A DNA stretch of 64,000 nt from a phage. Shown here piece by piece: positions 1 to 64,000 of the stretch. The position numbers were made by a program, and so were the translations under genes. Position 1 is the stretch's first letter, and the number at the start of each line of letters is the position of its first letter. The stretch lies in sequence record NC_101835.1; one strand, written 5' to 3'. Under the pieces are notes generated by a model, which saw only the letters and a program-made list of their open reading frames with translations, searched no databases and was not told where the DNA came from.

Positions 1-8990: not shown

Positions 8991-9077
8991 TGGTGGGGAG
9001 TGGTGGAGTCGAACCACCCGAGTCGCAATGACAATAGATTTACAGTCTACACCGCTACCTCTACGGGATAACTCCCC
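8991..9077 (-). tRNA. tRNA-Tyr (anticodon GTA), type II
   Basis: 87 nt, acceptor GGGGAGT/ACTCCCC, anticodon loop CTGTAAA, long variable arm, T-arm GTGG-TTCGACT-CCAC, encoded CCA. Confidence 0.75.
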
Positions 9078-9081
9078 AATT

Positions 9082-9156
9082 TGGCACCCCGTACTGGACT
9101 CGAACCAGTGTCAACGGCTTAGAAGGCCGCTGCTTTATCCACTAAGCTAACAGGGC
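9082..9156 (-). tRNA. tRNA-Arg (anticodon TCT)
   Basis: 75 nt, acceptor GCCCTGT/ACGGGGT (two G-U), D-arm GCTT-AGTGGATA-AAGC, anticodon loop CTTCTAA, T-arm ACTGG-TTCGAGT-CCAGT, encoded CCA. Confidence 0.75.
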
Positions 9157-9214
9157 ACTGGGTGGCTTTCTTTTACACCTTAGCCGCCAGAAAAGGTGGG
9201 AGACCATGTTTACA

Positions 9215-9243
9215 ATATTACACTGTTAAGCAAAGTTTGTCAA
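9215..9243 (-). promoter_or_regulatory. sigma70-like promoter upstream of tRNA cluster
   Basis: Minus strand TTGACA-N17-TAATAT. Confidence 0.4.
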
Positions 9244-9252
9244 GAAAATATT

Positions 9253-9591
9253 TTAGCTATTGCTAACAGGCTGTATTTCTGTAGTAAATGGCATAAAAGG
9301 TGCTGGTTTTTCAGCCTCTTCCACTACCACCTCTTCCTCTTCACCAAACATCTCATCATATTCTTCCTGCATTCGGTCTGCCTTATCAAGAACATACTCT
9401 GCAATGCTTTGACGAATATTTTGTTTGGTTTTCGGGTCCAACATCAGCTCTCTTAAAACTTTGTGAGCTTCTGGAACCATCGCTATAAAAGATTCCTTCA
9501 TATCAAGGATGTTCTTCTCTAGCTGAATGGCGTTGGACTCCTCTTTCAGAGGTCTGCCTCTACGGCGACGCTTTTTAGTTGTATCCGCCAT
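9253..9591 (-). CDS. hypothetical protein, basic N-terminus and acidic C-terminus
   Basis: ATG at 9591 preceded by GGAGG RBS; KKRRRRGRPLK AT-hook-like stretch; ORF-track upstream extension judged non-coding. Confidence 0.4.
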   Translation of the reverse strand: MADTTKKRRRRGRPLKEESNAIQLEKNILDMKESFIAMVPEAHKVLRELMLDPKTKQNIRQSIAEYVLDKADRMQEEYDEMFGEEEEVVVEEAEKPAPFMPFTTEIQPVSNS

Positions 9592-9935
9592 GTTTCCTCC
9601 ATTATCACGTGATAGGTGGATTTTATCATAGCAAATACTGATTGTCAAGTTCGCCGCAGGGTGGTATTCCCTGCGACTTGTCCAGCGTCCTGGACCAGCA
9701 AGACCCAACAAGTGGGTTACCAGAGCCCATTACCGCACTTTGGCTCGACCTTATTACAGGTTGGCCGGGGTCACATCGTCATGTGCTGGCTGCCCCTACC
9801 ATTTTAAGTGTGGTGCACTATCAAGCCCTCTAAGGGGAACTCAGCCTTCTCCGAACCCTGTTTCAAAGCATCCGGAGATAAAGCCATCAAATTCATCTTT
9901 AAATTGGATATTCATCATGATACACGAAAACAACC

Positions 9936-10178
9936 TCATTGTAAAGCACAAATAAATAAAACATACTTAATTTGTTTGTTATCAGGCTCAGGGTAGAAGT
10001 AGAAGATCTTGCTATCACCGATCTGAACACCACCATCCCAACAGCATAGCCCATAACCCGTATTCATACAAGCTAAGTCGTTGGCAAAATCTATTGCATC
10101 ATCTAGTGCACGAAATTCACCTTCATCTTCTAAATAATCCTCATTCATGGAACGAAAAACGAGCTTAACCTTAAACAT
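9936..10178 (-). CDS. hypothetical protein (80 aa)
   Basis: ORF on the local gene strand. Confidence 0.3.
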   Translation of the reverse strand: MFKVKLVFRSMNEDYLEDEGEFRALDDAIDFANDLACMNTGYGLCCWDGGVQIGDSKIFYFYPEPDNKQIKYVLFICALQ

Positions 10179-10254
10179 AGCATTACCTGTAGACCTCGTA
10201 AGTTAAAATTGCATCACATCATATTGCAGATCTTATCAGGTAACACTATTTTTG

Positions 10255-10464
10255 TCAACAGATTCCGGCCTTATCCTTCCTGTCTGCGTATTCTTTAATC
10301 GCAACCTCATCTGCATTAGTGACAAGGTCTTCAAAGTAACTCTCAAGCTCCTCGTCAATGTCAGGAGACCAGCTCTTTTTCCTGTCAGTGTGAATTGCAG
10401 ACTTGTTGAACTTATTACAGTTCTTTGCTACCGGGTTGTTCATTAAGCGCTCCTCAGCGTTCAT
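10255..10464 (-). CDS. hypothetical protein (69 aa)
   Basis: ORF on the local gene strand, overlaps stop of upstream gene. Confidence 0.3.
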   Translation of the reverse strand: MNAEERLMNNPVAKNCNKFNKSAIHTDRKKSWSPDIDEELESYFEDLVTNADEVAIKEYADRKDKAGIC

Positions 10465-11032
10465 AGTAAATCTTATTTAACATTACCTCATCCTTTGCAG
10501 AAAGGATATCAAGATATGCATCACCAAATCTTCCTGCAACAACCTCTGCATGATACATCACTTCGTTAACATCGTCAAGAGTGATAACCGGATGACCATA
10601 TCTTTCTGAATATTGTCTCAGGGTGCGATGTAACGAGTCGTCATCATATGCAGACTTTTTAATATCACAAACACGACGAATAGCCTTGATGTCGAAAAAA
10701 CCTGTGCGATACCACCCAAGAAAAAGGTTTCGTGCAGTGTCAACATCTACATTGATACCATCAAGAACCTTATCTACAAGATAGCTGTCATCCTTTGGAC
10801 CAGCGTCCTTAGTGCGAATGTAGTTGCCATCTTTTCCAGGCGACATCTCCTTCTCATCCCCAACCTGCATGCCATCATTTGGCGGTGTTAGCCACTTATC
10901 CGGATGCTTACGATCACGAGCGTTAGAATGATTACGCTGGAAACCGGGCTTCCACTTGAAAGTTTTCTCCATCTGTTCTTCATTCTGATAACGTTTTGCA
11001 ATCTTTTCACGGTCATCTTTGCGTGAACCCAT
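10454..11032 (-). CDS. hypothetical protein (192 aa)
   Basis: ATG preceded by GAGGAGG RBS. Confidence 0.45.
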   Translation of the reverse strand: MGSRKDDREKIAKRYQNEEQMEKTFKWKPGFQRNHSNARDRKHPDKWLTPPNDGMQVGDEKEMSPGKDGNYIRTKDAGPKDDSYLVDKVLDGINVDVDTARNLFLGWYRTGFFDIKAIRRVCDIKKSAYDDDSLHRTLRQYSERYGHPVITLDDVNEVMYHAEVVAGRFGDAYLDILSAKDEVMLNKIYYER

Positions 11033-11537
11033 AGCTGCCTCCTCTTCAAGTTATAGAAAAACTCACTGTATCGCTTTGTAACGAGCTTTTCTATCAAACT
11101 GGTGCGATTGCATTACCTGGTATAGTTTATATAGCTGTGGAGCGATTTAGGGGCCTTCTTGTCAGTTTCCACACATAAACTTCATCCAAGCTCGCGCGGG
11201 AGACTCTCAACCGACTCCTTACGGCGCTGGCAAGCTTTCGTCGGTGGTCCACATCAGTGCTCGGCCTTTGGCCTGCGCTATCGCTTCGCTCCCACACATG
11301 TTAACAGACCTGTATGTATGAACTTCTGTTATTGTGTGCACCAAAGAGGCCCGGCATCTCGCCCCTCGTAGGCGAGTGCCAATGAAGGGCCGACACTGCC
11401 CATAGTAAGTAATAAATTTAAAACATGGTACTTAGGATCTAGTATATTCTACATAAGTTAAGTATATGTACTTAGTACCATAAGTACTAGATCTTTTATT
11501 TTTTATTATTTAGTTATTTTAGTTATATTCTTTATGT

Positions 11538-11575
11538 GTCCGCGTGACGGACAGTAGTGTCCGTATCACGGACAG
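11538..11575. promoter_or_regulatory. tandem palindromic sites GTCCG-N5-CGGAC (x2, 21-bp register), candidate operator or alternative hairpins
   Basis: gtccgcgtgacggacag and gtccgtatcacggacag in intergenic DNA. Confidence 0.35.
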
Positions 11576-11649
11576 TTACTAACCTCTGTTCCAGAGCGAA
11601 CATAAAACATACGAATCCTTATAGTACAGATATTTAAGTTTTTACTGGT

Positions 11650-12000
11650 CTAACCAGTTGTTGACATTCGAATAACTTCTTCTGGTGGCAAAACTTTGGA
11701 AAATGTGCATCTTTTACCTCTCCCTTGTGTGGATATTTCAACCACTCCCGCACATTCTAAAGTTTTAACGCACGCTGCTGCTTTTGTTTTCTTTATTCCA
11801 ACATCTGCTGCAATTTTCCTTGTGCTGGGTGTGAAGCGTGAACTTCCTCCAAGCTTATACCAGTTGTGCAGGTAGCAGTATACGATCTTGTCATACAAGT
11901 CAAGAACAACAACCTCCCCAGTTGTGTCATTCAAAACTTTTGACATAGATAGTATTTCAAGGGGGACTTTAAGATATAGCAGCTTATCCCCATCTTTCAT
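11650..12000 (-). CDS. hypothetical protein, possible DNA-binding (116 aa)
   Basis: AGGAG RBS; basic C-terminal half. Confidence 0.4.
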   Translation of the reverse strand: MKDGDKLLYLKVPLEILSMSKVLNDTTGEVVVLDLYDKIVYCYLHNWYKLGGSSRFTPSTRKIAADVGIKKTKAAACVKTLECAGVVEISTQGRGKRCTFSKVLPPEEVIRMSTTG

Positions 12001-12047
12001 ATCTCCTGATTCTCCTTGTGTGGCAATTTTCTTTAAAATAGCAGGGA

Positions 12048-12602
12048 TTACTCCCCGCTGTCAATAGCAAAACTCATTGCAATACGGTATGCCTCTTCTA
12101 ATGGTAAGAGTCTCCCCCACACATCCCAACCGACATCAAACTGTCTGCCAAACAACTGTTGTGTGGTTCCGTGAGCATGACCGAACAGTTGGACTGATCC
12201 GTGAGGCTTTCTGTTCCACTTTGCAAACTGGTAATGGCTCATACAGATCAAATTCTTGTTGTGGCGAAGCTCGTAATAATCTACAACCTCATGACCGAAC
12301 TCTTTCATAATTCTGACAGTCGTCCTTGTGTCATGGTTGCCACGAACAAGAATAATATGTCCGTTCAACATATTTAGAACATCTGGGAGCAATTTGTTGA
12401 TATTCTTATCATTAGTGCACGCAATATCTCCCAAGTGAAACACAGTGTCTGCAGGTGACACAACAGAGTTCCACTTGGTGATGATTCCCGCATTCATACT
12501 GTCAAGATTGTGATCATACTGAGATCTGTGTTTTTGACATGAATCGAACTCCATGACCCGCTGGTGGAGAAAGTGTGTGTCGCTTGTTACAAAGTATTTC
12601 AT
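12048..12602 (-). CDS. calcineurin-like metallophosphoesterase (candidate RNA 3'-end healing phosphatase)
   Basis: Motifs VTSDTHF, GDI, GNHD; start taken at internal MKYFV; directly downstream of P-loop kinase. Confidence 0.6.
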   Translation of the reverse strand: MKYFVTSDTHFLHQRVMEFDSCQKHRSQYDHNLDSMNAGIITKWNSVVSPADTVFHLGDIACTNDKNINKLLPDVLNMLNGHIILVRGNHDTRTTVRIMKEFGHEVVDYYELRHNKNLICMSHYQFAKWNRKPHGSVQLFGHAHGTTQQLFGRQFDVGWDVWGRLLPLEEAYRIAMSFAIDSGE

Positions 12603-12609
12603 ACATTCC

Positions 12610-13020
12610 TCATTTAAGTTTAATGCAGTTTTTAAGCTGGCGTTCCATACGATCCACAACCCTGTCTGGAACATCATGAATGCTTTTATTACCATGGCGG
12701 TTTTCAACCACGATCACGGTATAACTATACCCATGACTGATCGCCATGTCAATATATTCTTGCACATATTTTTCTTTTGTAAACGTATTACTTACCACGA
12801 TACGGTCGTATCCCATACGCATCATATCTTCTACGTTATCTTTGCACCATTTTGCTGCAAGTGTTACTTTACTTGCATCCCAGTTATAATTTCCATCATC
12901 GTCGTACCAGAACATGTCGTTCTCAAAATGTGGATACAGACCTTCTAAAGATAGCGCATTTGCCAGTGTTGATTTGCCAGACCCTGGTAGACCACGCACG
13001 ATATATAGCATTTTAGACAT
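12610..13020 (-). CDS. polynucleotide kinase-like P-loop kinase
   Basis: ATG at 13020 with GGAGG RBS; Walker A GLPGSGKST as in T4 Pnk kinase domain. Confidence 0.6.
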   Translation of the reverse strand: MSKMLYIVRGLPGSGKSTLANALSLEGLYPHFENDMFWYDDDGNYNWDASKVTLAAKWCKDNVEDMMRMGYDRIVVSNTFTKEKYVQEYIDMAISHGYSYTVIVVENRHGNKSIHDVPDRVVDRMERQLKNCIKLK

Positions 13021-13120
13021 AGTAATCCTCCGTTTTAATTTCAACGATAGTATACCCAACTGTTTTGTTAATTTCAAGTGTTGACACCAGGTTATTTGTG
13101 TGGCAGGATAGACTGACAAA

Positions 13121-14056
13121 ATGACAAATGAGGAACGCATGATGAAGTATTTTAATGCAGACGACCTAGTTGACAAAGGTCTTGTAACCAGCAGATATTA
13201 CCCAGATCTTGGATTAAAGATCTATAAATATGCCAGAAAAGTATTTTACAACAATTTATGGCATTTGTCTCCTCGTTTGCTGGAGTGCCGAGGCATTGTT
13301 GTAGGTAATGAAGGGAATGTTGTGGCATGGCCCTTCACAAAAGTGTTTAACTTGGGAGAAAACTCCACCAACCTGCCTGACAATAAGCTTGTGACGGCGG
13401 TAGAGAAAAAGAACGGATTCCTTGGTGTGGTATCATCTCATAAAGGTGACCTATTGTTCTCAACAACCGGGTCTCTTGATTCTCCATATTGTAACCTTGC
13501 AAAGGAAACCATCCAAGAGCAATGTGGTAATTTAGATCTTATCAAGAAGGTTATGGGCAATGAAAACATGACATTCATGTTTGAAATTTGTCACCCTTCA
13601 GATCCGCATATTGTTCAAGAAGACCATGGCGCATATTTGATAGGTTGCAGATATAATGATTCTGGAATAATGCTACCAGAAGCAGCTTTAGATGGGATTG
13701 CCAAATACCTTGGTGCAAAACGTCCTCACACTGTGCGTGAAATCCCGTTCAGCTATGCAAAAGAATTAGCTGCAGAAACAAGGGGCGAAGGGTATATGAT
13801 CCGTAAGCCTTACTACCCTTATGACCTGCAGCTGAAGATCAAGTCTCCATACTATTTGGCACGGAAGGCCGTAATGAGAGGTAAAGCATGGAAGATTTGG
13901 GATGACGATATTTTTAAACGTGTTGACGAGGAGTTTTACGGTATGGTAAAATTTATTCGTAGCAACTATACAGAAGATGTGTGGAATTGCTTATTAGAGC
14001 AGGAGCGTCGCGAGATACTGGACTGCTATTTCCACAACGAGGACTATATGCAATGA
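13121..14056 (+). CDS. rnlA: RNA ligase 1 (T4 RnlA-like)
   Basis: Recalled similarity to T4 Rnl1: LLECRGIVV, KVFNLGEN, nucleotidyltransferase motif I KKNG. Confidence 0.7.
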   Translation: MTNEERMMKYFNADDLVDKGLVTSRYYPDLGLKIYKYARKVFYNNLWHLSPRLLECRGIVVGNEGNVVAWPFTKVFNLGENSTNLPDNKLVTAVEKKNGFLGVVSSHKGDLLFSTTGSLDSPYCNLAKETIQEQCGNLDLIKKVMGNENMTFMFEICHPSDPHIVQEDHGAYLIGCRYNDSGIMLPEAALDGIAKYLGAKRPHTVREIPFSYAKELAAETRGEGYMIRKPYYPYDLQLKIKSPYYLARKAVMRGKAWKIWDDDIFKRVDEEFYGMVKFIRSNYTEDVWNCLLEQERREILDCYFHNEDYMQ

Positions 14057-14403
14057 AGAAGTGGATTGTGTGGCTTGATGATTTTAGAGATCCGTCAGAT
14101 TATGGACTCCCAGACGCTCTGTGGCTAAAGAATTCTTCTGAATTTATGGATTTTCTTAATGATAAGAGAAAGCTCTACAGACGCGTATCTGAATGGTATT
14201 TTGACAATGATCTAGGTGAAGTTCTTGAAGGGTACGACTGCTTCTCTGCGCTAGAGGAGAAACTTGTATTCGGAAAGCCACCACTTATTGACAACGTGAT
14301 TATTTTCGTGCATACTTCTAATCCATCGGCAGCTCGTAAATTTATGCTTGCTGCTGACTCATTCAAGAAGTTTGGAATAGAGATCAAACAAAACATCTAC
14401 TAA
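14053..14403 (+). CDS. hypothetical protein (116 aa), Rossmann/receiver-like N-terminus
   Basis: ATG overlaps rnlA stop (ATGA); starts MKKWIVWLDDFRDP. Confidence 0.4.
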   Translation: MKKWIVWLDDFRDPSDYGLPDALWLKNSSEFMDFLNDKRKLYRRVSEWYFDNDLGEVLEGYDCFSALEEKLVFGKPPLIDNVIIFVHTSNPSAARKFMLAADSFKKFGIEIKQNIY

Positions 14404-14411
14404 GGACATTT

Positions 14412-15173
14412 ATGCGACGACTTATTGTTATTTCTGGTGCTGGTTTGAGCGCAGAATCTGGTATTCCCACCTTCCGATCTGGTAGCACTGCAATGTGGGA
14501 GAATTTCAGCATCGATGAGGTGTGCAACATCCACACCTTTGCCAAGAACTACTATAAGGTGCATGACTTTTACAATGCACGTCGTGTAGCTCTGGGCAGT
14601 GTTGATCCTAACCTTGCACATCTTCGGATCGCTGAGTGGTATTCCCGCTGGTCTGGTCGTGTGATCAACCTTACTACCAATGTAGATGATTTGCTGGAGC
14701 GTGCTGGTGTAAAACATGAAGATATTTTACATGTCCACGGGTATTTGCCTGAAATCACCTACGAAGATGCTGAAGGTAATGATGTAATTAAAAATATCGG
14801 ATACACGGAGGTAGATACAGGCAAGTATACCTGGGTTAAGCCCAATGTAGTGTTCTTCGGTGAGGTTGCTCCTAAGTATACAGACATGTATGACCTGTTG
14901 ACATCTCTTACCAGCAATGATATGGTGATCCTGGTAGGTTGTTCTAACACAGTTATTAATTTTAACTGGGAATTGTTTCCTGCTACTTGTAAAGGCACAA
15001 AACTGCTGATTGTAAACAAGTATGATTCGCAGAGTGCAGATGGAAGTGGCATTTCACGTAGCGACCTTTATCAATATGAGGATCGCGGGATCCCTGTATG
15101 GTTTAACGGTGCTGTTGACGCTTTCTCTGATAAAGCATTTATTGAAACTGTAGAAAACTTTATGGAACTGTAA
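14412..15173 (+). CDS. Sir2-family NAD-dependent deacylase/ADP-ribosyltransferase
   Basis: GAGLSAESGIPTFR NAD-binding motif and HG catalytic motif; no zinc-ribbon cysteines. Confidence 0.7.
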   Translation: MRRLIVISGAGLSAESGIPTFRSGSTAMWENFSIDEVCNIHTFAKNYYKVHDFYNARRVALGSVDPNLAHLRIAEWYSRWSGRVINLTTNVDDLLERAGVKHEDILHVHGYLPEITYEDAEGNDVIKNIGYTEVDTGKYTWVKPNVVFFGEVAPKYTDMYDLLTSLTSNDMVILVGCSNTVINFNWELFPATCKGTKLLIVNKYDSQSADGSGISRSDLYQYEDRGIPVWFNGAVDAFSDKAFIETVENFMEL

Positions 15174-15187
15174 GAGGTGACCTTTTA

Positions 15188-15901
15188 ATGCTAAATACTA
15201 AACTGATCGACAACCTGGAAAAACTGTCTCAGCCTGAAAACTACCTTTGGTCTGCCAACTGGGTGGAAAACTGGAACCGTGTGGCAGCTAAAGTGAAAAA
15301 ATCATACACACCATTCGAATTACAGCTTAGCTTCATTGAGGAAGAGTTCAATGAGGTTTTGGAAGAGCTGGAGAAAGGTGATGGTGGAGATCACCTGCTA
15401 AAAGAGGCCTGCGATCTTCACGTTGTCACAAGTTATGCAGCTTATCTCGTTAATGACAATCACGAAAAGTGGTCAAACCTGTTTGATAATCCACGAGGTC
15501 TTAAGTTCAAGATCGGTGAGTTCTATGATACACTGATCGCTGCGAAAAACACATCCAAGCAAAGAGCGTCAGCTTACCGCTTAGCGGAGTTGTCAACAGC
15601 TTTGCTGTTCCAGCTTCGCGGCGATGTGTGCGGGATGATGCGTAAGGTTCTCAAATCTAATGACAGCAAGTTTGCACGGGTAAACCATCTACGGTATTCA
15701 CACGGTGCCAGTGCAGATATGCCTGCTGAACAACTCATAGAGTTGGAGATTAAAGATCTTGAGCGACGCTTTGATGGTCGCTACGAAGGTTTTGTTGCTA
15801 AGGAAGAGTTCTACAACGGTAATAAAGTTATCATATTCCTTGACAGTAAAGGTAAGATCATGAAGCCTTCGAGCTTCAAGGATGTAACAGAGTATATTTG
15901 A
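15188..15901 (+). CDS. MazG-like nucleotide pyrophosphohydrolase domain protein (tentative)
   Basis: EExxE...ExxD pattern (FIEEEFNEVLEELEKGD...KEACD). Confidence 0.35.
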   Translation: MLNTKLIDNLEKLSQPENYLWSANWVENWNRVAAKVKKSYTPFELQLSFIEEEFNEVLEELEKGDGGDHLLKEACDLHVVTSYAAYLVNDNHEKWSNLFDNPRGLKFKIGEFYDTLIAAKNTSKQRASAYRLAELSTALLFQLRGDVCGMMRKVLKSNDSKFARVNHLRYSHGASADMPAEQLIELEIKDLERRFDGRYEGFVAKEEFYNGNKVIIFLDSKGKIMKPSSFKDVTEYI

Positions 15902-15963
15902 CAACATAGCCGGGTAATCCCGGCTTTACTTATTATGGAAAGTATGCAGCGAGGTAGTTAGTT

Positions 15964-16272
15964 ATGTACAAGCATTCCAGAAATCTTGAAAAAGATGCTG
16001 TGTTTGGCGACCAGATGAAGGAGCTGATCAAACTTATAGGTAGAATGGAAGATAAGTTTGACACTAAAATCTACATCGATAGCAAGATCTTCAACCACAA
16101 AATATGGACAAATGTGTGTGTTGGGCTACATGGTGATAAAGATATTGTAAATTTGGTTGTAATAAAGTTCATAGTGTGGCAGAATAAGACTATACGTTAT
16201 TCCGATCCACACTTACTTGTTTATCCTATAAAAGACCTACTACAGAAGGAGGACTGCAATGCCGTTATTTAA
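15964..16272 (+). CDS. hypothetical protein (102 aa)
   Basis: ORF in co-directional gene block. Confidence 0.35.
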   Translation: MYKHSRNLEKDAVFGDQMKELIKLIGRMEDKFDTKIYIDSKIFNHKIWTNVCVGLHGDKDIVNLVVIKFIVWQNKTIRYSDPHLLVYPIKDLLQKEDCNAVI

Positions 16273-16528
16273 TCTTGCTAAACCTGTAGAAGCCCACCAG
16301 TTTGACGGAAGCTCTTCATCAGTATCTGATCTGCAACGGTGGATTGATACAGGTGTGTTTACATCGTCACCTGTTCGGACCAGAGATCTTCGTCGCATGT
16401 GTGAGCTTGTCGAGCCTTTTGGTAACCTTGTCCTGTACCAGGGAGATTGGCTAGTTGACTTTATGGGAGACTGGTTGGTAATGAGTAAAGAAGAGATGTT
16501 TAAAATTTTTAAGGAAGAGGCCGAGTAA
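16259..16528 (+). CDS. hypothetical protein (89 aa)
   Basis: ORF in co-directional gene block. Confidence 0.35.
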   Translation: MPLFNLAKPVEAHQFDGSSSSVSDLQRWIDTGVFTSSPVRTRDLRRMCELVEPFGNLVLYQGDWLVDFMGDWLVMSKEEMFKIFKEEAE

Positions 16529-17811
16529 TGCATCAAATCAAAACAACACTGTACGCACTGAACAAAGATGGCAGCTACCAACAGTGGAAAGTATTCACTG
16601 ATGGCGAAAAGGTTATCGTAGAGTTTGGCAAGCTTGACGGTAAATTGCAGTACAAAGAGACGGTATGCACACCTAAGAACGTAGGTCGTGCCAATGAGAC
16701 TACAGCTGAGCAACAGGCCGAGCTTGAGGCTATTAGCAAGTGGGAAAAACAAGTCCGTCTGGGGTATGTTGAAAACATGGAAGATTGCGAGCAGGGTGTT
16801 GATCTTTTACCCATGCTGGTGCATGACTACCTGAAGCGTGGCAAGGCACTTAAACTACCTTGCTGGATCTTGCGTAAGTTAGATGGCCTTCGTCTGCTTG
16901 TTGTTTTCCAAAATGGTGAGCCTAAATTTATTTCCCGTGGTAATAAGTCCTACCCTATTCAAGGAAAGCTTTTAGAGCAACTTCGTTCTTTCCATTCTAC
17001 CACTGGGATTAAACAACTTGATGGGGAACTATACATTCATGGTCTTCCTTTGCAGAAAATAGTGTCTCTTGCTAAACGGTGGCGCACACAGGAAGAGATT
17101 CAGGCCGAGATCGATAAAGACTATGAGGCAGATAAAAAACGCCGTCATGCAGCAATTAAGGCAGGCTTATCAACATACAAAAACTTCAACAAGGTAGATA
17201 TTCCTGTCGATGTTGAGCCTGTTCGTGATGATTTGCGTTACGGTGGGTACTGTAGCTACGATCTGGAGTATCACATTTTTGATATTCCTAGCGACAAGGT
17301 GTGGTGGGATCCAGAAACAGAGTCTGGACGCTGCAAGGATCTTATGGATGCAGAGGATACCGTTACCACTCTGATGCTTGACCATATCAAGGTTGTTGAC
17401 GCAGAGCTTGCGTACACAGTTGATCATTGCGAAGAATCTGTTGGTATATTCATGTCCGAAGGATATGAAGGTACTATCATGCGTAATTTCTGCGGTAAAT
17501 ACGAGTACGGTCAGCGAACATCTGAAGCATTGAAATGGAAAAAGTTCAACGACGCAGAGGTGAAAGTTATTGACGTTGAGAAAGATAAGAATGATGAAGG
17601 TGTTCTTATCTGTGTTGACAAGGAAGGTGTTATTGTTAAAATGAAGATGAAAGGCACGCACGAGGAGCGTAGCTATGACAGGATGCAGGAAATGATCGGC
17701 AAGTTTGTCACCTTCAAATATCAATCAAGGACAGAAGACAACAACTACCAATTCCCTGTCGGTATCTGCGTCCGAAATGTTGACCCAGACACTTGGGAGG
17801 TTCTGGAATGA
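16528..17811 (+). CDS. ATP-dependent DNA ligase
   Basis: Adenylation motif I LRKLDGLR (KxDGxR); ~427 aa. Confidence 0.7.
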   Translation: MHQIKTTLYALNKDGSYQQWKVFTDGEKVIVEFGKLDGKLQYKETVCTPKNVGRANETTAEQQAELEAISKWEKQVRLGYVENMEDCEQGVDLLPMLVHDYLKRGKALKLPCWILRKLDGLRLLVVFQNGEPKFISRGNKSYPIQGKLLEQLRSFHSTTGIKQLDGELYIHGLPLQKIVSLAKRWRTQEEIQAEIDKDYEADKKRRHAAIKAGLSTYKNFNKVDIPVDVEPVRDDLRYGGYCSYDLEYHIFDIPSDKVWWDPETESGRCKDLMDAEDTVTTLMLDHIKVVDAELAYTVDHCEESVGIFMSEGYEGTIMRNFCGKYEYGQRTSEALKWKKFNDAEVKVIDVEKDKNDEGVLICVDKEGVIVKMKMKGTHEERSYDRMQEMIGKFVTFKYQSRTEDNNYQFPVGICVRNVDPDTWEVLE

Positions 17812-17935
17812 TGTAGGAAGGTTTAGTAGGTAACGGTAGCCAATCGAATGATGGTTTTTCAATTGGCACCTACATAACCACACTGTGTAGTGTTGTTGAT
17901 CTGGTTAGTTATGAGTAAACTGGAGAGTATGAAAA

Positions 17936-18406
17936 ATGAAACTTGATAAAAATGTTCAACGAAAAGCTTTCTTGGATATGATCGCATATTCAGAAGGCAC
18001 AGATAATGGTAGACAACCCACCAAGGATCGGGGCTATGATGTCATAGTTGGTGGCAAGCTGTTTAGCGATTACAGCAAGCATCCAGGTGTGTACGTTAAG
18101 CTAAATGCTAAACTTACCTCCTCCGCTGCTGGGCGTTACCAGGTTTTGGAGAAGTTTGCTAAACACTACATGGAACAGTTAGGATTGCCAGATTTTGGCC
18201 CTGCCAGTCAGGACAAGATTGCGTTGCAACTGATCCGTGAGTGCAAGGCTCTCGCCGACATTGACGAAGGGCGTATCCACGAGGCTATCCATAAATGCCG
18301 TTCCCGCTGGGCTTCGTTACCTGGTGCTGGATATGGTCAGCATGAACAGAAGATTGAGAAGTTGATCGAGGTGTTTAAAAAGGCAGGCGGTGTTGTCCTT
18401 GATTGA
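17936..18406 (+). CDS. endolysin, lambda R-like lytic transglycosylase
   Basis: Near-collinear with lambda R as recalled: QRKAFLDMIAYSEGTDNGRQ, GYDVIVGG, WASLPGAGYGQ. Confidence 0.8.
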   Translation: MKLDKNVQRKAFLDMIAYSEGTDNGRQPTKDRGYDVIVGGKLFSDYSKHPGVYVKLNAKLTSSAAGRYQVLEKFAKHYMEQLGLPDFGPASQDKIALQLIRECKALADIDEGRIHEAIHKCRSRWASLPGAGYGQHEQKIEKLIEVFKKAGGVVLD

Positions 18407-18469
18407 TCATTGACATAACCACACGGACGTGGTATTGTTGCCTCATAAAATGTTTAGGAGGGTTTAACC

Positions 18470-18676
18470 ATGAAAGATTTTCTGTTAGCAATTTTGTTCA
18501 TGGCAGCATGTCTGGCCTGTGGTGTCGTGTTTGCAGGTGAAACAGCGTATCTTGTCGATGTATATCGGGACAATGGTAAACGTATTTGCCTTTATGAGAC
18601 AAGCCAAGGTGAGCTCTACGAGCTTGTGAAACAAGGCGAGGCTGGATCTTGTCCTCGCACCCATTTCTTTGAATGA
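18470..18676 (+). CDS. small membrane/secreted protein (68 aa)
   Basis: N-terminal hydrophobic segment with cysteines. Confidence 0.3.
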   Translation: MKDFLLAILFMAACLACGVVFAGETAYLVDVYRDNGKRICLYETSQGELYELVKQGEAGSCPRTHFFE

Positions 18677-18685
18677 GGAGAATAC

Positions 18686-19150
18686 GTGGAAGACGGACGT
18701 TTAATGAAGTCTGAACGCAGGCTTATTGTGCAACTGATCCCAGAAACAGCTTGGTATAATAACCTCCGAAACGCTGTGAAGAAGAGTGAGTGGGATAAGA
18801 TCCGTAAGAAGTGCTACAGAGAAGCCAACTACACTTGTGAGGTGTGCGGAGGTAAAGGCAGCAAACATCCAGTGGAGTGTCATGAACTTTACACTTTCGA
18901 AGAGGGAGTGATCCGGCTTGTCGGACTGATAGCGTTGTGCCCAGATTGTCACACATCTGTGCATCCTGGGTTAGCAAATATCCGTGGAAAGTATGCTCAG
19001 GCAGTTAATCAGTTGGCTAAGGTGAATAAGATCACCAAGGGTATGGCAGAGGCCTATTACCGAGACTGCTTTGCAGAGTGGCGTGAGCTTAGTAAAGTTC
19101 CAGAATGGAAGACTGACTTTTCGTGGATAGAGGGTTACCTTGATGGCTAA
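18686..19150 (+). CDS. HNH-like zinc-binding protein (putative nuclease)
   Basis: CEVCGG...ECHELY...LCPDCHTSVHPG pattern. Confidence 0.35.
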   Translation: MEDGRLMKSERRLIVQLIPETAWYNNLRNAVKKSEWDKIRKKCYREANYTCEVCGGKGSKHPVECHELYTFEEGVIRLVGLIALCPDCHTSVHPGLANIRGKYAQAVNQLAKVNKITKGMAEAYYRDCFAEWRELSKVPEWKTDFSWIEGYLDG

Positions 19151-19433
19151 GAAACCTGCAAAAGAGAAATTTGATAAGACAGCTTTTGTATTCGATACAC
19201 CTCTGGACGATATCATCAGAGGTATGCAAGCCTTGTATCGGAAGTCTGAATCTGAGCAGTTGTCGGAATCAGAGCTTTACTGGTTGGGTTGGTGGGAGCT
19301 TAATCTACCTAAAGCTGAAAGCTCTGATCTAAAAACCGTTAAAACGTGTGCCCAAGAAAATGCTGCACTTGGAATTTACCACAAAAGAAAAAGATCAACA
19401 AAAAGCTCTCCAAGAAAGACTAAAAAGTCTTGA
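19140..19433 (+). CDS. hypothetical protein, basic C-terminus
   Basis: ORF overlapping upstream stop. Confidence 0.3.
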   Translation: MMAKKPAKEKFDKTAFVFDTPLDDIIRGMQALYRKSESEQLSESELYWLGWWELNLPKAESSDLKTVKTCAQENAALGIYHKRKRSTKSSPRKTKKS

Positions 19434-19459
19434 CAAATGAGTCTCTGATCTGATATTAT
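19430..19459 (+). promoter_or_regulatory. sigma70-like promoter
   Basis: TTGACA-N18-TATTAT. Confidence 0.4.
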
Positions 19460-19492
19460 CAGTTAACTATTTATTAACTAGGAGAACTAGGT

Positions 19493-19801
19493 ATGCTTAA
19501 AATTTTTATTGTTGAAGATAAAGATATCGTCCAGTTGTATGCACATGAGAATCACAAAGGTATGATTCTGAAGAAGGCAAGCAACCTTCATGAAAACACA
19601 ATTCAACCTGGCGATGTAATTAAGATCTGTGGCTATCTGATACCAGACTCCTTGATGAAAATAACCCACCACTGGGGGTCTAATCCGTTCCTTTTTGAAA
19701 AGTATTGGGATGTTGAGTCACTTATTGCAGAAAGTGATGATGCATTTCATTACAGCATCCAACCATCTTGCAGAGTAACTAACAGGAGGGGCTTTGAGTA
19801 G
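19493..19801 (+). CDS. hypothetical protein (102 aa)
   Basis: ATG preceded by AGGAGAA RBS. Confidence 0.4.
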   Translation: MLKIFIVEDKDIVQLYAHENHKGMILKKASNLHENTIQPGDVIKICGYLIPDSLMKITHHWGSNPFLFEKYWDVESLIAESDDAFHYSIQPSCRVTNRRGFE

Positions 19802-20933
19802 AGAATATCCACTTATTGAATCTGTAGATTGTCTTGCTGATCTTCTCGAACCTGACGCTATAGTTTATTATGACTTCGACCAGGTTGCATATCAAGCTGC
19901 GGCAAGTTGTGAAAAAAGGACAATTGAGGTAACACACAAAGCCTCCGGACGCAAGAAGATGTTTAAAACACGAACAGAGTTCTGGGGGCGGCAGAAGAAC
20001 ACCGTTGGTGGTTGGTTAAAAGCTGAGAATACCAACCGTGAAGCCGCATGTAAAAAGGCTGGAAAGGAGTTTATTCCGTGGACACGCGAAGATTTCGATG
20101 TCTTGGATATCCAAACCCCTGATCCTGTAGAGAACTGCTTACACACAATTAAGTGTAAAGCTAATGCAGTTCTTAACTATCTAGGTATTCCGGAAGAGCG
20201 ATGTGTCGGGGTGTTGGGAGGCACAGGTAACTTCAGACTAGATCTTCCAATGCCGGAAAGATACAAAGCCAACCGTAACAATACTCTTCGACCACTGCTG
20301 CTTGGAGATGCAAGACAGTATCTACAAAAGCAGTATAATGCTCAAGTGATCAACGGTATCGAGGCTGACGACTGGTTAGCTATCCAGCAATTTGAAGGTT
20401 GGAACCACTACCAAAAAACAGGTAAGTTCAACAAGTTTATTATCTCTATTGATAAGGACCAAAGAACACTACCGGGGCTTGTGTTCGATCCCATGCGAAA
20501 CGATAAGGGAGATTTTGTAAGGGAAACCCCTATGCTGATCGATAACGGTATGGGGAACATCTTCATGAAGCCTAATGGAGAGGTTGGTGGTTACGGAATG
20601 CTGTTCTTCGGATACCAAATGCTGTGTGGTGACTCTGCTGACAATATCAAGCCGTATCAAGGACTTATCGGTAAGGGTAAGTTCGGGGATGCCTCAGCAT
20701 TCTACCTACTGTCTCAGTGCAGCACTCCAAAGGAGATGTGGGTGGCTATTATTGATCAGTACAAGAAGTGGTTCCCGAAAGGTGTTGTTAAGTATACTGA
20801 CTTCAATGGTGTTGATCGTAGAATTTCCGTAGGTCAATGGATGAGTATAATTTTTGACTGTTTGTATATGAAGCGAACATTCAATGATCAAACAAAACTT
20901 GTTAACGTTCTTAGAAATGTTGGAGCAATTTGA
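19794..20933 (+). CDS. RNase H / flap endonuclease (T4 rnh-like 5'-3' exonuclease)
   Basis: Motifs IEADDWLAI and CGDSADNI as in T4 RNase H. Confidence 0.65.
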   Translation: MSREYPLIESVDCLADLLEPDAIVYYDFDQVAYQAAASCEKRTIEVTHKASGRKKMFKTRTEFWGRQKNTVGGWLKAENTNREAACKKAGKEFIPWTREDFDVLDIQTPDPVENCLHTIKCKANAVLNYLGIPEERCVGVLGGTGNFRLDLPMPERYKANRNNTLRPLLLGDARQYLQKQYNAQVINGIEADDWLAIQQFEGWNHYQKTGKFNKFIISIDKDQRTLPGLVFDPMRNDKGDFVRETPMLIDNGMGNIFMKPNGEVGGYGMLFFGYQMLCGDSADNIKPYQGLIGKGKFGDASAFYLLSQCSTPKEMWVAIIDQYKKWFPKGVVKYTDFNGVDRRISVGQWMSIIFDCLYMKRTFNDQTKLVNVLRNVGAI

Positions 20934-21265
20934 TGACTAAAAATTCTGTAGATAATGCAATTATGGAAGCTGTTTTTGAGGATGATCATACAACAGGGAC
21001 CATTAAAACAAAAAATACATTTATTGTTGCCACAGGTATGTGGCGGTTGTACGAAGATGACACCATTTCATACATCCTGTACACGGATGATTACGCAGAT
21101 GACCGTGTATGGTCTGCTGTTTTAAAAGAGGATTGTGAGCTGATTGAGGGCGAGCGGTTATGCATGTTCACCAGTGTGGAAACAGATGTTAAGCTTTGCT
21201 CTCTCGTCCTGTTCAAAGATAAGGCTTATGCTCCTGATGAAGGAGAGGAGGATGAGGAAGCATGA
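20930..21265 (+). CDS. hypothetical protein (111 aa)
   Basis: ORF with acidic tail, translationally coupled. Confidence 0.35.
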   Translation: MMTKNSVDNAIMEAVFEDDHTTGTIKTKNTFIVATGMWRLYEDDTISYILYTDDYADDRVWSAVLKEDCELIEGERLCMFTSVETDVKLCSLVLFKDKAYAPDEGEEDEEA

Positions 21266-21891
21266 GAGAGCGTCTATTATCCATAGACCAGTCGTTGACA
21301 CACACAGCTTGCGTTGTATGGGACGATGGAAAGCCTGTTCACAAGGTTGTGTTACGAACTCAAAGCTCATCTGCAAAAGAGAAGAAACCAGGGACGGTTT
21401 CTTTTGCAACAGCTGCTGAGCGTATTGACTGGATCTGCAAACAGGTCAGATATTATATCCACACGCACCACGTTGACACCGTGGTTATGGAAGGGCTTTC
21501 CTTTGGATCACGCGGGGATGCCACACGTGAACTGGCTGGGTTGTTTTACGGTCTCGAAGTTATGCTTTGGGATGCTTTAGCTGATTGTGAAAATGACGGC
21601 CTGTTTAAGGTTCACACAGTGACACCAACAACTGCCAAAAAGTTTGCTCGTAGTCATCTTCCTGAGGAACTTGCTTTTGAGGAGAAGAAAAAGCTTGACA
21701 AAAGGACAGGTAAAGAGCATACTGTGAAGAAACCTGTTACGATGGATAAAAAGTTGATGGTTAAGGCCTGCGAAGTATCTGAACCTGGGTTCCTAGATGG
21801 GATCAATTTGGTACAAGGTAAGGCCGATCTTGCAGATGCTTATTGGATAGGCAGGGCGCATCTGGAGGGATTATCGCAAAGCGTAAAATAA
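21262..21891 (+). CDS. RuvC-like resolvase (tentative)
   Basis: N-terminal LSIDQSLTHTACVVWDDG resembles RuvC-fold nucleases. Confidence 0.35.
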   Translation: MRERLLSIDQSLTHTACVVWDDGKPVHKVVLRTQSSSAKEKKPGTVSFATAAERIDWICKQVRYYIHTHHVDTVVMEGLSFGSRGDATRELAGLFYGLEVMLWDALADCENDGLFKVHTVTPTTAKKFARSHLPEELAFEEKKKLDKRTGKEHTVKKPVTMDKKLMVKACEVSEPGFLDGINLVQGKADLADAYWIGRAHLEGLSQSVK

Positions 21892-22448
21892 GAAAGAAAG
21901 CTGTCAAAGCTCCCGTTCATAACGGGTGGTTAAAAGATTCTAAGGACATAGCCAACTTTCGAAAAGAATTGTCAGAGGAGCAGGATGGTCTTGATCCAAT
22001 CTTGTGCGAGCCACTTCGTAAGCCTTGTTTAGATCATGATCATCTGACTGGTCGTTGCAGGGGTGTTTTGTCTCAATGCACTAATACCTTTGAGGGGTAT
22101 GTGCTTAAATACTGGATGAAATACTGTAACGAGTATACAGATTGCAGTTTATCAGAGGCGTTGCGCCGGATGGCTGACTATTTGGAGAAAGACTACAGCG
22201 ACTTCCCGCTCCACAAAAACTACAGAGATGATATGACAAAGTTCTTGAGGAGATGCTCTAAAGCTACGATCATTGCACGAGCAGAATCAGATCTCAATCT
22301 TGTCATTAATCCGGAGTGCACCAAGCATGAGGCTATTGAGTTCTACATGCAGGAGTTTATAAAGAAAACTGAGGAGAGAGATTTCTATGGGGATGAAAAA
22401 GGTATTCAATCCTTGCGACTCAGTCCTGATCAGGATGAAATACCGTAA
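21843..22448 (+). CDS. endonuclease VII-like junction-resolving enzyme; start uncertain
   Basis: CLDHDHLTGRCRGVLSQCTN matches the T4 gp49 HNH core; N-terminal extension overlaps upstream gene. Confidence 0.6.
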   Translation: MDRQGASGGIIAKRKIRKKAVKAPVHNGWLKDSKDIANFRKELSEEQDGLDPILCEPLRKPCLDHDHLTGRCRGVLSQCTNTFEGYVLKYWMKYCNEYTDCSLSEALRRMADYLEKDYSDFPLHKNYRDDMTKFLRRCSKATIIARAESDLNLVINPECTKHEAIEFYMQEFIKKTEERDFYGDEKGIQSLRLSPDQDEIP

Positions 22449-22608
22449 CTGGAAAGGTGTTGTTGCAGATCGCTGCGTTACTGAGCCTAATTTATGGTTT
22501 GGCTCTACAGAGTATCATAAAGAAGAGCAGTGGTTGATGCGTGCCTTCGATGTAGACAAGGGCGAATATCGTGACTTCGCTTTAAAAGACATTCTTCAGT
22601 TTTACTAA
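22387..22608 (+). CDS. hypothetical protein (73 aa)
   Basis: ORF overlapping 3' end of endoVII gene in another frame. Confidence 0.25.
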   Translation: MGMKKVFNPCDSVLIRMKYRNWKGVVADRCVTEPNLWFGSTEYHKEEQWLMRAFDVDKGEYRDFALKDILQFY

Positions 22609-22620
22609 GGAATCTTAACG

Positions 22621-23604
22621 ATGATGACAAAGTTAACTCTTGAGCAAATTTTAACACTAAAGCAACAGGGATACACTAATAGACAAATTGCTCGTGAATT
22701 TTTAGGCCGTGAGTCACGTGAGAGCTGGATCCGACTACAGCTTAAACGTGCACAAGAGAATATGTCAGAGATTGTAGGAGAAGCAACGGAGCGCTTCCTT
22801 GAAGAGCACAAAGGCGCTAAAGTTTGGGTGTATGATACAGAGACATCCCCAACAAACGGCTGGTTCTTTGGGCACTATAAGACCAACATTCAAACCTGTG
22901 GTATTGAAGTTATGCCTTATATGCTAACTTTCGCAGGTAAGTGGTTAGACAGCCCTAGTGTGGTTGACTGCGCTCTTCCCGATTACAAAATGTGGGATGA
23001 GGATATTCACAATGATCTCGAATTGATTCAGGATTTGTGGTATTATCTGGATAAATGCGATGTCGCAGTAGTCCACAATTCAGGTTTTGACTGCGGGTGG
23101 GCCAACCAACGATTTGCATTTCACGGGTTGCCTCCAACAAGCCCCTACAAAGAGGTTGACACCCTTAAAATGATCAAGAAGGCATTCCGTTTGAATGCAA
23201 ACACTTTGGAGTATGCATGCAAATACTTCCAACTGGCCAGACAGAAACTGATTGATCACACATTTGAAATGTGGATCAAGTGTGTCCATGGCGATCTTGA
23301 GGCATTTAAACAGATGCGGGAGTATAATGTTGGTGATATCCTGTCTCTGGAAGGACTGTATTTGCTGGCTCGCCCGTTTGCTAAGCAGCACCCAAACATG
23401 TCATTGTACTACCAGGACGAGGAGCCAAAGGTTCGTTGCCCACGCTGTGGTGGAGAACACCTTCACGAGGAAGAAGCTTTGGCATATACTCAGCTGAGTG
23501 CATTTAAAACATACCGCTGCGAAGGTTGTGGATCTGTTGTTCGTGACCGTAACAACATCCGTACCAGAGAAGAAATGAAAAACACCCTGATTCAGATAAT
23601 CTAA
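22621..23604 (+). CDS. DEDD-type 3'-5' exonuclease with N-terminal HTH and C-terminal zinc ribbon
   Basis: N-terminal HTH-like segment, VYDTETS exo motif, CPRCGG...CEGCG. Confidence 0.45.
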   Translation: MMTKLTLEQILTLKQQGYTNRQIAREFLGRESRESWIRLQLKRAQENMSEIVGEATERFLEEHKGAKVWVYDTETSPTNGWFFGHYKTNIQTCGIEVMPYMLTFAGKWLDSPSVVDCALPDYKMWDEDIHNDLELIQDLWYYLDKCDVAVVHNSGFDCGWANQRFAFHGLPPTSPYKEVDTLKMIKKAFRLNANTLEYACKYFQLARQKLIDHTFEMWIKCVHGDLEAFKQMREYNVGDILSLEGLYLLARPFAKQHPNMSLYYQDEEPKVRCPRCGGEHLHEEEALAYTQLSAFKTYRCEGCGSVVRDRNNIRTREEMKNTLIQII

Positions 23605-23612
23605 CAATTATA

Positions 23613-23640
23613 GGGAGGCTTGCGCCTCCCTTTTCCTTTT
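23613..23640 (+). terminator. rho-independent terminator
   Basis: GGGAGGC-ttgc-GCCTCCC followed by T-run. Confidence 0.5.
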
Positions 23641-23649
23641 GGAGGCACT

Positions 23650-24468
23650 TTGAGCAAGAAAGAGTCCAACGACAAATATTACACAAACCCTGAGTATGCA
23701 GAATATCTTGTTGGTAAAGTAAAAGATAAGTATGGGAATTGTGCATACGTTGAGCCTTCTGCTGGAAGGGGTTCTTTTTCAAAACTATTTTCAGAGATAC
23801 TGTCGTACGATTTAGTACCAGATCCTGAATTTGAAGGACCAACACCGTGCATTCAGGCAAACTTCTTGGAGGTTCATCCCAAGGCAGATGTCTTCATAGG
23901 TAACCCACCATTTGGCAAGAATTCATCTTTAGCTTGCAAATTCTTCAACCATTGTGCATCATTGCTAGAGCTTGGAGGGGCTATAGCCTTCATCTTGCCA
24001 CGGACATTTGAAAAAATATTTTTTGCAAACAAACTGGACATGTCGATGCACCTTGTCTACAGCGAAAGGTGCCCTAAGAATTCGTTTTTACTTAATGGCA
24101 AACCTTATGACGTGCCATGTGTTTTCCAAATTTGGGAGAAAAAGGAGTGCAATAGGGATCCTGTAGAGATTGGGGAGAATAGGTTATTTTCTTTTAGCAC
24201 TCCAGATGACTACGACTTCTGTGTAAGACGTGTTGGGTATAATGCTGGAAAAGTATTGGGGGAGGATGACCCAAAATCTGAAGAATCAACATATTTCATA
24301 AAATCTTTAGTTGACGGTGTTGACAGAGTGTTTGCTGAATGCTATTCTTCCTTTCAAGAAGAAGCAGGTAAGACTGCCGGAATGAAGAGTATAGGTAAGA
24401 AAGAACTACAATACATTTTGGAGACTAGGTATGATCAAAAGCATAGACTTGACCAAAGAACTTACTGA
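23650..24468 (+). CDS. DNA N6-adenine methyltransferase; non-ATG (TTG) start assumed
   Basis: Motif I EPSAGRGSF and motif IV IGNPPFG; ORF-track frame begins inside upstream terminator. Confidence 0.55.
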   Translation: MSKKESNDKYYTNPEYAEYLVGKVKDKYGNCAYVEPSAGRGSFSKLFSEILSYDLVPDPEFEGPTPCIQANFLEVHPKADVFIGNPPFGKNSSLACKFFNHCASLLELGGAIAFILPRTFEKIFFANKLDMSMHLVYSERCPKNSFLLNGKPYDVPCVFQIWEKKECNRDPVEIGENRLFSFSTPDDYDFCVRRVGYNAGKVLGEDDPKSEESTYFIKSLVDGVDRVFAECYSSFQEEAGKTAGMKSIGKKELQYILETRYDQKHRLDQRTY

Positions 24469-24889
24469 TGCAAAAGCTTTTGGTGAGACAGCGGTACAAA
24501 GGGGGCAGGCGATGGGACTGGCACTACCTTTCGTCTTAAAAGAGCACTTTACAGATTTTCAACTTATCAAGGGCGATAAGGGAATGCTTATCCTGGAGCA
24601 TAAGTTGAGTAAGAAACGCTACAAAGTTGTTTTTAATTCTAAAGCTCCAACAAAACTTGGATTCAGAACTTACAATCTCAACCCATCCTATACTAAGGGT
24701 GTTGGAAGGGTAGAACAACAGCATTTCAGTGCTAGAGCTTCTTTAGCCCCTTTGATGCTAAATTTCTCAGGGGTGGCTTTAGGATACCTTGACAAGAAAA
24801 GAGTTCTTCATGTCCGTTTCACAGACTTTGTAACGCTTTTAGCTAACAACGAAGTTGATGAAAAGGGACGTGTAAAAACAAACTTCTAA
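24431..24889 (+). CDS. hypothetical protein (152 aa)
   Basis: ORF in co-directional block. Confidence 0.35.
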   Translation: MIKSIDLTKELTDAKAFGETAVQRGQAMGLALPFVLKEHFTDFQLIKGDKGMLILEHKLSKKRYKVVFNSKAPTKLGFRTYNLNPSYTKGVGRVEQQHFSARASLAPLMLNFSGVALGYLDKKRVLHVRFTDFVTLLANNEVDEKGRVKTNF

Positions 24890-24904
24890 TAACGCATAGT
24901 ATGA

Positions 24905-25108
24905 TTGGAGACCGCAATGACACTAAAGTTAACAATTCCAGACAGCTTTTCAGAAAACTTTATCCCAGAAATGATGGGTAAGATGCGATCATTGCTTGAT
25001 CAGATTGAGGAAGCTGTTTGGGAAGACGATGCTGTAGTGGCTAACGAGCTGGTAGATAAGTGTAAAAGTATTATTGATGCAGTTGAAGAATACCACGGAG
25101 GTTTTTGA
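24905..25108 (+). CDS. hypothetical protein (67 aa, acidic)
   Basis: GGAG RBS. Confidence 0.3.
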   Translation: METAMTLKLTIPDSFSENFIPEMMGKMRSLLDQIEEAVWEDDAVVANELVDKCKSIIDAVEEYHGGF

Positions 25109-25722
25109 TGGATATTATTGTTCTTAACGCCCCACCCAGCAGTGGTAAGGATCACATTGCAGATCTCTTGTTGGAAGCTATTCCTAACTCACACCACCGT
25201 GAGGTTAAGGAGATGCTCTTCAGTGTGGCAATTAAGGGAGCTGGCGTAACTCCTCAACTCTGGAATGCACTTTATGACCGCCACTACAAAGAAGAGCCTT
25301 GCCCTTTCTTAATGATAGACGGCAAGCATGTTTCTCCGCGAGAATGGATGATCCATTGTAGTGAAAATCTGATTAAACCTATCTTTGGTGAAGATGCTTT
25401 CGGTAAAGCCGCAGTCGCATCTTTGAAGAAAGATTTCCCTAAAGGTAAAGGGGTTGTTGTTTACTCCGATGGTGGATTCAAAGAGGAGCTGGCATGCCTT
25501 AGCGAGTACGCGTACAGCACAGGTGGAGATCTGTTGTTGTTCCGTATTCACCGTGTCGGATATGACTGGGGAAATGATTCCAGAACCTATCTAAGTCTGG
25601 AAAAGAACGGAATAAAAGGAATTGAGTTCGATGTTGTAAACCCTGAAGGTGCACCTTGGGAATGTGCATCGGAGATTGTGTGCAAGTATATTGATGCTAA
25701 AGAGGCCCAAGAAGAATGTTAA
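25105..25722 (+). CDS. P-loop kinase, possibly dNMP kinase
   Basis: Walker A NAPPSSGKD (cf. T4 gp1 RSGKD). Confidence 0.35.
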   Translation: MMDIIVLNAPPSSGKDHIADLLLEAIPNSHHREVKEMLFSVAIKGAGVTPQLWNALYDRHYKEEPCPFLMIDGKHVSPREWMIHCSENLIKPIFGEDAFGKAAVASLKKDFPKGKGVVVYSDGGFKEELACLSEYAYSTGGDLLLFRIHRVGYDWGNDSRTYLSLEKNGIKGIEFDVVNPEGAPWECASEIVCKYIDAKEAQEEC

Positions 25723-26309
25723 TCGGTATTGATGTAGATTTGACACTGGTAGATTCAGGAACAGCATGGTGGGAGTGGTTGGAGCGTTTATATGGTCCAG
25801 CCAGTAAGACAGTCGCTAAACCTTCTAATGGGCTGATGTATTACGATCTGTCAAAGTATTGGCCTGATCGCCCCAAAGAAAACATCATAGGACCTTTTGA
25901 TTTCTGGAGTGACCCGTTCCTCTACGACTTTCTTAAGCCCGAAGAGGGGGCTATTGAGGTTATGAAAGATTTGGTGGCTCGTGGTCACAAGCTTGCATTT
26001 ATCTCGGTATGCAAGAAAGGTCACCTTGCATCTAAATCAAGGTTCTTAAAGCGTTGGACCAGTGATTTTATGGATCTGGACGATCACACCCAGGGTCACG
26101 GCTTCTACGCCACACATTTCAAAGGAAATGTGGCTGTAGATGTTATAATTGACGACAGGCATGAATACCTGAACCAATTCGCTTCACGACCTGAAGTTAT
26201 TAAAATCCTAAAAGATACGCCTTATGAGCAATTCGAGGAGTTAAAGGTCAGTGTTGACTATACCGCTAACAGCTGGTATAAAATAGGAAAGTTTTTAGAA
26301 GGTATTTGA
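25716..26309 (+). CDS. HAD-superfamily hydrolase (putative nucleotidase)
   Basis: N-terminal GIDVDLTL (DxDxT) and downstream IIDD. Confidence 0.45.
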   Translation: MLIGIDVDLTLVDSGTAWWEWLERLYGPASKTVAKPSNGLMYYDLSKYWPDRPKENIIGPFDFWSDPFLYDFLKPEEGAIEVMKDLVARGHKLAFISVCKKGHLASKSRFLKRWTSDFMDLDDHTQGHGFYATHFKGNVAVDVIIDDRHEYLNQFASRPEVIKILKDTPYEQFEELKVSVDYTANSWYKIGKFLEGI

Positions 26310-26310
26310 A

Positions 26311-26511
26311 ATGGGCAGATGTTCTAAAGGTGGCGATCCTGTAGTCAGATACGGTGACTGGCTAGAGGTGTATGATCTGGGAGGTAAGCTGGTGTATGCC
26401 TCCAGGATCACCCAAGACATGTGCTCCGATATGTTCAACAGATACCTTGCATTTAAGGCCAACATAAACCCAGACGAAATTTCCAAAATTAAAACAAGGA
26501 GAGCTAAATAA
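26311..26511 (+). CDS. hypothetical protein (66 aa)
   Basis: ORF, translationally coupled. Confidence 0.3.
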   Translation: MGRCSKGGDPVVRYGDWLEVYDLGGKLVYASRITQDMCSDMFNRYLAFKANINPDEISKIKTRRAK

Positions 26512-27494
26512 TGCTAAAACTGTGCACTGCAAAGATCATTGCTGACAGCATTTCCGAGAAAGGTAAGCGCATCACAACTTTTGAGCTAGAGTATCCTCGA
26601 ATTATTCACTCAGAGCTTATGACGCATCGAGTATTCAGCCGAAACGCCATGTCTTCCCGTGCAGTTCCTGTCGGCAAGATGCTGCAACAGATTGTGGAGA
26701 ATCCGGCAATGCCAGTTCGCTTCGGTGCAAATAAGCGAGGGATGGAAGATGGTGGGGAACACGATCAAAAGATCCGTGTAGAGTACACTGACATGGAGTT
26801 AACTCCTGAAGAATTTTGGAAAGAAGCTGCAAAAAACGCCGCTTGGCATGCAGAGAAGTTCGCCCTTGCTGGTTACCATAAGCAAGTATGTAACCGCTTA
26901 GTGGAGCCTTTTCAACGCATGAAAACAGTTGTAACAAGCACCGAGTGGAATAATTTTTTCCACCTCCGTTGCTGGCACGATGCGGATCCTACGATTCAGA
27001 TGTTGGCTAATTGTATGTGGGAGGCTCTTGGGAATAGCACTCCTGAAATCCTTAAACCGGGTCAATGGCACACCCCATATGTAGAGCACGTTTATTTGGA
27101 CGGAGAGTTTAACTACGCTGTGCGTGACACAGAAGGAAAGCTCTGCATTCTCGATACTAAAGAAGCTCTGTCTATCAGTGCTAGTTGCTGTGCACAAGTA
27201 TCTTATCGAAATATTGACAGCACGTTTGAAAAGGCAGACAGTGTGGCTAAAAAATTGATTGGTGGGGATCGTATTCATGCAAGCCCTTACGAGCACCAGG
27301 CAACACCTATGGATCACGATAACGCAATGGAACGTTTAAACTACTACCTGTCTTCATGTGAAATCACACAAGACATCAGTACTTGGCAGGAAGGTGTAAC
27401 CCATCAAGACCGTGATGGTAAATTCTGGTCTGCCAACTTTTGTGGGTGGGTTCAGCACAGACAACTGCTTAATAACCACTTCGTGAAAGGTTAA
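26511..27494 (+). CDS. thyX: ThyX-family protein (flavin-dependent thymidylate synthase-like, variant motif)
   Basis: ELMTHRVFSRNAMSSRA aligns to ThyX signature RHRxxSxNxxSxRY with R-to-T and Y-to-A changes. Confidence 0.55.
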   Translation: MLKLCTAKIIADSISEKGKRITTFELEYPRIIHSELMTHRVFSRNAMSSRAVPVGKMLQQIVENPAMPVRFGANKRGMEDGGEHDQKIRVEYTDMELTPEEFWKEAAKNAAWHAEKFALAGYHKQVCNRLVEPFQRMKTVVTSTEWNNFFHLRCWHDADPTIQMLANCMWEALGNSTPEILKPGQWHTPYVEHVYLDGEFNYAVRDTEGKLCILDTKEALSISASCCAQVSYRNIDSTFEKADSVAKKLIGGDRIHASPYEHQATPMDHDNAMERLNYYLSSCEITQDISTWQEGVTHQDRDGKFWSANFCGWVQHRQLLNNHFVKG

Positions 27495-27523
27495 TCCTAT
27501 CACAGCGATAGGTAACTTTTGTG

Positions 27524-27552
27524 TTGACTAATAGTATCAGATAATCTATAAT
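27524..27552 (+). promoter_or_regulatory. sigma70-like promoter
   Basis: TTGACT-N17-TATAAT. Confidence 0.45.
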
Positions 27553-27592
27553 AATGGCTCACTTTGTTAGTGAGCCAGAAATGGAGACAGAT

Positions 27593-28054
27593 ATGAGTAA
27601 TGTTATGATTCCTAAAAAGACATTTATTTCAGTTACTTTGGATTTCCTATCTACCGTTCCCGGGTTTAACGTTCGCACACGAAACGGTCTCCGAGCTGCA
27701 CTCTTTGCCGTAGGGTTTGATTTAAAAAGTATTGATGTTCTTCGTGGAAAAAACGTTCGATGCAAAAATAAGCCAACACATTATCGAAAGGCAGATGTAT
27801 TTGCTGGTGTCATGCGTGCAGACTTTAGATACCCGCAAATGTATAACGGTGTAGATATTTTAGATGTGGATAAAGCACCTGGTGAGGCAATGCTTGTTCA
27901 AGATCTCCCGTATGATATCCCAGTAGAGGATCGTGTTAATGTAAGAAAGTATACAAAACAATCTGAAAAGGCTGAAGATATTCATATTGTTGATGAACCT
28001 TTCAATTTTGAAGATCTGCATCGCCTGGAAAAATTATTCGGTATTGAAAGCTAA
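27593..28054 (+). CDS. hypothetical protein (153 aa)
   Basis: ORF-track start at 27554 lies inside the promoter; ATG at 27593 has GGAGA RBS. Confidence 0.4.
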   Translation: MSNVMIPKKTFISVTLDFLSTVPGFNVRTRNGLRAALFAVGFDLKSIDVLRGKNVRCKNKPTHYRKADVFAGVMRADFRYPQMYNGVDILDVDKAPGEAMLVQDLPYDIPVEDRVNVRKYTKQSEKAEDIHIVDEPFNFEDLHRLEKLFGIES

Positions 28055-28064
28055 GGTGGTGAAG

Positions 28065-28295
28065 ATGAGCCATAACTCCAAGTGGAAGGATCTTGGTTTT
28101 GCAAGTCGGGCAGAATATGTTGGTTGGCTTTGGTTCAACGGCCTGACAAACGATATTAAAATGTATGATGATGTTTATTATGACGAGTATACAGGTAAAA
28201 TTATAAATATCTCTGTAGAAGAGGATACCTTTATCCAGCAAGATACTGATACCTGCCTTGATAAATACGTTAATGAAGTGGAGGAAGCAAATTGA
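28065..28295 (+). CDS. hypothetical protein (76 aa)
   Basis: ATG with AAGGTGG RBS. Confidence 0.35.
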   Translation: MSHNSKWKDLGFASRAEYVGWLWFNGLTNDIKMYDDVYYDEYTGKIINISVEEDTFIQQDTDTCLDKYVNEVEEAN

Positions 28296-30607
28296 TCACC
28301 AAGGTAATTAAAAGCAACGGATGTGAAGCGGCATTCGACCCAGAACGTTTAAATAAGGCAGCTATTTTCGGTGACGACGGTAACGGAAATTGGTCACATA
28401 TTGCACTGGATGCATACAAACGACTGTATGATGGATGTACGACCAAAGAAGTTAACCAAGCTATCATAGACTCCTGTGTTAGCCGTAAAGACGAAGCACA
28501 TTCCCGTATGGCTGGTCGTGTTCTTATTGGTCAGATTTATAAAGAGGCTTTTGGAGGGTTTACAAAGATCCCTTCCTTACCATCATTTTACAACGACATG
28601 GTTGAGAAAGGGTATTGGGAGGATATGGGTTATAGCTTTACCGAGTTAAACACTTTAGGCACTGTTATTGATCACAGTAAAGATCTCGGTTATGGCTATG
28701 CAGTCCTTAAACAGTTTCGCGACAAATACGGGATCAAGGATACTCTTAAAGACACCCTGTTTGAATCTCCCCAGATGATGTTTATGGGGATAGCAATGGC
28801 TGTCATGAAGAATATGCCGAAAGAACGTCGTATCAACGATGTTGTAAAATTATACACTTATCTGTCCGACTTAAAGATCAATGCCCCGACACCGTACTTA
28901 AACGGGCTGCGCACAGGTAAGACAGGGTATGCATCTTGTTGTGTAATAAAAGCTGACGATACAGCAAAATCTATTGGTGTGGCACGTGAAGTTGCGTACA
29001 CAATGACGGTTAACCAGGCAGGTATCGGCTACTATTTATCCTCAAGATCTGCAGGCGATGGTGTTCGTGGTAACACTATTAAACATATGGGTAAGATTCC
29101 ATATTATCGAGGTATTGATGCTGGGGTTAAGGAGAACAGACAACAATCACGTGGCGGTTCTGCAACAGTATCATTCCTTGCACTGGATCCGCAGATTGAT
29201 GAGCTAATCCGTTTGAGAAACCCTATGACTGTTGCTTCAAAAAGAATCAACACCATGGACTACTCTATAGGTATTAATAGGTCGTTTATCAACCGTGTGG
29301 CTAAGAATTTAGATTGGATGCTTGTTTCTTATAAGCACGCGCCTCAACTGCATGAAGGTATCTTCACCATGTCTATGGAGGAGTTTGATGCAGAGGTTGA
29401 TCGTATCGCTAAAGATGACAGTATTCCTAAAACATGGATCCGAGCTAGAGATCTTGCTGTTGAACTGCTCACGCAGCGTATTGAGGTTGGAAGGCTGTTT
29501 GTATACTGGACAGACGAGATGAATAGACATACACCTTTTAAAGATGTGATCTATTCAAGTAACCTGTGTGCAGAAATAGCCCTCCCGACAAAAGGCTATT
29601 CAGATATGCGTAATATCTTCAAGCACGATGTTGATGATGGCGAAGTTGCATTGTGCTTCCTGTCATCACTTGTAGCTGGAAGGGTTACCCCAGAGGAGTA
29701 TGAGGATGTTGCATACTACACGGTGCTTATGATTGACAATGTTATGGAAATCATGACATATCCGTATGAAAATATGGAGAGTACTGTTAAAAAACGCAGA
29801 TCCATCGGGGTTGGCCTTACCAATGTTGCACATTTTATTGCCAGCCACAAGGTTACTTACGGATCTCCTGAAAGTAAACAGCTTGTTCACGATCTTGCAG
29901 AACTTCACAGCTACAGCTTGCATAAGGCAAGTTTACGGTTGGCAAAAGAGCGTGGTGTCTGCGAGTGGATGCATAAAACAAAATATCCAGAAGGTTGGTT
30001 ACCAATCGACACCTATAACAAAGAGGTCGATAGCGTGGTGAAAGATCCTTCTCTTAAACAGGATTGGGAAGGGTTACGTAAAGAAATCGTTGAAAATGGT
30101 GGGCTACGTAATAGCGTTCTTGAAGCATATATGCCTAATGAAAGCTCTTCGCTGGCAACAAACACCACTAACGGGGTTTATCCTGTCCGTGAGCACATTA
30201 TCTTTAAAAAGTCGCCACAAGGGCAGGTGCTGTTTATCGTTCCTGACTATGATGAGTTGAAAGAGTACTACACTTCGGCTTGGGACGTTGATACTAACGA
30301 CATGATCGATATGTATGCTGTGATTCAAAAATTCACAGGTCAGGCAATCAGCGCGGATTTGTACATAGACTACACCAAGTTGAAAGATGGTAAAATTTCA
30401 ATGAAGGAGCAGCTAGGGTACCTTATCCGTGCCACTAAATTCGGAATGAAGACATGGTATTATTTAAACTCTAGGGTTGGTGCTGGTGACTCCTTGGCAG
30501 AGGAACTTCATGCCAAGAAACAGGCTGAAGATGAAACCAGAAAGAACTATCCTTTGACTGCAGATAGTTCAGTTGAAGATCAGTATTGCGAAAGTTGTGC
30601 ACTATAA
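28292..30607 (+). CDS. nrdA: ribonucleotide reductase class Ia alpha subunit
   Basis: 771 aa; ATP-cone N-terminus; PTPYLNGLRT, SNLCAEIALPT, C-terminal CESCAL as in E. coli NrdA. Confidence 0.9.
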   Translation: MITKVIKSNGCEAAFDPERLNKAAIFGDDGNGNWSHIALDAYKRLYDGCTTKEVNQAIIDSCVSRKDEAHSRMAGRVLIGQIYKEAFGGFTKIPSLPSFYNDMVEKGYWEDMGYSFTELNTLGTVIDHSKDLGYGYAVLKQFRDKYGIKDTLKDTLFESPQMMFMGIAMAVMKNMPKERRINDVVKLYTYLSDLKINAPTPYLNGLRTGKTGYASCCVIKADDTAKSIGVAREVAYTMTVNQAGIGYYLSSRSAGDGVRGNTIKHMGKIPYYRGIDAGVKENRQQSRGGSATVSFLALDPQIDELIRLRNPMTVASKRINTMDYSIGINRSFINRVAKNLDWMLVSYKHAPQLHEGIFTMSMEEFDAEVDRIAKDDSIPKTWIRARDLAVELLTQRIEVGRLFVYWTDEMNRHTPFKDVIYSSNLCAEIALPTKGYSDMRNIFKHDVDDGEVALCFLSSLVAGRVTPEEYEDVAYYTVLMIDNVMEIMTYPYENMESTVKKRRSIGVGLTNVAHFIASHKVTYGSPESKQLVHDLAELHSYSLHKASLRLAKERGVCEWMHKTKYPEGWLPIDTYNKEVDSVVKDPSLKQDWEGLRKEIVENGGLRNSVLEAYMPNESSSLATNTTNGVYPVREHIIFKKSPQGQVLFIVPDYDELKEYYTSAWDVDTNDMIDMYAVIQKFTGQAISADLYIDYTKLKDGKISMKEQLGYLIRATKFGMKTWYYLNSRVGAGDSLAEELHAKKQAEDETRKNYPLTADSSVEDQYCESCAL

Positions 30608-30611
30608 TTTT

Positions 30612-30636
30612 AAAGGGGCTTCGGCCCCATTTTAGA
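30612..30636 (+). terminator. stem-loop, weak terminator or RNA stability element
   Basis: GGGGC-ttcg-GCCCC followed by ATTTTA. Confidence 0.4.
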
Positions 30637-30646
30637 GGTTAGAATA

Positions 30647-31735
30647 ATGGCTGTATTTAATGCTGAGAACACCGCTCATAAAACTGGTGACTATCCGCTG
30701 TTTCTAGGACAGCAAATGGGTATGTACGACTCTATCAACAAAAAATATCCACAACTGTTTGAACTATACAAAAAACAAAAAGAACAAGACTGGGCAGAGG
30801 ATGAAGTGGATTTGTCGCAATCTATTTCAGATTTTGTAACATGCTCAAAGTCAACTTATGACGTGATGGTGCAGACCTTGATGTGGCAATGGGAGGCTGA
30901 TAGCGTTGCGGCAAGATCTATCATTTGTCTGTTTTCACCATTTATCACCAATAGTGAGCTTTTCACTCTATTGATGAAACAGTCAGAGATTGAAGTTCTT
31001 CACGCACTAACTTACTCAGAGATTGTTAGACAATGCCTCCCCAATGCCCGTGAGATTATAGAAGAGATTCAGGAAAACCAAAACGTTCTGAGCAGATCCG
31101 GCGTTATTGTCAAATACATGCAAGAGCTTGAGGTTATTGGTGCAAAATACCGACTGGATCCTTCTAGTGTTGAAGAAGATGTTGTGCGGAAATGCATTCT
31201 TAGAGCGCTTTTTGCACTTTTAGCTCTGGAAAGTATTGAGTTTATTGCAAGTTTTGCATGCACTTTCGCAGTAGCTGAACAGGGTATTTTTGTTCAGGTG
31301 GCGCAGCTTGTTCAAAAAATCATGCTTGACGAAATGCTACATTCGAAAGGTGATTTTGCCATCATTGATATCCTGCTTAATGATCCGGCATGGGAGAAAA
31401 GCTTCCTTGAGATAAAAGGGGAGTTAAAAGAGATTCTTGATGAAGTACGAACCAAAGAGTACGGTTGGAGTGACTATATTTTCAGCGAAGGAAGAGCGAT
31501 TATAGGTCTTAACTCACCGTTGCTTAAAGAATGGGTTGACTATAACTGCTCACCGATTTATGATTACTACGGCATCGACAAAGACTTTGTGCCGCCAACA
31601 AAGGACCCTCTACCGTTTATGCAGGTGTGGATGAAACCTTCATTGCAACAGACGGCGAACCAAGAAATGTCGAACACTGACTACCGCGTCAACACAACTG
31701 TTAACGACGCTGAAGAAGAAATTTGGGAGTTTTAA
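30647..31735 (+). CDS. nrdB: ribonucleotide reductase class Ia beta subunit
   Basis: 362 aa ferritin-like protein directly downstream of nrdA. Confidence 0.8.
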   Translation: MAVFNAENTAHKTGDYPLFLGQQMGMYDSINKKYPQLFELYKKQKEQDWAEDEVDLSQSISDFVTCSKSTYDVMVQTLMWQWEADSVAARSIICLFSPFITNSELFTLLMKQSEIEVLHALTYSEIVRQCLPNAREIIEEIQENQNVLSRSGVIVKYMQELEVIGAKYRLDPSSVEEDVVRKCILRALFALLALESIEFIASFACTFAVAEQGIFVQVAQLVQKIMLDEMLHSKGDFAIIDILLNDPAWEKSFLEIKGELKEILDEVRTKEYGWSDYIFSEGRAIIGLNSPLLKEWVDYNCSPIYDYYGIDKDFVPPTKDPLPFMQVWMKPSLQQTANQEMSNTDYRVNTTVNDAEEEIWEF

Positions 31736-31738
31736 TAC

Positions 31739-32017
31739 ATGAGCTGTGAAAAATCTTTTTTCTTTATTATTTACGGTAAAGATAACTGCCCACATTGTGT
31801 AAGAGCAAAAGAATTTGCAGTCAGTAAGGGTCTGCCTTTTGTATATAAGACACTTGGCGAGGGTTACACAAAAGAAGAGCTTATTGAGAAGTGCAGTCCA
31901 ATCGTACCCAGAACGTTGCCGCAGATCTTCTTAGAAAGTAATCTTGAAAGTGTCCATATAGGCGGTGCCGACGATTTCATCTCTTTTGTTAAGAATGGTT
32001 TTGGAGAGAAAAAGTGA
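31739..32017 (+). CDS. nrdC: glutaredoxin/thioredoxin (T4 NrdC-like)
   Basis: CPHC active site; C-terminal PQIF...HIGGADDF resembles T4 NrdC. Confidence 0.65.
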   Translation: MSCEKSFFFIIYGKDNCPHCVRAKEFAVSKGLPFVYKTLGEGYTKEELIEKCSPIVPRTLPQIFLESNLESVHIGGADDFISFVKNGFGEKK

Positions 32018-32874
32018 AAGTTGTAAAACGGGACGGTAGAGAAGAGGTCTATAACGGAATTAAGGTGATCAAGGCGGCAGAGTCCGCCTTACTTGAGTCT
32101 GGACATACTGAAGAAGAAGCTTACCGGATCGCCTGCGCGGTTAATGAAGTTGTTGCTAACAATCTACCAACCGACCAGTGCACGATCTCTGTAAAAAATA
32201 TCCATATCCTTGTTGAAGACGCTCTTATGGATATGGGTTTAAAATGTGCAGCCAGAGAATACATCCAGTATAGGCAGACAAGAGATAATAACAGAGAGGC
32301 AGGTGGAAAACTGCTTGCAGATATTAGTGGCTTCTTGGATCGCACTTGTGATGAATTTACAAAAGAAAACGCAAATAAGCCTACCAATCATGTACACACT
32401 CATCGTGACCTGCTTGCAGGCATCCTTAGCAAACACCTTGCATCAACACAGATCCTGCCAGACCGTGTCTCAGAAGAGCACAATAGAGGCTTCATCCATG
32501 TGCATGATCTTGACTACTTGATCAGTCCGTTAACAAACTGTTGTTTGGTAAATTATCCAGATATGTTGGAAAACGGATTCAATATTGGTAACGCCCATGT
32601 CAGTAAGCCGAAGTCAATAGGGGTTGCAACAACAATCCTTAGCCAAATCTCTAGTGCGGTAGCTAGTGCTCAATATGGTGGTCAGACTATGAGCCATATT
32701 GATCATTATCTGGCACAGTATGCTGAAGCAACCTATGAGAAGAACCTTAAATTTTGCCAGGAACATTGGTTGCCAGATGCTGAGACTGTTGCAATGCAAA
32801 TGACAGATAAGGACGTGTTTGACAGCATGCAGACGTTGCTTTATCAGATCAACACACTAACCTCGGTAAACGGT
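32014..32874 (+). CDS. nrdD: anaerobic ribonucleotide reductase NrdD, exon 1
   Basis: ATP-cone then collinear with T4 NrdD (HVHDLDY, TNCCLV, ENGFNIGNAHVSKPKSIGVAT); ends NTLTSVNG at GGT|TAA. Confidence 0.8.
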
Positions 32875-33131
32875 TAACAAACTGGCCGTTTTAAAACTCT
32901 GCTAACCTCAGTATGAGGGGTCAGCTGATCGCTGGCTAACGGGGAACGCTAAGGCGAAAGCTATGCCAATCCCGTGACTAGCTTCACAAGGAGTGAGGCG
33001 GTTGTAACGACTAACCTTTTGGTGTAGGGATTATGGAAGATTCCGAAACGCAGAGGTCTGATTAATAATCACACGGTGTGATTTCAGGCAAGAGATAGTC
33101 TGGCCTTGTGGAAACATAAGGGTGGGGACCG
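32875..33131 (+). mobile_element. group I intron 1 in nrdD (ORF-less, ~257 nt)
   Basis: Exon end AAACGGT pairs with intron GCCGUUU (P1 with U-G at splice site); intron ends in G before CAA encoding QTPF, restoring T4-like NrdD sequence. Confidence 0.6.
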
Positions 33132-33431
33132 CAAACCCCTTTTATCACATTAAGTTTAGGTCTGGACACCTCAGTATTTGGTAGAATGATTACCAAAAAC
33201 TACTTGAAAGTCCACAAAATGGGTCTTGGTGAAGAACGTATCACACCTGTGTTCCCTAAAGTGCTGTTCTTCCTAGAAGATGGTGTCAACATGAACCCTG
33301 GAGATCCTAACTATGATTTGAAACGATTAGCTCTGGAATGCTCTGCAGAGCGGATTTATCCTGACTTTGTTTCTGTTCCACTAAATCGTAAAGTGACAGG
33401 CTCGACAGATGGTAAAGTAACGAGCATGGGT
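33132..33431 (+). CDS. nrdD: NrdD, exon 2
   Basis: QTPFITLSLG...ITPVFPK...DPNYDLKRLALEC...SMG collinear with T4 NrdD; frame stops 2 codons after SMG. Confidence 0.75.
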
Positions 33432-34193
33432 AAACTATAACTGCTCATGTAAAATCTATCTAAACGGGGAAACTCCAGAACGGACAATCCCGTGCTAAAC
33501 GTAACAGAACTCCTGACCAAGAGGAGTCCTGAAATGAGAAAACAAATTCGTGATTTTGAAGGTTATGAAATTGACGAGATGGGCAATGTTTATTGCACCC
33601 GCTACGAAAATGAAAGAATTATTCATTCGTGGGAAGAGATAAACACAGGTTACCGTCTTGTTAGGATACGCAAGAACAAAAAGACTGTTTGCCTAAGGGT
33701 TCACAGACTTGTTGCTGAAGCGTTCTTACCAAATCCAGACAATTTACCCTATGTTAAGCACAAAGGGGACAACAGGAAAGATAACAGTGTATACAACCTT
33801 GAGTGGGGAGCTTGCCCAGACAATACGCAAGAAGGATACAACAACAACTGTTATGCTTTTTACACAAGATGCCACGGTGTGAAAGCCACCAACAAATTAA
33901 CTGGTGAGGTTTTCCACTTTAAAAGTCTGAGATGTTGTGCTGATGTTTTAGGAGTGGATAGAAAAAGAATATCTGCTATCCTGAAACGTGGTGCGCCTAA
34001 TAACTATGATTACGAGTTCTGTTACGAAATGCCTAACGACTAACCGTGATGAATGTAGCGGTGTAGGGTGTAAGCCGATGACACTCGAAATGGTAGACAC
34101 ACTAAGTGTGAAGATATAGTCTGATCTGCATGGGAACATGCAGCAGCACGTAAAGGTGCGGGGGTGGACTTGCGAACCACCCTGAACATAATG
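33432..34193 (+). mobile_element. group I intron 2 in nrdD, carrying HNH homing endonuclease ORF
   Basis: Exon end CATGGGT pairs with intron GCTCATG (P1); intron ends in G before TGT encoding CRSF, matching T4 SPMGCRSF. Confidence 0.6.
33492..34043 (+). CDS. HNH homing endonuclease (intron-encoded)
   Basis: GYEIDEMGNVY...HRLVAEAFLPNP...KHKGDNRKDNSVYNLEWG, typical phage HNH family. Confidence 0.7.
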   Translation: MLNVTELLTKRSPEMRKQIRDFEGYEIDEMGNVYCTRYENERIIHSWEEINTGYRLVRIRKNKKTVCLRVHRLVAEAFLPNPDNLPYVKHKGDNRKDNSVYNLEWGACPDNTQEGYNNNCYAFYTRCHGVKATNKLTGEVFHFKSLRCCADVLGVDRKRISAILKRGAPNNYDYEFCYEMPND

Positions 34194-35171
34194 TGTAGAA
34201 GTTTCTTATCGAAATATAGCGACCCTGTAACAGGCGAGGAGAAATACCTTGGCAGATTTAACTTAGGCGTTGTTAGCATTAACCTGCCAATGATTGCGGC
34301 AAAAGCTAAAACGGAAGGTGTTGATTTCTTTGCAGTTCTTGACGAATACCTGGATCTTGCATACGAGGCTCACCTTGTAAGGGTTAATCGTCTAAAAGGG
34401 GCAAAGGCAGGGCAGAACCCTATCATGTGGTGTGAAGGCGCTCTTGCTCGCCTGGATCCTGAAGAGAGTATTGATAAACTCTTCTATGACGGGTACGCTT
34501 CCATCAGTATTGGGTATATTGGTGTGTATGAAACCTGTCAGATTTTGGGCAGAGAGGGTGACAAGGCTTTAGCTCTTGGAATCCTTCAGCACATGAGAGA
34601 TGCTTGTGAGAGATACAAGAAGGAAAGTAGACTAGCGTTTAGCTTGTACGGCACCCCTTCTGAGAGTCTATGCTATAAAGCTGCAACCTGTCTGGATCGT
34701 GAATATCCTGAAGTGTTGAAGCACGAGCATGAATATCTCACCAACAGTTTCCATCAGCCAGTATGGATCAATAGCTCTCCTTTTGATAAGTGGAAGTATG
34801 AGGAAGGTTTTGCTATGATCTCCTCTGGTGGCAACATCGGATACGTAGAGACACCAAATCTGAAAAACAACTTAGATGCTTTGGAAGCTCTTGTTGATTT
34901 CGGATATAAACACATTATGTATTTTGGTATCAACCAGCCTGTGGATAAATGTCTTAAGTGTGGTTTCTCTGGTGAGTTCAGTGCAACAGCTAAAGGGTTC
35001 TGCTGCCCTGCGTGCGGATGCCACGATGAACAATATATCTCAGTGATCCGAAGAGTGTCTGGCTATCTCTCCAGCCCGAACAGTAGACCGTATAACACAG
35101 GTAAACAAGCAGAGGTTATCGAACGTGTTAAACATGTTGGGAATGTAGACTGGTGTCCGTTGAGTAAATAA
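34194..35171 (+). CDS. nrdD: NrdD, exon 3 (glycyl-radical C-terminus)
   Basis: CRSFLS...NLGVVSINLP, zinc ribbon CLKCG...CPACGC, glycyl radical motif RVSGYL. Confidence 0.8.
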   Translation, partial: CRSFLSKYSDPVTGEEKYLGRFNLGVVSINLPMIAAKAKTEGVDFFAVLDEYLDLAYEAHLVRVNRLKGAKAGQNPIMWCEGALARLDPEESIDKLFYDGYASISIGYIGVYETCQILGREGDKALALGILQHMRDACERYKKESRLAFSLYGTPSESLCYKAATCLDREYPEVLKHEHEYLTNSFHQPVWINSSPFDKWKYEEGFAMISSGGNIGYVETPNLKNNLDALEALVDFGYKHIMYFGINQPVDKCLKCGFSGEFSATAKGFCCPACGCHDEQYISVIRRVSGYLSSPNSRPYNTGKQAEVIERVKHVGNVDWCPLSK

Positions 35172-35280
35172 GGAAAGAGATTGAGAGCAAGGATGCTCTC
35201 ATTTTTGTTTTTATTGACTTCTATTCCTCTTTTCTATAGTATGCAATATAAAGTGAATAGCGGAAGGGTCTGGTCTGGTA

Positions 35281-36213
35281 ATGAGGAGACTAACAACCGA
35301 AGAGTTTATAGAAAAAGCTCAGACTATACATGGTGACAAATATGATTACTTCAAAGTGGAGTATAAAAACAACAAGACACCTGTGTGTATAATTTGTCCT
35401 GAGCACGGTGAGTTCTGGCAAACCCCTGTGGCACATGCTTTCAAGAAGCATGGTTGTCCAAGGTGTGGTGGGTCAGCGAAAAAGAACACTGAAGAGTTCA
35501 TAAAAGAGGCTATGGTTGTTCATGGGGACAAGTACGATTACTCATTAGTCAAATATGCGAACATGAGAACGCCTGTAAAAATTGTTTGCCCTGAACACGG
35601 TGTGTTTGAACAATACCCTGAAAACCACTTATACCAAAGAAACGGCTGCCCAGAGTGCTATGACTTAAGACGTGGGCAAAGTCAAGCGTTAACCCATAAG
35701 GAGCATGCTGCAATTATCCACAAAGCCAACCCAGACATAGAAATATTAGAGAAAATTGCCAATGATAACACAAAAGTGCAATGTAGGTGCAAAATTTGTG
35801 GGTATAAGTGGTCTGCTAAACCTAATAACCTAAAAAGTGGTCGTGGCTGCTGTAAATGCGCACAAAATGGATTCTTATCTCATGAGTACGGTAAACTCTA
35901 CATTATGGTTGATGACTTAGAAGTGCCAACACTTATGAAAATCGGTGTATGCGTTAAAATGCACAGGAGGAAAAATGAGGTGCTTAACAGTGCTCGTAAA
36001 TCTGGCGCAGGTGTCCACACTCTTCACGTAGTAAAAACGTGGAGCGGATCAACTCAAAACATGGTAGACTTAGAAAAATCTGTGCATAAGGCCTTCAGCA
36101 AGTATAAAATAAACTTTCCTGTAAAATTTGACGGTAGCACTGAGTTTTTCTACTACAGGCCTGAAGTGTTTGACACGGTAGAAGAGGTATACAAGAAGAT
36201 TTGTGGTAAATGA
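35281..36213 (+). CDS. free-standing homing-endonuclease-like protein: 3 zinc-ribbon repeats plus C-terminal T5orf172 (GIY-YIG-like) domain
   Basis: Three ~60-aa repeats (HGDKYDY...CPEHG...GCPxC) and C-terminal T5orf172-like domain (EFFYY). Confidence 0.5.
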   Translation: MRRLTTEEFIEKAQTIHGDKYDYFKVEYKNNKTPVCIICPEHGEFWQTPVAHAFKKHGCPRCGGSAKKNTEEFIKEAMVVHGDKYDYSLVKYANMRTPVKIVCPEHGVFEQYPENHLYQRNGCPECYDLRRGQSQALTHKEHAAIIHKANPDIEILEKIANDNTKVQCRCKICGYKWSAKPNNLKSGRGCCKCAQNGFLSHEYGKLYIMVDDLEVPTLMKIGVCVKMHRRKNEVLNSARKSGAGVHTLHVVKTWSGSTQNMVDLEKSVHKAFSKYKINFPVKFDGSTEFFYYRPEVFDTVEEVYKKICGK

Positions 36214-36265
36214 TCGTAGAAAGATACACATATCTTAAACATGCTATAAACTAAGGAGGTACAGT

Positions 36266-36382
36266 ATGTCTACAGGTATTTATAAAATTTGCAAGTGCGG
36301 CTGTAGTTGCAATCTTCGTTGGTGCAAGGCACTAGACGATTTTATCTGGCATTGCCCTAAATGTGATGCGGAGTATCTATGA
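36266..36382 (+). CDS. small zinc-ribbon protein (38 aa)
   Basis: AAGGAGG RBS; CKCGCSC...CPKCD; below ORF-track size cutoff. Confidence 0.3.
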   Translation: MSTGIYKICKCGCSCNLRWCKALDDFIWHCPKCDAEYL

Positions 36383-36852
36383 ACATTGTCGGATACACAG
36401 AAATATCTTACACCGAAGGGCCAGGTATTAGAACTGCCTTGTGGGTATCTGGGTGCCCACACGCTTGCCCTGGTTGCTTTAATCAGGCATTTTGGTCAAA
36501 AGATAAGGGGAGGGAGTTCACTGAAGAAGACTTGCAAAAAATCTTGTCAGATTTAGATAACCCGTCTGTGTGCGGTATCTCTCTGCTGGGTGGAGAACCC
36601 TTAGCATACTATAATGAGCCAGATATTATTAGCCTGATGGAGAAAATTAAGGAAAAATTTGGTGACAAGAAAACTATTCTTGTATATACTGGGTTCACAT
36701 TTGACCATATCTCTAGTAATGTTCTTAAACTGGCTGATATCATCATTGACGGTAAGTATGTAAAAGATTTACCAACCAAGAAACCGTTCCGAGGTAGCGA
36801 TAACCAAAGAATGTTTAAAAAAGTAGCAGGCGGTTGGGTCCAGGTAGACTAG
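36379..36852 (+). CDS. nrdG: anaerobic ribonucleotide reductase activating protein
   Basis: Radical-SAM cluster motif CPHACPGC. Confidence 0.8.
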   Translation: MNIVGYTEISYTEGPGIRTALWVSGCPHACPGCFNQAFWSKDKGREFTEEDLQKILSDLDNPSVCGISLLGGEPLAYYNEPDIISLMEKIKEKFGDKKTILVYTGFTFDHISSNVLKLADIIIDGKYVKDLPTKKPFRGSDNQRMFKKVAGGWVQVD

Positions 36853-36855
36853 TTG

Positions 36856-36885
36856 TTGACAAAGCTTTGTTTAGATAGGTATAAT
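36856..36885 (+). promoter_or_regulatory. sigma70-like promoter
   Basis: TTGACA-N18-TATAAT. Confidence 0.45.
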
Positions 36886-36916
36886 TATCGTAAAATGAAA
36901 GCAGAGGAGGTGCCAA

Positions 36917-37030
36917 ATGGCTAAAAAAGCCTTGAAGAAGGCGTACAAGAAAGAGATTGCGCTTGAGCTTAAGAAAAAACACAAGCGTGAAAAGAAACAT
37001 CATGAAGATGAAGAGGGGGTGCAACAGTGA
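36917..37030 (+). CDS. small lysine-rich protein (37 aa)
   Basis: GAGGAGG RBS; below ORF-track cutoff. Confidence 0.3.
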   Translation: MAKKALKKAYKKEIALELKKKHKREKKHHEDEEGVQQ

Positions 37031-37377
37031 CACAAGAACGTATCGATTTGGCTAATAAGTTTGTAGATCTCATTTTGCCACGGTTAGTTACTCAACATGC
37101 AGATGCTATTTCTACTAATCTTGATGGCTTACGTCTAATGCTGAATCGCACAGATGACCCTCGTATTCGGGCTGATTTAGAAGCCTCTGCCAACAAACTG
37201 GAAAAGTTCTTGCAAGTAGGTACGCAAGAAGCCTTACACAAGATTATGGTGGAAGGTTTCTCTAAAGAATTTACCATTAAAGAGCTTAAGGAGCTGATCC
37301 ACCAAGAAGAGATGAATATCCGAGTTCAGGCTGTTGCAAGCAGCATGGAAGCGGCTATTGAAAAACTGTTGCAGTAA
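37027..37377 (+). CDS. hypothetical protein (116 aa)
   Basis: Translationally coupled ORF. Confidence 0.4.
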   Translation: MTQERIDLANKFVDLILPRLVTQHADAISTNLDGLRLMLNRTDDPRIRADLEASANKLEKFLQVGTQEALHKIMVEGFSKEFTIKELKELIHQEEMNIRVQAVASSMEAAIEKLLQ

Positions 37378-37415
37378 AAGTTCCAGACACATCTCAATCT
37401 GAAAGGAGTCCCAAC

Positions 37416-38210
37416 ATGGGTCGAGCTAAAGAAACAAAACGCATGCGTGATGAAGCTAAAGAGGCTCGCAAATCTGATCGCCTGCGTAAAGCTGCTGAGA
37501 AATTTGCTGAAGAACGAGAGCACACAGCTCCAGCTCTCCGACCGATGAATAAAAAACAAGAGTATTATCTCCACCTTCTTAAAACTAAACAGTTAGTGAT
37601 CGCAACAGGGCTGTTTGGCACAGGCAAGTCGTTTATGGCTGCAGCTTATGCTGCAGACCTGCTTCGTAAGAACGAGATTGATAGAATTATTGTTTGCCGC
37701 CCAAATGTTGAATGTGGAAGCCATGGCACGGGGTTCAAACCTGGAGGTGTATTACAGAAAAACGAACCTTTCTTAAAATCAATTTTAGAAACTCTCAAAA
37801 AACGACTCGGACCTGGTGCTTATAGTACGTTATTGGGAGACGGTCAGACTGGGCGCATCGAGGTGCAAGAGGTTGCAACAATCCGAGGTCGAGATTTCTC
37901 TGATCGTTGCATCATCCTAGTTGATGAGTTTCAGTTGACAACCTGTGCAGAGGCTTTGGCAATTGCCACACGGCTTGGTGAGCATGCACAAATGATTTGC
38001 ATGGGAGACTTACGACAGAACGATCTCAAAGGCACCTCAGGACTTCAGTGGCTGATCGACTTTGTAACGAGGCACGAAATCAACGGTGTTGGTATCGTAG
38101 ATTTTGACGAGCCAGAAGATGTGGTTCGCTCAGGTATTGGTAGACTGTTTGCACTAGGCCTTATGACTGACCGTAATAAAGGTGTGTGGACCCCTGAGGC
38201 AGGTTTATAA
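37416..38210 (+). CDS. phoH: PhoH-like ATPase
   Basis: Walker A GLFGTGKS, Walker B ILVDEFQ. Confidence 0.8.
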   Translation: MGRAKETKRMRDEAKEARKSDRLRKAAEKFAEEREHTAPALRPMNKKQEYYLHLLKTKQLVIATGLFGTGKSFMAAAYAADLLRKNEIDRIIVCRPNVECGSHGTGFKPGGVLQKNEPFLKSILETLKKRLGPGAYSTLLGDGQTGRIEVQEVATIRGRDFSDRCIILVDEFQLTTCAEALAIATRLGEHAQMICMGDLRQNDLKGTSGLQWLIDFVTRHEINGVGIVDFDEPEDVVRSGIGRLFALGLMTDRNKGVWTPEAGL

Positions 38211-38251
38211 TATATAGGAGAGAGGGTGATATTATTCACCCTCTATTTAAG

Positions 38252-39181
38252 ATGCGTTTAGGAGAACAGTTATCACGAGAAGAAGTGTTTATCAAGAAAG
38301 CTACTGATAAGCATGGTGACAAGTATGATTACTCCAAAGTTGTATACAAAAACAACACAACACCTGTGAATATAGTGTGCAACAAGTGTGGTACAGTTTT
38401 TAGTAAAACTCCTAAGTCTCACCTTATAGGCGCAGGATGCCCAGATTGTAAGAACAGGGAGTTAAGTGAGAGATTCCGAATGTCTAAGGAGGAGTTTGTA
38501 AAAAGGGCAACAGAACTGCACAAGGGGAAGTATGACTACTCTCTTGTAAAAAGTTTTTCTAACAGGAACGACACTGTTACTATTATTTGCCCCATCCACG
38601 GAGAGTTCAAGCAGACAGTTGCAAATCATTTAGCTGGTGGGTGCTACAAGTGTGGAAAAAGAGCGACAGCTAAAAAGATGAGGAAGTCTAAAGATAGATT
38701 CATAGAGGATGCTACTCAACTACACGGAGACATATATGACTATTCAGAAGTGAAGTATGTGAATACCCACACTCCTGTAACCATTATCTGCAAGTCTTGC
38801 GGGTGTAAGTTTCTTCAACAGCCTGCAAACCACCTGTGCGGTAACGGTTGCCCAGAATGCTCTACTTCAGGATTCAGGCAGAGTACTAAAGAGAGCTGTC
38901 TGTACCTTCTTGTTGATGATCTTACCATTCCCACGGTTATAAAAGTTGGGGTGACTATCAATCTACAGAGCAGACTATACAACATAAGAAGGAACACAAA
39001 TTTTCCTGTTCACGTGCTTAAAGTATTTACTTTCGAGCAGGGGTGTGCTACCATGCAGCTTGAAAAATTGGTGCATAAAGTCTTTGCAGATCGCAACTGC
39101 CACTTCGAAGGTTTCGACGGGGCAACGGAGTGGTTCTGGTACTCTCATGATATTGTAGAGTTTCTAGAAGACAATTGTTGA
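38252..39181 (+). CDS. free-standing homing-endonuclease-like protein, paralog of 35281..36213
   Basis: Same architecture: three HGDKYDY/zinc-ribbon repeats and C-terminal T5orf172-like domain (EWFWY). Confidence 0.5.
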   Translation: MRLGEQLSREEVFIKKATDKHGDKYDYSKVVYKNNTTPVNIVCNKCGTVFSKTPKSHLIGAGCPDCKNRELSERFRMSKEEFVKRATELHKGKYDYSLVKSFSNRNDTVTIICPIHGEFKQTVANHLAGGCYKCGKRATAKKMRKSKDRFIEDATQLHGDIYDYSEVKYVNTHTPVTIICKSCGCKFLQQPANHLCGNGCPECSTSGFRQSTKESCLYLLVDDLTIPTVIKVGVTINLQSRLYNIRRNTNFPVHVLKVFTFEQGCATMQLEKLVHKVFADRNCHFEGFDGATEWFWYSHDIVEFLEDNC

Positions 39182-39236
39182 CAAACAGATAAGCTTTAGG
39201 TATTATTATCGGACAAAACAAGGAGAAGGAGATAGT

Positions 39237-39548
39237 ATGGCTACAATACAAGAGAGACTGAATAAAATATACTGCCTGTTTGTCTATAACGGCGAGACAA
39301 TTTTGGCAAATAAAGGATCCAAGAATGTGTGGATCAAGGACAGTGGTGGTAATATAATCAACTTAGCGTTGCTACGTGAGCGCCGACACAGATTCTTTAT
39401 CGAGTCTCGGATTATTGAAAGCAGCACCTGCTACAGAACAGGCGATAAAGTAATTGTTGACAATGATACGTGGTATGTGGTAGACTGGCAATCATTGAGC
39501 TGTGATGCTTCTGACAATCGTAAGTATTCCCTAGTGATTGCTAAATAA
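39237..39548 (+). CDS. hypothetical protein (103 aa)
   Basis: GGAG RBS. Confidence 0.35.
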   Translation: MATIQERLNKIYCLFVYNGETILANKGSKNVWIKDSGGNIINLALLRERRHRFFIESRIIESSTCYRTGDKVIVDNDTWYVVDWQSLSCDASDNRKYSLVIAK

Positions 39549-39608
39549 AGGTAAATGTGAATCAGTTTTAAATAAATAGCTTTCAACTTCCAATATTAAG
39601 GATTTCTC

Positions 39609-40658
39609 ATGAATTTAACACCTCGCAGCACCATGGTACACGGCATGAAAGAAAAACAGAACGGTTTCGAACCTATGAGTAATAAAATGTTTGGTATGCC
39701 GGGTGGTATTATGGAAACATACAGCTACCCAACACCTGTTGTTGACCACGTTCTTTATATCGACGATTTGGAAGACTTACAAGATCATATGTCTCGTCTG
39801 CAGACGATCCGTATGGCTCAGCCAGAAGAAAGTATCCGTGTAATCATTAACAGTCCTGGTGGTTGCGTTCACATTGCTATGGCGTATTTGCAGGCATTCC
39901 GCGAGTCTCAGGCAAGCGTTGTTGCACATGCTGAAGGGATGTGCTGCTCTGCTGGAACAATCTTATGGCTTGGTTGTAAAGAACGTACTGTGGCTCCGGA
40001 CACAGAGTTTATGTTCCACTACTATCAAGGTGGCACTTATGGTAACGGTGTGAACATGAATACTCAGGTCAGCTACTGGAAAAAACGTTTTGAACGCCTG
40101 ATCGAAAAATACTACGGTGGGGTGCTGACAGAAGATGAGATCGCATCCATCACAGCTGGTGGCGAAGTGTGGTTGGACGGAGAAGAGCTGGCAGCACGCA
40201 CTGGAGCTATTATTCTGGATGAAGGCAACATACAACGCATCCAGAACGGACAAAAACCGAAAAAGCTTCTGGCAAAAGGTGATGAAGAAGGCGTGTTAGG
40301 TGAAGCAGGTCTTCCGGAGATTCACCAGTGCACATCTTTAGATGAGTTAGTTCATGCTGTTGAATCTGCAAAAGCGGGTGGTTCGAAAGGTGATGTTCAC
40401 ACTGTGTTCCTGAATCTGCAGATGGAAAGTGGCGAGACCGTCAGAATTGCCCTGAGTGAGATTACTTCAGAAGATCTGCAGAGATTCTCTGTCGTTGAAC
40501 TTCAGGATATTCTGTCTCAATTGAAGACTACTCTGAACGGCGGTGAAGAGGTTAAGGTGAAAGATAAGACTCGCAAGCGTCTGGTGGACAATATTATTAA
40601 AACAGCAAAAGAGCTCAATGAAAAAATCCTGGGTGCAGGAATTGTCGAAGAAGCTTAA
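39609..40658 (+). CDS. ClpP-family (S14) serine protease-like protein with ~150-aa C-terminal extension
   Basis: IINSPGGCV, catalytic-Ser context GMCCSAGT, His in FMFHYY, as in ClpP. Confidence 0.6.
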   Translation: MNLTPRSTMVHGMKEKQNGFEPMSNKMFGMPGGIMETYSYPTPVVDHVLYIDDLEDLQDHMSRLQTIRMAQPEESIRVIINSPGGCVHIAMAYLQAFRESQASVVAHAEGMCCSAGTILWLGCKERTVAPDTEFMFHYYQGGTYGNGVNMNTQVSYWKKRFERLIEKYYGGVLTEDEIASITAGGEVWLDGEELAARTGAIILDEGNIQRIQNGQKPKKLLAKGDEEGVLGEAGLPEIHQCTSLDELVHAVESAKAGGSKGDVHTVFLNLQMESGETVRIALSEITSEDLQRFSVVELQDILSQLKTTLNGGEEVKVKDKTRKRLVDNIIKTAKELNEKILGAGIVEEA

Positions 40659-40669
40659 ACATTAATTCT

Positions 40670-40696
40670 AAAGCCCTCTTCGGAGGGCTTTTATGA
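40670..40696 (+). terminator. rho-independent terminator
   Basis: AAGCCCTC-ttcg-GAGGGCTT followed by TTTA. Confidence 0.5.
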
Positions 40697-40709
40697 TCTG
40701 GAGATTTGC

Positions 40710-41243
40710 ATGACTTGTGCTAGAAAACCTGATGAACAACGTAACGCCTACGATGAGTATGTGACACCGGAGTGGTGTGCAGAAGGGCTGTATGACCTTA
40801 TTCCGTTCCCAGAAGACTGGACCTACTTAGAGCCTTGCAGGAATAGTGCCTCAGGTGTGTTCTACTCCCGTATGCCGTTAGGATCTGCATGGGGAGAAAT
40901 ACAAGAAGGTGTTGACTATCTGAATACAGAATACAACCATGTTGACTGTATTATCACCAACCCACCATACAGCCTGGCTCGTGAGTTTGTAGACAAGGCG
41001 TTGAAAGATGCTGACGTAGTTATTATGCTTTTGCGTCTTAATTTTCTGGAAAGCAAAGCCAGATTTGAATGGTGGCTTGATAATGCACCTACTACTGTGA
41101 TCACAATATCTAAGCGTCCATCATTTCAATCAAACGGCAGAACTGACGGGCAAGCATATGCGTATTTTGTGTGGGATAAGAAAAACCGTTTAGACTTGCC
41201 GCCGTTTATGTGGTTGGCACCCCCAGAGGTAGACCTGAAATGA
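40710..41243 (+). CDS. small phage Dam-like DNA N6-adenine methyltransferase
   Basis: ~177 aa with ITNPPY motif. Confidence 0.55.
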   Translation: MTCARKPDEQRNAYDEYVTPEWCAEGLYDLIPFPEDWTYLEPCRNSASGVFYSRMPLGSAWGEIQEGVDYLNTEYNHVDCIITNPPYSLAREFVDKALKDADVVIMLLRLNFLESKARFEWWLDNAPTTVITISKRPSFQSNGRTDGQAYAYFVWDKKNRLDLPPFMWLAPPEVDLK

Positions 41244-41524
41244 AAATGAGTGCTAAGGACAAATTACACCAGCTAGCGCTAAAACGCCCTGTAACGCTCC
41301 CTGACGAGCTTAACTCCATTTATGATGCGATTGTAGGGGAGATACAAAATAAAGCGTTAGCAGGCTTTCTGGGGTGCGGATTTTCGATAAATCTACCCTC
41401 GCATCTCTCAGATTACTTCCCGCACATTGTTGGAGATTTAAGGGCAGGAGGTCTGCAGGTAGATGTTGTTGGCATCTCCCCAGAGAAAAATAATACGGTT
41501 GCCTACTTGACAGTAACCTGGTAG
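41210..41524 (+). CDS. hypothetical protein (104 aa)
   Basis: ORF in co-directional block. Confidence 0.3.
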   Translation: MVGTPRGRPEMKMSAKDKLHQLALKRPVTLPDELNSIYDAIVGEIQNKALAGFLGCGFSINLPSHLSDYFPHIVGDLRAGGLQVDVVGISPEKNNTVAYLTVTW

Positions 41525-41800
41525 TTGTGTATTGTTGTTTTCAACAAGAGGGGGTCATTTATGTACAAGTCATTTTCAATCTACTCAAGACAGGCGAAAC
41601 ACTACACAGAGATCCTGATCACTCAGAAAAAATCTGTGGAAGGTGAGTGGGAATATCACCATAAAATGTTGCGTCCAGACTGGGTTTTTGATAGACTTAT
41701 TGCTATGATCCCTCTCGGAGAAGTATACCCTCTGACAGCCCATCGCGATGCTTGGGATTTAATTGATTACATAGATTCATTTAAGGAGCCTAGATTATGA
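41525..41800 (+). CDS. hypothetical protein (91 aa)
   Basis: ORF in co-directional block; start may be internal. Confidence 0.3.
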   Translation: MCIVVFNKRGSFMYKSFSIYSRQAKHYTEILITQKKSVEGEWEYHHKMLRPDWVFDRLIAMIPLGEVYPLTAHRDAWDLIDYIDSFKEPRL

Positions 41801-42195
41801 AGATTGAGATTACTAAAGAAGGTAAGAAAGTGTCCGGCAACTATGCAACAGTAATTCGGGATTTAATGTTTGAAGCCACCAAGATCGGTACATCTAAAGT
41901 TGGTCAAACTGTTAGTGTGAAAAGTAATATCTCCACAGGAGAGAAGGTATTCATTGTGGTCAAAGGGCAGGATCCCGTGGAAGGAACAGTGGGCCGAGGT
42001 GGCTACCTGTGCATTTCTGAAGAGCCGCGTATGTTAGTGGCTGACGCTACTATGGGTGGGAAACGTGTGTGCGAGGCGGATGAGGTAATGATTATCCAAC
42101 CTGTTGATCCAGATGACCCAGCAACTTGGGTGGTAGGAAATGAAATCTTCTCTTTAGAAGAGTTATCCTTCCCAGCACCGCGCTCTGTTCAGTAA
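41797..42195 (+). CDS. hypothetical protein (132 aa), possibly distant member of small-protein family A
   Basis: Translationally coupled; VFIVVKG element. Confidence 0.35.
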   Translation: MKIEITKEGKKVSGNYATVIRDLMFEATKIGTSKVGQTVSVKSNISTGEKVFIVVKGQDPVEGTVGRGGYLCISEEPRMLVADATMGGKRVCEADEVMIIQPVDPDDPATWVVGNEIFSLEELSFPAPRSVQ

Positions 42196-42232
42196 TAATT
42201 TATCTTACCAGGGACGGTAGGTAGGAGGTAGC

Positions 42233-42466
42233 ATGAAAGTTAAATTTCTTACAGATTTAGGGTACCCTTCCTTGGTTGACTGTGTTGGTAAAATTGTGGA
42301 AGCAAAACGGCTATCTGCAAACGAGAATGTTGTCCTGGTTAAAGGGAAGGATTTACTAGCTGCAGGTGCAGAGTCTGGCAGGATCTCTCCTGATTATATG
42401 TATTACCTATCTTTAAGTAATCTGCCAGAGCGAGGCGGTAAAGGCCTTGAAGTTGTGGAGGAGTGA
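42233..42466 (+). CDS. small acidic protein, paralog family A
   Basis: MKVKFL..., VLVKGKDLLAAGA, C-terminal EVVEE. Confidence 0.4.
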   Translation: MKVKFLTDLGYPSLVDCVGKIVEAKRLSANENVVLVKGKDLLAAGAESGRISPDYMYYLSLSNLPERGGKGLEVVEE

Positions 42467-42996
42467 CAGGTATGCTTCTGATTAACTGGGAAGACCTCTA
42501 TGGGGACAAAGACCCTGTTGCGTTTGTTGATCGTAGGTGGAGATACACTGAAGAACAACTGGCGGCAAAAAATTTAACTGCAAAACGCAGAAAGATCATC
42601 CAGTGCAAGTACAAATACGCACAGTTTGCTGCAAAAGTGTCTCCACAAATCGAGAGCTTTGTGCTTAAATTGTATGACGAGTACCTCAAATTCAAATTGG
42701 ATTTTGTGCAGGTGTACCGTGCACAGGTACGACCAGATACCAACATATGTAGATGGAAGGTTGTTTGTGAAGGTAAAGATTTGCCGCTCAGCTTGACAAT
42801 TGAGTGGCGTTATGGGTATCATGAGTGTGGTCTGTATGATATTTGGGATGTCATTGTAGATCCTGCTAAGCATCTGAACACAGAGGAGCTGGAATATATC
42901 AATAAGGTTATTCTCGATATGTTTTTCAGCTACACACATGAAAACTCTGAGAAAGAACGGGATAATTTTCTTGACACCCTCAGCGACCATTTGTAG
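42463..42996 (+). CDS. hypothetical protein (177 aa)
   Basis: Translationally coupled ORF. Confidence 0.4.
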   Translation: MTGMLLINWEDLYGDKDPVAFVDRRWRYTEEQLAAKNLTAKRRKIIQCKYKYAQFAAKVSPQIESFVLKLYDEYLKFKLDFVQVYRAQVRPDTNICRWKVVCEGKDLPLSLTIEWRYGYHECGLYDIWDVIVDPAKHLNTEELEYINKVILDMFFSYTHENSEKERDNFLDTLSDHL

Positions 42997-43026
42997 TATA
43001 CAATTTAACCTACAAAGGGAGGACCA

Positions 43027-43254
43027 ATGAGTATAAATGTTGTGCTAATAGGTTACCTGGTAATGTCCGTTATAACAGCGGTATTCTTGACAGGTGTATG
43101 CATCGTGTCCAGACGAAGGGTGAAGTTTGATGATTTTATCACCATCATCACTGCTGCACCTTTTTGGCCTGTTGTTATCTTCATCGTAATAATGTGCCTA
43201 GTTGATTACTACAAGAATATCAGGAAGGAGAGTAGGGATGGAGACCGCACCTAA
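43027..43254 (+). CDS. small membrane protein (75 aa)
   Basis: Two predicted TM helices; GGAG RBS. Confidence 0.35.
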   Translation: MSINVVLIGYLVMSVITAVFLTGVCIVSRRRVKFDDFITIITAAPFWPVVIFIVIMCLVDYYKNIRKESRDGDRT

Positions 43255-43455
43255 AACTATCTATACTGTTCTTAAAGAGATTGCGTTCTACGCAGATCTT
43301 AGCCAGGCACCTTTATGGGAAAAGAGCATGTATTTAAAATGGTGCGTTAATTTAGGGAGACCTTCCAGTGTTTCAAGCCATGTTTATTGAGATGCTATCT
43401 GGGATATTGTTACTGGTAGCCATCTTAGGTGGTGCAGTTCTGATGTATAACTATC

Positions 43456-43659
43456 TTGAAAAAGGAGACAGCAATGGTAAAAAATAAATCTTTAGAGCAG
43501 GCTGAAAACCTTCTCCACGAGCTGGTAAAGGAGTGGAAAGTTGAATACTCAGATTTTAATGCACGAGAGGGTGAAGATTATTGGCCTACGGAGCGCTCAG
43601 AGGGCGAATGGTATCAAGATTTTATAGAGTGGTTATATCAGACGTGCGATGAGGGGTGA
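43456..43659 (+). CDS. hypothetical protein (67 aa)
   Basis: GGAGA RBS. Confidence 0.3.
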   Translation: MKKETAMVKNKSLEQAENLLHELVKEWKVEYSDFNAREGEDYWPTERSEGEWYQDFIEWLYQTCDEG

Positions 43660-44126
43660 CGATGTTTGTTAAATATGTAAAAACGTGCCTCAACAGTCTT
43701 GGCAGAGAGCATTGGTACACCTTGCTTGAAAAAGGGGAAATTTTAACAAAATCTGGAAAGATAACTTTGATACCTCTTGATAGTAAAGGTAAAGACCCGT
43801 CACGACTTGTTATAGATGATTACGTTACAGGTGTGACGTTCGAGGTCTCTGTGGAGAGGTTAATACGCAGAGCTGGCGGCCCTTATGACCGAAGAGAGTA
43901 TGTTTTCGATTCCGTTACAGAGATGGGGGAGCATCCGTCTTTAATGTTCAGGATGGTAATCAGAGATATGAGGTCATCTATAGATAGGATCGTAAAGGAC
44001 ATTAAGGAACCTTTTAGAGTAAAAGTTAAGAAGTTTTTCGATTCTAAGATTAACATACTCGCCGTTGCACTAGGTGTAGTTCAACTTCTGTTAATTTTGC
44101 ACTATTTTGAACTGCTATTTAAGTAG
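43656..44126 (+). CDS. hypothetical protein with C-terminal TM helix (156 aa)
   Basis: Coupled ORF; hydrophobic C-terminus. Confidence 0.35.
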   Translation: MTMFVKYVKTCLNSLGREHWYTLLEKGEILTKSGKITLIPLDSKGKDPSRLVIDDYVTGVTFEVSVERLIRRAGGPYDRREYVFDSVTEMGEHPSLMFRMVIRDMRSSIDRIVKDIKEPFRVKVKKFFDSKINILAVALGVVQLLLILHYFELLFK

Positions 44127-44188
44127 TAGTTGAGATATGGCACAAAGGATGTGCCATAGTGAAATAAACTAAGAAAGAGGTAGAGAGA

Positions 44189-44536
44189 ATGCCAAAGATT
44201 AAAACGTTATTACTGTGGGTAGCTGTTTTAGCTTTTATAGGGTACTGGACTTGGGAAACTGAATTAAAAGATATCGGATATACCAGTCTTGAGAGCAAGG
44301 CGTGCATTGGCATAACCGATGCGTTCAGGCAAAATGCTATGGATCACGAATGTGTTGATGCAGATATAGATGAGAAACTGTCTAAGGACAAAGATTTTTA
44401 CCATGGGCATGCTTTACTTGATAGTGGTGACACTGTAGAGTTCTGGTCGTGGTTTCGTGAAGATGGAACAATAAAAACAGCAGTAAAGATCTCTAACAAA
44501 GAGTTAATGCTGTTGCAGCAAAAGGAGGCTCAATGA
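44189..44536 (+). CDS. hypothetical protein with N-terminal signal/TM (115 aa)
   Basis: GAGG RBS; hydrophobic N-terminus. Confidence 0.35.
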   Translation: MPKIKTLLLWVAVLAFIGYWTWETELKDIGYTSLESKACIGITDAFRQNAMDHECVDADIDEKLSKDKDFYHGHALLDSGDTVEFWSWFREDGTIKTAVKISNKELMLLQQKEAQ

Positions 44537-44820
44537 TCTGGATATCCTATGCTGATGGCACCATGCTGTATACTGCAGGTACCAGATATGAAGTTCAGGA
44601 GAACGATAAAAAATTTATCGTAAAAACATTTGACAAGGACGACAACCTTTTGCTAGAATTGACTTACAAAGTTGGAGAGGTATCCAATATCCAGTTGGAT
44701 TGTGGTCATAAAGATAATCCACTCAAAAAACCTGGAGTAGGTAAGGCTTCAGAAGAACGTCTGTCTCGTATTGCAGAAAGCGTTTCTCCCCAAAAATCTA
44801 AGAAGAGGACTAGAAAATGA
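44533..44820 (+). CDS. hypothetical protein (95 aa)
   Basis: Coupled ORF. Confidence 0.35.
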   Translation: MIWISYADGTMLYTAGTRYEVQENDKKFIVKTFDKDDNLLLELTYKVGEVSNIQLDCGHKDNPLKKPGVGKASEERLSRIAESVSPQKSKKRTRK

Positions 44821-45011
44821 AAAACTTACGTTTTAACACTTATTACTACAACACATTGAATGATTTGTATTATATTGTTCGAAGTAAAAGTCCTGAAACA
44901 GTCCTATTCTGCCGCGAACCTTTCAAAGGGGAGGAAGTAGAGTCTGAGATGAATGTTAGCCAGATCACCTCTTTGTTGCTCTCAGGCGCAATGGAAGAAG
45001 CAATATTCTAA
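44817..45011 (+). CDS. hypothetical protein (64 aa)
   Basis: Coupled ORF. Confidence 0.3.
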   Translation: MKNLRFNTYYYNTLNDLYYIVRSKSPETVLFCREPFKGEEVESEMNVSQITSLLLSGAMEEAIF

Positions 45012-45029
45012 ACCAGGCAGGAGGGTTTT

Positions 45030-45218
45030 ATGAAGCACTATTGCCTGTCTGGTAGAATGGGTGCAGATTGTGATTGGGTTTTCTTAAAACTTGTCAGCAT
45101 TCGAGAGTTCATCCCAGAGGAAGAGCAAGAAAGCGAGCTGATGTCATGGATCAACCATTACGGTAACACTTTTCGGCATGTTAAGGTAGAAGAGTTGCCA
45201 AGCGAGGCTGAATTATGA
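45030..45218 (+). CDS. hypothetical protein (62 aa)
   Basis: AGGAGGG RBS. Confidence 0.3.
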   Translation: MKHYCLSGRMGADCDWVFLKLVSIREFIPEEEQESELMSWINHYGNTFRHVKVEELPSEAEL

Positions 45219-45511
45219 AACTTTTTGAGTGGTTTAAAAAGTTTAAATATAAAGCTGTAGCCATCGTGCCGTGGTCCATTCAGTGGGTTGATGAAGGTGG
45301 TCTACCGATACCTGGTGACAAAGATACTGGGTACTGGATTATGATGGAGAACGGGTTTGGAAAGCGAAAGTATACGTGCACAAACTCTACTCGATCTGCA
45401 CTTAATAGAGTGCCTGGTTACAAACTTATGGTTGTGTGGAAAATGTCAGGCGTGCCTCCAGCCAATGCTCAATTTCTTACTGACAATCCGACCACGGTAG
45501 AGGGAGATTGA
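45215..45511 (+). CDS. hypothetical protein (98 aa)
   Basis: Coupled ORF. Confidence 0.35.
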   Translation: MKLFEWFKKFKYKAVAIVPWSIQWVDEGGLPIPGDKDTGYWIMMENGFGKRKYTCTNSTRSALNRVPGYKLMVVWKMSGVPPANAQFLTDNPTTVEGD

Positions 45512-45795
45512 TAATGAAAAAGATTAACAGTAGTGAAGTAGAGTTTAAACTTGTCGGAAAAGGCACTTACTGGGAAGTTCGTCAAAAGGTATATTTGTTC
45601 GGTCTTATTCCCTACTGGTCTAAATTCTACTGGGGAGCTAACGAGTTGGGAAGATACGCCACCAAATCAATGGCACTTATTGGTATAGCAGAGTACATTG
45701 CAGCCCGAGACAGGGTTGGAACCACTTATTACTACACTGCTGACGATATTCGTAACAGTGTTTACGTCCCACAACCACCTGATGGAGACCGTTGA
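45508..45795 (+). CDS. hypothetical protein (95 aa)
   Basis: Coupled ORF. Confidence 0.35.
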   Translation: MIMKKINSSEVEFKLVGKGTYWEVRQKVYLFGLIPYWSKFYWGANELGRYATKSMALIGIAEYIAARDRVGTTYYYTADDIRNSVYVPQPPDGDR

Positions 45796-46019
45796 TGAAA
45801 GTTAAAGTTTTAGATTCAAGCTTCTATATTGGTCAGGAGCCTTTAGTAGGAAAAGTGTTTACTGCTGTCCCTAACGAAGATTACCCTGACCTTTTAAAAA
45901 TAAAAGGAGCAGATCTTATTGCCGCTGGTGCATCTCAAGAATGCTTTGACAGTCAGTGGACCTATAACTTTGCCCTAGGTGAGGATGTAGAGGTAGTGGA
46001 GGACGATCATGAAGGTTAA
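45792..46019 (+). CDS. small acidic protein, paralog family A
   Basis: MKVKVL..., KIKGADLIAAGA, C-terminal VEVVEDD. Confidence 0.4.
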   Translation: MMKVKVLDSSFYIGQEPLVGKVFTAVPNEDYPDLLKIKGADLIAAGASQECFDSQWTYNFALGEDVEVVEDDHEG

Positions 46020-46263
46020 AATTCTTGATTCTAACGTCTACTTGGGACAATCCTTCCTGAATGGAAAGGTCGTTCCTGCGGTATACTTTGAAGGGTTGCC
46101 GTGGGATGATCCTGTGCGGCAACATCACAGTTATGTAGGCCACAACGTGGTGTTTATCTTGGGATCAGACCTGATCACCGCTGGTGCACCTGAATATTAT
46201 TTCGGGGAAGAGTCCTACTATGCCTTTGGGGTAGGGTCAGATGCAGATATTGTAGAGCTGTGA
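46009..46263 (+). CDS. small acidic protein, paralog family A
   Basis: MKVKIL..., ILGSDLITAGA, C-terminal DIVEL. Confidence 0.4.
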   Translation: MKVKILDSNVYLGQSFLNGKVVPAVYFEGLPWDDPVRQHHSYVGHNVVFILGSDLITAGAPEYYFGEESYYAFGVGSDADIVEL

Positions 46264-46275
46264 TGGGTAACCGTT

Positions 46276-46674
46276 GTGAAAAATAAACTGTTTAAAGTTA
46301 CAATGAAAATTCGCGGGGCTTGGAGCGTAAAGCAAGGGCGTATTCCAGAATTTGAGAAAGACTTCTACGTAGTCTCCACCTCGGAGGAGGCTGCATGCTG
46401 GCAGGCTGGCTATGCCTATGCAAGAACCTGGTACGAAGGATACCAGACTGGGGGCTATGACGGAGAAATTATCAGCAAGGGTGTAGAAGAAATTAATGTG
46501 TTGACAAGTGAAAAAGTTTTTGTTATAGTGCATCCAGATTCCAGAGTGAAGCATTACTGGAATGCCAGAACAAAAACTTGGACACCGTTTGCAGATTCTG
46601 CTACGCCACTTTTAAACCAGAAAGCTCTTGACTCTGCCCCAAGTTATGGGGTTGTTGAAGAAAAGCTAAACTGA
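46276..46674 (+). CDS. hypothetical protein, paralog family B
   Basis: Shares HPDSRVKHYWNARTKTWTP-type segment with 48486..48881. Confidence 0.4.
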   Translation: MKNKLFKVTMKIRGAWSVKQGRIPEFEKDFYVVSTSEEAACWQAGYAYARTWYEGYQTGGYDGEIISKGVEEINVLTSEKVFVIVHPDSRVKHYWNARTKTWTPFADSATPLLNQKALDSAPSYGVVEEKLN

Positions 46675-46691
46675 AACAGTGAGGTGTCACC

Positions 46692-46982
46692 ATGATGGAT
46701 TTAATTCTAAATATTGATAACGCAGGAGAGTTTAAAGACGATGGTGTAACAAGCATGGACAAACCCTGCTCTGCTAAGGTTGACTCAAAATGGACCTACA
46801 AGTTTGACGGAGAGATCTTCGCAAATGATGAGAAGGTTGTAGATGCTGCAGCCATTTTAAACGCTCTAGGGTACGACCCTGTGAATTCTTTGATCAAGGA
46901 TCCTGTTGAGTTTGCAGAGTATGTTCGAAAAATGGCAGATCTTGCTGTGGATATTTTAAAAACTATCGACAACAAGCTGTAA
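46692..46982 (+). CDS. hypothetical protein (96 aa)
   Basis: ORF with RBS. Confidence 0.35.
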   Translation: MMDLILNIDNAGEFKDDGVTSMDKPCSAKVDSKWTYKFDGEIFANDEKVVDAAAILNALGYDPVNSLIKDPVEFAEYVRKMADLAVDILKTIDNKL

Positions 46983-47066
46983 AAACTGTTGACACAACGC
47001 TTCAGATTTAGTATCATTGTTTTCAAAGAGAGATAGTTATTCCCTCTTCCTTAAAAGGAACACGTT

Positions 47067-47387
47067 ATGCAAATTGAAATCACTGGCAACAATGTAGAAA
47101 TCACAGAAGGTATGGTATCTTTTATTTCCCGCAAAATGTCCAAGCTGGAGCGTTTACATCCCTCTGTTAACTATGCACGTGTGAGTGTAAAAGTTGAAAA
47201 TGATCACCAGGAAGTTATGGCGTTCATTTTTGACAATTCTGGAAAAGAAGTTATTGCCAAGGCTAAAGGCAGTGATGCTTACGAGGCAACTGACCGTATG
47301 GTAGATGTTGCAGCACGTCAGCTGGCTAAATGCGGTGGAAAGAAAGGTAAGGGGAAAGGCAAAGTAAAGATTGACTTTGGAGAATGA
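47067..47387 (+). CDS. hpf: ribosome hibernation promoting factor / RaiA (YfiA) family homolog
   Basis: Recalled alignment to E. coli HPF: MQIEITGNNVEITEG, KLE, VKVE, ...ARQLAK; C-terminal Lys/Gly-rich tail. Confidence 0.7.
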   Translation: MQIEITGNNVEITEGMVSFISRKMSKLERLHPSVNYARVSVKVENDHQEVMAFIFDNSGKEVIAKAKGSDAYEATDRMVDVAARQLAKCGGKKGKGKGKVKIDFGE

Positions 47388-47396
47388 GGTGCTACA

Positions 47397-47498
47397 ATGG
47401 GTGTGATTAAGAAATTAGTCCCAAATGTAGAGATTGCATGCTTTGAAATTATGTTTGCAATCGCAGTTGTAGTTAATGTGTTAGGTTACGGCTATTAA
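47397..47498 (+). CDS. small hydrophobic peptide (33 aa), tentative
   Basis: GAGGT RBS; hydrophobic; below ORF-track cutoff. Confidence 0.2.
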   Translation: MGVIKKLVPNVEIACFEIMFAIAVVVNVLGYGY

Positions 47499-47524
47499 TA
47501 TCAAATAATTGAGGAGACCTCTAA

Positions 47525-47794
47525 ATGAAAATTAAATTATTCCAAACTGAGCTGGCAGACAAAAATTGTGGACTGGTTGAAGGCATGATTGTTGAAGCAC
47601 AACCAGTGGACTATATGAAGGTGGTTCGTGATGCCCTAGGTGAAGGTTTTGATCTGATGGAGCCAGCTCTGCGAGAAGATGTTATCGAGATGGCTAAAAA
47701 GCACACACCTGAAGGTTTGGTGGTGTTTGTTGCACCGGGTAACGGAGAAGAGTTGATTGTAACTCCTGATGTGTATGAGATTGTAGAGGAATAA
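47525..47794 (+). CDS. small acidic protein, paralog family A
   Basis: MKIKLF..., C-terminal YEIVEE. Confidence 0.4.
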   Translation: MKIKLFQTELADKNCGLVEGMIVEAQPVDYMKVVRDALGEGFDLMEPALREDVIEMAKKHTPEGLVVFVAPGNGEELIVTPDVYEIVEE

Positions 47795-47885
47795 TCCTGC
47801 TTGGATTAGCATACTTCCTCGCTAAGGAAGATTTGTAATTATTTGTGGGAAAGGAGTCCCAATCTCTTACCAGAGGTGATACTAT

Positions 47886-48149
47886 ATGATTGTTTATTTT
47901 AAAACTTCAGGTGGATACCCTGATTCTCAAAGCTTGATCGGAAAAACGTGCACAGCATACTCACCTCTTGATGAGGAGGTAAGCGATATTTTACGAAATA
48001 TGTATCGGATTGACCCCCAAGAAGCCTTTGATCAAAACCTTGTATTTGTCAAGGGCTCAGATATGAAGTCTTTGGGAGCATTCCCTGAAGCAGATGATGA
48101 TGCCGTTTATTCGTTCATGACTCCTTTTGAAGCTATGGTTGTTGGGTGA
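47886..48149 (+). CDS. small acidic protein, paralog family A
   Basis: VFVKGSDMKSLGA, C-terminal acidic. Confidence 0.4.
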   Translation: MIVYFKTSGGYPDSQSLIGKTCTAYSPLDEEVSDILRNMYRIDPQEAFDQNLVFVKGSDMKSLGAFPEADDDAVYSFMTPFEAMVVG

Positions 48150-48153
48150 TAAT

Positions 48154-48486
48154 ATGAAAGTACGCTTTATTGGTGAAACAATTCCTGTGCATCTCCGGTC
48201 GCCTGAGGATTCTGCAGATCTTGCATCTCAAAAGGCGAGAGGTTATGATAAGAAAGTAACCTCAACCGATGTAGTGCTTGAGGCTACTAGTCTACCTGAC
48301 CCTGCTGCATTCTTTAATCATTATGGGTACTATTTCAGCAATCTGATGAATATCGGTGAGCTTGTGTTTATTAGTGGTGGAGAAATTGTTAGCAAGCTTG
48401 GCGGCGATCCGGATATCTTTCATGAAACCTGTCCTTTTGCATTTGTGGTAGGTTCAGATGTGGAAGTTATTGAGGAGGTGCGGTAA
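48154..48486 (+). CDS. small acidic protein, paralog family A; start at internal MKVRF
   Basis: VFISGGEIVSKLG, C-terminal VEVIEEVR. Confidence 0.35.
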   Translation: MKVRFIGETIPVHLRSPEDSADLASQKARGYDKKVTSTDVVLEATSLPDPAAFFNHYGYYFSNLMNIGELVFISGGEIVSKLGGDPDIFHETCPFAFVVGSDVEVIEEVR

Positions 48487-48881
48487 TGGTAAGCCTATAC
48501 CGTGTTGAGTATAGCTCAGATACTGTATACAACGTAAGAAGCAAAGATCGCAGCGACAGAGTGCAAGAAATGTATGTTCTTGCCGACAGTCCGTTATCTG
48601 CAGCGTTCAAGGCAGGGGCTCTTGCATCTCGTTGGAAATTTGAAGGTGGATCTTTCTATGAAGAAACCCTTGAAGATTCTGTTGTTATTTCTTCTGTAGA
48701 GGTTTCAGATGACTACGAAGGGAAAAAGTTCGTAATGCGGCACCCACACAGCAACATTGCGTACTACTGGGATGTTCTGAACAACGAGTGGACCCCAGAT
48801 CTTCAGAAGGCTACTGTGCTAACACCGTTTTTGGCAGATAAGTTCCCACCAGAAGGTAATTTATCCGCACTGTTTCAGTAA
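48486..48881 (+). CDS. hypothetical protein, paralog family B
   Basis: HPHSNIAYYWDVLNNEWTP segment shared with 46276..46674. Confidence 0.4.
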   Translation: MVSLYRVEYSSDTVYNVRSKDRSDRVQEMYVLADSPLSAAFKAGALASRWKFEGGSFYEETLEDSVVISSVEVSDDYEGKKFVMRHPHSNIAYYWDVLNNEWTPDLQKATVLTPFLADKFPPEGNLSALFQ

Positions 48882-48957
48882 TTTTCTTGCACACAGGTGT
48901 TGACAACGCCAACCCTGTGTGAAATAATACCTTCATCTTAATAAGACAGGGGACCGA

Positions 48958-49218
48958 TTGATGAAGATTAAATTGAAAAACCTTGAAACGGCAGAGATTC
49001 AGGACGGTGTTGATTTCCGTTCTAAAGATGGTGACATCTTAGAGGTAAATATTCCAACCTACGAGCTGATTAAAGGTTTTGGCAACGTTCCGGAAGAGGA
49101 TATTACAGAAATTCTTATGATGTTGATTCTTGACGGAACTGTGTTTGTAGGTGAAGGTGAGAACGCTATTGCAATCCCAGGCCATTTTTATGAAGTAGTT
49201 GACGAAGAGGTGCTGTAA
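48958..49218 (+). CDS. small acidic protein, paralog family A
   Basis: MKIKLKNL..., C-terminal YEVVDEEVL. Confidence 0.4.
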   Translation: MMKIKLKNLETAEIQDGVDFRSKDGDILEVNIPTYELIKGFGNVPEEDITEILMMLILDGTVFVGEGENAIAIPGHFYEVVDEEVL

Positions 49219-49569
49219 ATGAAAGTAGAAATTACCGGTTTTGATGTGAATGTGGTTCCGGAAGATATTTTAGCTAAACTTCCAGAAGGTTTTGGTAACG
49301 GCGTTGTGGTGGATGCTGTTCCTCCTACCAAAGACATTCTGCTGCAGTATGGTGTAGCAGAGGAAGATGTCGATAAAGTTCTTACAATGATGGCAATCGA
49401 TCGTGTTGTCGTTGTTAAAGGTCTCGATAATTTTGAGAGTGATCCCTTGATTATTCGTGGAGATGACTACAAAATCATCGATAATGAAGGCCAAGAGTTC
49501 TATGAACCTTGTGCAGAAGATATTCTTAACTTATTACTGGAAGCAGGTACCGAAGAGGAGGACGAATAA
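49219..49569 (+). CDS. small acidic protein, paralog family A
   Basis: MKVEITGFDV..., VVVVKGLD, acidic tail. Confidence 0.4.
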   Translation: MKVEITGFDVNVVPEDILAKLPEGFGNGVVVDAVPPTKDILLQYGVAEEDVDKVLTMMAIDRVVVVKGLDNFESDPLIIRGDDYKIIDNEGQEFYEPCAEDILNLLLEAGTEEEDE

Positions 49570-49898
49570 TGAAGATTGACCCGTTACTGAAGGCTCGTGC
49601 AGAAAAAGCGTACACCATTAAGCTGACCAACCTGGTTCCTACTTGTCATCCAGATGTAGGTTGGCCTGAAGGTCTGGTAGAGGGGACTGTAACAGCTGCA
49701 TACCTCCCTAACATCAAATACCTCATGGAAATCTTGGAGCTGGATGAGGAAACGGCAGAAGAGTTCCAGTTGGACATGAAACAAAGTGGGACTCTGGTTA
49801 TTCACGGGTGGTACAATACTAGAGATGCAGAAGACCCTCTGGTAACTTCTAATCTGGCATATGAAATCTTAGGGCCTTTGAACCTGGAGGAAGACTAA
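49569..49898 (+). CDS. small acidic protein, possible family A member
   Basis: Coupled ORF; acidic; YEILGPL near C-terminus. Confidence 0.35.
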   Translation: MKIDPLLKARAEKAYTIKLTNLVPTCHPDVGWPEGLVEGTVTAAYLPNIKYLMEILELDEETAEEFQLDMKQSGTLVIHGWYNTRDAEDPLVTSNLAYEILGPLNLEED

Positions 49899-50185
49899 TG
49901 AAAGATCTGGTTAAGATTAAGATTAAAGATACCAATGGAGAACTCAGTCATTTTGGAATTAATGATGGTGACGAGCTGATCGCACACCTGCCTACCAAGG
50001 AGGTTGTAAGCAAAGCAGTTGCCGGAGAAGAAGCTGCAATGCAGGCTGCAGGTGTGGATGAAAACTATGTAGCTATGTGCATGTGCCGAGATCAGGTTGT
50101 TCTGTATAAAGCGTATCGACCAAACGGAGCCACGGAGTGGCTTGTATTCCGACCCGAAGGATATGAAATCTTAGAGGCACTATGA
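49898..50185 (+). CDS. small acidic protein, possible family A member
   Basis: Coupled ORF; C-terminal YEILEAL. Confidence 0.35.
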   Translation: MKDLVKIKIKDTNGELSHFGINDGDELIAHLPTKEVVSKAVAGEEAAMQAAGVDENYVAMCMCRDQVVLYKAYRPNGATEWLVFRPEGYEILEAL

Positions 50186-50274
50186 TAAATCTTGCCAAGG
50201 TTGCAACGGCACTGTTAGTTATTTGCTGGTCTGTAACCTTAACACTGTGTCTTGTATTTCAGTGAGGTGCTTGT

Positions 50275-50538
50275 ATGAACATCCTGATGTGGGTTATAGC
50301 AGTGGCGTTTGTTGCATGTTTTTGCTGCTGGGTTGCGGTGAGGATTTCTGTAGCTACCCTTCGGAAGTTGGGGTTCTCAGAATGGGATATTAATATCCTT
50401 TCTTTTCGCAATGAAACAATCTCAGCCGCCCTGCTTTGTAAGAAATTTAAGTGGGAACCTTGTGAGGTCATGAGCTATCTAAGAACAGGCGATATCCCTG
50501 AAAGATTTAAAAAAGTTCTTGACGGCAAGGATAAATGA
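50275..50538 (+). CDS. small membrane protein (87 aa)
   Basis: N-terminal TM helix. Confidence 0.35.
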   Translation: MNILMWVIAVAFVACFCCWVAVRISVATLRKLGFSEWDINILSFRNETISAALLCKKFKWEPCEVMSYLRTGDIPERFKKVLDGKDK

Positions 50539-50693
50539 CAGTATAGTGACTAACAAGAGGTGAGGAATGACTGATTTTACTGAAGCTTTAATGATGGCCT
50601 TGTCTGTTTTAGCGCTATCGGTGTGTTTTGGGGCGTTATTCACATCTCTGGTTAAAGTTTTACATACAGTATTATTACCCAAGGAGCGCAGTA

Positions 50694-50945
50694 ATGACGA
50701 AGATTGACTTAAATGCTGGAGACCATGTTGTTGTCAAATGCATCGGAGATTATCTTGGATTCACAATCGGCAATACTTACGAGGCGGTAGTGGCGAAGGT
50801 TTACCATGATAAAGTCCTCAGTCTTGTATTTGACTGCGATGATGATGGGGATGACCGATACGTCTGTGAGGTGCTGGCACGAGACGATAGTGAAGACCAG
50901 AAATTCCTGGTTATTGAACTGAACGGTATTTTTGTAGAACGTTAA
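50694..50945 (+). CDS. hypothetical protein (83 aa)
   Basis: Internal ATG of ORF 50628..50945 with AAGGAG RBS. Confidence 0.35.
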   Translation: MTKIDLNAGDHVVVKCIGDYLGFTIGNTYEAVVAKVYHDKVLSLVFDCDDDGDDRYVCEVLARDDSEDQKFLVIELNGIFVER

Positions 50946-50973
50946 TTTAAAACAACATAAGGAGACTCTTACT

Positions 50974-51279
50974 ATGGCTAAATCTAAAGTTGAACTGTTC
51001 ACCTCTCTTCCTTCTGACACTGCAGAGCGTGATCGCCTTCGCAAAACAATCGAAGAACTGGTAGAACTCCAACTTCAGATTAAAGATCTGAAAGATGCCA
51101 TTAAGGATATCATTCTCGTTGAGAAGCAGGATCACCTGTATTCTCCTAAATTCATCAAATCTCTGGTGGCTACCGAGTTCGATATTCGCTATGAGGCTGA
51201 AAAACGTCGCGCTAAAATCGAAGAAGAGGTTGAGCACATGTCTGAGGCAGACATTCTGTTCAAACGCTCTGTAGAATAA
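50974..51279 (+). CDS. hypothetical coiled-coil protein (101 aa)
   Basis: AAGGAGA RBS; followed by strong terminator. Confidence 0.4.
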   Translation: MAKSKVELFTSLPSDTAERDRLRKTIEELVELQLQIKDLKDAIKDIILVEKQDHLYSPKFIKSLVATEFDIRYEAEKRRAKIEEEVEHMSEADILFKRSVE

Positions 51280-51285
51280 TGACAA

Positions 51286-51312
51286 AGAGGGGGGCTTGGG
51301 CCCCTCTTTTTA
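51286..51312 (+). terminator. rho-independent terminator
   Basis: AGAGGGG-ggcttggg-CCCCTCT then TTTT. Confidence 0.55.
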
Positions 51313-51334
51313 CTATCTATGAAGGAGATTTGAG

Positions 51335-51661
51335 ATGGGTATACCGATTACTGTAAAAGAGCTAAATGAACGTGATGCAGGTGGTCTATGGCCTGCACGA
51401 AAAATCCGCTGCGTCTATATGAAAGAGAATCTTGAACATCTTGATCAACAGATAAAGGTCGGCGATATTTTCGAGGTCTTCTATTCCAATCGGCGCAACT
51501 GGGAAACCATTCAGCCTTCTGGTTTTGTTCTTGCCAAACTTGACACTGGAGAAGTGATTATCCCTGGGTTGGATATTGTCTTCGAAATTATCCAAGAGTG
51601 GGATCCGGATAAGATTAGATACGAAGAATTATTCGGTAAAGGTATTATCAAACCTGTGTGA
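51335..51661 (+). CDS. hypothetical protein (108 aa)
   Basis: GAAGGAGA RBS. Confidence 0.4.
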   Translation: MGIPITVKELNERDAGGLWPARKIRCVYMKENLEHLDQQIKVGDIFEVFYSNRRNWETIQPSGFVLAKLDTGEVIIPGLDIVFEIIQEWDPDKIRYEELFGKGIIKPV

Positions 51662-51969
51662 GGTGGATTATGTCTACAAAGGCGGCTAAATACTCCTATA
51701 TGCCATCAACCTCTGCAGAGGTAGACTTTAGTTTCGATGTGTTTCCACTGTTTGAGGTGGTTCTGGCATACCCAACAATACTAACTACTCCTGAATCACT
51801 TGTGCCTGTTAAGTTGCAGAACGCTATGCATTCTATGCACTACAACAATAAATGTAGGCACAGATGGTGTCAGGACGAGGAAAAAGATTTGGATAGTTTG
51901 AGAGATTTTGACAGTCACCTTTTGACACCTTTTAGCTACTCCAACCTTGATAAGCCCTCATGGGTATAG
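51658..51969 (+). CDS. hypothetical protein (103 aa)
   Basis: Coupled ORF. Confidence 0.35.
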   Translation: MRWIMSTKAAKYSYMPSTSAEVDFSFDVFPLFEVVLAYPTILTTPESLVPVKLQNAMHSMHYNNKCRHRWCQDEEKDLDSLRDFDSHLLTPFSYSNLDKPSWV

Positions 51970-51993
51970 CAAAATATCAAATTTAAGACACCT

Positions 51994-52020
51994 AGGACGC
52001 TCTGTGGCGTCCTTTTCTTT
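51994..52020 (+). terminator. rho-independent terminator
   Basis: AGGACGC-tctgtg-GCGTCCT then TTTTCTTT. Confidence 0.5.
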
Positions 52021-52182
52021 GTCTGGTGCACGATTGCATACCTTGGACAGATAATCTCGTTACAGAGCGTTTAAGAGCTTCCTACAAACAACTCCATATT
52101 TCGAGCGTAGCGAGAACGCACGTCCGTTTTGACCCAAATCACCATACGCTCGGATTTTAACCAAACCCTCGCGGCGTTTCTA

Positions 52183-52217
52183 TTGACACATTACAGCTCC
52201 AGTGATAATATCCACAC
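52183..52217 (+). promoter_or_regulatory. sigma70-like promoter
   Basis: TTGACA-N17-TAATAT. Confidence 0.4.
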
Positions 52218-52231
52218 ATCATTTGGAGAAT

Positions 52232-52333
52232 ATGGAATACACTATGAGAACATTGTCCGAAGTTTTAGTGGTGATCCTGATGATCATTACGTCCATAGCG
52301 GCTGTTGCCGGAATACTCACAGGTGGAACATGA
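52232..52333 (+). CDS. small transmembrane peptide (33 aa), tentative
   Basis: TGGAGA RBS; single hydrophobic helix; stop overlaps next ATG (ATGA). Confidence 0.25.
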   Translation: MEYTMRTLSEVLVVILMIITSIAAVAGILTGGT

Positions 52334-52542
52334 TCAACACACATGCATCTGAAGAGACATCCGAAGGAGTGACCATATGTCCCTTGGATGAGCCAGTTAA
52401 AGAGGAAAACTTAGATTCTGAGGACTCTTCATCTTCGTCCCAGACAGATCCTGAGGCTGATGACCTGACGTGGGAGGACATCGTAGATATCTGGTTCTCT
52501 ATTATGCCTGAGCACGAAGAGTTCAGAGGTGGTAGACTATGA
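52330..52542 (+). CDS. small highly acidic protein (70 aa)
   Basis: 3' part of ORF 52129..52542 from internal ATG; 5' part of that ORF spans the promoter and is judged non-coding. Confidence 0.3.
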   Translation: MINTHASEETSEGVTICPLDEPVKEENLDSEDSSSSSQTDPEADDLTWEDIVDIWFSIMPEHEEFRGGRL

Positions 52543-52661
52543 AGCACCGAGCCCACACAGGTTCCTCATGCTAAAGCATGGCCTGAAGAGGCAAACGTGC
52601 ATAATTCCTGCGCATTTGGACGTATAATCCTGTTCACACTCTCATTTCCAGAGGAGATTTT

Positions 52662-52877
52662 ATGAAGATAGAGATATTTGGTGGAGCTGACAACACTCGT
52701 GGCCTGATTTACCTTGAATTCGATGAATCATACCTGCCAGAGGTGTTAAATATAGACTCTGTTGCTGAGGCTTTGGGAGTAAACCCTAAAGAACTCCACT
52801 CTTGTGCTGAGATCGATGGTTGGGAAGAGACCATGAACATTGATTTCAGTGAAGTAGAGGATGAACCGCTGGACTGA
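52662..52877 (+). CDS. small acidic protein (71 aa)
   Basis: GAGGAGA RBS. Confidence 0.35.
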   Translation: MKIEIFGGADNTRGLIYLEFDESYLPEVLNIDSVAEALGVNPKELHSCAEIDGWEETMNIDFSEVEDEPLD

Positions 52878-53219
52878 CACACAATTAGCTGCCCGGCTAA
52901 AGTGCTGGAAGCACCTATAACACATCTTTCAACTAAATTTCCTACCACCACAATCACTTACCTCCCACACATGACTGTTTGCTTGTTTAGTGAGCAGTCA
53001 TGCCTTGACATTCTTGCCTATCCTGATAAAATTAAGTTCTTCTCTTTTCTTTTACCGAGTAATTCGGGTTTTCTGTTCTCTTCGGTTTGAAGGGGTATGG
53101 AGATACACCTGAGTGAACAGGGTGAACAACCGAACCTTTGGCTATGGCATTAGCATGGCGAAGCGGACGGGTGACGAAAGAGGGGCCGGAGGACACCAGT
53201 CACTGCCATATGATATATG

Positions 53220-53800
53220 GGTGATAACCTGAAGAGTCTGAATAAGTGTTTAAGTACCAGTCAGAGGAAAAGGTGAATGGTAGCCGAAGGGGGGAGGGGG
53301 GTTTCTTGTATCTTTAATTTGTATATTATGTATACACTTGTAAACCAATCTAATCTGAATCTGTTTACCACACAAAGCGGATAGAGACAAATATTGCCTA
53401 TTAAACTTGAATTATTTATAGAAAATACCACAACACTACTTAAGTCTTTGATTTTACACACAAATCCTGCAGATATTCACCCTCCATATTTAACATACTT
53501 GTAACATATTCCATACTCTACCTGCCCGATCAATTCACCCAACTACATCCCCATATTTTCCCTGTCTGTACTACCCCTGCCCCGCCGGGAGTCCCATCAT
53601 ATCTGGCTTTCCAGCAAATATCACACCCACAAATATCATTGCCTGAAGAGGGTTTCATCCCATAATACCTGCCTTACCTGAAGAGCGCTTCATACACCAC
53701 GTAAATTTTTTAATTGACCTCCCCCTGCCCCGCCGGAGAGGTTGGCTTTTCCCACACAGACCTGAAGAGTCAGCCAGAAATATCTGAATAGGCCCAATTC
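53220..53800. repeat. dispersed direct repeats in non-coding region (CCTGAAGAG x4; CCCTGCCCCGCCGG x2)
   Basis: CCTGAAGAG at ~53226, 53643, 53677, 53761; CCCTGCCCCGCCGG at ~53573 and ~53722. Confidence 0.5.
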
Positions 53801-54339
53801 TACCACGATTTTGACCTGACCTACAGGGAGGCCCGAAGGGTCTAGCTTTCAGCTAGAGTCCTTGCAGGACCTACAGGAGCGCTGCCAGGCGGACGGAATG
53901 GGAATACTTCTCATTCTTATAACAATTCTCAAATATCGAGGCAGTGAGAGAAATTAATAGGCCAGGCCGTTCACACAGTGGCACAACATTTGCAACCTAT
54001 TTTGTGTGGATGAATGAGAATACCTATCATTATGAGAATAGTTATCATTACTGGCAATTTAACATAATACCCATTATGCGCACCACTGGCGATCCATACA
54101 GGGATTGATAACATGAGTTACTGTTTACGCATATAACAATTATATTTATTACTATTTGTGTTGGGTATAGTTAGCAGCCGATAGATTAGATATTGACCTG
54201 CAGACTTCCAACTGTCTAGACGTCTAAACGCCCACACAGCAAGGATTATACATACACAACTGAATGTAAACAGGGCCGCAAAAATGCTACCATACCAGAT
54301 TGTAAATTTTTCATGCAGCACTTGACAAAGAGGAGGAAA

Positions 54340-54760
54340 ACTTGTCTGACATACTGTGACATAATATGACATAATAGTGACACACTGGGCATACTCAACA
54401 CTGGATACAATAACAATTGTTACTATTGCATGCCTCACTGTTCACGCATAGATGATAAGCCATGCCATTCGTTTGCATGACAATAATTAACTTGTTTACA
54501 ATCTTTCACTGGCTATGCCAGGTGACCTTTGGTCACCCCTTCGGGTGTTTCTATGACATAATATAAAAGCAGGGCAACTATTAGAAGATCTATAGTTGCC
54601 TTGCTTGTTATGTCATGATTAACTAAATACAAGGCAACTATGATCTGATTAATAGATTGCAGACAAACTATCACGGGGGTGATGGTTACTGCTTTTATAT
54701 TATGTCGCGACTCCGTCGCGCCATGCCATTCGTTTGCATAGTTGCCTTATTGTTACAGGT
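54340..54760. repeat. iteron/palindrome cluster, candidate replication origin or regulatory hub
   Basis: Tandem TGACATAAT-type 10-bp repeats (~54343-54375) plus inverted copies near 54553 and 54688; 20-bp direct repeat CCATGCCATTCGTTTGCAT at 54462 and 54722; palindrome GGCAACTAT...ATAGTTGCC. Confidence 0.5.
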
Positions 54761-55350
54761 AAAATAATTACATTATTAATTATTTCTTATCTTTCTCTTA
54801 GTCATCTAATGATTCCAGTCAGTATAGTAATGTACAGTAAACATTAGACGACTAAATATTTCTCTGTTTATGATAACTCACCGTGACAATTTCGGACTGT
54901 TTACGAAAAATGTTGACACCTAAGCTGATTTATGTTATGCAGTTTACACGAATAATTATTTTATGCAGGTATTGACTATTCCGTTATTCTGTGGTTGGAA
55001 TAAATACTTTGCAGGCTATAGAATGGCGTGCGTACATGAATTCTGAGATCTGGCGGCTATAGTTATACTCGATTTTTCACGTAGAACACGCTTTTTAGTT
55101 TGTGTAAGTGTATGACTTATAAGAATTTTTACTTGTTGACAAGATATTGAAGATCTGCATCAGGTTAAAATTTGTGCAATAGCTGCATTACGTGCAATTT
55201 TGGAAGGGAAAACGGGTAAAAATAGCCCTGCTACCACACAATGAAAAGTTATGCAATAGTTATTTTACATGTATATTTGTACAGTGTGTGGGGTTGATGG
55301 CTCGTCAATTATTCCACTTGCCAGGTAGGGCCGTTTATGGTAGGAGAAGA

Positions 55351-55380
55351 GCAGACAAAAAGAAAGGGGCCTAAGCCCCT
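55351..55380 (-). terminator. rho-independent terminator for minus-strand block (possibly bidirectional)
   Basis: AGGGGC-ctaa-GCCCCT hairpin; T-run on minus strand after the stop of gene 55400..55819. Confidence 0.5.
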
Positions 55381-55399
55381 TGATAATTCAGTTAAAAAA

Positions 55400-55819
55400 T
55401 TATAATGATTCGTATATTTCAAAAATCCGATTTGCCAGGTCGTTACGGTAGCGGAATTTTTCCTCACGTTTGATCATAAGATCTTTATAGCCGTACTCTT
55501 TAAGCACTTCATTAACTTTATGGCGGCATACTTTCATATTATCCTGCGCGTCACCAATAAATCTGTTGCTATGGTGCATGGCTTTAATTTCTTCTTCCAG
55601 GACCAGGGCAACTATGCGGACCGGATCAAGCTGATAGGCGGTAACATCCATGCGGCATTGTAAACGGCTTTTTACGTCTGCCACCGGATATACTGCAACC
55701 TCTTCCCCGTCAACATTGACAATAATTAGTTTACCATCGATTTCGAATCCTTTCGCCGCCGGACCGTGACAAAAAGCGTTATCAAAGCTATATGCCGGAT
55801 TATTAGATTTAATGTTCAT
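55400..55819 (-). CDS. hypothetical protein (139 aa)
   Basis: AAGAGGTAAA RBS. Confidence 0.45.
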   Translation of the reverse strand: MNIKSNNPAYSFDNAFCHGPAAKGFEIDGKLIIVNVDGEEVAVYPVADVKSRLQCRMDVTAYQLDPVRIVALVLEEEIKAMHHSNRFIGDAQDNMKVCRHKVNEVLKEYGYKDLMIKREEKFRYRNDLANRIFEIYESL

Positions 55820-55963
55820 GGTGTTTTTACCTCTTAGTTAATTTTCTTACAACTTCCCTTCAAAAAAGAATATAGCAAAACTGCCGATCCCTGTCAACCA
55901 GGGATAGCATAATTTTTATGTGATCAAGGGGCTTTATTGCCCCTGACCATGTAACTTGTTGTA

Positions 55964-56227
55964 TTATTTGTTGCTCATCCAGTTTTCCCAAGCTGCCTGA
56001 TAATCTGCCTCACTACGGCGGATCTCTTCTTGCTCTTCAAGGCGGATCTCTTCTTCCAGGTACCCCAAGATGTCAGCCTTTTTAGTCTGGCGCAGCATCC
56101 AGTCATCTTTTTTGCGAGTGAAGATCTTATAAGCTTTCTCGCAAACCTCTTTTTTGCTACCTTTCTGGACTTCAAGAACACGATAAGCCATATATTGAAC
56201 TAATTTGAGCTGATCAAGACGTTTCAT
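55964..56227 (-). CDS. hypothetical protein (87 aa)
   Basis: AAGAGGTAAA RBS. Confidence 0.4.
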   Translation of the reverse strand: MKRLDQLKLVQYMAYRVLEVQKGSKKEVCEKAYKIFTRKKDDWMLRQTKKADILGYLEEEIRLEEQEEIRRSEADYQAAWENWMSNK

Positions 56228-56287
56228 GATGTTTACCTCTTTGTGCGGTTCTGATTAGTGGGCCTTTTGGCCCGTGTCATTATCTTA

Positions 56288-56560
56288 TTACTTATGGCGG
56301 CAGAATTCAAGCGTTTTTAATTGATAATCTTCCTCAGCTTGGAGTACGACCGCCTCGATCATTTCGTTGGCATTGTTAAAGCCATAACCTTTAGCGAACT
56401 CATCCGCGCCACCTTCGTGATCATGTTCTGCGTTCATCGCTTCCACAAAATGGAATTCCAAATTGTTGAGGTAGGGGCTTGATGTTCCGTCCTCTTTTTC
56501 GATGAGATCCCAAATAGCATTAAAACGTGATTCGACTTCTTGATTAATCCAGCTTGACAT
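56288..56560 (-). CDS. hypothetical acidic protein (90 aa)
   Basis: 5' UTR hairpin GGGGCAAAAGTGCCC then GGAGAGAGGAA RBS. Confidence 0.4.
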   Translation of the reverse strand: MSSWINQEVESRFNAIWDLIEKEDGTSSPYLNNLEFHFVEAMNAEHDHEGGADEFAKGYGFNNANEMIEAVVLQAEEDYQLKTLEFCRHK

Positions 56561-56771
56561 AGTGTTTTCCTCTCTCCTGGTTGTTGTGTGGGCACTTTTG
56601 CCCCTTCAAGATAAATGTTACCCCACCCCATGGCAGATGTCAACGGTTTTTATAGTTCTTATATGACAGGCAGGCCCGGTGATTGTCTCCCCCCGTCGCC
56701 AGGTGCCTGCCGTGAAACAAGTATAACAAAAAACAGGACCATTGCAAGCCCTGTTTTGTAGTTTATAAATA

Positions 56772-56963
56772 TTATATTTTTTCGCCTATGTAGTCCGGTC
56801 GGTTTTTCTCTGTCATGCGCTTTAGCAATTCTTGCATGTTGCTTATGGCTTGTAGTGTATCCCCTTCCAGGCTTGAATCGACATAATCAGGATCGTCTAT
56901 GACCTTTCTATGATTATGATAACGCAGTACCGCCAATACCTTTCTGACTTGTTCGATATTCAT
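56772..56963 (-). CDS. hypothetical protein (63 aa)
   Basis: ORF on block strand. Confidence 0.3.
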   Translation of the reverse strand: MNIEQVRKVLAVLRYHNHRKVIDDPDYVDSSLEGDTLQAISNMQELLKRMTEKNRPDYIGEKI

Positions 56964-57112
56964 TTTTACCGCTCTTTAAAACAAGGTGCCAACCGTTTCC
57001 AATAGATCACTGACTGCCAGGACAATACCGATCAGCACATATCTAACCATAAGGGGAAAGAGCGCCAATATTGCCACCACAATCCCCAAGGTGATAATTA
57101 TCTTTCTCATGG

Positions 57113-57406
57113 TTAACGGTTCACGTAAGTTTTCCCGTTCACGGTTATGGGCAGATCCTCCAGGTCTGGATCTTCCTTAAGGTCGCGAGCAAGCTCACCG
57201 CACCGGATACCCTCGAATCCGTAGTACTCTGTTGTGCCGTCCTTAAAAGTTTTAGCGGCAAGGCATAAGCGATAAGTAACCCCGATTTGATTGACGGCAT
57301 GAATATCCGTTAGATTAACCTCTTTTGCCAGCTCTTTAGCCATTACAGGCGCATTAAGTCCAACAACCAGGGCAACCACTGCGATCATCTTTTTCATTGT
57401 GTCCAT
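57113..57406 (-). CDS. small secreted/periplasmic protein (97 aa)
   Basis: AAGAGGA RBS; N-terminal signal peptide MKKMIAVVALVVGLNAPVMA. Confidence 0.4.
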   Translation of the reverse strand: MDTMKKMIAVVALVVGLNAPVMAKELAKEVNLTDIHAVNQIGVTYRLCLAAKTFKDGTTEYYGFEGIRCGELARDLKEDPDLEDLPITVNGKTYVNR

Positions 57407-57488
57407 CCTCTTTCTGCTACGTTTAAGGCGGCGGTAACCGCCTGTTTATGCTTTGTTGGTTAATTTTCGGGTATAGGTATAAATTAAA

Positions 57489-57704
57489 CTATGCTGTACG
57501 CTCAACTATAACAACGGCTTGAGGGATCTCACCTTCAACCACTATCAAGGCTTTTTTCTGCGTGATAGATATCTTTACCCGCTTCAGCGTGGCGGTAAAA
57601 TCTTTCATTTCGTCACGTGGTGTTTTAGTGCAATACCAGATCTCAGGCTTGCCGATCTGTAAGTTGCGTAAAAATTCTGTTTTGCCTGTTTTGTTAGTGA
57701 TCAT
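57489..57704 (-). CDS. hypothetical protein (71 aa)
   Basis: GGTGAGG RBS. Confidence 0.35.
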   Translation of the reverse strand: MITNKTGKTEFLRNLQIGKPEIWYCTKTPRDEMKDFTATLKRVKISITQKKALIVVEGEIPQAVVIVERTA

Positions 57705-57712
57705 TTGGCAAC

Positions 57713-57817
57713 CTCACCCGATACCGTTGGAAGACAAGATCGCATTAGCCATGGTTGCAATCAGGCCAATACCCAGGGCAATAACCAAGATCACTGCATC
57801 GATTAATTTCTGTTTCA
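57713..57817 (-). CDS. small hydrophobic peptide (34 aa), tentative
   Basis: Minus-strand ATG..TGA encoding MKQKLIDAVILVIALGIGLIATMANAILSSNGIG; below ORF-track cutoff. Confidence 0.25.
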
Positions 57818-57895
57818 TGGTGTTTATTCTCTTCTGTTAGTAACCTTATTCATGGGGCCGCTACCACAGCCCCAAGGTAAGGCAGCTATGTGCTT

Positions 57896-58141
57896 TTAGT
57901 GTTTCATTCCAACCATCGCGGCACGGATCGCCGTAGTGCTGTACTTGAAGCCGTCCGGGGTCTTATCTTGTCCGGTTAGCTCCAGAAAAAGCATCATATC
58001 CCGCGCCGCATCATTACGATTAGCATTGGCGTTAATAAAGCCTTGGGCCAACCGGTACAATGACTCATCGTTATTAATCCAAAGGCTTACATTCCAATGA
58101 GTTTTGTTTTTGTAACCGTTATAACCTTTATTGCTTTTCAT
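57896..58141 (-). CDS. hypothetical protein (81 aa)
   Basis: AGAGGTAAA RBS. Confidence 0.4.
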   Translation of the reverse strand: MKSNKGYNGYKNKTHWNVSLWINNDESLYRLAQGFINANANRNDAARDMMLFLELTGQDKTPDGFKYSTTAIRAAMVGMKH

Positions 58142-58487
58142 GGTGTTTACCTCTTCTTTGTTCCAGGTGGCGGATCATTCTACCACCTTATGTATTATGC
58201 TTTGTTAGATGGTTGTTTGTTGTCAAACTATTTTACCGATAATCATCATATGCTTTATTTACCTGGCGAATATAACATTCAAAAGCCAAATCAATAGATT
58301 TATATTCACGGATATACTCACCATAGGAAACCACATACATTTCTATAGCTTCCTCATATGCGAGGAGAATAGAATCTAAGCCTACGATCTCAGTCTTTGC
58401 AATAATAGCCATGATTTTTTATCCTCTTTGTGGTTGGTGGGGTTCGTTGCCCCTTTGATTTATATATTACAGTCTTATATGGTCATG

Positions 58488-58721
58488 TCAACTATTTTCA
58501 AAAAATTTTTCTGCTGTGATATTCTTCCCGGTAGGGTTCGCTACTTTCAAAATTTTATCATGCACTGGACGCCCAAAAGAATAAGCGCCGTACACAGTAA
58601 ACCAATAATCGCCGTCAGGTTGTACTATTACTGCCGCATATGGTACGCCTTTTTCGTTTTTGCTGACAAAATAGATCACGTTGCCATTAATAGCCTCGGC
58701 GCGTTTAATTTGTTCCATCAT
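58488..58721 (-). CDS. hypothetical protein (77 aa)
   Basis: AAGAGAGG RBS. Confidence 0.4.
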   Translation of the reverse strand: MMEQIKRAEAINGNVIYFVSKNEKGVPYAAVIVQPDGDYWFTVYGAYSFGRPVHDKILKVANPTGKNITAEKFFENS

Positions 58722-58777
58722 GATGATTTGCCTCTCTTTATTTTCATAATTGGGGGGCCTTTTCGGCCCCGCCAGGT

Positions 58778-59062
58778 TTATTTATTGATAGCGTGCAGCG
58801 GGAAAGGTACGCCAGGTTGATAGATAACCTTTACAACCTCATCAGGACAAAAGAAGTTGCAGAACTCACCGCAATAGGCCTCATCCTCTTTCAACTCTTC
58901 ATCAACATACTCAAAAAAGTAGTCGATGCTTGGATAATCTTGACCAGGGTTATAATCAACCATAGTGAGGACCAGTTCAAGATCATTGCGGATGATATGC
59001 ATACCAGCTTTTAAATACTTCGCTTCCATTTTTACTACATCGCCAGCGGTAACAATAGCCAT
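58778..59062 (-). CDS. hypothetical protein (94 aa)
   Basis: Internal ATG of ORF 58778..59128 with CAGGAG RBS. Confidence 0.35.
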   Translation of the reverse strand: MAIVTAGDVVKMEAKYLKAGMHIIRNDLELVLTMVDYNPGQDYPSIDYFFEYVDEELKEDEAYCGEFCNFFCPDEVVKVIYQPGVPFPLHAINK

Positions 59063-59293
59063 GGTTTTAACTCCTGTTTCTGTTAATGATTGGAGGCATA
59101 ACCCCCCTCGACAACTCTTATTATCCATATTGTAGGGCTTGATGCAAGTACTTCTTTAAAAAAAAAAATTTTTTAAGTGCCTTGGAGGCCGCTGTAACGC
59201 CAAAATAATAAAGGCCATGCAACCGCATAGCCTTTATGTGATTATATCGCTGCAGGCCCTGCTAGGGGCCTTATTTTGCATCATTTGCCGGAA

Positions 59294-59602
59294 CTATACA
59301 GAGAAAACATCGTTCACAATAGCGATCACAATGCCGCCCACCTTGTCACGGTCAACAATGCACAAATCACCATAGATCATGTGGTAGTCTGGATGATCTT
59401 TCACGGAATAGTCAATGAGCGTTTTCTTGTCGTCCAGCTTTGTAACTTCCATTCTCATAACGATATGAGAATCATCAAAGGCATTATTCCGAAAAGTCAT
59501 AGCCTGACCACCAGGGCACCCAGTGATCTCCACTTCCACACCGTCTACGATCTGACCATCAAAGAAATAAAGATTATTAGCCAGGATAAACATGTTTATC
59601 AC
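59294..59602 (-). CDS. hypothetical protein (102 aa)
   Basis: AAGGAGTGAT RBS. Confidence 0.4.
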   Translation of the reverse strand: MINMFILANNLYFFDGQIVDGVEVEITGCPGGQAMTFRNNAFDDSHIVMRMEVTKLDDKKTLIDYSVKDHPDYHMIYGDLCIVDRDKVGGIVIAIVNDVFSV

Positions 59603-59640
59603 TCCTTGTTAACTGCGTGTTATTTTACCACGATTAAAAT

Positions 59641-59684
59641 TTACTTTACTGATGGCCCTGGCGTCAAGGCCATCTAAAAATAAA
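59641..59684. repeat. conserved ~44-nt intergenic element with hairpin GATGGCC...GGCCATC (copy 1 of 2)
   Basis: About 90 percent identical to 63385..63428. Confidence 0.5.
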
Positions 59685-59685
59685 T

Positions 59686-59886
59686 TTACAGGCCTACAAT
59701 CTCTTTGATTCGTTTAACTGCTGCCTCAGCGCCTTGGGGGTAGAAATTATGGTAACCGATCACGCGAGTGATACTAATCGCAGTTTGATGATCTTCATAA
59801 TAGCCCTTGAAGATTTCTTGACCGTCAATCAGCACGGCAATTTTTTCTTCTTTTTTGAAGTTAATAACGCGGATATTGTTGCTCAT
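59686..59886 (-). CDS. hypothetical protein (66 aa)
   Basis: Promoter TTGCAA...TAATAA, hairpin GGGGA-gctaa-TCCCC, GGAGA RBS upstream. Confidence 0.4.
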   Translation of the reverse strand: MSNNIRVINFKKEEKIAVLIDGQEIFKGYYEDHQTAISITRVIGYHNFYPQGAEAAVKRIKEIVGL

Positions 59887-60366
59887 TTTGTTTCTCCTTT
59901 CTGGTTTTTGTGTTGGTGGGGATTAGCTCCCCGTTGATTATTATTATCCATATTTCGGACCGGATTGCAACACCCCGGAAGAAAAATTTTTTGAAAAAGT
60001 TAGGCCCCCAGGGATCGGGGGCCGTTATCAGTTACTTACAGCGATAAAATACATCCCTACGCCTAACAATATTTCAAGGGCGATGATCTCAAGCCATACC
60101 ATAACCCGGCGCACCTTATCGGTGCGGGGCTTATCCTTGGTTGTCATCGTCTCCCCCTTTCATCCTGGTAGTAGTGACGTGGTTTACAATGGCCCCCAGG
60201 AGTACCATCACCACGCACATCACAAGAAAAATTATCTCTGTCGTTGTTCGATCCATTGTTATAAAATTCCTTAAGATCAGGCCTGAAAATAAAGCGTTCG
60301 TTATTGAATCCATCACGCCAGGCGGCTGGCTTCAAATCTTCATCAAAGGGATTAATTAACGTGGTA

Positions 60367-60738
60367 TTATTTAAACGGCTGGCCCACATATTTTCTATTC
60401 CTCTCAAATAGGCGATCCGCCTCAGTTAAACAAATCTCATGGGCGTGATCTCTGGTTTTAGCTTCATCGAAAACCTGTTGTGCAAGGCTGCAGCGTAGGG
60501 AGACTGGAAGATCACTATAATAGGCGTTGACAAATGTTTGCGCGTCATACAGGTCGGAAAATACTTTACCCTTTCTATTATCGCCTTTGTCAACAATTGC
60601 AAGGATAACAAGTACAATAGTTGCAACCACCCCCAGGAAAATAGATATAATAAACCATAAAAAGGCGGATCTACCCATCTTGCCAGCGATCCAGGCGTTA
60701 AACAAGGCAACTAATACGGCCAAAATAATAAATTCCAT
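60367..60738 (-). CDS. membrane protein (123 aa)
   Basis: Internal ATG with AAGAGGTA RBS; two TM helices. Confidence 0.4.
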   Translation of the reverse strand: MEFIILAVLVALFNAWIAGKMGRSAFLWFIISIFLGVVATIVLVILAIVDKGDNRKGKVFSDLYDAQTFVNAYYSDLPVSLRCSLAQQVFDEAKTRDHAHEICLTEADRLFERNRKYVGQPFK

Positions 60739-60802
60739 TCTATGTACCTCTTTTGCAGTTCTGTTTAACAATAAGGCGGCAAATATGCCGCCTGTTACCT
60801 GA

Positions 60803-61183
60803 TTAAAAATTATCGCCGTAAATCTTTCCGCTTTCTGCCCACACCACCACGCGGGGCATACTATCCCACACGTCTTGTTTTAGATTGAGCGCGTGCAATT
60901 CTTCGGTGGTGCCCATACCAGGCACGGGCTGATTGTATACTGCAAAACGACCACCCGCATAGTCATAGGCCAGAGTTAAATCACACTGGATCATCTTTTT
61001 GATCATGGCATTAAGCATGGCGTTAGCCGCATACTGATCACGTTTTAAAGGCAACTCTTTGATTAGTTTGCGATAGTTTTCAATGTGATCGCACACTGTT
61101 TCACGTGGAAGATCTTTCATATCCTCGCGAAAGGTAACCAGGTTAAACATGACGGTGTCAATAGCTTTAGTAGTGTTTTTCAT
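60803..61183 (-). CDS. hypothetical protein (126 aa)
   Basis: ATG at 61183 preceded by promoter TTGCAA-N16-TATATT, hairpin GGGGCAA...TTGCCCC and GAGG RBS; ORF-track extension lies in the 5' UTR. Confidence 0.45.
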   Translation of the reverse strand: MKNTTKAIDTVMFNLVTFREDMKDLPRETVCDHIENYRKLIKELPLKRDQYAANAMLNAMIKKMIQCDLTLAYDYAGGRFAVYNQPVPGMGTTEELHALNLKQDVWDSMPRVVVWAESGKIYGDNF

Positions 61184-61273
61184 GATGTTTTCCTCTTTGT
61201 TTTGTGTGGGGGGCAAACGTCTTGCCCCTTGAGTTTTAATATAGCAGGTTTTTAGATTATTGCAACACTTTAT

Positions 61274-61897
61274 TTATGAAAAACTCATCTCTCCATATTC
61301 ATCCACATCAAACCGCCAATCATTGGCCTCGATAAGGCCGATCAGGTTTTCGGTAGTAAATTGTTCAAGATAAGCTTGCTCCAGGTCTACGTAAACCTTG
61401 CGGGATAGTTCCCGTACGTTCTCGGTGATCAACTCTTCCAGCTCTTCAACCTTACTTTCTTGCTTGGCTGTCAGGTCTAGCCATGTAGTATCGATGTACC
61501 CGCTTACAGTGTTTTCGTGACTATAGCGGCTATATGGATCACGCTCAACACTTGCGGATAGCTCGCCATCGTGCATTGTGCCGAACAAGTGACGAATTGA
61601 GCGGAATTTAGTCAGAGACTTGACTTTACGCAAGAATTTTTCTAAATCCACGTTTTCCGCACTGATTGACGCGCCGTCGCCCTGGCACCAAAAGCCGGAC
61701 CAATGTACCTTGGTATCTTCAAGGCCATACTCTGGAAAGATATGTTCTTTATAGTCTTCAATTACACTTTCTGCAAAAAAGTTATCCCCGCTGTGTTCTT
61801 CTCTTTCGCGGACCATTTCAATAGCTTTTTCTTTTTGTTCATCGGTCAGCACGTCGAAAGATAAATTGTAACCTGTGGTAATGTTAACGGTGGTCAT
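61274..61897 (-). CDS. hypothetical acidic protein (207 aa)
   Basis: Promoter TTGACA-N16-TATACT, UTR hairpin GGCGGGAA...TTCCCGCC, GGAG RBS. Confidence 0.45.
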   Translation of the reverse strand: MTTVNITTGYNLSFDVLTDEQKEKAIEMVREREEHSGDNFFAESVIEDYKEHIFPEYGLEDTKVHWSGFWCQGDGASISAENVDLEKFLRKVKSLTKFRSIRHLFGTMHDGELSASVERDPYSRYSHENTVSGYIDTTWLDLTAKQESKVEELEELITENVRELSRKVYVDLEQAYLEQFTTENLIGLIEANDWRFDVDEYGEMSFS

Positions 61898-61971
61898 GAT
61901 ATTTTCTCCTATTTTCTTTGTTAGTGGCGGGAAGTTTTCCCGCCTGTGTGTTTAAGTATACTTATCGAGAT

Positions 61972-62232
61972 TTACTTGTCAACACTATTTTTTAAATTAT
62001 TGTGGCGCAAAATGCTTAAAATCTCTTCAACGTCATCAACACGGCGGCAATTTTTAAACGCTACCAATTGCCCCATGATTTTAATCACTGGACGGCCTTG
62101 CCAGTGCCCCTGGAGAAAGCGCGCCTTGACTTTATCGGTGGAACTATCACGCCACCAAATGGCCTTGTTATTGCAGTAGTAAAAATTATTCAGGACAACA
62201 TCAACTTTATCAAAATTTTTTAATTTACGCAT
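61972..62232 (-). CDS. hypothetical protein (86 aa)
   Basis: AAGGAAGGAG RBS. Confidence 0.4.
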   Translation of the reverse strand: MRKLKNFDKVDVVLNNFYYCNNKAIWWRDSSTDKVKARFLQGHWQGRPVIKIMGQLVAFKNCRRVDDVEEILSILRHNNLKNSVDK

Positions 62233-62478
62233 GGCGTTTACTCCTTCCTTCTTGCTTTGATGTGGTTAGTATATCCGGACTATTCCAAGGTGTCAAGCTT
62301 TAAATAAAATCACTGTCAATGATATTTTTTAACACCATAAAACGGCCCTGGGTGATGTTTTCAGGTTAATAAAGGGGATTGCATAGGTAGGGGCTTTTGT
62401 GGCGTTTGTGGGGCCAACCAGGGGCGCTATTCGTAGGATAGAAATAAAAAACCCCGCACAATGGCGGGGCGTTGGTTG

Positions 62479-62676
62479 CTATTTGTCTTTGTGGCGGTAT
62501 CGTTCCGCTTGTCGTTCACGTTCCAAAAGCAGGCTGGGTAATTTGCGATCATAGTGATTTCGCCAGATCTTCCCAAATCTTTTCGGCTTATTCAGTTTAT
62601 TGTTACGCTGGCGTCGTTCCGGCAGCTCTTCGGAATCATGAGATCGCTTTACAATCTTCTCAAAATTAATCTTCAT
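62479..62676 (-). CDS. small basic protein (65 aa)
   Basis: Internal ATG with AAGGGGGGAA RBS; Arg/Lys-rich. Confidence 0.35.
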   Translation of the reverse strand: MKINFEKIVKRSHDSEELPERRQRNNKLNKPKRFGKIWRNHYDRKLPSLLLERERQAERYRHKDK

Positions 62677-63019
62677 ATATTCCCCCCTTGCTAACTTCAA
62701 TATTGGCCTGAATAGCCCGGATACGGCGCTTTATAACCTCCTGATCCTTGCAATCATATCCCCAAAAGTCTACGATTTTTGCGCCTCCAGCCTTTAGGCG
62801 GTATAGTGTTTCTTGCATCTTGTAAGCCGGGATCGGTCGCGGTGTTACCTGGTCGCCCTTCTCATTCTTGTACTTGATAATGTAGTCTTCATTGTCGTTG
62901 AATACCCAAAATGGGTATTCTGTGAGCGCGTTGCTCTCTTTTTCGTTTTTAGATTGGATCTTGTTTACAATTAAAGCCGTAGCAATAGCGCCAATAATAA
63001 AACTTGCCCCGCTGATCAT
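62666..63019 (-). CDS. membrane-anchored protein (117 aa)
   Basis: Internal ATG with AAAGGAGAAA RBS; N-terminal TM helix. Confidence 0.4.
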   Translation of the reverse strand: MISGASFIIGAIATALIVNKIQSKNEKESNALTEYPFWVFNDNEDYIIKYKNEKGDQVTPRPIPAYKMQETLYRLKAGGAKIVDFWGYDCKDQEVIKRRIRAIQANIEVSKGGIYED

Positions 63020-63094
63020 GTACTTTCTCCTTTCATTGTGTTGATAAACTATCTTTATAGATGGCCCTGCTACCAGGACCACCGAAAAAACAGC

Positions 63095-63340
63095 TTATTT
63101 GACGATACCGACAAAACAGATCCCGCCTTCCCCTATATAGGCAATATCGGTAATTTTATAATTTGTCAAGATCCGCGTGTTCAGATCATTAATAAAATCG
63201 GTCATCGCGTTGGTGTGGTTGTCTTCCGTGTCTAAGGCATAATCCCAGGTGTAAACCTTTTTACGTCCGAAGCCTTTTACCATGATACGGGCGCTTTTGG
63301 TGTTGGTAGGGGCATAATATTTGGTGATTAGTGCTGCCAT
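63095..63340 (-). CDS. hypothetical protein (81 aa)
   Basis: AGAGGAG RBS. Confidence 0.4.
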   Translation of the reverse strand: MAALITKYYAPTNTKSARIMVKGFGRKKVYTWDYALDTEDNHTNAMTDFINDLNTRILTNYKITDIAYIGEGGICFVGIVK

Positions 63341-63384
63341 GGTTTTAACTCCTCTGAATTAGTTCAGTGTTAACAGTATAAAGT

Positions 63385-63428
63385 TTACTTTATTGATGGC
63401 CCTGAAGTCAAGGCCATCTAAAAATAAT
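63385..63428. repeat. conserved ~44-nt intergenic element (copy 2 of 2)
   Basis: Near-identical to 59641..59684, same position relative to the flanking gene stop. Confidence 0.5.
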
Positions 63429-63429
63429 C

Positions 63430-63771
63430 TTACTCGTTTTCTTCCAGCTCCGCAAGCTCTTCTTTTGCTTCTTCTAACTCTGTCTGTAGTTCCTGGTATT
63501 CTTCATCGTCCTCAATATCCAGGCTGTCGATGTAGTCGCTAAATCCGCAGCGGTAAGCGATAGGATCTAGCTCCTTGAGGATACGCGACGGAAGAAAAGA
63601 AATGTTTCCGATCATAATTTCGCCGTAGATCTCGTCTAACCATTCATCATAGTTTTCGTCGTACTTGTCCTCGTCGATTTCAAAGTTATCGATCTTGTTC
63701 TCAAGGTCTGCGATCTGTTTTTTCAGCGCGGCGATCTGCATAGCTTTTTCTGCGGCGGTCATAGTAGTCAT
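63430..63771 (-). CDS. highly acidic coiled-coil protein (113 aa)
   Basis: Promoter TTGACA-N16-TATACT, UTR hairpin GGGAAAACTTCCC, GGAG RBS; very acidic. Confidence 0.45.
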   Translation of the reverse strand: MTTMTAAEKAMQIAALKKQIADLENKIDNFEIDEDKYDENYDEWLDEIYGEIMIGNISFLPSRILKELDPIAYRCGFSDYIDSLDIEDDEEYQELQTELEEAKEELAELEENE

Positions 63772-63852
63772 GGTGTTTTCTCCTTTTGTGTGCTCTGGGA
63801 AGTTTTCCCGTTTACGTGTTTAAGTATATCGATCTAAGTTAGTTTGTCAATT

Positions 63853-63969
63853 AAAAATTTAAGAAAAATTTTGCAAAACTGTTAGCGCTACTCATTAACA
63901 TTTGCGCCAGGATGTAACCGACAACGCAAACGATAATAGTTACCTTTGTGTATTGGCGTGTAGTGCTCA
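63853..63969 (-). CDS. small hydrophobic peptide (~38 aa), tentative
   Basis: AAGGGGG RBS; hydrophobic; below ORF-track cutoff. Confidence 0.2.
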
Positions 63970-64000
63970 TCTTAAAGCCCCCTTTTTTCGCTTAGTTGAG

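What the first reader, a model, noticed from the sequence alone, without database searches (positions are those of the whole stretch)
52900..55400. 2.4-kb non-coding region with iterons, palindromes and dispersed repeats at a convergent strand switch
No convincing ORF on either strand in an otherwise densely coded genome. It contains tandem TGACATAAT-type iterons with inverted copies, a 20-bp direct repeat, GGCAACTAT palindromes, four CCTGAAGAG and two CCCTGCCCCGCCGG repeats, and GC-rich hairpin-prone segments. Candidates: replication origin, packaging or terminal-repeat boundary, or structured non-coding RNAs.
Basis: seen in the sequence. Interest (0 to 1): 0.7.

Follow-up and report, generated by a model that had tools for sequence, protein, structure and literature searches.

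The report
Phage genome ends carrying host dif site
The 2.5-kb gene-free stretch is where this rV5-like virus's linear chromosome begins and ends, and its 459-bp terminal repeat holds a perfect copy of the bacterial "dif" site, which suggests the virus uses the host's XerC/XerD enzymes to join its own ends after infection.

Summary
Window 52878-55399 is non-coding, lies between convergent gene blocks, and holds all the repeats described, far above chance.

The window is an rV5-like phage (Vequintavirus). The gap is the physical terminus and concatemer-junction region. By homology to records that carry exact terminal repeats (EdH4, YN3) or are opened at the same bases, the 459-bp direct terminal repeat (DTR) is 53888-54346. 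The TGACATA iterons start at the next base, 54347. The terminal redundancy was reported by Korf 2019, so it is not new.

What appears new is a site inside the DTR at 54057-54084. It reads GGTGCGCATAA-TGGGTA-TTATGTTAAAT: both 11-bp arms of E. coli dif, with a different 6-bp centre. It is the only block conserved across six Vequintavirinae genera. It never carries the host centre, and it is absent from the sister phAPEC8-like DTR. No integrated copies were found.

Best model: each virion DNA carries two direct dif sites, and host XerCD circularises or concatenates the genome. Edge motifs plus iterons serve terminase cutting.

Other elements:
- an invariant ~265-nt promoter-driven candidate RNA (53039-53303)
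- a structurally conserved cruciform module (54555-54706)

XerCD use, the RNA and any origin function are inferred, not shown.

The parts
52878..55399 (.). Whole gene-free terminal region between convergent gene blocks (right-end unique DNA, DTR, left-end unique DNA)
   Evidence: ORF list and relatives' annotation; ORFs not conserved; 'non-coding' box in the rV5 paper
52582..53769 (+). Five dispersed CCTGAAGAG motifs (52582, 53228, 53642, 53677, 53761), all on the + strand and all left of the DTR. Function unknown. CCTGAAG recurs left of the DTR in 9 of 13 lineages.
53005..53032 (+). Strong sigma70-type promoter-like site: TTGACA, 16-bp spacer, TGnTAAAAT (11 of 12 matches, extended -10). Nearly invariant in 17 genomes.
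53039..53303 (+). Ultra-conserved candidate ~265-nt non-coding RNA. The CU-rich 5' end pairs with the G6AG6 3' end (53289-53301). It is followed by a U-rich tract and then AT-rich, highly variable DNA.
   Evidence: About 12 variable sites in 300 bp, against 42 in 216 bp of the neighbouring gene. 12 of 12 substitutions fit the predicted fold. The fold is not thermodynamically unusual, z = -0.95. No Rfam match.
53571..53736 (.). Two CTmCCCCTGCCCCGCCGG repeats (53571-53588 and 53719-53736). On the - strand they read GGGCAGGG, which is KOPS-like.
53616..53937 (+). AAATATC motifs at 53616, 53631, 53778 and 53931. The last lies about 45 bp inside the DTR left edge, a position kept in all lineages and in the phAPEC8-like DTR.
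53818..53867 (.). 50-nt two-hairpin cassette flanked by the 10-bp direct repeat GACCTACAGG. It is an indel hot spot just outside the DTR left edge and is absent in EdH4, YN3 and ECP2303.
53888..54346 (+). Direct terminal repeat, one copy in this assembly. Virion DNA starts at 53888 (GGCGGACGG...) and ends at 54346 (...AAAACTTGTC).
   Evidence: Exact 459-bp and 458-bp terminal repeats of EdH4 and YN3 map here. ECP2303, bov11CS3 and ECP2309 are opened at the same bases. Korf 2019 reports a 458-bp terminal redundancy. In the Mydovirus cluster, conservation jumps exactly at the KPP-1 DTR edges.
54014..54049 (.). Tandem 18-mers ATGAGAATAccTATCATT and ATGAGAATAGTTATCATT, weak Fur-box-like palindromes next to the XerD arm
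54057..54084 (-). dif-type Xer core: XerC arm GGTGCGCATAA (54084-54074), centre TGGGTA (54073-54068), XerD arm TTATGTTAAAT (54067-54057)
   Evidence: 0 mismatches in 22 arm positions, 0 expected by chance. E. coli dif sequence taken from PMC3025954. Conserved in about 13 lineages and six genera. Two direct copies per linear record.
54214..54229 (.). Palindrome GTCTAGACGTCTAAAC, a MetJ-box-like AGACGTCT. Specific to this genus.
54299..54346 (.). Conserved DTR right-edge block: TTGTAAATTT ... CTTGACA, a purine-rich run, then CTTGTC at the edge. It also reads as a - strand promoter-like site (TTGTCA, 18-bp spacer, TACAAT; 54328-54299).
54347..54395 (+). Tandem repeats with a 10-bp period (TGACATACTG, TGACATAATA, TGACATAATAG, TGACACACTGG) that start at the first base after the DTR. 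They open a strain-variable array of 200-340 bp (TGACAY, then TGTTYAC).
54459..54478 (+). First copy of the 20-bp box GCCATGCCATTCGTTTGCAT (second copy at 54720-54739)
54555..54706 (.). Cruciform or hairpin module. A perfect 18-bp inverted repeat (54555-54572 and 54689-54706) encloses the GGCAACTAT palindromes and a second hairpin. A GC box follows at 54704-54723 (GTCGCGACTCCGTCGCGCCA), then the second 20-bp box.
   Evidence: z = -8.4 and -9.0. 97-100% conserved within the genus. Every lineage keeps a perfect 16-21-bp inverted repeat with different arm sequences.
54750..55360 (.). AT-rich spacer (about 36-40% GC) with several promoter-like sites
55364..55381 (-). Intrinsic terminator of the leftward gene block (AAGGGGCTTAGGCCCCTT followed by a T-run)
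   Evidence: annotated as a terminator in EdH4 and Alma

Best explanation
The gap is the terminus and concatemer-junction region of a Vequintavirus chromosome.

Shown, by homology to deposited linear genomes and the literature: virion DNA is linear with a 459-bp exact direct terminal repeat (DTR) equal to window 53888-54346. About 1 kb of gene-free right-end DNA lies to its left and about 1 kb of gene-free left-end DNA to its right.

Shown, from sequence: the repeat contains a bare dif-type Xer core. Both arms are identical to E. coli dif. The centre is 6 bp and is not the host's. Every virion DNA therefore carries two directly oriented copies about 137 kb apart.

Inferred mechanism:
1. After injection, host XerC/XerD bind the two cores and recombine them. 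Within one molecule this gives a circular genome with one repeat plus a 459-bp by-product. Between molecules it gives head-to-tail dimers. This parallels Cre-lox acting in the terminal redundancy of P1.
2. The non-host centre keeps the reaction phage-with-phage rather than phage-with-chromosome.
3. Replication then makes concatemers with one repeat per junction.
4. Terminase recognises the conserved edges (...GCTGCCA|GGCGGAC and CTTGACA, purine run, CTTGTC|TGACA) together with the phased TGACAY/TGTTYAC repeats beside the right edge. It regenerates the repeat by staggered nicking and fill-in, as in T7.

The invariant promoter-driven element (53039-53303) and the cruciform module (54555-54706) are further cis or RNA elements whose roles are unresolved. 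A primer or origin function, or an sRNA, are the candidates.
For: Terminal repeat.
- EdH4 carries an exact 459-bp repeat and YN3 an exact 458-bp repeat. Both map to 53888-54346.
- ECP2303 is opened at 54346|54347. bov11CS3 and ECP2309 are opened at 53888.
- Korf 2019 reports 'short terminal redundancies of 458 bp'.
- KPP-1 has a 514-bp DTR supported by twofold coverage and a PhageTerm T7-type call. Its edge motifs are homologous.
- An IMG/VR contig has an exact 519-bp terminal repeat.
- Conservation steps up exactly at the DTR edges.

dif core.
- 22 of 22 arm positions match, with 0 expected by chance.
- It is the only alignable block across lineages.
- It is present in PVP-SE1, CR3, Av-05, KPP-1, A73 and Vequintavirus at a fixed distance from the left-edge motif.
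- There are two direct copies per linear record.
- The centres are never the host's TGTATA.
- It is absent from the sister-group DTR.

No integrated or plasmid copies in 5,426 E. coli genomes or in 185,579 species genomes.

The iterons begin at 54347 and keep a TGACA core although the rest of the array is hypervariable.
Against: - No experiment shows XerCD acting on this site.
- A bare dif core normally needs FtsK activation at the septum, which may be slow for a lytic cycle. No phage-encoded activator was found: the 87-aa 'FtsK' annotation has no Pfam support.
- No cer/psi-type accessory boxes.
- KOPS-like motifs nearby have mixed polarity.
- phAPEC8-like relatives have a DTR and no dif, so the site is not required for this terminal design.
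- One paper's PhageTerm run on a cocktail-derived Vequintavirus suggested headful packaging (PMC13211470).
- The DTR of this particular isolate is inferred by 93-94% homology, not measured.
- My first dif probe constrained the centre.
Confidence: 0.6

Rival explanations
1. The region is mainly a replication origin. One version uses the iteron arrays (TGACAY/TGTTYAC), the cruciform module and AT-rich DNA on the left-end side. Another is an R-loop origin: a strong promoter drives a ~265-nt transcript ending in G6AG6, followed by AT-rich DNA (53303-53470). That would resemble ColE1 RNA II, T4 ori or the T7 primary origin. This could coexist with the terminus function.
For: - Phased repeats of about 10-11 bp, and AT-rich stretches.
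- The inverted-repeat module is structurally conserved with perfect Watson-Crick arms and no G-T pairs in 11 lineages, which points to DNA-level selection.
- Invariant promoter and transcript, with a sharp switch to about 70% variable AT-rich DNA.
- The phage has a T7-like PolA and primase-helicase replisome (PMC3606486).
Against: - No initiator gene is identifiable nearby; all neighbours are PHROGs of unknown function.
- Iteron number and sequence vary greatly between near-identical phages, which is unusual for initiator sites.
- The GC-skew switch is explained by the change in transcription direction (rV5 paper).
- There are no data on replication intermediates.
Confidence: 0.3
2. The key product is a structured non-coding RNA (53039-53303, + strand), for example a host-takeover or regulatory sRNA. 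The remaining repeats are incidental.
For: - Discrete 300-bp block with 4% variable sites, against 19% in the adjacent gene.
- Conserved strong promoter.
- Variation sits in predicted loops or preserves pairs, 12 of 12 substitutions.
- Variation destroys the micro-ORF start codon.
Against: - z-score only -0.95.
- No two-sided covariation available.
- No Rfam family.
- Not detectable outside the genus.
- It does not explain the DTR, the dif core or the iterons.
Confidence: 0.35
3. The dif core is functional but serves another purpose. It could resolve multimers of circular replicative forms. It could titrate or recruit XerCD and FtsK, for example to block host dimer resolution or division. It could act as a protein roadblock within the repeat.
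For: - Same sequence evidence as for the main model.
- Plasmids use Xer sites for multimer resolution (established knowledge).
- The sister group manages without the site, which fits an accessory role.
Against: - Phages package from concatemers, so resolving multimers has no obvious benefit.
- Placement strictly inside the repeat, which gives two direct copies per virion DNA, is what a circularisation role predicts.
- The non-host centre argues for self-pairing.
Confidence: 0.2
4. The dif core lets the phage integrate at the chromosomal dif site, in the manner of an IMEX (an integrative mobile element exploiting Xer), giving lysogeny or a carrier state.
For: Known Xer-exploiting phages (CTXphi and other inoviruses, gokushoviruses) carry dif-like sites (PMC3025954; small contigs).
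Against: - No match to this DNA in 5,426 complete E. coli genomes.
- No phage-type site with the phage architecture in 185,579 species genomes.
- The centre always differs from the host's TGTATA.
- The phages are strictly lytic and 120-150 kb long.
Confidence: 0.03

Closest known systems
Short exact direct terminal repeats with T7-type packaging (T7/T3, SP6, N4; reported for Vequintavirinae EdH4/HdK5 and KPP-1)
   Same: Fixed ends, a repeat of a few hundred bp, a gene-free junction region with conserved edge sequences, nearby inverted repeats and promoter-like sites. The repeat must be regenerated from single-copy junctions in concatemers.
   Different: The repeat contains a host recombination site. 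The edge motifs and the TGACAY/TAGCAA arrays are specific to this subfamily. No phage RNA polymerase is involved. The cutting mechanism is untested.
Cre-loxP in the terminal redundancy of phage P1 (cyclisation of injected DNA)
   Same: A site-specific recombination site lies in terminally redundant DNA, so the injected linear molecule carries two direct copies that can be recombined into a circle.
   Different: P1 encodes its own recombinase. Because P1 packages by headful, only a fraction of its particles carry lox twice. Here the recombinase would be the host's XerCD, and every particle carries the site twice because the ends are fixed.
Chromosomal dif and the XerCD-FtsK dimer-resolution system of E. 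coli
   Same: Identical 11-bp XerC and XerD arms and a 6-bp centre.
   Different: The centre is TGGGTA, not TGTATA. The site is on a virulent phage inside a terminal repeat. There is no converging KOPS polarity.
IMEX elements (CTXphi, VGJphi, TLCphi, gokushovirus prophages) and plasmid sites cer/psi
   Same: Mobile elements that borrow host XerCD through a dif-like site.
   Different: Those elements integrate at dif or resolve plasmid multimers. They are small, often have degenerate arms or longer centres, or carry ArgR/ArcA/PepA accessory DNA. Here there is no integration and there are no accessory boxes. The arms are perfect and the element is a 137-kb lytic myovirus.

Membership tests
Short direct-terminal-repeat (T7-type) genome terminus | The same sequence is present at both ends of the linear virion DNA | tested here: met
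   By homology. EdH4 (459 bp) and YN3 (458 bp) records have 100% identical ends that map to 53888-54346. Not measured on this isolate.
Short direct-terminal-repeat (T7-type) genome terminus | Fixed ends at defined sequences, the same in independent isolates | tested here: met
   Five or more independent records start or end at 53888 or 54346. The edge motifs are shared with KPP-1, whose DTR was mapped experimentally.
Short direct-terminal-repeat (T7-type) genome terminus | Twofold read coverage over the repeat and sharp read starts (PhageTerm signature) | not testable with these tools
   No reads are available. Reported for KPP-1 (PMC9862379). One conflicting headful call exists for a cocktail-derived Vequintavirus.
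Xer recombination core site, dif type | 11-bp XerC-binding arm GGTGCGCATAA | tested here: met
   11 of 11 at 54084-54074. Other genera carry the GGTGCGTATAA or AGTGCGTATAA variants.
Xer recombination core site, dif type | 11-bp XerD-binding arm TTATGTTAAAT | tested here: met
   11 of 11 at 54067-54057. All retrieved lineages carry it, but both probes required this arm exactly, so its invariance is not independent evidence.
Xer recombination core site, dif type | 6-bp central region between the arms | tested here: met
   TGGGTA, 6 bp. Both probes fixed the spacing at 6 bp, so its constancy across lineages was not tested. The centre sequence varies between lineages.
Xer recombination core site, dif type | Bound and cleaved by XerC/XerD, with recombination in vivo | not testable with these tools
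   Needs EMSA and recombination assays, and infection of xerC, xerD and ftsK mutants.
Chromosomal dif context | Converging KOPS (GGGNAGGG) polarity pointing at the site | tested here: not met
   Three KOPS-like motifs lie left of the site: one points towards it and two point away. Polarity is mixed in the other lineages.
Plasmid multimer-resolution sites (cer/psi) | About 180 bp of accessory DNA with an ArgR (ARG box) or ArcA site on the XerC side | tested here: not met
   Best ARG and ArcA matches are no better than shuffles in 12 lineages.
IMEX (integrative elements exploiting Xer) | Found integrated at the host dif site | tested here: not met
   No match in 5,426 E. coli genomes. The 7 hits in 185,579 species genomes lack the phage architecture.
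Iteron-type replication origin | Tandem phased repeats next to an AT-rich unwinding region and a cognate initiator gene | tested here: inconclusive
   Repeats and AT-rich DNA are present. No initiator is identifiable. The repeats are hypervariable between strains.
Known RNA families (Rfam 15), including hammerhead ribozymes | Covariance-model match | tested here: not met
   No match in 52400-55600 at E <= 5. The resemblance of CCTGAAGAG to the hammerhead core CUGANGA fails on stem II pairing (by eye).

The most novel reading that the evidence does not exclude
Vequintavirinae, a whole subfamily of virulent 120-150-kb myoviruses, place a host-type dif site in their terminal repeats. They use the host XerCD recombinase, possibly with an unknown activator or with Fur-type accessory binding, to circularise or concatenate the injected genome. 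This would be the first use of Xer by lytic tailed phages. It would be a host-enzyme counterpart of P1 Cre-lox cyclisation and would make xerC, xerD and ftsK host factors for these therapeutic phages.
Probability: 0.4. Interest if true: 0.8.

Novelty: new variant of a known kind. Interest (0 to 1): 0.62.

Why it matters
rV5-like phages are among the most commonly isolated coliphages and the most often proposed for therapy. Even so, how their DNA is handled between injection and packaging is unknown, and the rV5 paper could only label this region 'non-coding'.

Placing the ends at 53888 and 54346 gives correct genome coordinates for annotation and engineering.

The dif core turns an open question into simple experiments: xer and ftsK host mutants, dif-scrambled phages, and junction PCR minutes after infection.

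If confirmed, it would:
- extend Xer hijacking from small integrating phages and plasmids to large lytic phages;
- identify new host dependencies, and therefore possible resistance routes;
- offer a natural design for circularising linear DNA in vivo with host enzymes only.

The invariant RNA candidate and the structurally conserved cruciform are further defined targets.

Tried and rejected
1. Hammerhead ribozyme reading of CCTGAAGAG (CUGANGA core). Rfam finds nothing at E <= 5, and the would-be stem II closes with a G-G mismatch. Rejected.

2. The 87-aa neighbour as an FtsK-gamma-like Xer activator; it is annotated 'DNA translocase FtsK' in some records. No Pfam FtsK hit, and its PHROG has unknown function. 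Unsupported.

3. KOPS guidance towards dif. Three of 7 window motifs lie in the gap, but their polarity is mixed. Not supported.

4. cer/psi-type accessory sites (ARG box, ArcA). At chance level.

5. IMEX integration or prophage state. No copies in E. coli or in 185,579 species genomes.

6. Hidden small genes. ORFs are broken in relatives, or vary without codon bias.

7. Chi sites protecting the ends. None in the gap.

8. BLAST between genera. Only the dif block aligns, so I used motif-anchored comparison instead.

9. Anchoring on the 71-aa and 87-aa proteins in IMG/VR and metagenomes gave only 3 and 4 loci.

10. Thermodynamic test of the 53039-53303 element. Not significant.

11. Literature. 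No paper links Xer or dif with these phages, and there are no transcriptome data.
Full report
**What the window is.** The region 52600-55500 matches 121 phage records at 90-96% identity. All are rV5-like Vequintavirus, including mislabelled 'Campylobacter phage' records. Well-curated relatives annotate no gene between the 71-aa + strand gene (52662-52877) and the 139-aa - strand gene (55400-55819). The rV5 genome paper shows a grey 'non-coding' box at this convergent junction and proposes no function (PMC3606486).

**Checking the observation.**
- The gap ORFs are not conserved. The only one that stays open shows no codon-position bias and has no Shine-Dalgarno sequence.
- Rfam finds nothing in the gap, even at E <= 5.
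- Promoter-like sites are about twice the expected number.

**The physical genome ends lie inside the gap.** Several 'complete genome' records start or end within the region.
- EdH4 carries an exact 459-bp repeat at both ends and YN3 an exact 458-bp repeat. Both map to window 53888-54346.
- ECP2303 is opened exactly at 54346|54347. bov11CS3 and ECP2309 are opened at 53888.
- In another genus, KPP-1 has a 514-bp direct terminal repeat (DTR) supported by twofold coverage and a PhageTerm T7-type call (PMC9862379).
- The KPP-1 edges are homologous to ours...GGTGCTA|GACGGAC against ...GCTGCCA|GGCGGAC on the left, and CTTGACAAGGAGAGAGAATTGTGTT| against CTTGACAAAGAGGAGGAAAACTTGTC| on the right.
- An IMG/VR contig of 148,842 bp has an exact 519-bp terminal repeat.
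- In both the Vequintavirus and Mydovirus alignments the repeat is well conserved. The DNA hugging both of its edges is hypervariable, and in Mydovirus the step coincides with the mapped DTR edges.
- The 'iterons' (TGACATACTG, TGACATAATA, TGACATAATAG, TGACACACTGG) begin at 54347, the first base after the repeat. They open a strain-variable array of 200-340 bp made of units of about 10-11 bp (TGACAY, then TGTTYAC). Other genera have TAGCAA repeats at the same place.

The terminal redundancy itself is published knowledge.

**A host dif core inside the repeat.** BLAST between genera aligns only one short block.
- On the - strand of 54057-54084 it reads GGTGCGCATAA-TGGGTA-TTATGTTAAAT.
- This carries both 11-bp arms of E. 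coli dif, GGTGCGCATAA-TGTATA-TTATGTTAAAT (PMC3025954), with 0 mismatches and 0 expected by chance.
- A probe built on the block found 31 IMG/VR stretches.
- About 13 lineages share the same ordered architecture around it. They include PVP-SE1, CR3 and Av-05 (identities confirmed), KPP-1 and A73.
- The core always lies 177-220 bp from the left-edge motif, and so inside the repeat. Linear records accordingly carry two direct copies.
- An unbiased probe (any centre) added mainly small inovirus- and microvirus-type contigs and no further large-phage group.
- The Vequintavirinae centres are TGGGTA, GGTGTA, CGTGTA, CGTGTT, GTTGTA and GACATA, never the host's TGTATA. The small contigs mostly carry TGTATA or CACCCA.
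- The sister phAPEC8-like phage Mt1B1_P17 has an exact 328-bp DTR with the same AAATATC motif and Fur-like palindromes, but no Xer core.
- No copy of this phage DNA exists in 5,426 complete E. coli genomes.
- A scan of 185,579 species genomes for phage-type sites returned only 7 chromosomal-type hits without the phage architecture.
- There are no cer/psi-type ArgR or ArcA boxes.
- The neighbouring 87-aa protein, annotated 'FtsK' in some records, has no FtsK domain.
- No paper in the library links Xer or dif with these phages, or contains the site sequence.

**Mechanism proposed.**
- Shown: DTR position by homology, dif-core identity, its conservation and its duplication per virion genome, and the absence of integrated forms.
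- Inferred: host XerCD recombine the two direct cores of the injected DNA to give a circle with one repeat plus a 459-bp by-product, or join molecules head to tail. This is the host-enzyme analogue of Cre-lox cyclisation of P1 (my own knowledge).
- Inferred: the non-host centre disfavours exchange with the chromosome.
- Inferred: concatemers with one repeat per junction are then cut at the conserved edges, with the phased repeats as likely terminase-binding sites, and the repeat is regenerated as in T7.
- Weak points: a bare dif core normally needs FtsK, no activator was found, the KOPS-like motifs have mixed polarity, and the sister group does without the site.

**Other constrained elements.**
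- *Candidate RNA, 52987-53290.* This stretch has about 12 variable sites among 17 genomes. The adjacent gene has 42 in 216 bp, and the next 75 bp are about 70% variable.
  - It starts with a near-consensus promoter (53005-53032) and would give a ~265-nt RNA (53039-53303).
  - Its CU-rich 5' end pairs with a G6AG6 3' end.
  - All 12 substitutions fit the predicted fold: nine are unpaired and three preserve wobble pairs. One destroys the only plausible micro-ORF start.
  - Folding energy is unremarkable (z = -0.95) and there is no two-sided covariation.
  - I call it a candidate ncRNA, or a primer transcript of an R-loop-type origin. It is followed by AT-rich DNA.
- *Cruciform module, 54555-54706.* It is an extremely stable branched hairpin on either strand (z = -8.4 and -9.0) and is 97-100% conserved within the genus.
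  - Every lineage keeps a perfect 16-21-bp inverted repeat enclosing 71-188 nt, followed by a GC box, although the arm sequences differ.
  - The arms contain no G-T pairs, which points to selection at the DNA level: cruciform or hairpin formation, priming, or junction processing.
  - The 20-bp direct repeat (54459 and 54720) brackets this module.
- *Left-side motifs.* CCTGAAGAG (five copies, + strand only) and AAATATC recur left of the repeat in most lineages. Their function is unknown.

**Verdict.** The region is the genome terminus, which is known. The terminal repeat contains an apparently unreported, subfamily-wide host dif site, which suggests that lytic myoviruses use Xer recombination. 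That makes a testable new variant of known Xer-hijacking and Cre-lox-type systems.

Confidence by component:

| Component | Confidence |
|---|---|
| Terminus location | about 0.9 |
| dif core is a genuine XerCD substrate | about 0.6 |
| Role is circularisation or end-joining | about 0.4 |
| 53039-53303 is an expressed RNA | about 0.35-0.4 |

Noticed in passing
Terminal regions of L010, L020, L026, L033, L038, L040, L044, L050 and L168; window 54014-54049: Fur-box-like palindromes (at most 4 mismatches to GATAATGATAATCATTATC) are strongly enriched in the terminal regions of Vequintavirinae: 14 observed against about 0.1 expected over 12 lineages. Examples are GATAATGATAATCATTCCC right beside the XerC arm in CR3-like phages and a 1-mismatch site in L040. 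They also occur in the phAPEC8-like DTR. The window's own copies are weak. This could reflect iron or Fur control, or an accessory role at the terminus.
   Followed up: partly
window 53289-53301; L019 and L033/L040/L044/L050 just inside the DTR left edge: G-run tracts: G6AG6 here, G5AG5AG5 in A73, GGGGGTGGGGAGGGG in CR3-like phages. They match KOPS (GGGNAGGG) and resemble the mitochondrial CSBII-type G-tract. Three of the 7 KOPS-like motifs in the window lie in the gap, with mixed polarity.
   Followed up: partly
window 54214-54229: The palindrome GTCTAGACGTCTAAAC contains a perfect MetJ 'met box' (AGACGTCT) flanked by degenerate copies. It has 3 mismatches to two tandem boxes (p about 0.01) and occurs only in this genus. 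An unrelated IMG/VR contig (L035) has three tandem met-box-like units next to its dif-like site.
   Followed up: partly
window 53818-53867: A 50-nt cassette of two GC-rich hairpins is bounded by the 10-bp direct repeat GACCTACAGG. It is present in some genus members, replaced by another allele in others, and absent in EdH4, YN3 and ECP2303. This small indel module sits directly outside the DTR.
   Followed up: partly
window 5636-6478 (-): Rfam reports a group I catalytic intron (50.3 bits, at the family's gathering threshold of 50 bits), presumably interrupting a phage gene.
   Followed up: no
window 8432-9156 (-): A cluster of six tRNA genes. One (8589-8687) is called by ARAGORN with a 4-base anticodon (atcc) and scores low in Rfam (35.5 bits). 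It may contain an intron or be aberrant.
   Followed up: no
window 55964-56227 (-): The 87-aa protein is annotated 'DNA translocase FtsK' in several GenBank records but has no FtsK domain. Its Pfam hits are insignificant and its PHROG 11701 has unknown function. The annotation looks like error propagation. The gene is nearly invariant in the genus.
   Followed up: yes
window 55400-55819 (-); L003, L006: The 139-aa first gene after the terminator is absent in EdH4 and Alma. It is about 89% conserved in the different subfamily Stephanstirmvirinae (phAPEC8-like), which suggests exchange of terminal-region genes between the two groups.
   Followed up: partly
L168/L169 (NC_052662.1, Mt1B1_P17): This phAPEC8-like phage record carries an exact 328-bp terminal repeat with AAATATC about 45 nt from the end and two Fur-like palindromes. 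It has no Xer core, which makes it a natural 'minus-dif' comparator.
   Followed up: yes
phage records MG0656xx: About 19 'Campylobacter phage' GenBank records, some flagged UNVERIFIED, are 90-96% identical to this E. coli Vequintavirus. They are probably mislabelled or contaminant genomes.
   Followed up: no
L023 (IMGVR_UViG_3300026097_000876, 261,806 bp): A dif-like core lies immediately next to two DnaA boxes (TTATCCACA), and a second partial copy is nearby. The element is unrelated and was not examined.
   Followed up: no

What the first reader, a model, noticed from the sequence alone, without database searches (positions are those of the whole stretch)
55400..64000. Minus-strand small-gene block built from repeated promoter / 5'-UTR hairpin / RBS cassettes
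Several genes (starts at 59886, 61183, 61897, 63771) are each preceded by a near-consensus sigma70 promoter (TTGACA or TTGCAA, ~16-17 nt, TATACT or TATATT), then a GC-rich hairpin and a strong RBS; GC hairpins recur in most intergenic gaps. This reads as a host-RNAP-driven early or pre-early module with stabilised leaders. Products are small, often acidic or membrane proteins of unknown function.
Basis: seen in the sequence. Interest (0 to 1): 0.5.

Follow-up and report, generated by a model that had tools for sequence, protein, structure and literature searches.

The report
Repeated promoter–hairpin–RBS cassettes, phage early block
The end of this rV5-like coliphage genome carries about 25 tiny genes of unknown function, most with their own copy of a short repeated "host promoter – RNA hairpin – ribosome site" cassette; this closely resembles cassettes already described in T4-like phages, so it is real but only moderately new.

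Summary
The window is a Vequintavirus (rV5-like; 97.6% identical to phage JES2013). The block corresponds to rV5 ORF164-193.

- **Cassettes.** Six complete cassettes lie on the minus strand: a sigma70 promoter, a GC hairpin starting 9-13 nt after the -10, an SD and an ATG. Shuffles give 0.017. Two looser cassettes also occur.
- **Hairpins.** Every intergenic gap of 45 nt or more holds a GC hairpin.
- **Promoters.** The hexamers are conserved across 15 relatives while the spacers vary.
- **Strand.** Stems survive indels and loop changes. Their mismatches are mostly G·U on the coding strand, so selection acts on the sense RNA. This evidence is weaker for the promoter-proximal hairpins taken alone.
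- **Leaders.** The tract after each hairpin is nearly all A and C and has no U-tract, so these hairpins are not canonical terminators.
- **Wider distribution.** The same geometry recurs in Avunavirus Av-05 and in phAPEC8, which belongs to another subfamily.
- **Gene gain and loss.** Indel junctions between relatives fall inside the cassettes.
- **Position.** The block starts about 1 kb from the packaged genome end.

The closest known kind is the PeSL cassettes of T4-like phages. The "early, host-RNAP module" reading is well supported. "Stabilised leaders" is plausible but untested and only partly fits. "Pre-early" is not supported. Interest is moderate to low.

The parts
63823..63850 (-). sigma70 promoter TTGACA-N16-TATACT of cassette for gene 63771 (rV5 P192 equivalent)
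   Evidence: hexamers conserved in 15 relatives
63797..63809 (-). leader hairpin GGGAAaacTTCCC, starts 13 nt after the -10; followed by the U-free leader agagcacacaaaaggag
61955..61982 (-). sigma70 promoter TTGACA-N16-TATACT for gene 61897 (rV5 P185); 76% identical over 54 nt to the 63850 cassette
   Evidence: repeat family D3
61926..61944 (-). leader hairpin GGCGGGAAaacTTCCCGCC (8 bp, -14.6 kcal/mol, z -5.2), starts 10 nt after the -10
   Evidence: U·G variant in L013 and a gene-conversion patch in V18
61238..61265 (-). promoter TTGCAA-N16-TATATT (TG-extended) for gene 61183
61210..61228 (-). leader hairpin GGGGCAAgacgtTTGCCCC, starts 9 nt after the -10
   Evidence: compensatory C-G insertion in phage WM and G·U in naam
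59943..59970 (-). promoter TTGCAA-N16-GATAAT for gene 59886
59918..59932 (-). leader hairpin GGGGAgctaaTCCCC, starts 10 nt after the -10; leader accaacacaaaaaccagaaaggag has no U
59120..59147 (-). weaker promoter TTGCAT-N16-GATAAT for gene 59062
   Evidence: hexamers invariant in 16 sequences
59092..59109 (-). leader hairpin, 10 nt after the -10; GGGGG/CCCCC in most relatives and GGAGG/CCTCC in L013 (change on both sides)
58464..58491 (-). promoter TTGACA-N16-TAATAT for gene 58412 (rV5 P174)
58439..58453 (-). leader hairpin GGGGcaacgaaCCCC, 10 nt after the -10
58166..58226 (-). atypical or degenerate cassette for gene 58141: TTGACA, then a 21-nt spacer (17 nt in phage inoa), CATAAT, then hairpin GGTGG...CCACC at 58187..58166
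56615..56643 (-). promoter TTGACA-N17-TAACAT for gene 56560 (rV5 P168)
56590..56603 (-). leader hairpin GGGCAaaagTGCCC, 11 nt after the -10
   Evidence: G·U variant in L009
62268..62296 (-). promoter TTGACA-N17-TATACT (rV5 P186) with no leader hairpin
55869..55897 (-). promoter TTGACA-N17-TATATT (rV5 P164) with no leader hairpin
63379..63433 (-). class B 55-nt repeat: 10-bp hairpin GATGGCCTTGacttCAGGGCCATC carrying TTGAC (-35-like), with one U·G on the coding strand
   Evidence: family D1; sense -21, antisense -15 kcal/mol
63044..63098 (-). class B repeat, diverged copy (sense -27, antisense -10 kcal/mol)
59635..59689 (-). class B repeat, third copy (a fourth lies beyond the window, in JES2013 at L010 ~880-930)
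58754..58770 (-). promoterless intercistronic hairpin GGGGCCgaaaaGGCCCC followed by leader and SD, no U-tract
57854..57873 (-). promoterless intercistronic hairpin with G·U pairs on the coding strand
57426..57443 (-). promoterless intercistronic hairpin; exactly reverse-complemented in some relatives
56260..56273 (-). promoterless intercistronic hairpin GGGCCaaaaGGCCC; its leader is duplicated on both sides of the extra ORF166 in rV5
55928..55943 (-). hairpin GGGGCaataaaGCCCC; one recombination partner in the deletion of gene 55819 in HdK5
62451..62470 (-). canonical intrinsic terminator (hairpin + TTTTTTATTT)
60774..60793 (-). intrinsic terminator (rV5 t184)
60003..60023 (-). intrinsic terminator (rV5 t181)
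59208..59237 (-). intrinsic terminator (rV5 t177); U·G / C-G / U-A covariation among relatives
56730..56757 (-). terminator whose loop and 3' arm carry the promoter TTGCAA-N16-TATACT (56747..56720), a PeSL-like overlap
55364..55381 (-). terminator ending the block (rV5 t164)
55400..63970 (-). 25 small ORFs (34-207 aa), all in PHROG families of unknown function; only Pfam Phage_1_1 (62676..62479) and DUF7249 (58141..57896) match

Best explanation
**What it is.** This is the terminal ~9 kb of the Vequintavirus early region, transcribed by host RNA polymerase (rV5 ORF164-193). It is assembled from short, repeated, self-contained expression cassettes.

**Layout of a full cassette.**
- An A-rich upstream tract.
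- A sigma70 promoter.
- A GC hairpin that begins about 10 nt after the -10, roughly +3/+4 of the transcript.
- A leader made almost only of A and C.
- A strong SD and an ATG.

Other gaps carry the hairpin, leader and SD without a promoter, or a 55-nt hairpin repeat that overlaps a -35-like TTGAC, or an ordinary terminator.

**Shown.**
- The promoters are under purifying selection.
- The hairpins are kept as structures.
- For the set as a whole, the hairpins are selected in the coding-strand RNA.
- The leader hairpins lack the U-tract of terminators.
- The cassettes are breakpoints of gene gain and loss.

**Inferred.**
- Each hairpin acts as a structural cap at the 5' edge of the ribosome-binding region, 24-35 nt before the ATG.
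- It keeps the A/C leader and SD unpaired whatever lies upstream.
- It obstructs 5'-end-dependent RNase E/RppH decay, or RNase E scanning, into the cistron.
- Each small gene is therefore expressed autonomously and early.
- The conserved cassette parts also act as homology linkers for modular shuffling, as proposed for PeSLs.
For: **Identity and context.**
- 97.6% identity to JES2013; equals rV5 ORF164-193.
- Promoters and terminators were already predicted here for rV5.
- The 459-bp terminal repeat of HdK5 maps to window 53888-54346.

**Cassette excess and localisation.** 6 cassettes against 0.017 in shuffles, on the minus strand only.

**Promoter footprint.** 7/84 hexamer columns vary against 36/113 spacer columns.

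**Hairpin retention.** Stems persist through indels, loop replacement and changes on both sides. Examples are GGGGG/CCCCC versus GGAGG/CCTCC, an added C-G pair in phage WM, and an exactly inverted hairpin.

**Strand.**
- Under strand-symmetric scoring, interior mismatches are G·U on the coding strand at 15 element/position combinations, roughly 12 sites. A·C occurs at 1.
- Class B hairpins fold at -20 to -27 kcal/mol in sense and -10 to -18 in antisense.

**Leaders.**
- Composition is A 60%, C 28%, G 7%, U 5%. The block averages 32/20/23/25 (U depletion p=3e-8).
- In the predicted leaders the hairpin is the only notable structure; at most a 2-3-bp helix touches the SD or AUG.

**Fixed geometry in three lineages with unrelated stems.** The spacing from -10 to hairpin is 9-13 nt with a mode of 10, here, in Av-05 and in phAPEC8.

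**Indel junctions inside cassettes.** They fall at -35/-35, RBS-ATG, hairpin/hairpin and a duplicated leader.

**Literature.** An RNase E scanning-obstacle model is described in the abstract of PMC11194081.
Against: - No transcription-start, half-life or reporter data exist for this phage group in the library searched.
- With a start 7-8 nt after the -10, the 5' tail would be 2-6 nt. That is enough for RppH and RNase E, so classic 5'-terminal protection would be partial at best.
- Four of eight leader hairpins are only 4-5 bp, at -5.5 to -6.5 kcal/mol, and do not differ from shuffles when folded alone.
- For the promoter-proximal hairpins alone the strand test is thin. There are 4 G·U against 1-2 A·C, and antisense folds are as stable or slightly more stable because the flanks become G/U-rich.
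- Two strong promoters in the block (62296, 55897) and several further upstream have no hairpin, so the hairpin is not required for expression.
- Intergenic breakpoints are partly expected anyway, because only gene-sparing indels survive.
Confidence: 0.6

Rival explanations
1. The hairpins are attenuators or terminators, as the PeSL authors proposed. They damp read-through from upstream promoters so that each gene is driven mainly by its own promoter.
For: - One PeSL stem-loop reduced lacZ expression as strongly as the rrnB T1 terminator in vivo (PMC2839356).
- Annotators of phages Murica, Alma and HdK5 labelled some of these hairpins as terminators.
- The block does contain six real terminators.
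Against: - The leader hairpins lie downstream of their own start sites, so they would attenuate their own transcripts equally.
- The 8+ nt after each leader hairpin hold almost no U, about 5% overall. A U-tract is a defining part of intrinsic terminators (established knowledge).
- Several stems are only 4-5 bp.
Confidence: 0.17
2. The hairpins work on the opposite strand, as terminators that stop antisense transcription from entering each promoter.
For: - On the plus strand the A-rich spacer becomes a T-rich tail. The scan calls five of them terminator-like on the plus strand: 61926, 61207, 59912, 58439 and 57426.
- Antisense folds of class A elements are as stable as sense folds, or slightly more so.
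Against: - Mismatches in stems are G·U on the coding strand, which would be A·C in antisense RNA: 15 against 1.
- There is no excess of plus-strand promoters inside the block.
- The A-rich spacer is equally explained as an AT-rich discriminator and initial transcribed region.
- The fixed distance to the downstream ATG has no meaning in antisense.
Confidence: 0.06
3. The hairpins are binding sites for a regulator. Candidates are a nut/boxB- or put-like element that modifies RNA polymerase, or an operator for a phage protein that shuts off early transcription or translation.
For: - Their position just after the early promoters resembles lambda nut and HK022 put (from memory).
- One intercistronic hairpin has a GAAAA loop (58770..58754).
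- In phAPEC8 the hairpin sequence is conserved enough for PHIRE to flag it as a repeated motif.
Against: - Loop sequence and length (3-7 nt) and stem length (4-8 bp) differ between cassettes and between orthologues.
- No boxA-like sequence lies on the coding strand of the block.
- There is no Rfam match.
- The variable half-site spacing argues against a dimeric DNA operator.
Confidence: 0.05
4. The hairpins have no function of their own. They ride along with duplicated cassettes, or are scars of recombination at quasi-palindromes.
For: - The cassettes are paralogous repeats.
- Gene conversion has occurred between them in V18.
- Loop inversions at four hairpins show that the palindromes are mutationally active DNA.
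- Some promoters do without a hairpin.
Against: - The same geometry recurs with unrelated stem sequences in three lineages.
- Stems are kept through changes on both sides and through indels.
- Mismatches are biased to G·U.
- The flanking A/C-only composition is highly non-random.
Confidence: 0.1

Closest known systems
PeSLs (promoter-early stem-loops) of T4-like phages RB49/phi1, PST/T4 and nt-1/KVP40 (Arbiol et al. 2010, PMC2839356; Comeau et al. 2014, PMC4122927)
   Same: Both are short conserved intergenic cassettes. Each has an AT-rich tract, a sigma70-like early promoter, a G-run/C-run stem-loop, and an SD with start codon. Both are clustered in a plastic region of small ORFans and coincide with indels between close relatives. 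One PeSL subclass places the stem-loop after the -10. Class B elements and the 56757 element here have the stem-loop overlapping the promoter, as in the common PeSL subclasses.
   Different: The phage lineages are unrelated and there is no sequence homology. Here the main position is fixed about 10 nt after the -10, inside the transcript, and is followed by an A/C-only leader with no U-tract. Mini-circle formation and terminator activity, which were shown for PeSLs, are untested here.
5'-terminal stem-loop mRNA stabilisers (ompA and papA 5' UTRs; Emory, Bouvet & Belasco 1992, cited in PMC3997798)
   Same: A GC hairpin sits close to the 5' end, followed by an unstructured leader and a strong ribosome-binding site. 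The hairpin's sequence matters less than its presence.
   Different: The predicted 5' single-stranded tail is 2-6 nt, enough for RppH and RNase E (PMC8833179). Several stems are weak. No 5' ends have been mapped.
Predicted early promoter sets of Vequintavirinae (rV5 Table S4, PMC3606486; Certrevirus CB7/CR3 consensus AAAA(N3)TGTTGAC(N19)TATAAT, PMC7344957)
   Same: These are the same promoters. P164, P168, P174, P185, P186 and P192 map to this block. They are concentrated among small hypothetical ORFs, and the upstream A-rich/TG context matches.
   Different: Those papers list promoters and terminators separately. They do not describe the leader hairpin, its fixed offset, the A/C leader or the link to indels.
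Host-takeover and early modules at phage genome ends (T7 early region, T5 pre-early region, SPO1 terminal-redundancy module) - recalled from memory
   Same: Many small genes of unknown function lie next to a genome terminus, with multiple strong host-type promoters and strong ribosome sites.
   Different: There is no evidence here for stepwise DNA entry. The T7 intergenic hairpins are long RNase III sites, whereas these are too short at 4-10 bp.
Morons of lambdoid phages
   Same: Each is an autonomous gene unit with its own promoter and sometimes a terminator.
   Different: Morons are thought to insert by illegitimate recombination without conserved linkers. Here the linkers are conserved and repeated.

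Membership tests
PeSL-type cassette | Near-consensus sigma70-like promoter in the intergenic space, preceded by an AT-rich tract | tested here: met
   The -35 is invariant in 15 relatives. Upstream contexts read aaaaatagtgTTGACA and aaataaagtgTTGCAA.
PeSL-type cassette | Adjacent stable stem-loop, often G-run then C-run, at a set position relative to the promoter | tested here: met
   It lies after the -10 in 7-8 cassettes and overlaps the -35 or promoter in class B and at 56757.
PeSL-type cassette | Upstream stop codon at the 5' edge, SD and start codon at the 3' edge | tested here: met
PeSL-type cassette | Many copies with mutual sequence similarity, clustered in a plastic ORFan region | tested here: met
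   families D1-D6, D10, D11; restricted to this block; all ORFs of unknown function.
PeSL-type cassette | Indels between close relatives have junctions in the cassettes | tested here: met
   Four of six examined junction sets lie in the -35, the RBS-ATG, the hairpin or the leader, with microhomology. Only about 15 genomes were sampled.
PeSL-type cassette | Stem-loop acts as a terminator or attenuator | not testable with these tools
   The sequence argues against it for the leader hairpins, which have no U-tract. Activity needs an experiment.
PeSL-type cassette | Excision as mini-circles | not testable with these tools
   Needs inverse PCR on phage DNA.
5'-terminal stem-loop stabiliser | Hairpin within about 0-2 unpaired nt of the true 5' end | tested here: inconclusive
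   The start site is only predicted. A start 7-8 nt after the -10 leaves 2-6 unpaired nt. The requirement is from PMC8833179.
5'-terminal stem-loop stabiliser | Hairpin lengthens mRNA half-life | not testable with these tools
   Needs rifampicin-chase or reporter assays.
Intrinsic (rho-independent) terminator | GC-rich hairpin immediately followed by a U-tract on the transcribed strand | tested here: not met
   This applies to the leader, promoterless and class B hairpins. It is met for the six separate terminators at 62470, 60793, 60023, 59237, 56757 and 55381.
lambda nut (boxA/boxB) or HK022 put antitermination site | Conserved boxB loop or boxA sequence, or a conserved two-hairpin put fold | tested here: not met
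   Loops vary. No boxA lies on the coding strand. No Rfam hit.
RNase III processing site (T7 early type) | Duplex of about 20 bp or more | tested here: not met
   Stems are 4-10 bp. The length criterion is recalled from memory.

The most novel reading that the evidence does not exclude
The hairpin fixed about 10 nt after the -10 in three phage lineages could be a dedicated cis-acting RNA signal rather than a generic stabiliser. It might mark early phage transcripts so that they escape a phage-induced host-shutoff nuclease, or it might act on RNA polymerase as it leaves the promoter. The cassettes might also be actively mobilised between unrelated phages. Supporting hints are that the 58141 gene occurs at 84-93% nucleotide identity in jumbo and phi92-like phages, and that a conserved non-coding hairpin at 56711..56669 is shared with phAPEC8.
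Probability: 0.08. Interest if true: 0.7.

Novelty: new member of a known kind. Interest (0 to 1): 0.33.

Why it matters
- It extends the PeSL idea beyond T4-like phages to rV5-like and phi92-like phages. The idea is that early-gene regulatory cassettes double as recombination linkers for shuffling small accessory genes.
- It gives a concrete rule for re-annotating these widely used therapeutic and biocontrol coliphages. Hairpins now labelled "terminator" or "PHIRE promoter" are leader elements.
- It offers a compact natural promoter–hairpin–A/C leader–SD design that could be tested as an expression insulator.
- It does not reveal a new mechanism.

Tried and rejected
- **Transcription data.** I looked for transcription-start or RNA-seq data on Vequintavirinae and found none usable.
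- **More relatives.** A scan of IMG/VR with the 207-aa protein added only two close relatives, so I used GenBank phage records instead.
- **Known RNA families.** Rfam gave nothing relevant at gathering or E-value level.
- **Gene function.** All 25 ORFs hit PHROG families of unknown function. Pfam matched only Phage_1_1 and DUF7249. NCBIfam and PDB sequence searches gave nothing.
- **First pair tally discarded.** It used the sense-strand fold of the reference, which biases towards sense G·U, and it picked wrong helices. I replaced it with strand-symmetric scoring.
- **The count of structure pairs not run on paralogues.** Hairpin boundaries defined by pairing would make the test circular.
- **Rejected readings.**
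  - A DNA operator, because half-site spacing varies and mismatches are G·U-biased.
  - RNase III sites, because the stems are too short.
  - nut-like sites, because there is no boxA and loops vary.
  - "Pre-early", because nothing indicates two-step entry.

Full report
**Identity and context**

The 8.6-kb block is 97.6% identical to Escherichia phage JES2013. It matches 292 phage records, almost all of them rV5-like Vequintavirus. It corresponds to rV5 ORF164-193. That is the downstream end of the minus-strand transcription unit "10-1-238-164" proposed by Kropinski et al. 2013 (PMC3606486).

That paper already predicted the following in this stretch (Table S4):
- sigma70 promoters P164, P168, P174, P185, P186 and P192;
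- terminators t164, t177, t181 and t184.

The promoters as such are therefore not new.

Phage HdK5 is reported to have 458-bp terminal redundancies (PMC6563267). Its record carries an exact 459-bp direct terminal repeat, which maps to window 53888-54346. The block therefore begins about 1 kb from the packaged genome end and is transcribed towards that end.

**Checking the observation**

All four named genes have the described elements at the stated places.

- A strict definition finds six cassettes on the minus strand of 55400-64000 and none on the plus strand. It required a promoter of at least 9/12, a perfect GC-rich stem starting 5-15 nt after the -10, and SD+ATG within 45 nt.
- The mean in 300 dinucleotide shuffles is 0.017. 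The other 55 kb of the window hold only two.
- Two further cassettes are looser, at genes 59062 and 58141. In the second, the promoter spacer is 21 nt here but 17 nt in phage inoa.
- Every one of the 18 minus-strand gaps of 45 nt or more has a GC hairpin.
- Promoter-like and terminator-like sites both exceed shuffle expectation: 38 against 22.9±4.8, and 25 against 9.6±3.0.
- Taken singly, half of the leader hairpins are weak, at -5.5 to -6.5 kcal/mol with z about -1. The signal is their recurrence at a fixed place.

**Anatomy**

The gaps fall into four kinds.

| Kind | Layout | Gene starts or positions |
|---|---|---|
| A | Promoter, 9-13 nt (mostly 10), hairpin, A/C leader, SD, ATG | 63771, 61897, 61183, 59886, 59062, 58412, 56560; atypical 58141 |
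| N | Hairpin, leader and SD with no promoter | 58721, 57818, 57397, 56227; also the hairpin at 55943..55928 |
| B | 55-nt repeat in three copies (a fourth just beyond the window), whose 10-bp hairpin carries TTGAC | upstream of 63340, 63019, 59593 |
| T | Ordinary terminator with a U-tract | 62470, 60793, 60023, 59237, 56757, 55381 |

Other points:
- Promoters at 62296 and 55897 have no hairpin.
- The tract between hairpin and SD in class A is A 60%, C 28%, G 7%, U 5%. The block as a whole is 32/20/23/25 (U depletion p=3e-8).
- The hairpin ends 24-35 nt before the ATG.
- In folds of the predicted leaders the hairpin is the only notable structure. At most a 2-3-bp helix touches the SD or AUG.

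**Evidence that the parts are functional**

I compared the block across 15 Vequintavirus loci.

- Promoters: -35 hexamers never vary (0/42 columns), and -10 hexamers vary in 7/42 while staying promoter-like. Spacers vary in 36/113 (p=5e-5).
- Hairpins persist through several kinds of change:
  - G-run indels and complete loop replacement;
  - changes on both sides, such as GGGGG/CCCCC versus GGAGG/CCTCC at 59062, and an added C-G pair at 61183 in phage WM;
  - exact inversion of the whole hairpin at 57443..57426.
- A scoring scheme that treats both strands alike finds interior stem mismatches that are G·U on the coding strand at 15 element/position combinations. A·C occurs at 1, and other mismatches at 10.
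- Class B hairpins are 7-17 kcal/mol more stable as coding-strand RNA than as antisense RNA.
- This points to selection on the sense RNA for the hairpin set as a whole. For class A alone the count is only 4 against 1-2, which is suggestive rather than decisive.

**Conservation of the design**

- Av-05 (Avunavirus) has cassettes with unrelated stems at 10-12 nt after the -10, followed by ACCAACCAAC-type leaders. It also has hairpins that enclose the -10.
- phAPEC8 belongs to Stephanstirmvirinae, a different subfamily. It has six cassettes with the hairpin 9-10 nt after the -10.
- In the phAPEC8 GenBank record these hairpins are annotated as "putative promoter determined with PHIRE".
- Other records label similar hairpins "terminator".

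**Cassettes as recombination points**

Pairwise comparison shows gene-sized indels. The junctions are shown.

- YP-6 lacks gene 61897. The junction joins the two promoters at the shared AGTGTTG of their -35 regions.
- rV5 lacks gene 58141. The junction lies in the shared RBS-ATGAAA.
- HdK5 lacks gene 55819. The junction lies inside the loops of hairpins 55943 and 55381.
- The extra ORF166 of rV5 is flanked by duplicated leader sequence.
- Two other insertions are not obviously linked to a cassette.
- V18 carries a 6-nt patch in the 61897 cassette that is identical to the 63771 cassette, which indicates gene conversion between paralogous cassettes.
- Gene 58141 (DUF7249) occurs at 84-93% nucleotide identity in jumbo and phi92-like phages.

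**Mechanism**

The leader hairpins are not canonical terminators. They lie after their own start sites and are followed by U-free sequence.

The most likely roles are inferred, not shown:
- a structural cap that isolates an always-open ribosome-binding region from upstream context;
- a hindrance to 5'-end-dependent decay, or to RNase E scanning (PMC11194081 abstract).

The classic 5'-terminal stabiliser reading fits only partly. The predicted 5' tails are 2-6 nt, and RppH and RNase E need just two or more unpaired nucleotides (PMC8833179).

Four rivals are scored lower, for the reasons given under each:
- an attenuator of read-through;
- an antisense terminator;
- a regulator binding site;
- a non-functional passenger.

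**Comparison with known systems**

The closest match is the PeSL cassette of T4-like phages. It has a sigma70 promoter, a stem-loop and an SD in plastic ORFan regions, and it mediates indels. One of its subclasses has the stem-loop after the -10. All sequence-testable PeSL features are met here. Terminator activity and mini-circles cannot be tested with these tools. There is no homology to PeSLs, and the dominant geometry and the A/C leader differ.

**Verdict**

- It is a new member of a known kind, of moderate to low interest.

Noticed in passing
window 5636..6478 (-): Rfam group I intron match (RF00028), 50.3 bits, just above the gathering score.
   Followed up: no
window 8432..9156 (-): Cluster of six tRNA genes. 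One (8589..8687) is called by ARAGORN with a four-base anticodon and scores only 35.5 bits in Rfam.
   Followed up: no
window 53888..54346: This stretch is homologous to the exact 459-bp direct terminal repeat of phage HdK5. The physical genome end probably lies here, inside the ~1.5-kb stretch between the two convergent units that has almost no annotated genes.
   Followed up: partly
window 56669..56711 (-), with promoter 56720..56747: A 43-nt long hairpin (-23.8 kcal/mol, z -3.0) sits 8 nt after a promoter that is itself embedded in a terminator. The region is 84% conserved in phAPEC8. Two related copies lie on the opposite strand beyond the window (JES2013 L001 ~16230-16290 and ~16385-16410). 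Its function is unknown.
   Followed up: partly
hairpins at 57426..57443, 62451..62470, 59208..59237, 60774..60793 compared with relatives: In some relatives the loop, or the whole hairpin, is the exact reverse complement of the window's version. This is the signature of template switching at palindromes.
   Followed up: partly
L010 2734-3070 (JES2013, beyond window end) and L020 ~5690-6990 (Av-05): Large non-coding gaps inside the early block contain iteron-like repeats (ctcgatctgtttttcgttt and similar). They could mark a replication origin.
   Followed up: no
search hits H16-H20, H24, H25 and others (MG0656xx records): 23 records named 'Campylobacter phage' are about 95% identical to this E. 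coli rV5-like sequence and carry no annotation. They are probably mislabelled or contaminant assemblies.
   Followed up: no
window 61274..61897 (-): The 207-aa acidic protein has relatives in jumbo phages, where one record calls it a 'YeeU-like antitoxin'. No Pfam, NCBIfam or PDB sequence match supports any function.
   Followed up: partly
L005 (phage V18), orthologue of 59092..59109: The leader hairpin is replaced by a run of about 17 G. This may be a sequencing or assembly artefact at a G-run.
   Followed up: no
window ~46500-52200 (+): The small-gene block on the other side of the terminus has sigma70-like promoters (rV5 P144-P162). It has almost no leader hairpins, with one strict cassette at 51248.
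   Followed up: partly

What the first reader, a model, noticed from the sequence alone, without database searches (positions are those of the whole stretch)
59641..63428. Two copies of a ~44-nt conserved hairpin element immediately after gene stops
Sequences at 59641-59684 and 63385-63428 are ~90 percent identical, contain a 7-bp stem GATGGCC/GGCCATC, and sit just after the stops of genes 59686-59886 and 63430-63771. Conservation at nucleotide level in non-coding DNA suggests a processing site, protein-binding site or small mobile element.
Basis: seen in the sequence. Interest (0 to 1): 0.4.

Follow-up and report, generated by a model that had tools for sequence, protein, structure and literature searches.

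The report
Promoter-embedded RNA hairpin between phage early genes
A roughly 55-base element repeated between small early genes of an rV5-like E. coli phage folds, on the coding strand only, into a two-part RNA hairpin that closely resembles the RNase III cutting signals of phage T7, also carries a host-type promoter, and is a recombination point for swapping gene cassettes.

Summary
The window is an rV5-like Vequintavirus, and the genes here lie on the minus strand. The two copies are 40/44 identical. There is also a diverged third copy at 63044-63098. In related genomes a fourth copy lies just past the window end.

Each copy starts at the stop codon of one orphan gene and ends 25-45 nt before the next gene. 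On the minus strand it folds into a 10-bp upper stem with a tetraloop, a 2x3 internal loop and an 11-13-bp A/U lower stem. The fold is supported by compensatory changes and by G·U pairs that work on that strand only.

A covariance model built only from the five T7 early RNase III sites ranks these elements as the top hits in the window. In the JES-2013 sequence scanned outside the window, its only other hit is one terminator-like hairpin. Three of the four copies also carry TTGACN-18-TAAAYT. Copies recombine with each other, and one bounds a cassette shared with another phage subfamily.

Best reading: a cassette like the promoter-early stem-loops (PeSLs) of T4-type phages, whose RNA hairpin is probably a T7-type RNase III processing and 3'-stabilising signal. 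Cleavage and promoter activity are untested. It is a new variant of known kinds, of moderate interest.

The parts
63381..63431 (-). Copy 2, type 1: the complete two-part hairpin. Lower stem 63431-63421 pairs with 63391-63381. The internal loop is 5' UA / 3' AAU. Upper stem 63418-63409 pairs with 63404-63395. The tetraloop ACUU is at 63408-63405. The first bases overlap the stop codon of ORF 63430-63771.
   Evidence: Fold: -22.3 kcal/mol, z -5.7, against z -2.65 for the plus strand. Element model R1: 82.6 bits. T7 RNase III model R2: 22.2 bits, the top hit in the window. The hairpin persists in a 150-nt context.
63382..63411 (-). Sigma-70-like promoter inside copy 2: TTGACT (63411-63406), an 18-bp spacer, then TAAACT (63387-63382).
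   Evidence: The promoter scan scores 9 of 12. The homologous site in phage Gotham is annotated as a promoter by PhagePromoter. TTGAC is invariant in 28 of 29 distinct type-1 copies, while the next two loop bases vary.
63044..63098 (-). Copy 3, type 2, diverged. It has a 13-bp lower stem, an internal loop 5' UC / 3' UAU, the upper stem GGUGGUCCUG/CAGGGCCAUC with two G·U pairs, and the loop GUAG. It overlaps the stop of ORF 63095-63340. It has no good -35 hexamer.
   Evidence: Fold: -28.2 kcal/mol, z -8.0; plus strand -10.1 kcal/mol, z -1.8. R1: 74.7 bits. R2: 21.1 bits. It shows compensatory changes relative to type 1.
59637..59687 (-). Copy 1, type 1: the complete two-part hairpin. Upper stem 59674-59665 pairs with 59660-59651. 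The loop is ACGC and the internal loop is UA/AGU. It overlaps the stop of ORF 59686-59886.
   Evidence: Fold: -23.1 kcal/mol, z -5.4. R1: 72.7 bits. R2: 21.4 bits.
59638..59667 (-). Sigma-70-like promoter inside copy 1: TTGACG (59667-59662), an 18-bp spacer, then TAAATT (59643-59638).
   Evidence: The promoter scan scores 9 of 12. Gotham carries a PhagePromoter annotation at the homologous site.
59622..59630 (-). Extended -10-like TGGTAAAAT, downstream of copy 1. It is an alternative promoter for ORF 59294-59593.
   Evidence: Read directly from the sequence. It matches the TggTAaAAtA motif reported for rV5 (PMC3606486).
63391..63392 (-). Predicted RNase III cut on the 3' side of copy 2 (CAUCAAU^AAAG). 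The equivalent sites are 59647/59648 in copy 1 and 63056/63057 in copy 3. The predicted 5'-side partner is UUUU^AGAUGG.
   Evidence: This is an inference by geometry. T7 R1 has the same UA/AAU loop and is cut after AAU (the cleavage coordinates are from my own knowledge of Dunn and Studier 1983). The spacing of 11 bp from cut site to tetraloop comes from PMC1540722.
63823..63850 (-). Consensus early promoter (TTGACA-16-TATACT) that starts the transcription unit containing copies 2 and 3. It is also the left boundary of the cassette shared with phage KKE7M.
62451..62470 (-). Canonical intrinsic terminator (hairpin followed by a U tract) that closes the unit containing copies 2 and 3.
59943..59970 (-). 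Promoter (TTGCAA-16-GATAAT) that starts the unit containing copy 1. That unit ends at the terminator at 59208-59237.

Best explanation
The element is a composite regulatory cassette of the PeSL type (promoter-early stem-loop), sitting between orphan early genes of an rV5-like phage. Its defining feature acts at the RNA level. When the host polymerase reads through from the upstream consensus promoter, about 51-55 nt starting at the upstream stop codon fold into a roughly 23-bp two-part hairpin: a 10-bp G/C-rich upper stem with a tetraloop, a 2x3 internal loop, and an 11-13-bp A/U lower stem. I propose that host RNase III cuts this hairpin at the internal loop, as it cuts the T7 early signals R0.3 to R1.3. 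Cutting would separate the cistrons and leave the upper hairpin as a protective 3' end on the upstream message. In three of the four copies the same DNA also reads as a sigma-70 promoter (an A/T tract, TTGACN, 18 bp, TAAAYT), which can start a transcript for the downstream gene. Because about 55 bp are nearly identical between copies, the copies also serve as homologous-recombination linkers that delete or move the cassettes they flank. Shown here: the repeat, its positions, the strand-specific covarying fold, its resemblance to T7 sites, the promoter-like hexamers and the recombination products. Inferred: cleavage by RNase III, promoter activity, and the effect on message stability.
For: Fold. 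All three copies give the same two-part hairpin on the minus strand (-22 to -28 kcal/mol, z -5.4 to -8.0). The plus strand gives -10 to -16 kcal/mol, z -1.8 to -2.65. The hairpin persists in 150-nt contexts.

Covariation. Across 40 distinct copies from 20 loci, representing about 15 phage genomes and contigs, 96.4% of cells pair, against 36-54% when the partners are slid. Four lower-stem pairs change on both sides. One of them shows the path C-G, then U-G (JES-2013), then U-A. G·U occurs at 11 pair positions and A·C at 2.

Independent test. Model R2 was built only from the five T7 early RNase III sites and run without filters. Its top three hits in the 64-kb window, both strands, are the three copies. 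They match full length on the minus strand at 22.2, 21.4 and 21.1 bits (E 2e-4 to 5e-4), and the next hit scores 16.1 bits. In the other JES-2013 sequence scanned (87 kb) it finds only the four copies (27.6 to 21.0 bits) and the same 16.1-bit hairpin. T7 late sites held out of the model score 44.6, 43.8, 19.5 and 14.2 bits. The best hit in T7 that is neither a known site nor the reverse strand of one scores about 13 bits.

Detail. T7 R1 folds with the same internal loop, 5' UA / 3' AAU. The second and third pairs from the tetraloop are U-A and U-G, the canonical distal box, and the pair at proximal-box position 2 is A-U (PMC1540722).

Context. Each copy lies inside a unit bounded by a consensus promoter and a canonical terminator.

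Promoter. The hexamers score 9 of 12, PhagePromoter annotates the sites in Gotham, and TTGAC is invariant while the neighbouring loop bases vary.

Recombination. ECP32 and contig L027 carry a chimeric copy and lack the 631 bp between copies 4 and 2. A 474-bp cassette that is 94.7% identical in KKE7M, a member of another subfamily, ends exactly at the element.

The PeSL definition matches: upstream stop codon in an A/T tract, a sigma-70 promoter, and a stem-loop that may overlap the -35 (PMC2839356).
Against: There are no RNA-end data. Cleavage is an inference from shape and from a model score of about 21 bits with roughly calibrated E-values. Two proximal-box positions deviate from the R1.1 optimum: position 1 is U-A rather than G-C, and position 3 is G-C rather than A-U. 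Substitutions at those positions weaken binding in the minimal substrate. The reverse search, the element model against T7, gives only an insignificant hit, at R0.3 (11.8 bits, E 6.2). The copies are closely related, so many of the covarying cells are inherited rather than independent events. The promoter has a suboptimal 18-bp spacer and a weak -10, and matches at this level are common by chance (28 found against 15 expected in 7 kb). Copy 3 lacks a -35. The authors of the PeSL papers interpret their stem-loops as terminators, not processing sites. The element was not found in other Vequintavirinae-like loci, so its evolutionary depth is small.
Confidence: 0.5

Rival explanations
1. The stem-loop is a transcription attenuator or terminator, as proposed for PeSLs in RB49 and phi1. 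It damps read-through from the upstream cassette, and the embedded promoter restarts transcription.
For: PeSL stem-loops were reported to be effective terminators, with the same layout of stop codon, A/T tract, promoter, stem-loop and Shine-Dalgarno sequence (PMC2839356). The element occupies the slot held by promoters in the neighbouring intergenic regions.
Against: On the coding strand neither stem is followed by a U tract; the hairpin is followed by AAUAAAGUAAA. The terminator scan does not flag it. Canonical hairpin-plus-U terminators are used nearby, at 62451-62470, 60003-60023, 60774-60793 and 59208-59237. A conserved internal loop 10 bp from the tetraloop and a long A/U lower stem are not terminator features.
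Confidence: 0.17
2. The hairpin is a passive RNA stability or insulation element that is not cut by RNase III. It would act as a barrier to 3' exonucleases after other cleavages, or as a binding site for a phage or host RNA-binding protein.
For: The same strand-specific, covarying structure supports this reading. The 3' arm and adjoining sequence, CAGGGCCAUC-NNU-AAAG, are nearly invariant in both sequence classes (40 distinct copies), which could reflect sequence-specific recognition. Some hairpins bind RNase III without being cleaved (PMC1540722).
Against: It does not explain the specific match to T7 RNase III sites in geometry, in the UA/AAU loop and in the distal box. No candidate binding protein was identified, and all flanking proteins are of unknown function.
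Confidence: 0.15
3. The element is a regulated sigma-70 promoter. The inverted repeat GATGGCC-N10-GGCCATC is a DNA operator for a dimeric repressor or activator, centred on the -35.
For: In type-1 copies a perfect 7-bp inverted repeat brackets TTGAC. Promoter hexamers are present and are annotated in Gotham.
Against: The departures from symmetry are G·T on the minus strand at 11 pair positions, against A·C at 2. In copy 3 the two DNA half-sites are not equivalent, and the -35 is lost, yet the RNA fold is kept and is stronger. Covariation extends through an 11-13-bp A/U lower stem, well outside a 24-bp operator. The plus strand folds poorly.
Confidence: 0.08
4. The conservation reflects only recent spread or gene conversion of a recombination linker or mobile repeat. 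The fold is a by-product with no RNA function.
For: Type-1 copies are nearly identical to each other. There are recombinant chimeric copies and a cassette shared across subfamilies.
Against: The diverged type-2 copy keeps the same architecture through compensatory and wobble changes. There are no target-site duplications or transposase, and the copies sit at fixed syntenic sites in about 120 genomes.
Confidence: 0.05

Closest known systems
RNase III processing signals of the phage T7 early region (R0.3, R0.5, R1, R1.1, R1.3)
   Same: Both are families of hairpins, about 45-55 nt long and similar to each other, lying between genes of an early region transcribed by the host polymerase. Both have a 9-10-bp G/C-rich upper stem containing G·U pairs, a 4-5-nt loop, an asymmetric internal loop and an A/U lower stem. 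T7 R1 has the identical UA/AAU internal loop. The distal-box pairs are U-A and U-G, as in R1.1. A model of the T7 sites ranks the elements first in the window. T7 also places a minor E. coli promoter (C, start at 3113) at R1.
   Different: There is no detectable common ancestry, and the elements score about 21-28 bits against 40-61 bits for the T7 training sites. The lower stem is longer (11-13 bp against 5-8 bp) and contains the upstream stop codon. The internal loop is mostly 2x3 rather than 4x5. Proximal-box positions 1 and 3 differ. A full sigma-70 promoter lies inside the hairpin. Cleavage has not been demonstrated.
PeSLs (promoter-early stem-loops) of T4-type phages RB49/phi1, PST/T4 and nt-1/KVP40 (Arbiol et al. 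2010, PMC2839356; Comeau et al. 2014, PMC4122927)
   Same: Both are repeated intergenic cassettes in regions rich in orphan genes. Both run from an upstream stop codon in an A/T tract, through a sigma-70-like -35 and -10 and a stem-loop containing G·T pairs that may overlap the -35, to the Shine-Dalgarno sequence of the next gene. Recombination between copies deletes or moves the flanked genes. Neighbouring consensus promoters here are followed by GGGG...CCCC hairpins, as in RB49 PeSLs.
   Different: The host phage is a Vequintavirus, not a T4-type phage, and there is no sequence similarity to RB49 PeSLs. The stem-loop here is a 23-bp two-part hairpin spanning the whole promoter and lacks a U tract. 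PeSL stem-loops are short G(n)-loop-C(n) stems reported to be terminators. There are only four copies, against about 50 per genome. Mini-circles were not tested.
Lambda sib retroregulator
   Same: Both are RNase III hairpins placed just after a coding region, with the cut determining the fate of the upstream message (my own knowledge).
   Different: sib is a single site that overlaps a terminator and destabilises the upstream int message. Here there are four copies between tandem genes, and stabilisation is the more likely outcome. No comparison was run.

Membership tests
T7-type RNase III processing signal | A hairpin of about two helical turns made of an upper and a lower stem separated by an internal loop or mismatch at the cut site | tested here: met
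   A 10-bp upper stem, a 2x3 loop and an 11-13-bp lower stem in all copies. The pairing is supported by covariation.
T7-type RNase III processing signal | Lies between cistrons of a multi-gene early transcript made by host RNA polymerase | tested here: inconclusive
   The position between tandem minus-strand ORFs, inside units bounded by consensus sigma-70 promoters and canonical terminators, is shown. The existence of read-through transcripts is inferred.
T7-type RNase III processing signal | Matches a sequence-and-structure profile of known T7 sites | tested here: met
   Model R2, built from the five early T7 sites, ranks the three copies as its top three hits in the window (21.1-22.2 bits, E 2e-4 to 5e-4). 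In the other JES-2013 sequence scanned it finds only the four copies plus one 16.1-bit terminator-like hairpin. These scores lie within the range of the held-out T7 late sites, 14.2-44.6 bits. The E-values are rough.
T7-type RNase III processing signal | Distal-box and proximal-box determinants (U-A and U-G; G-C, A-U or U-A, A-U, A-U or U-A) within 11 bp of the cut | tested here: inconclusive
   In type 1 the distal box is U-A/U-G, proximal-box position 2 is A-U and position 4 is an A·A mismatch, all acceptable. Position 1 (U-A) and position 3 (G-C) deviate. Copy 3 has U-A/C-G in the distal box, as T7 R0.5 does (sequence compared with PMC1540722).
T7-type RNase III processing signal | Cleaved by RNase III in vivo or in vitro | not testable with these tools
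   No papers on a Vequintavirus transcriptome or on RNase III in these phages were found.
PeSL (promoter-early stem-loop cassette) | Sigma-70-like early promoter with an A/T-rich tract upstream of the -35 | tested here: inconclusive
   TTGACN-18-TAAAYT scores 9 of 12, with a T-rich tract upstream, in copies 1, 2 and 4. PhagePromoter annotates the sites in Gotham. Copy 3 has no good -35. Promoter activity is untested.
PeSL (promoter-early stem-loop cassette) | [quoted passage not shown] | tested here: met
   The stop codon lies in the base of the lower stem, the -35 in the upper stem and loop, and the -10 in the 3' strand of the lower stem. The Shine-Dalgarno sequence follows 20-45 nt later.
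PeSL (promoter-early stem-loop cassette) | Located among non-essential orphan genes, and recombination between copies produces indels or cassette exchange | tested here: met
   The flanking proteins are unrelated to each other and of unknown function. ECP32 and L027 carry a chimeric copy and lack the 631 bp between copies 4 and 2. The boundary of the cassette shared with KKE7M falls at the element.
PeSL (promoter-early stem-loop cassette) | The stem-loop acts as a terminator or attenuator | not testable with these tools
   Function cannot be tested here. The sequence features of an intrinsic terminator are absent (see the next row).
Intrinsic (Rho-independent) terminator | A G/C-rich hairpin immediately followed by a U tract on the transcribed strand | tested here: not met
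   The scan does not report it on either strand. The stems are followed by A-rich sequence.
Any curated Rfam family | Reaches a family's gathering score | tested here: not met
   The best overlapping match is SurC at 22.3 bits, against a gathering score of 80.
Palindromic DNA operator | Two equivalent half-sites on double-stranded DNA | tested here: not met
   G·T occurs at 11 pair positions and A·C at 2. The half-sites of copy 3 differ at three positions while RNA pairing is kept.

The most novel reading that the evidence does not exclude
One 55-bp sequence does three jobs. As DNA it is a host-type promoter. As RNA, when transcribed from upstream, it folds on itself into an RNase III processing signal that insulates and stabilises the upstream orphan-gene message. 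As a repeat it is the linker by which promoter-gene-hairpin cassettes are deleted, duplicated and passed between unrelated phage subfamilies (Vequintavirinae and Stephanstirmvirinae). This would tie PeSL-type modular shuffling to RNase III processing for the first time.
Probability: 0.3. Interest if true: 0.6.

Novelty: new variant of a known kind. Interest (0 to 1): 0.42.

Why it matters
rV5-like phages are widely used as candidates for therapy and biocontrol of E. coli, yet their early regions are annotated as rows of hypothetical proteins with no regulatory logic. This element makes a concrete, cheap-to-test prediction: RNase III-dependent RNA ends at three defined positions in the window (and in the fourth copy of related genomes), with promoter starts a few bases downstream. 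If confirmed, T7-style intercistronic processing would extend to a large myovirus. It would also link that processing to the promoter and stem-loop cassettes thought to drive orphan-gene shuffling. And it would explain why cassette boundaries between different phage subfamilies fall exactly at this sequence. If it is not confirmed, the element is still a well-defined PeSL-like marker of recombination hot spots, useful for annotation and for engineering insertion sites.

Tried and rejected
- **Rfam scan of 56-64 kb:** nothing came near a gathering score.
- **Element model R1 on early regions of more distant relatives that encode a homologue of the upstream protein** (Klebsiella KP13-26, Serratia ChuuTotoro, Vibrio F88): no convincing hits. 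The T7 model also found none there. The element therefore seems confined to Vequintavirus, plus one Justusliebigvirus.
- **IMG/VR and metagenome pattern scans:** these gave a few rV5-like contigs and otherwise chance hits, so little extra diversity.
- **A generic sliding-window hairpin scan of the window:** the criteria were too permissive and the output uninformative, so I abandoned it.
- **Reverse search of T7 with the element model:** it returned only an insignificant hit, although that hit was at R0.3.
- **Supplementary scoring matrix of Altuvia et al. 2018 for RNase III sites:** it is not held, so no quantitative cleavage score could be computed.
- **Readings rejected:** intrinsic terminator (no U tract); duplication of a larger gene block (homology is limited to about 55 nt and the flanking proteins are unrelated); DNA cruciform or operator (strand-asymmetric wobble pairs); transposable element (fixed syntenic sites, no hallmarks of transposition).
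- **T7 database records:** they do not list the RNase III sites. The T7 cleavage coordinates (890, 1468, 3138, 5887, 6450; late sites 11203, 13892, 18563, 36856) are from my own knowledge of Dunn and Studier 1983. The model hits land on them.

Full report
**Source and orientation.** The last 5 kb of the window are 94-97% identical to more than 110 rV5-like phages (Vequintavirus), with Escherichia phage 2 JES-2013 the closest. In this part of the genome all genes are short ORFs on the minus strand. The element therefore has to be read on the minus strand.

**The observation.** The repeat finder gives 89% identity over 55 nt. GATGGCC-N10-GGCCATC occurs exactly twice; with up to 2 mismatches there are 4 matches, against 0.13 expected. 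Both copies abut the stop codons of ORFs 59686-59886 and 63430-63771. The family is larger than reported:
- A diverged third copy (64% identity) follows the stop of ORF 63095-63340.
- JES-2013 has a fourth copy, which maps just past the window end.
- A covariance model of the element (R1) finds only these copies in the window and in the other JES-2013 sequence fetched (JES 1-50,000 and 100,000-136,910), which together with the window cover essentially the whole genome.
- About 120 Vequintavirus records carry the element, usually with three BLAST-detectable copies plus the diverged one.

**Anatomy.** As minus-strand RNA each copy folds into the same two-part hairpin:
- an 11-13-bp A/U lower stem whose first bases are the upstream stop codon;
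- a 2x3 internal loop (5' UA / 3' AAU; UC/UAU in copy 3);
- a 10-bp G/C-rich upper stem containing G·U pairs;
- a tetraloop of variable sequence.

The energies are -22 to -28 kcal/mol, with z-scores of -5.4 to -8.0. The plus strand reaches only -10 to -16 kcal/mol, with z-scores of -1.8 to -2.65. The hairpin survives in 150-nt contexts.

I collected 61 copies, 40 of them distinct, from the window and 19 other loci, representing about 15 phage genomes and contigs.
- 96.4% of pair cells are standard pairs, against 36-54% when the partners are slid.
- Four lower-stem pairs change on both sides.
- All upper-stem changes are one-sided shifts to or from G·U (also on an ungapped alignment).
- One pair shows the classic path C-G, then U-G (JES-2013), then U-A.
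- G·U occurs at 11 pair positions and A·C at only 2. This points to a structure formed by the minus strand, most simply the transcript, and not to a symmetrical double-stranded DNA site.

The caveat is that the copies are closely related, so many covarying cells are inherited together.

**Context.** Predicted consensus promoters (TTGACA-16/17-TATACT) and canonical hairpin-plus-U terminators divide the region into short units:
- P63850, then ORF 63430-63771, copy 2, ORF 63095-63340, copy 3, two further ORFs, and the terminator at 62451-62470.
- P59970, then ORF 59686-59886, copy 1, ORF 59294-59593, and the terminator at 59208-59237.

The hairpins are therefore intercistronic within predicted multi-gene transcripts. 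They are not followed by U tracts and are not flagged as terminators. The flanking proteins are unrelated to each other and have no known function.

**Test against T7 RNase III sites.** Folded with the same tool, the five T7 early sites show the same plan: a 9-10-bp G/C upper stem with G·U pairs, a 4-5-nt loop, an asymmetric internal loop and an A/U lower stem. T7 R1 has exactly the UA/AAU internal loop.

I built a covariance model (R2) from those five T7 sites alone and scanned without filters.
- In the 64-kb window, both strands, the three best hits are the three copies. They match full length on the minus strand at 22.2, 21.4 and 21.1 bits (E 2e-4 to 5e-4, roughly calibrated). The next hit scores 16.1 bits.
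- In the other JES-2013 sequence scanned (87 kb), the only hits below E = 1 are the four copies (27.6 to 21.0 bits) and the same 16.1-bit hairpin.
- In four other phage loci, only the KKE7M copy scores (24.6 bits).
- As calibration, T7 late sites that were not used to build the model score 44.6, 43.8, 19.5 and 14.2 bits, and one is missed. The best T7 hit that is neither a known site nor the reverse strand of one scores about 13 bits.

Against the determinants defined on the R1.1 minimal substrate (PMC1540722), the type-1 element has:
- the canonical distal box (U-A, U-G) next to the loop-closing pair;
- an acceptable A-U at proximal-box position 2;
- a non-G/C mismatch at position 4;
- deviations at positions 1 and 3.

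The geometry of 11 bp from the cut to the tetraloop places the predicted cuts in the internal loop, at UUUU^AGAUGG and CAUCAAU^AAAG. A single cut at such a loop would leave a 3' hairpin, which is known to stabilise messages (PMC3867540). The identity and coordinates of the T7 sites come from my own knowledge of Dunn and Studier 1983. The database records do not list them, but the model hits fall on them.

**Promoter layer.** In copies 1, 2 and 4 the same DNA reads as a T-rich tract, TTGACN, 18 bp and TAAAYT, scoring 9 of 12. PhagePromoter annotates these sites in phage Gotham, whereas the original rV5 annotation and paper do not. TTGAC is invariant in 28 of 29 distinct type-1 copies while the next two loop bases vary freely. 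In copy 4, TAAACTAACCACA resembles TATACTAACCACA of the consensus promoter at 62296. Matches at this level are common by chance, and copy 3 has no -35, so promoter activity is plausible but unproven. T7 offers a precedent: the start of its minor E. coli promoter C (3113) lies within the R1 hairpin.

**Recombination layer and the closest described class.** Arbiol et al. (PMC2839356) and Comeau et al. (PMC4122927) described PeSLs in T4-type phages. These are repeated cassettes running from an upstream stop codon in an A/T tract, through a sigma-70 promoter and a stem-loop (with G·T pairs, sometimes overlapping the -35), to the next Shine-Dalgarno sequence. Recombination between copies shuffles orphan genes.

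The element fits that description, and two kinds of recombination product are visible.
- Phage ECP32 and contig L027 carry a chimeric copy, with the 5' flank of copy 4 and the 3' flank of copy 2. They lack the 631 bp and two ORFs that lie between those copies in rV5.
- Phage KKE7M belongs to a different subfamily (Stephanstirmvirinae). It shares a 474-bp segment that is 94.7% identical, running exactly from the -35 of P63850 to the end of copy 2.

No paper in the library mentions PeSLs in rV5-like phages. The differences from PeSLs are the host phage group, the absence of sequence similarity, the small number of copies (four), and a long two-part hairpin without a U tract where PeSLs have a short G(n)-loop-C(n) stem.

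**Verdict.** The element is real, conserved and strand-specific. The best explanation (confidence about 0.5) is a PeSL-like cassette whose hairpin is a T7-type RNase III processing and 3'-stabilising signal, with an internal sigma-70 promoter in three of the four copies and a side role as a recombination linker. The rivals are an attenuator or terminator (0.17), an uncleaved stability or protein-binding hairpin (0.15), a DNA operator (0.08) and a functionless recombination repeat (0.05). Cleavage, promoter activity and effects on stability are inferences, and end-mapping in wild-type and rnc-mutant hosts would settle them. Novelty: a new variant of known kinds. Interest: moderate.

Noticed in passing
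window 63797-63850, 61929-61982, 61207-61265, 59912-59970, 58433-58491 (minus strand): Consensus early promoters (TTGACA or TTGCAA, 16-17 bp, TATACT or similar) are each followed in the 5' leader by a short G(n)-loop-C(n) hairpin such as GGGAAAACUUCCC, then CACACAAAA and the Shine-Dalgarno sequence. They form repeat families D7 and D3 and look like classic RB49-type PeSLs or 5' stabiliser hairpins.
   Followed up: partly
window 59206-59237 (minus strand), with a convergent hairpin at 59254-59271 (plus strand): The terminator-like hairpin AUAAAGGCUAUGC-GGUU-GCAUGGCCUUUAU followed by UAUUUUGG is the fourth-best hit of the T7 RNase III model (16.1 bits). Its upper stem resembles T7 AAGGUC...GUGGCCUUUAU. 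It may be both a terminator and an RNase III substrate.
   Followed up: no
L001 5489-5529 (phage Gotham, copy 4); L060 5372-5440: Natural damaged variants of the fourth copy. Gotham has a 5-nt deletion that removes the 3' arm of the upper stem. The metagenomic contig has TTGATAA with an insertion and a changed lower stem. Copy 4 therefore seems dispensable in some genomes.
   Followed up: partly
phage collection records MG0656xx: Seventeen records named 'Campylobacter phage', with host given as C. jejuni, are 95-96% identical to E. coli rV5-like phages across this region. The host labels look doubtful, possibly through contamination or mislabelling.
   Followed up: no
window 59622-59630 (minus strand): TGGTAAAAT, an extended -10-type motif, lies between copy 1 and ORF 59294-59593. 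It matches the TggTAaAAtA motif that the rV5 paper proposed as a late-promoter-like sequence, yet here it sits in the early region.
   Followed up: no
window 8432-9156 (minus strand): A cluster of six tRNA genes (Met, Thr, Ser, Tyr, Arg and one 99-nt call with a four-base anticodon, atcc). The odd call may be a pseudogene or an unusual tRNA.
   Followed up: no
window 35299-35396, 35491-35588, 38282-38379, 38693-38790 (plus strand): Four copies of a 98-nt repeat, 61-77% identical, that looks like coding sequence (repeat family D1). This suggests a repeated protein domain in two pairs of neighbouring genes.
   Followed up: no
L054 (phage KKE7M) compared with window 57491-61152: Besides the cassette bounded by the element, several other short patches (94-339 bp, 75-94% identical) are shared between this Justusliebigvirus and the window's early region. 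This indicates extensive mosaic exchange of orphan-gene cassettes between the two subfamilies.
   Followed up: partly
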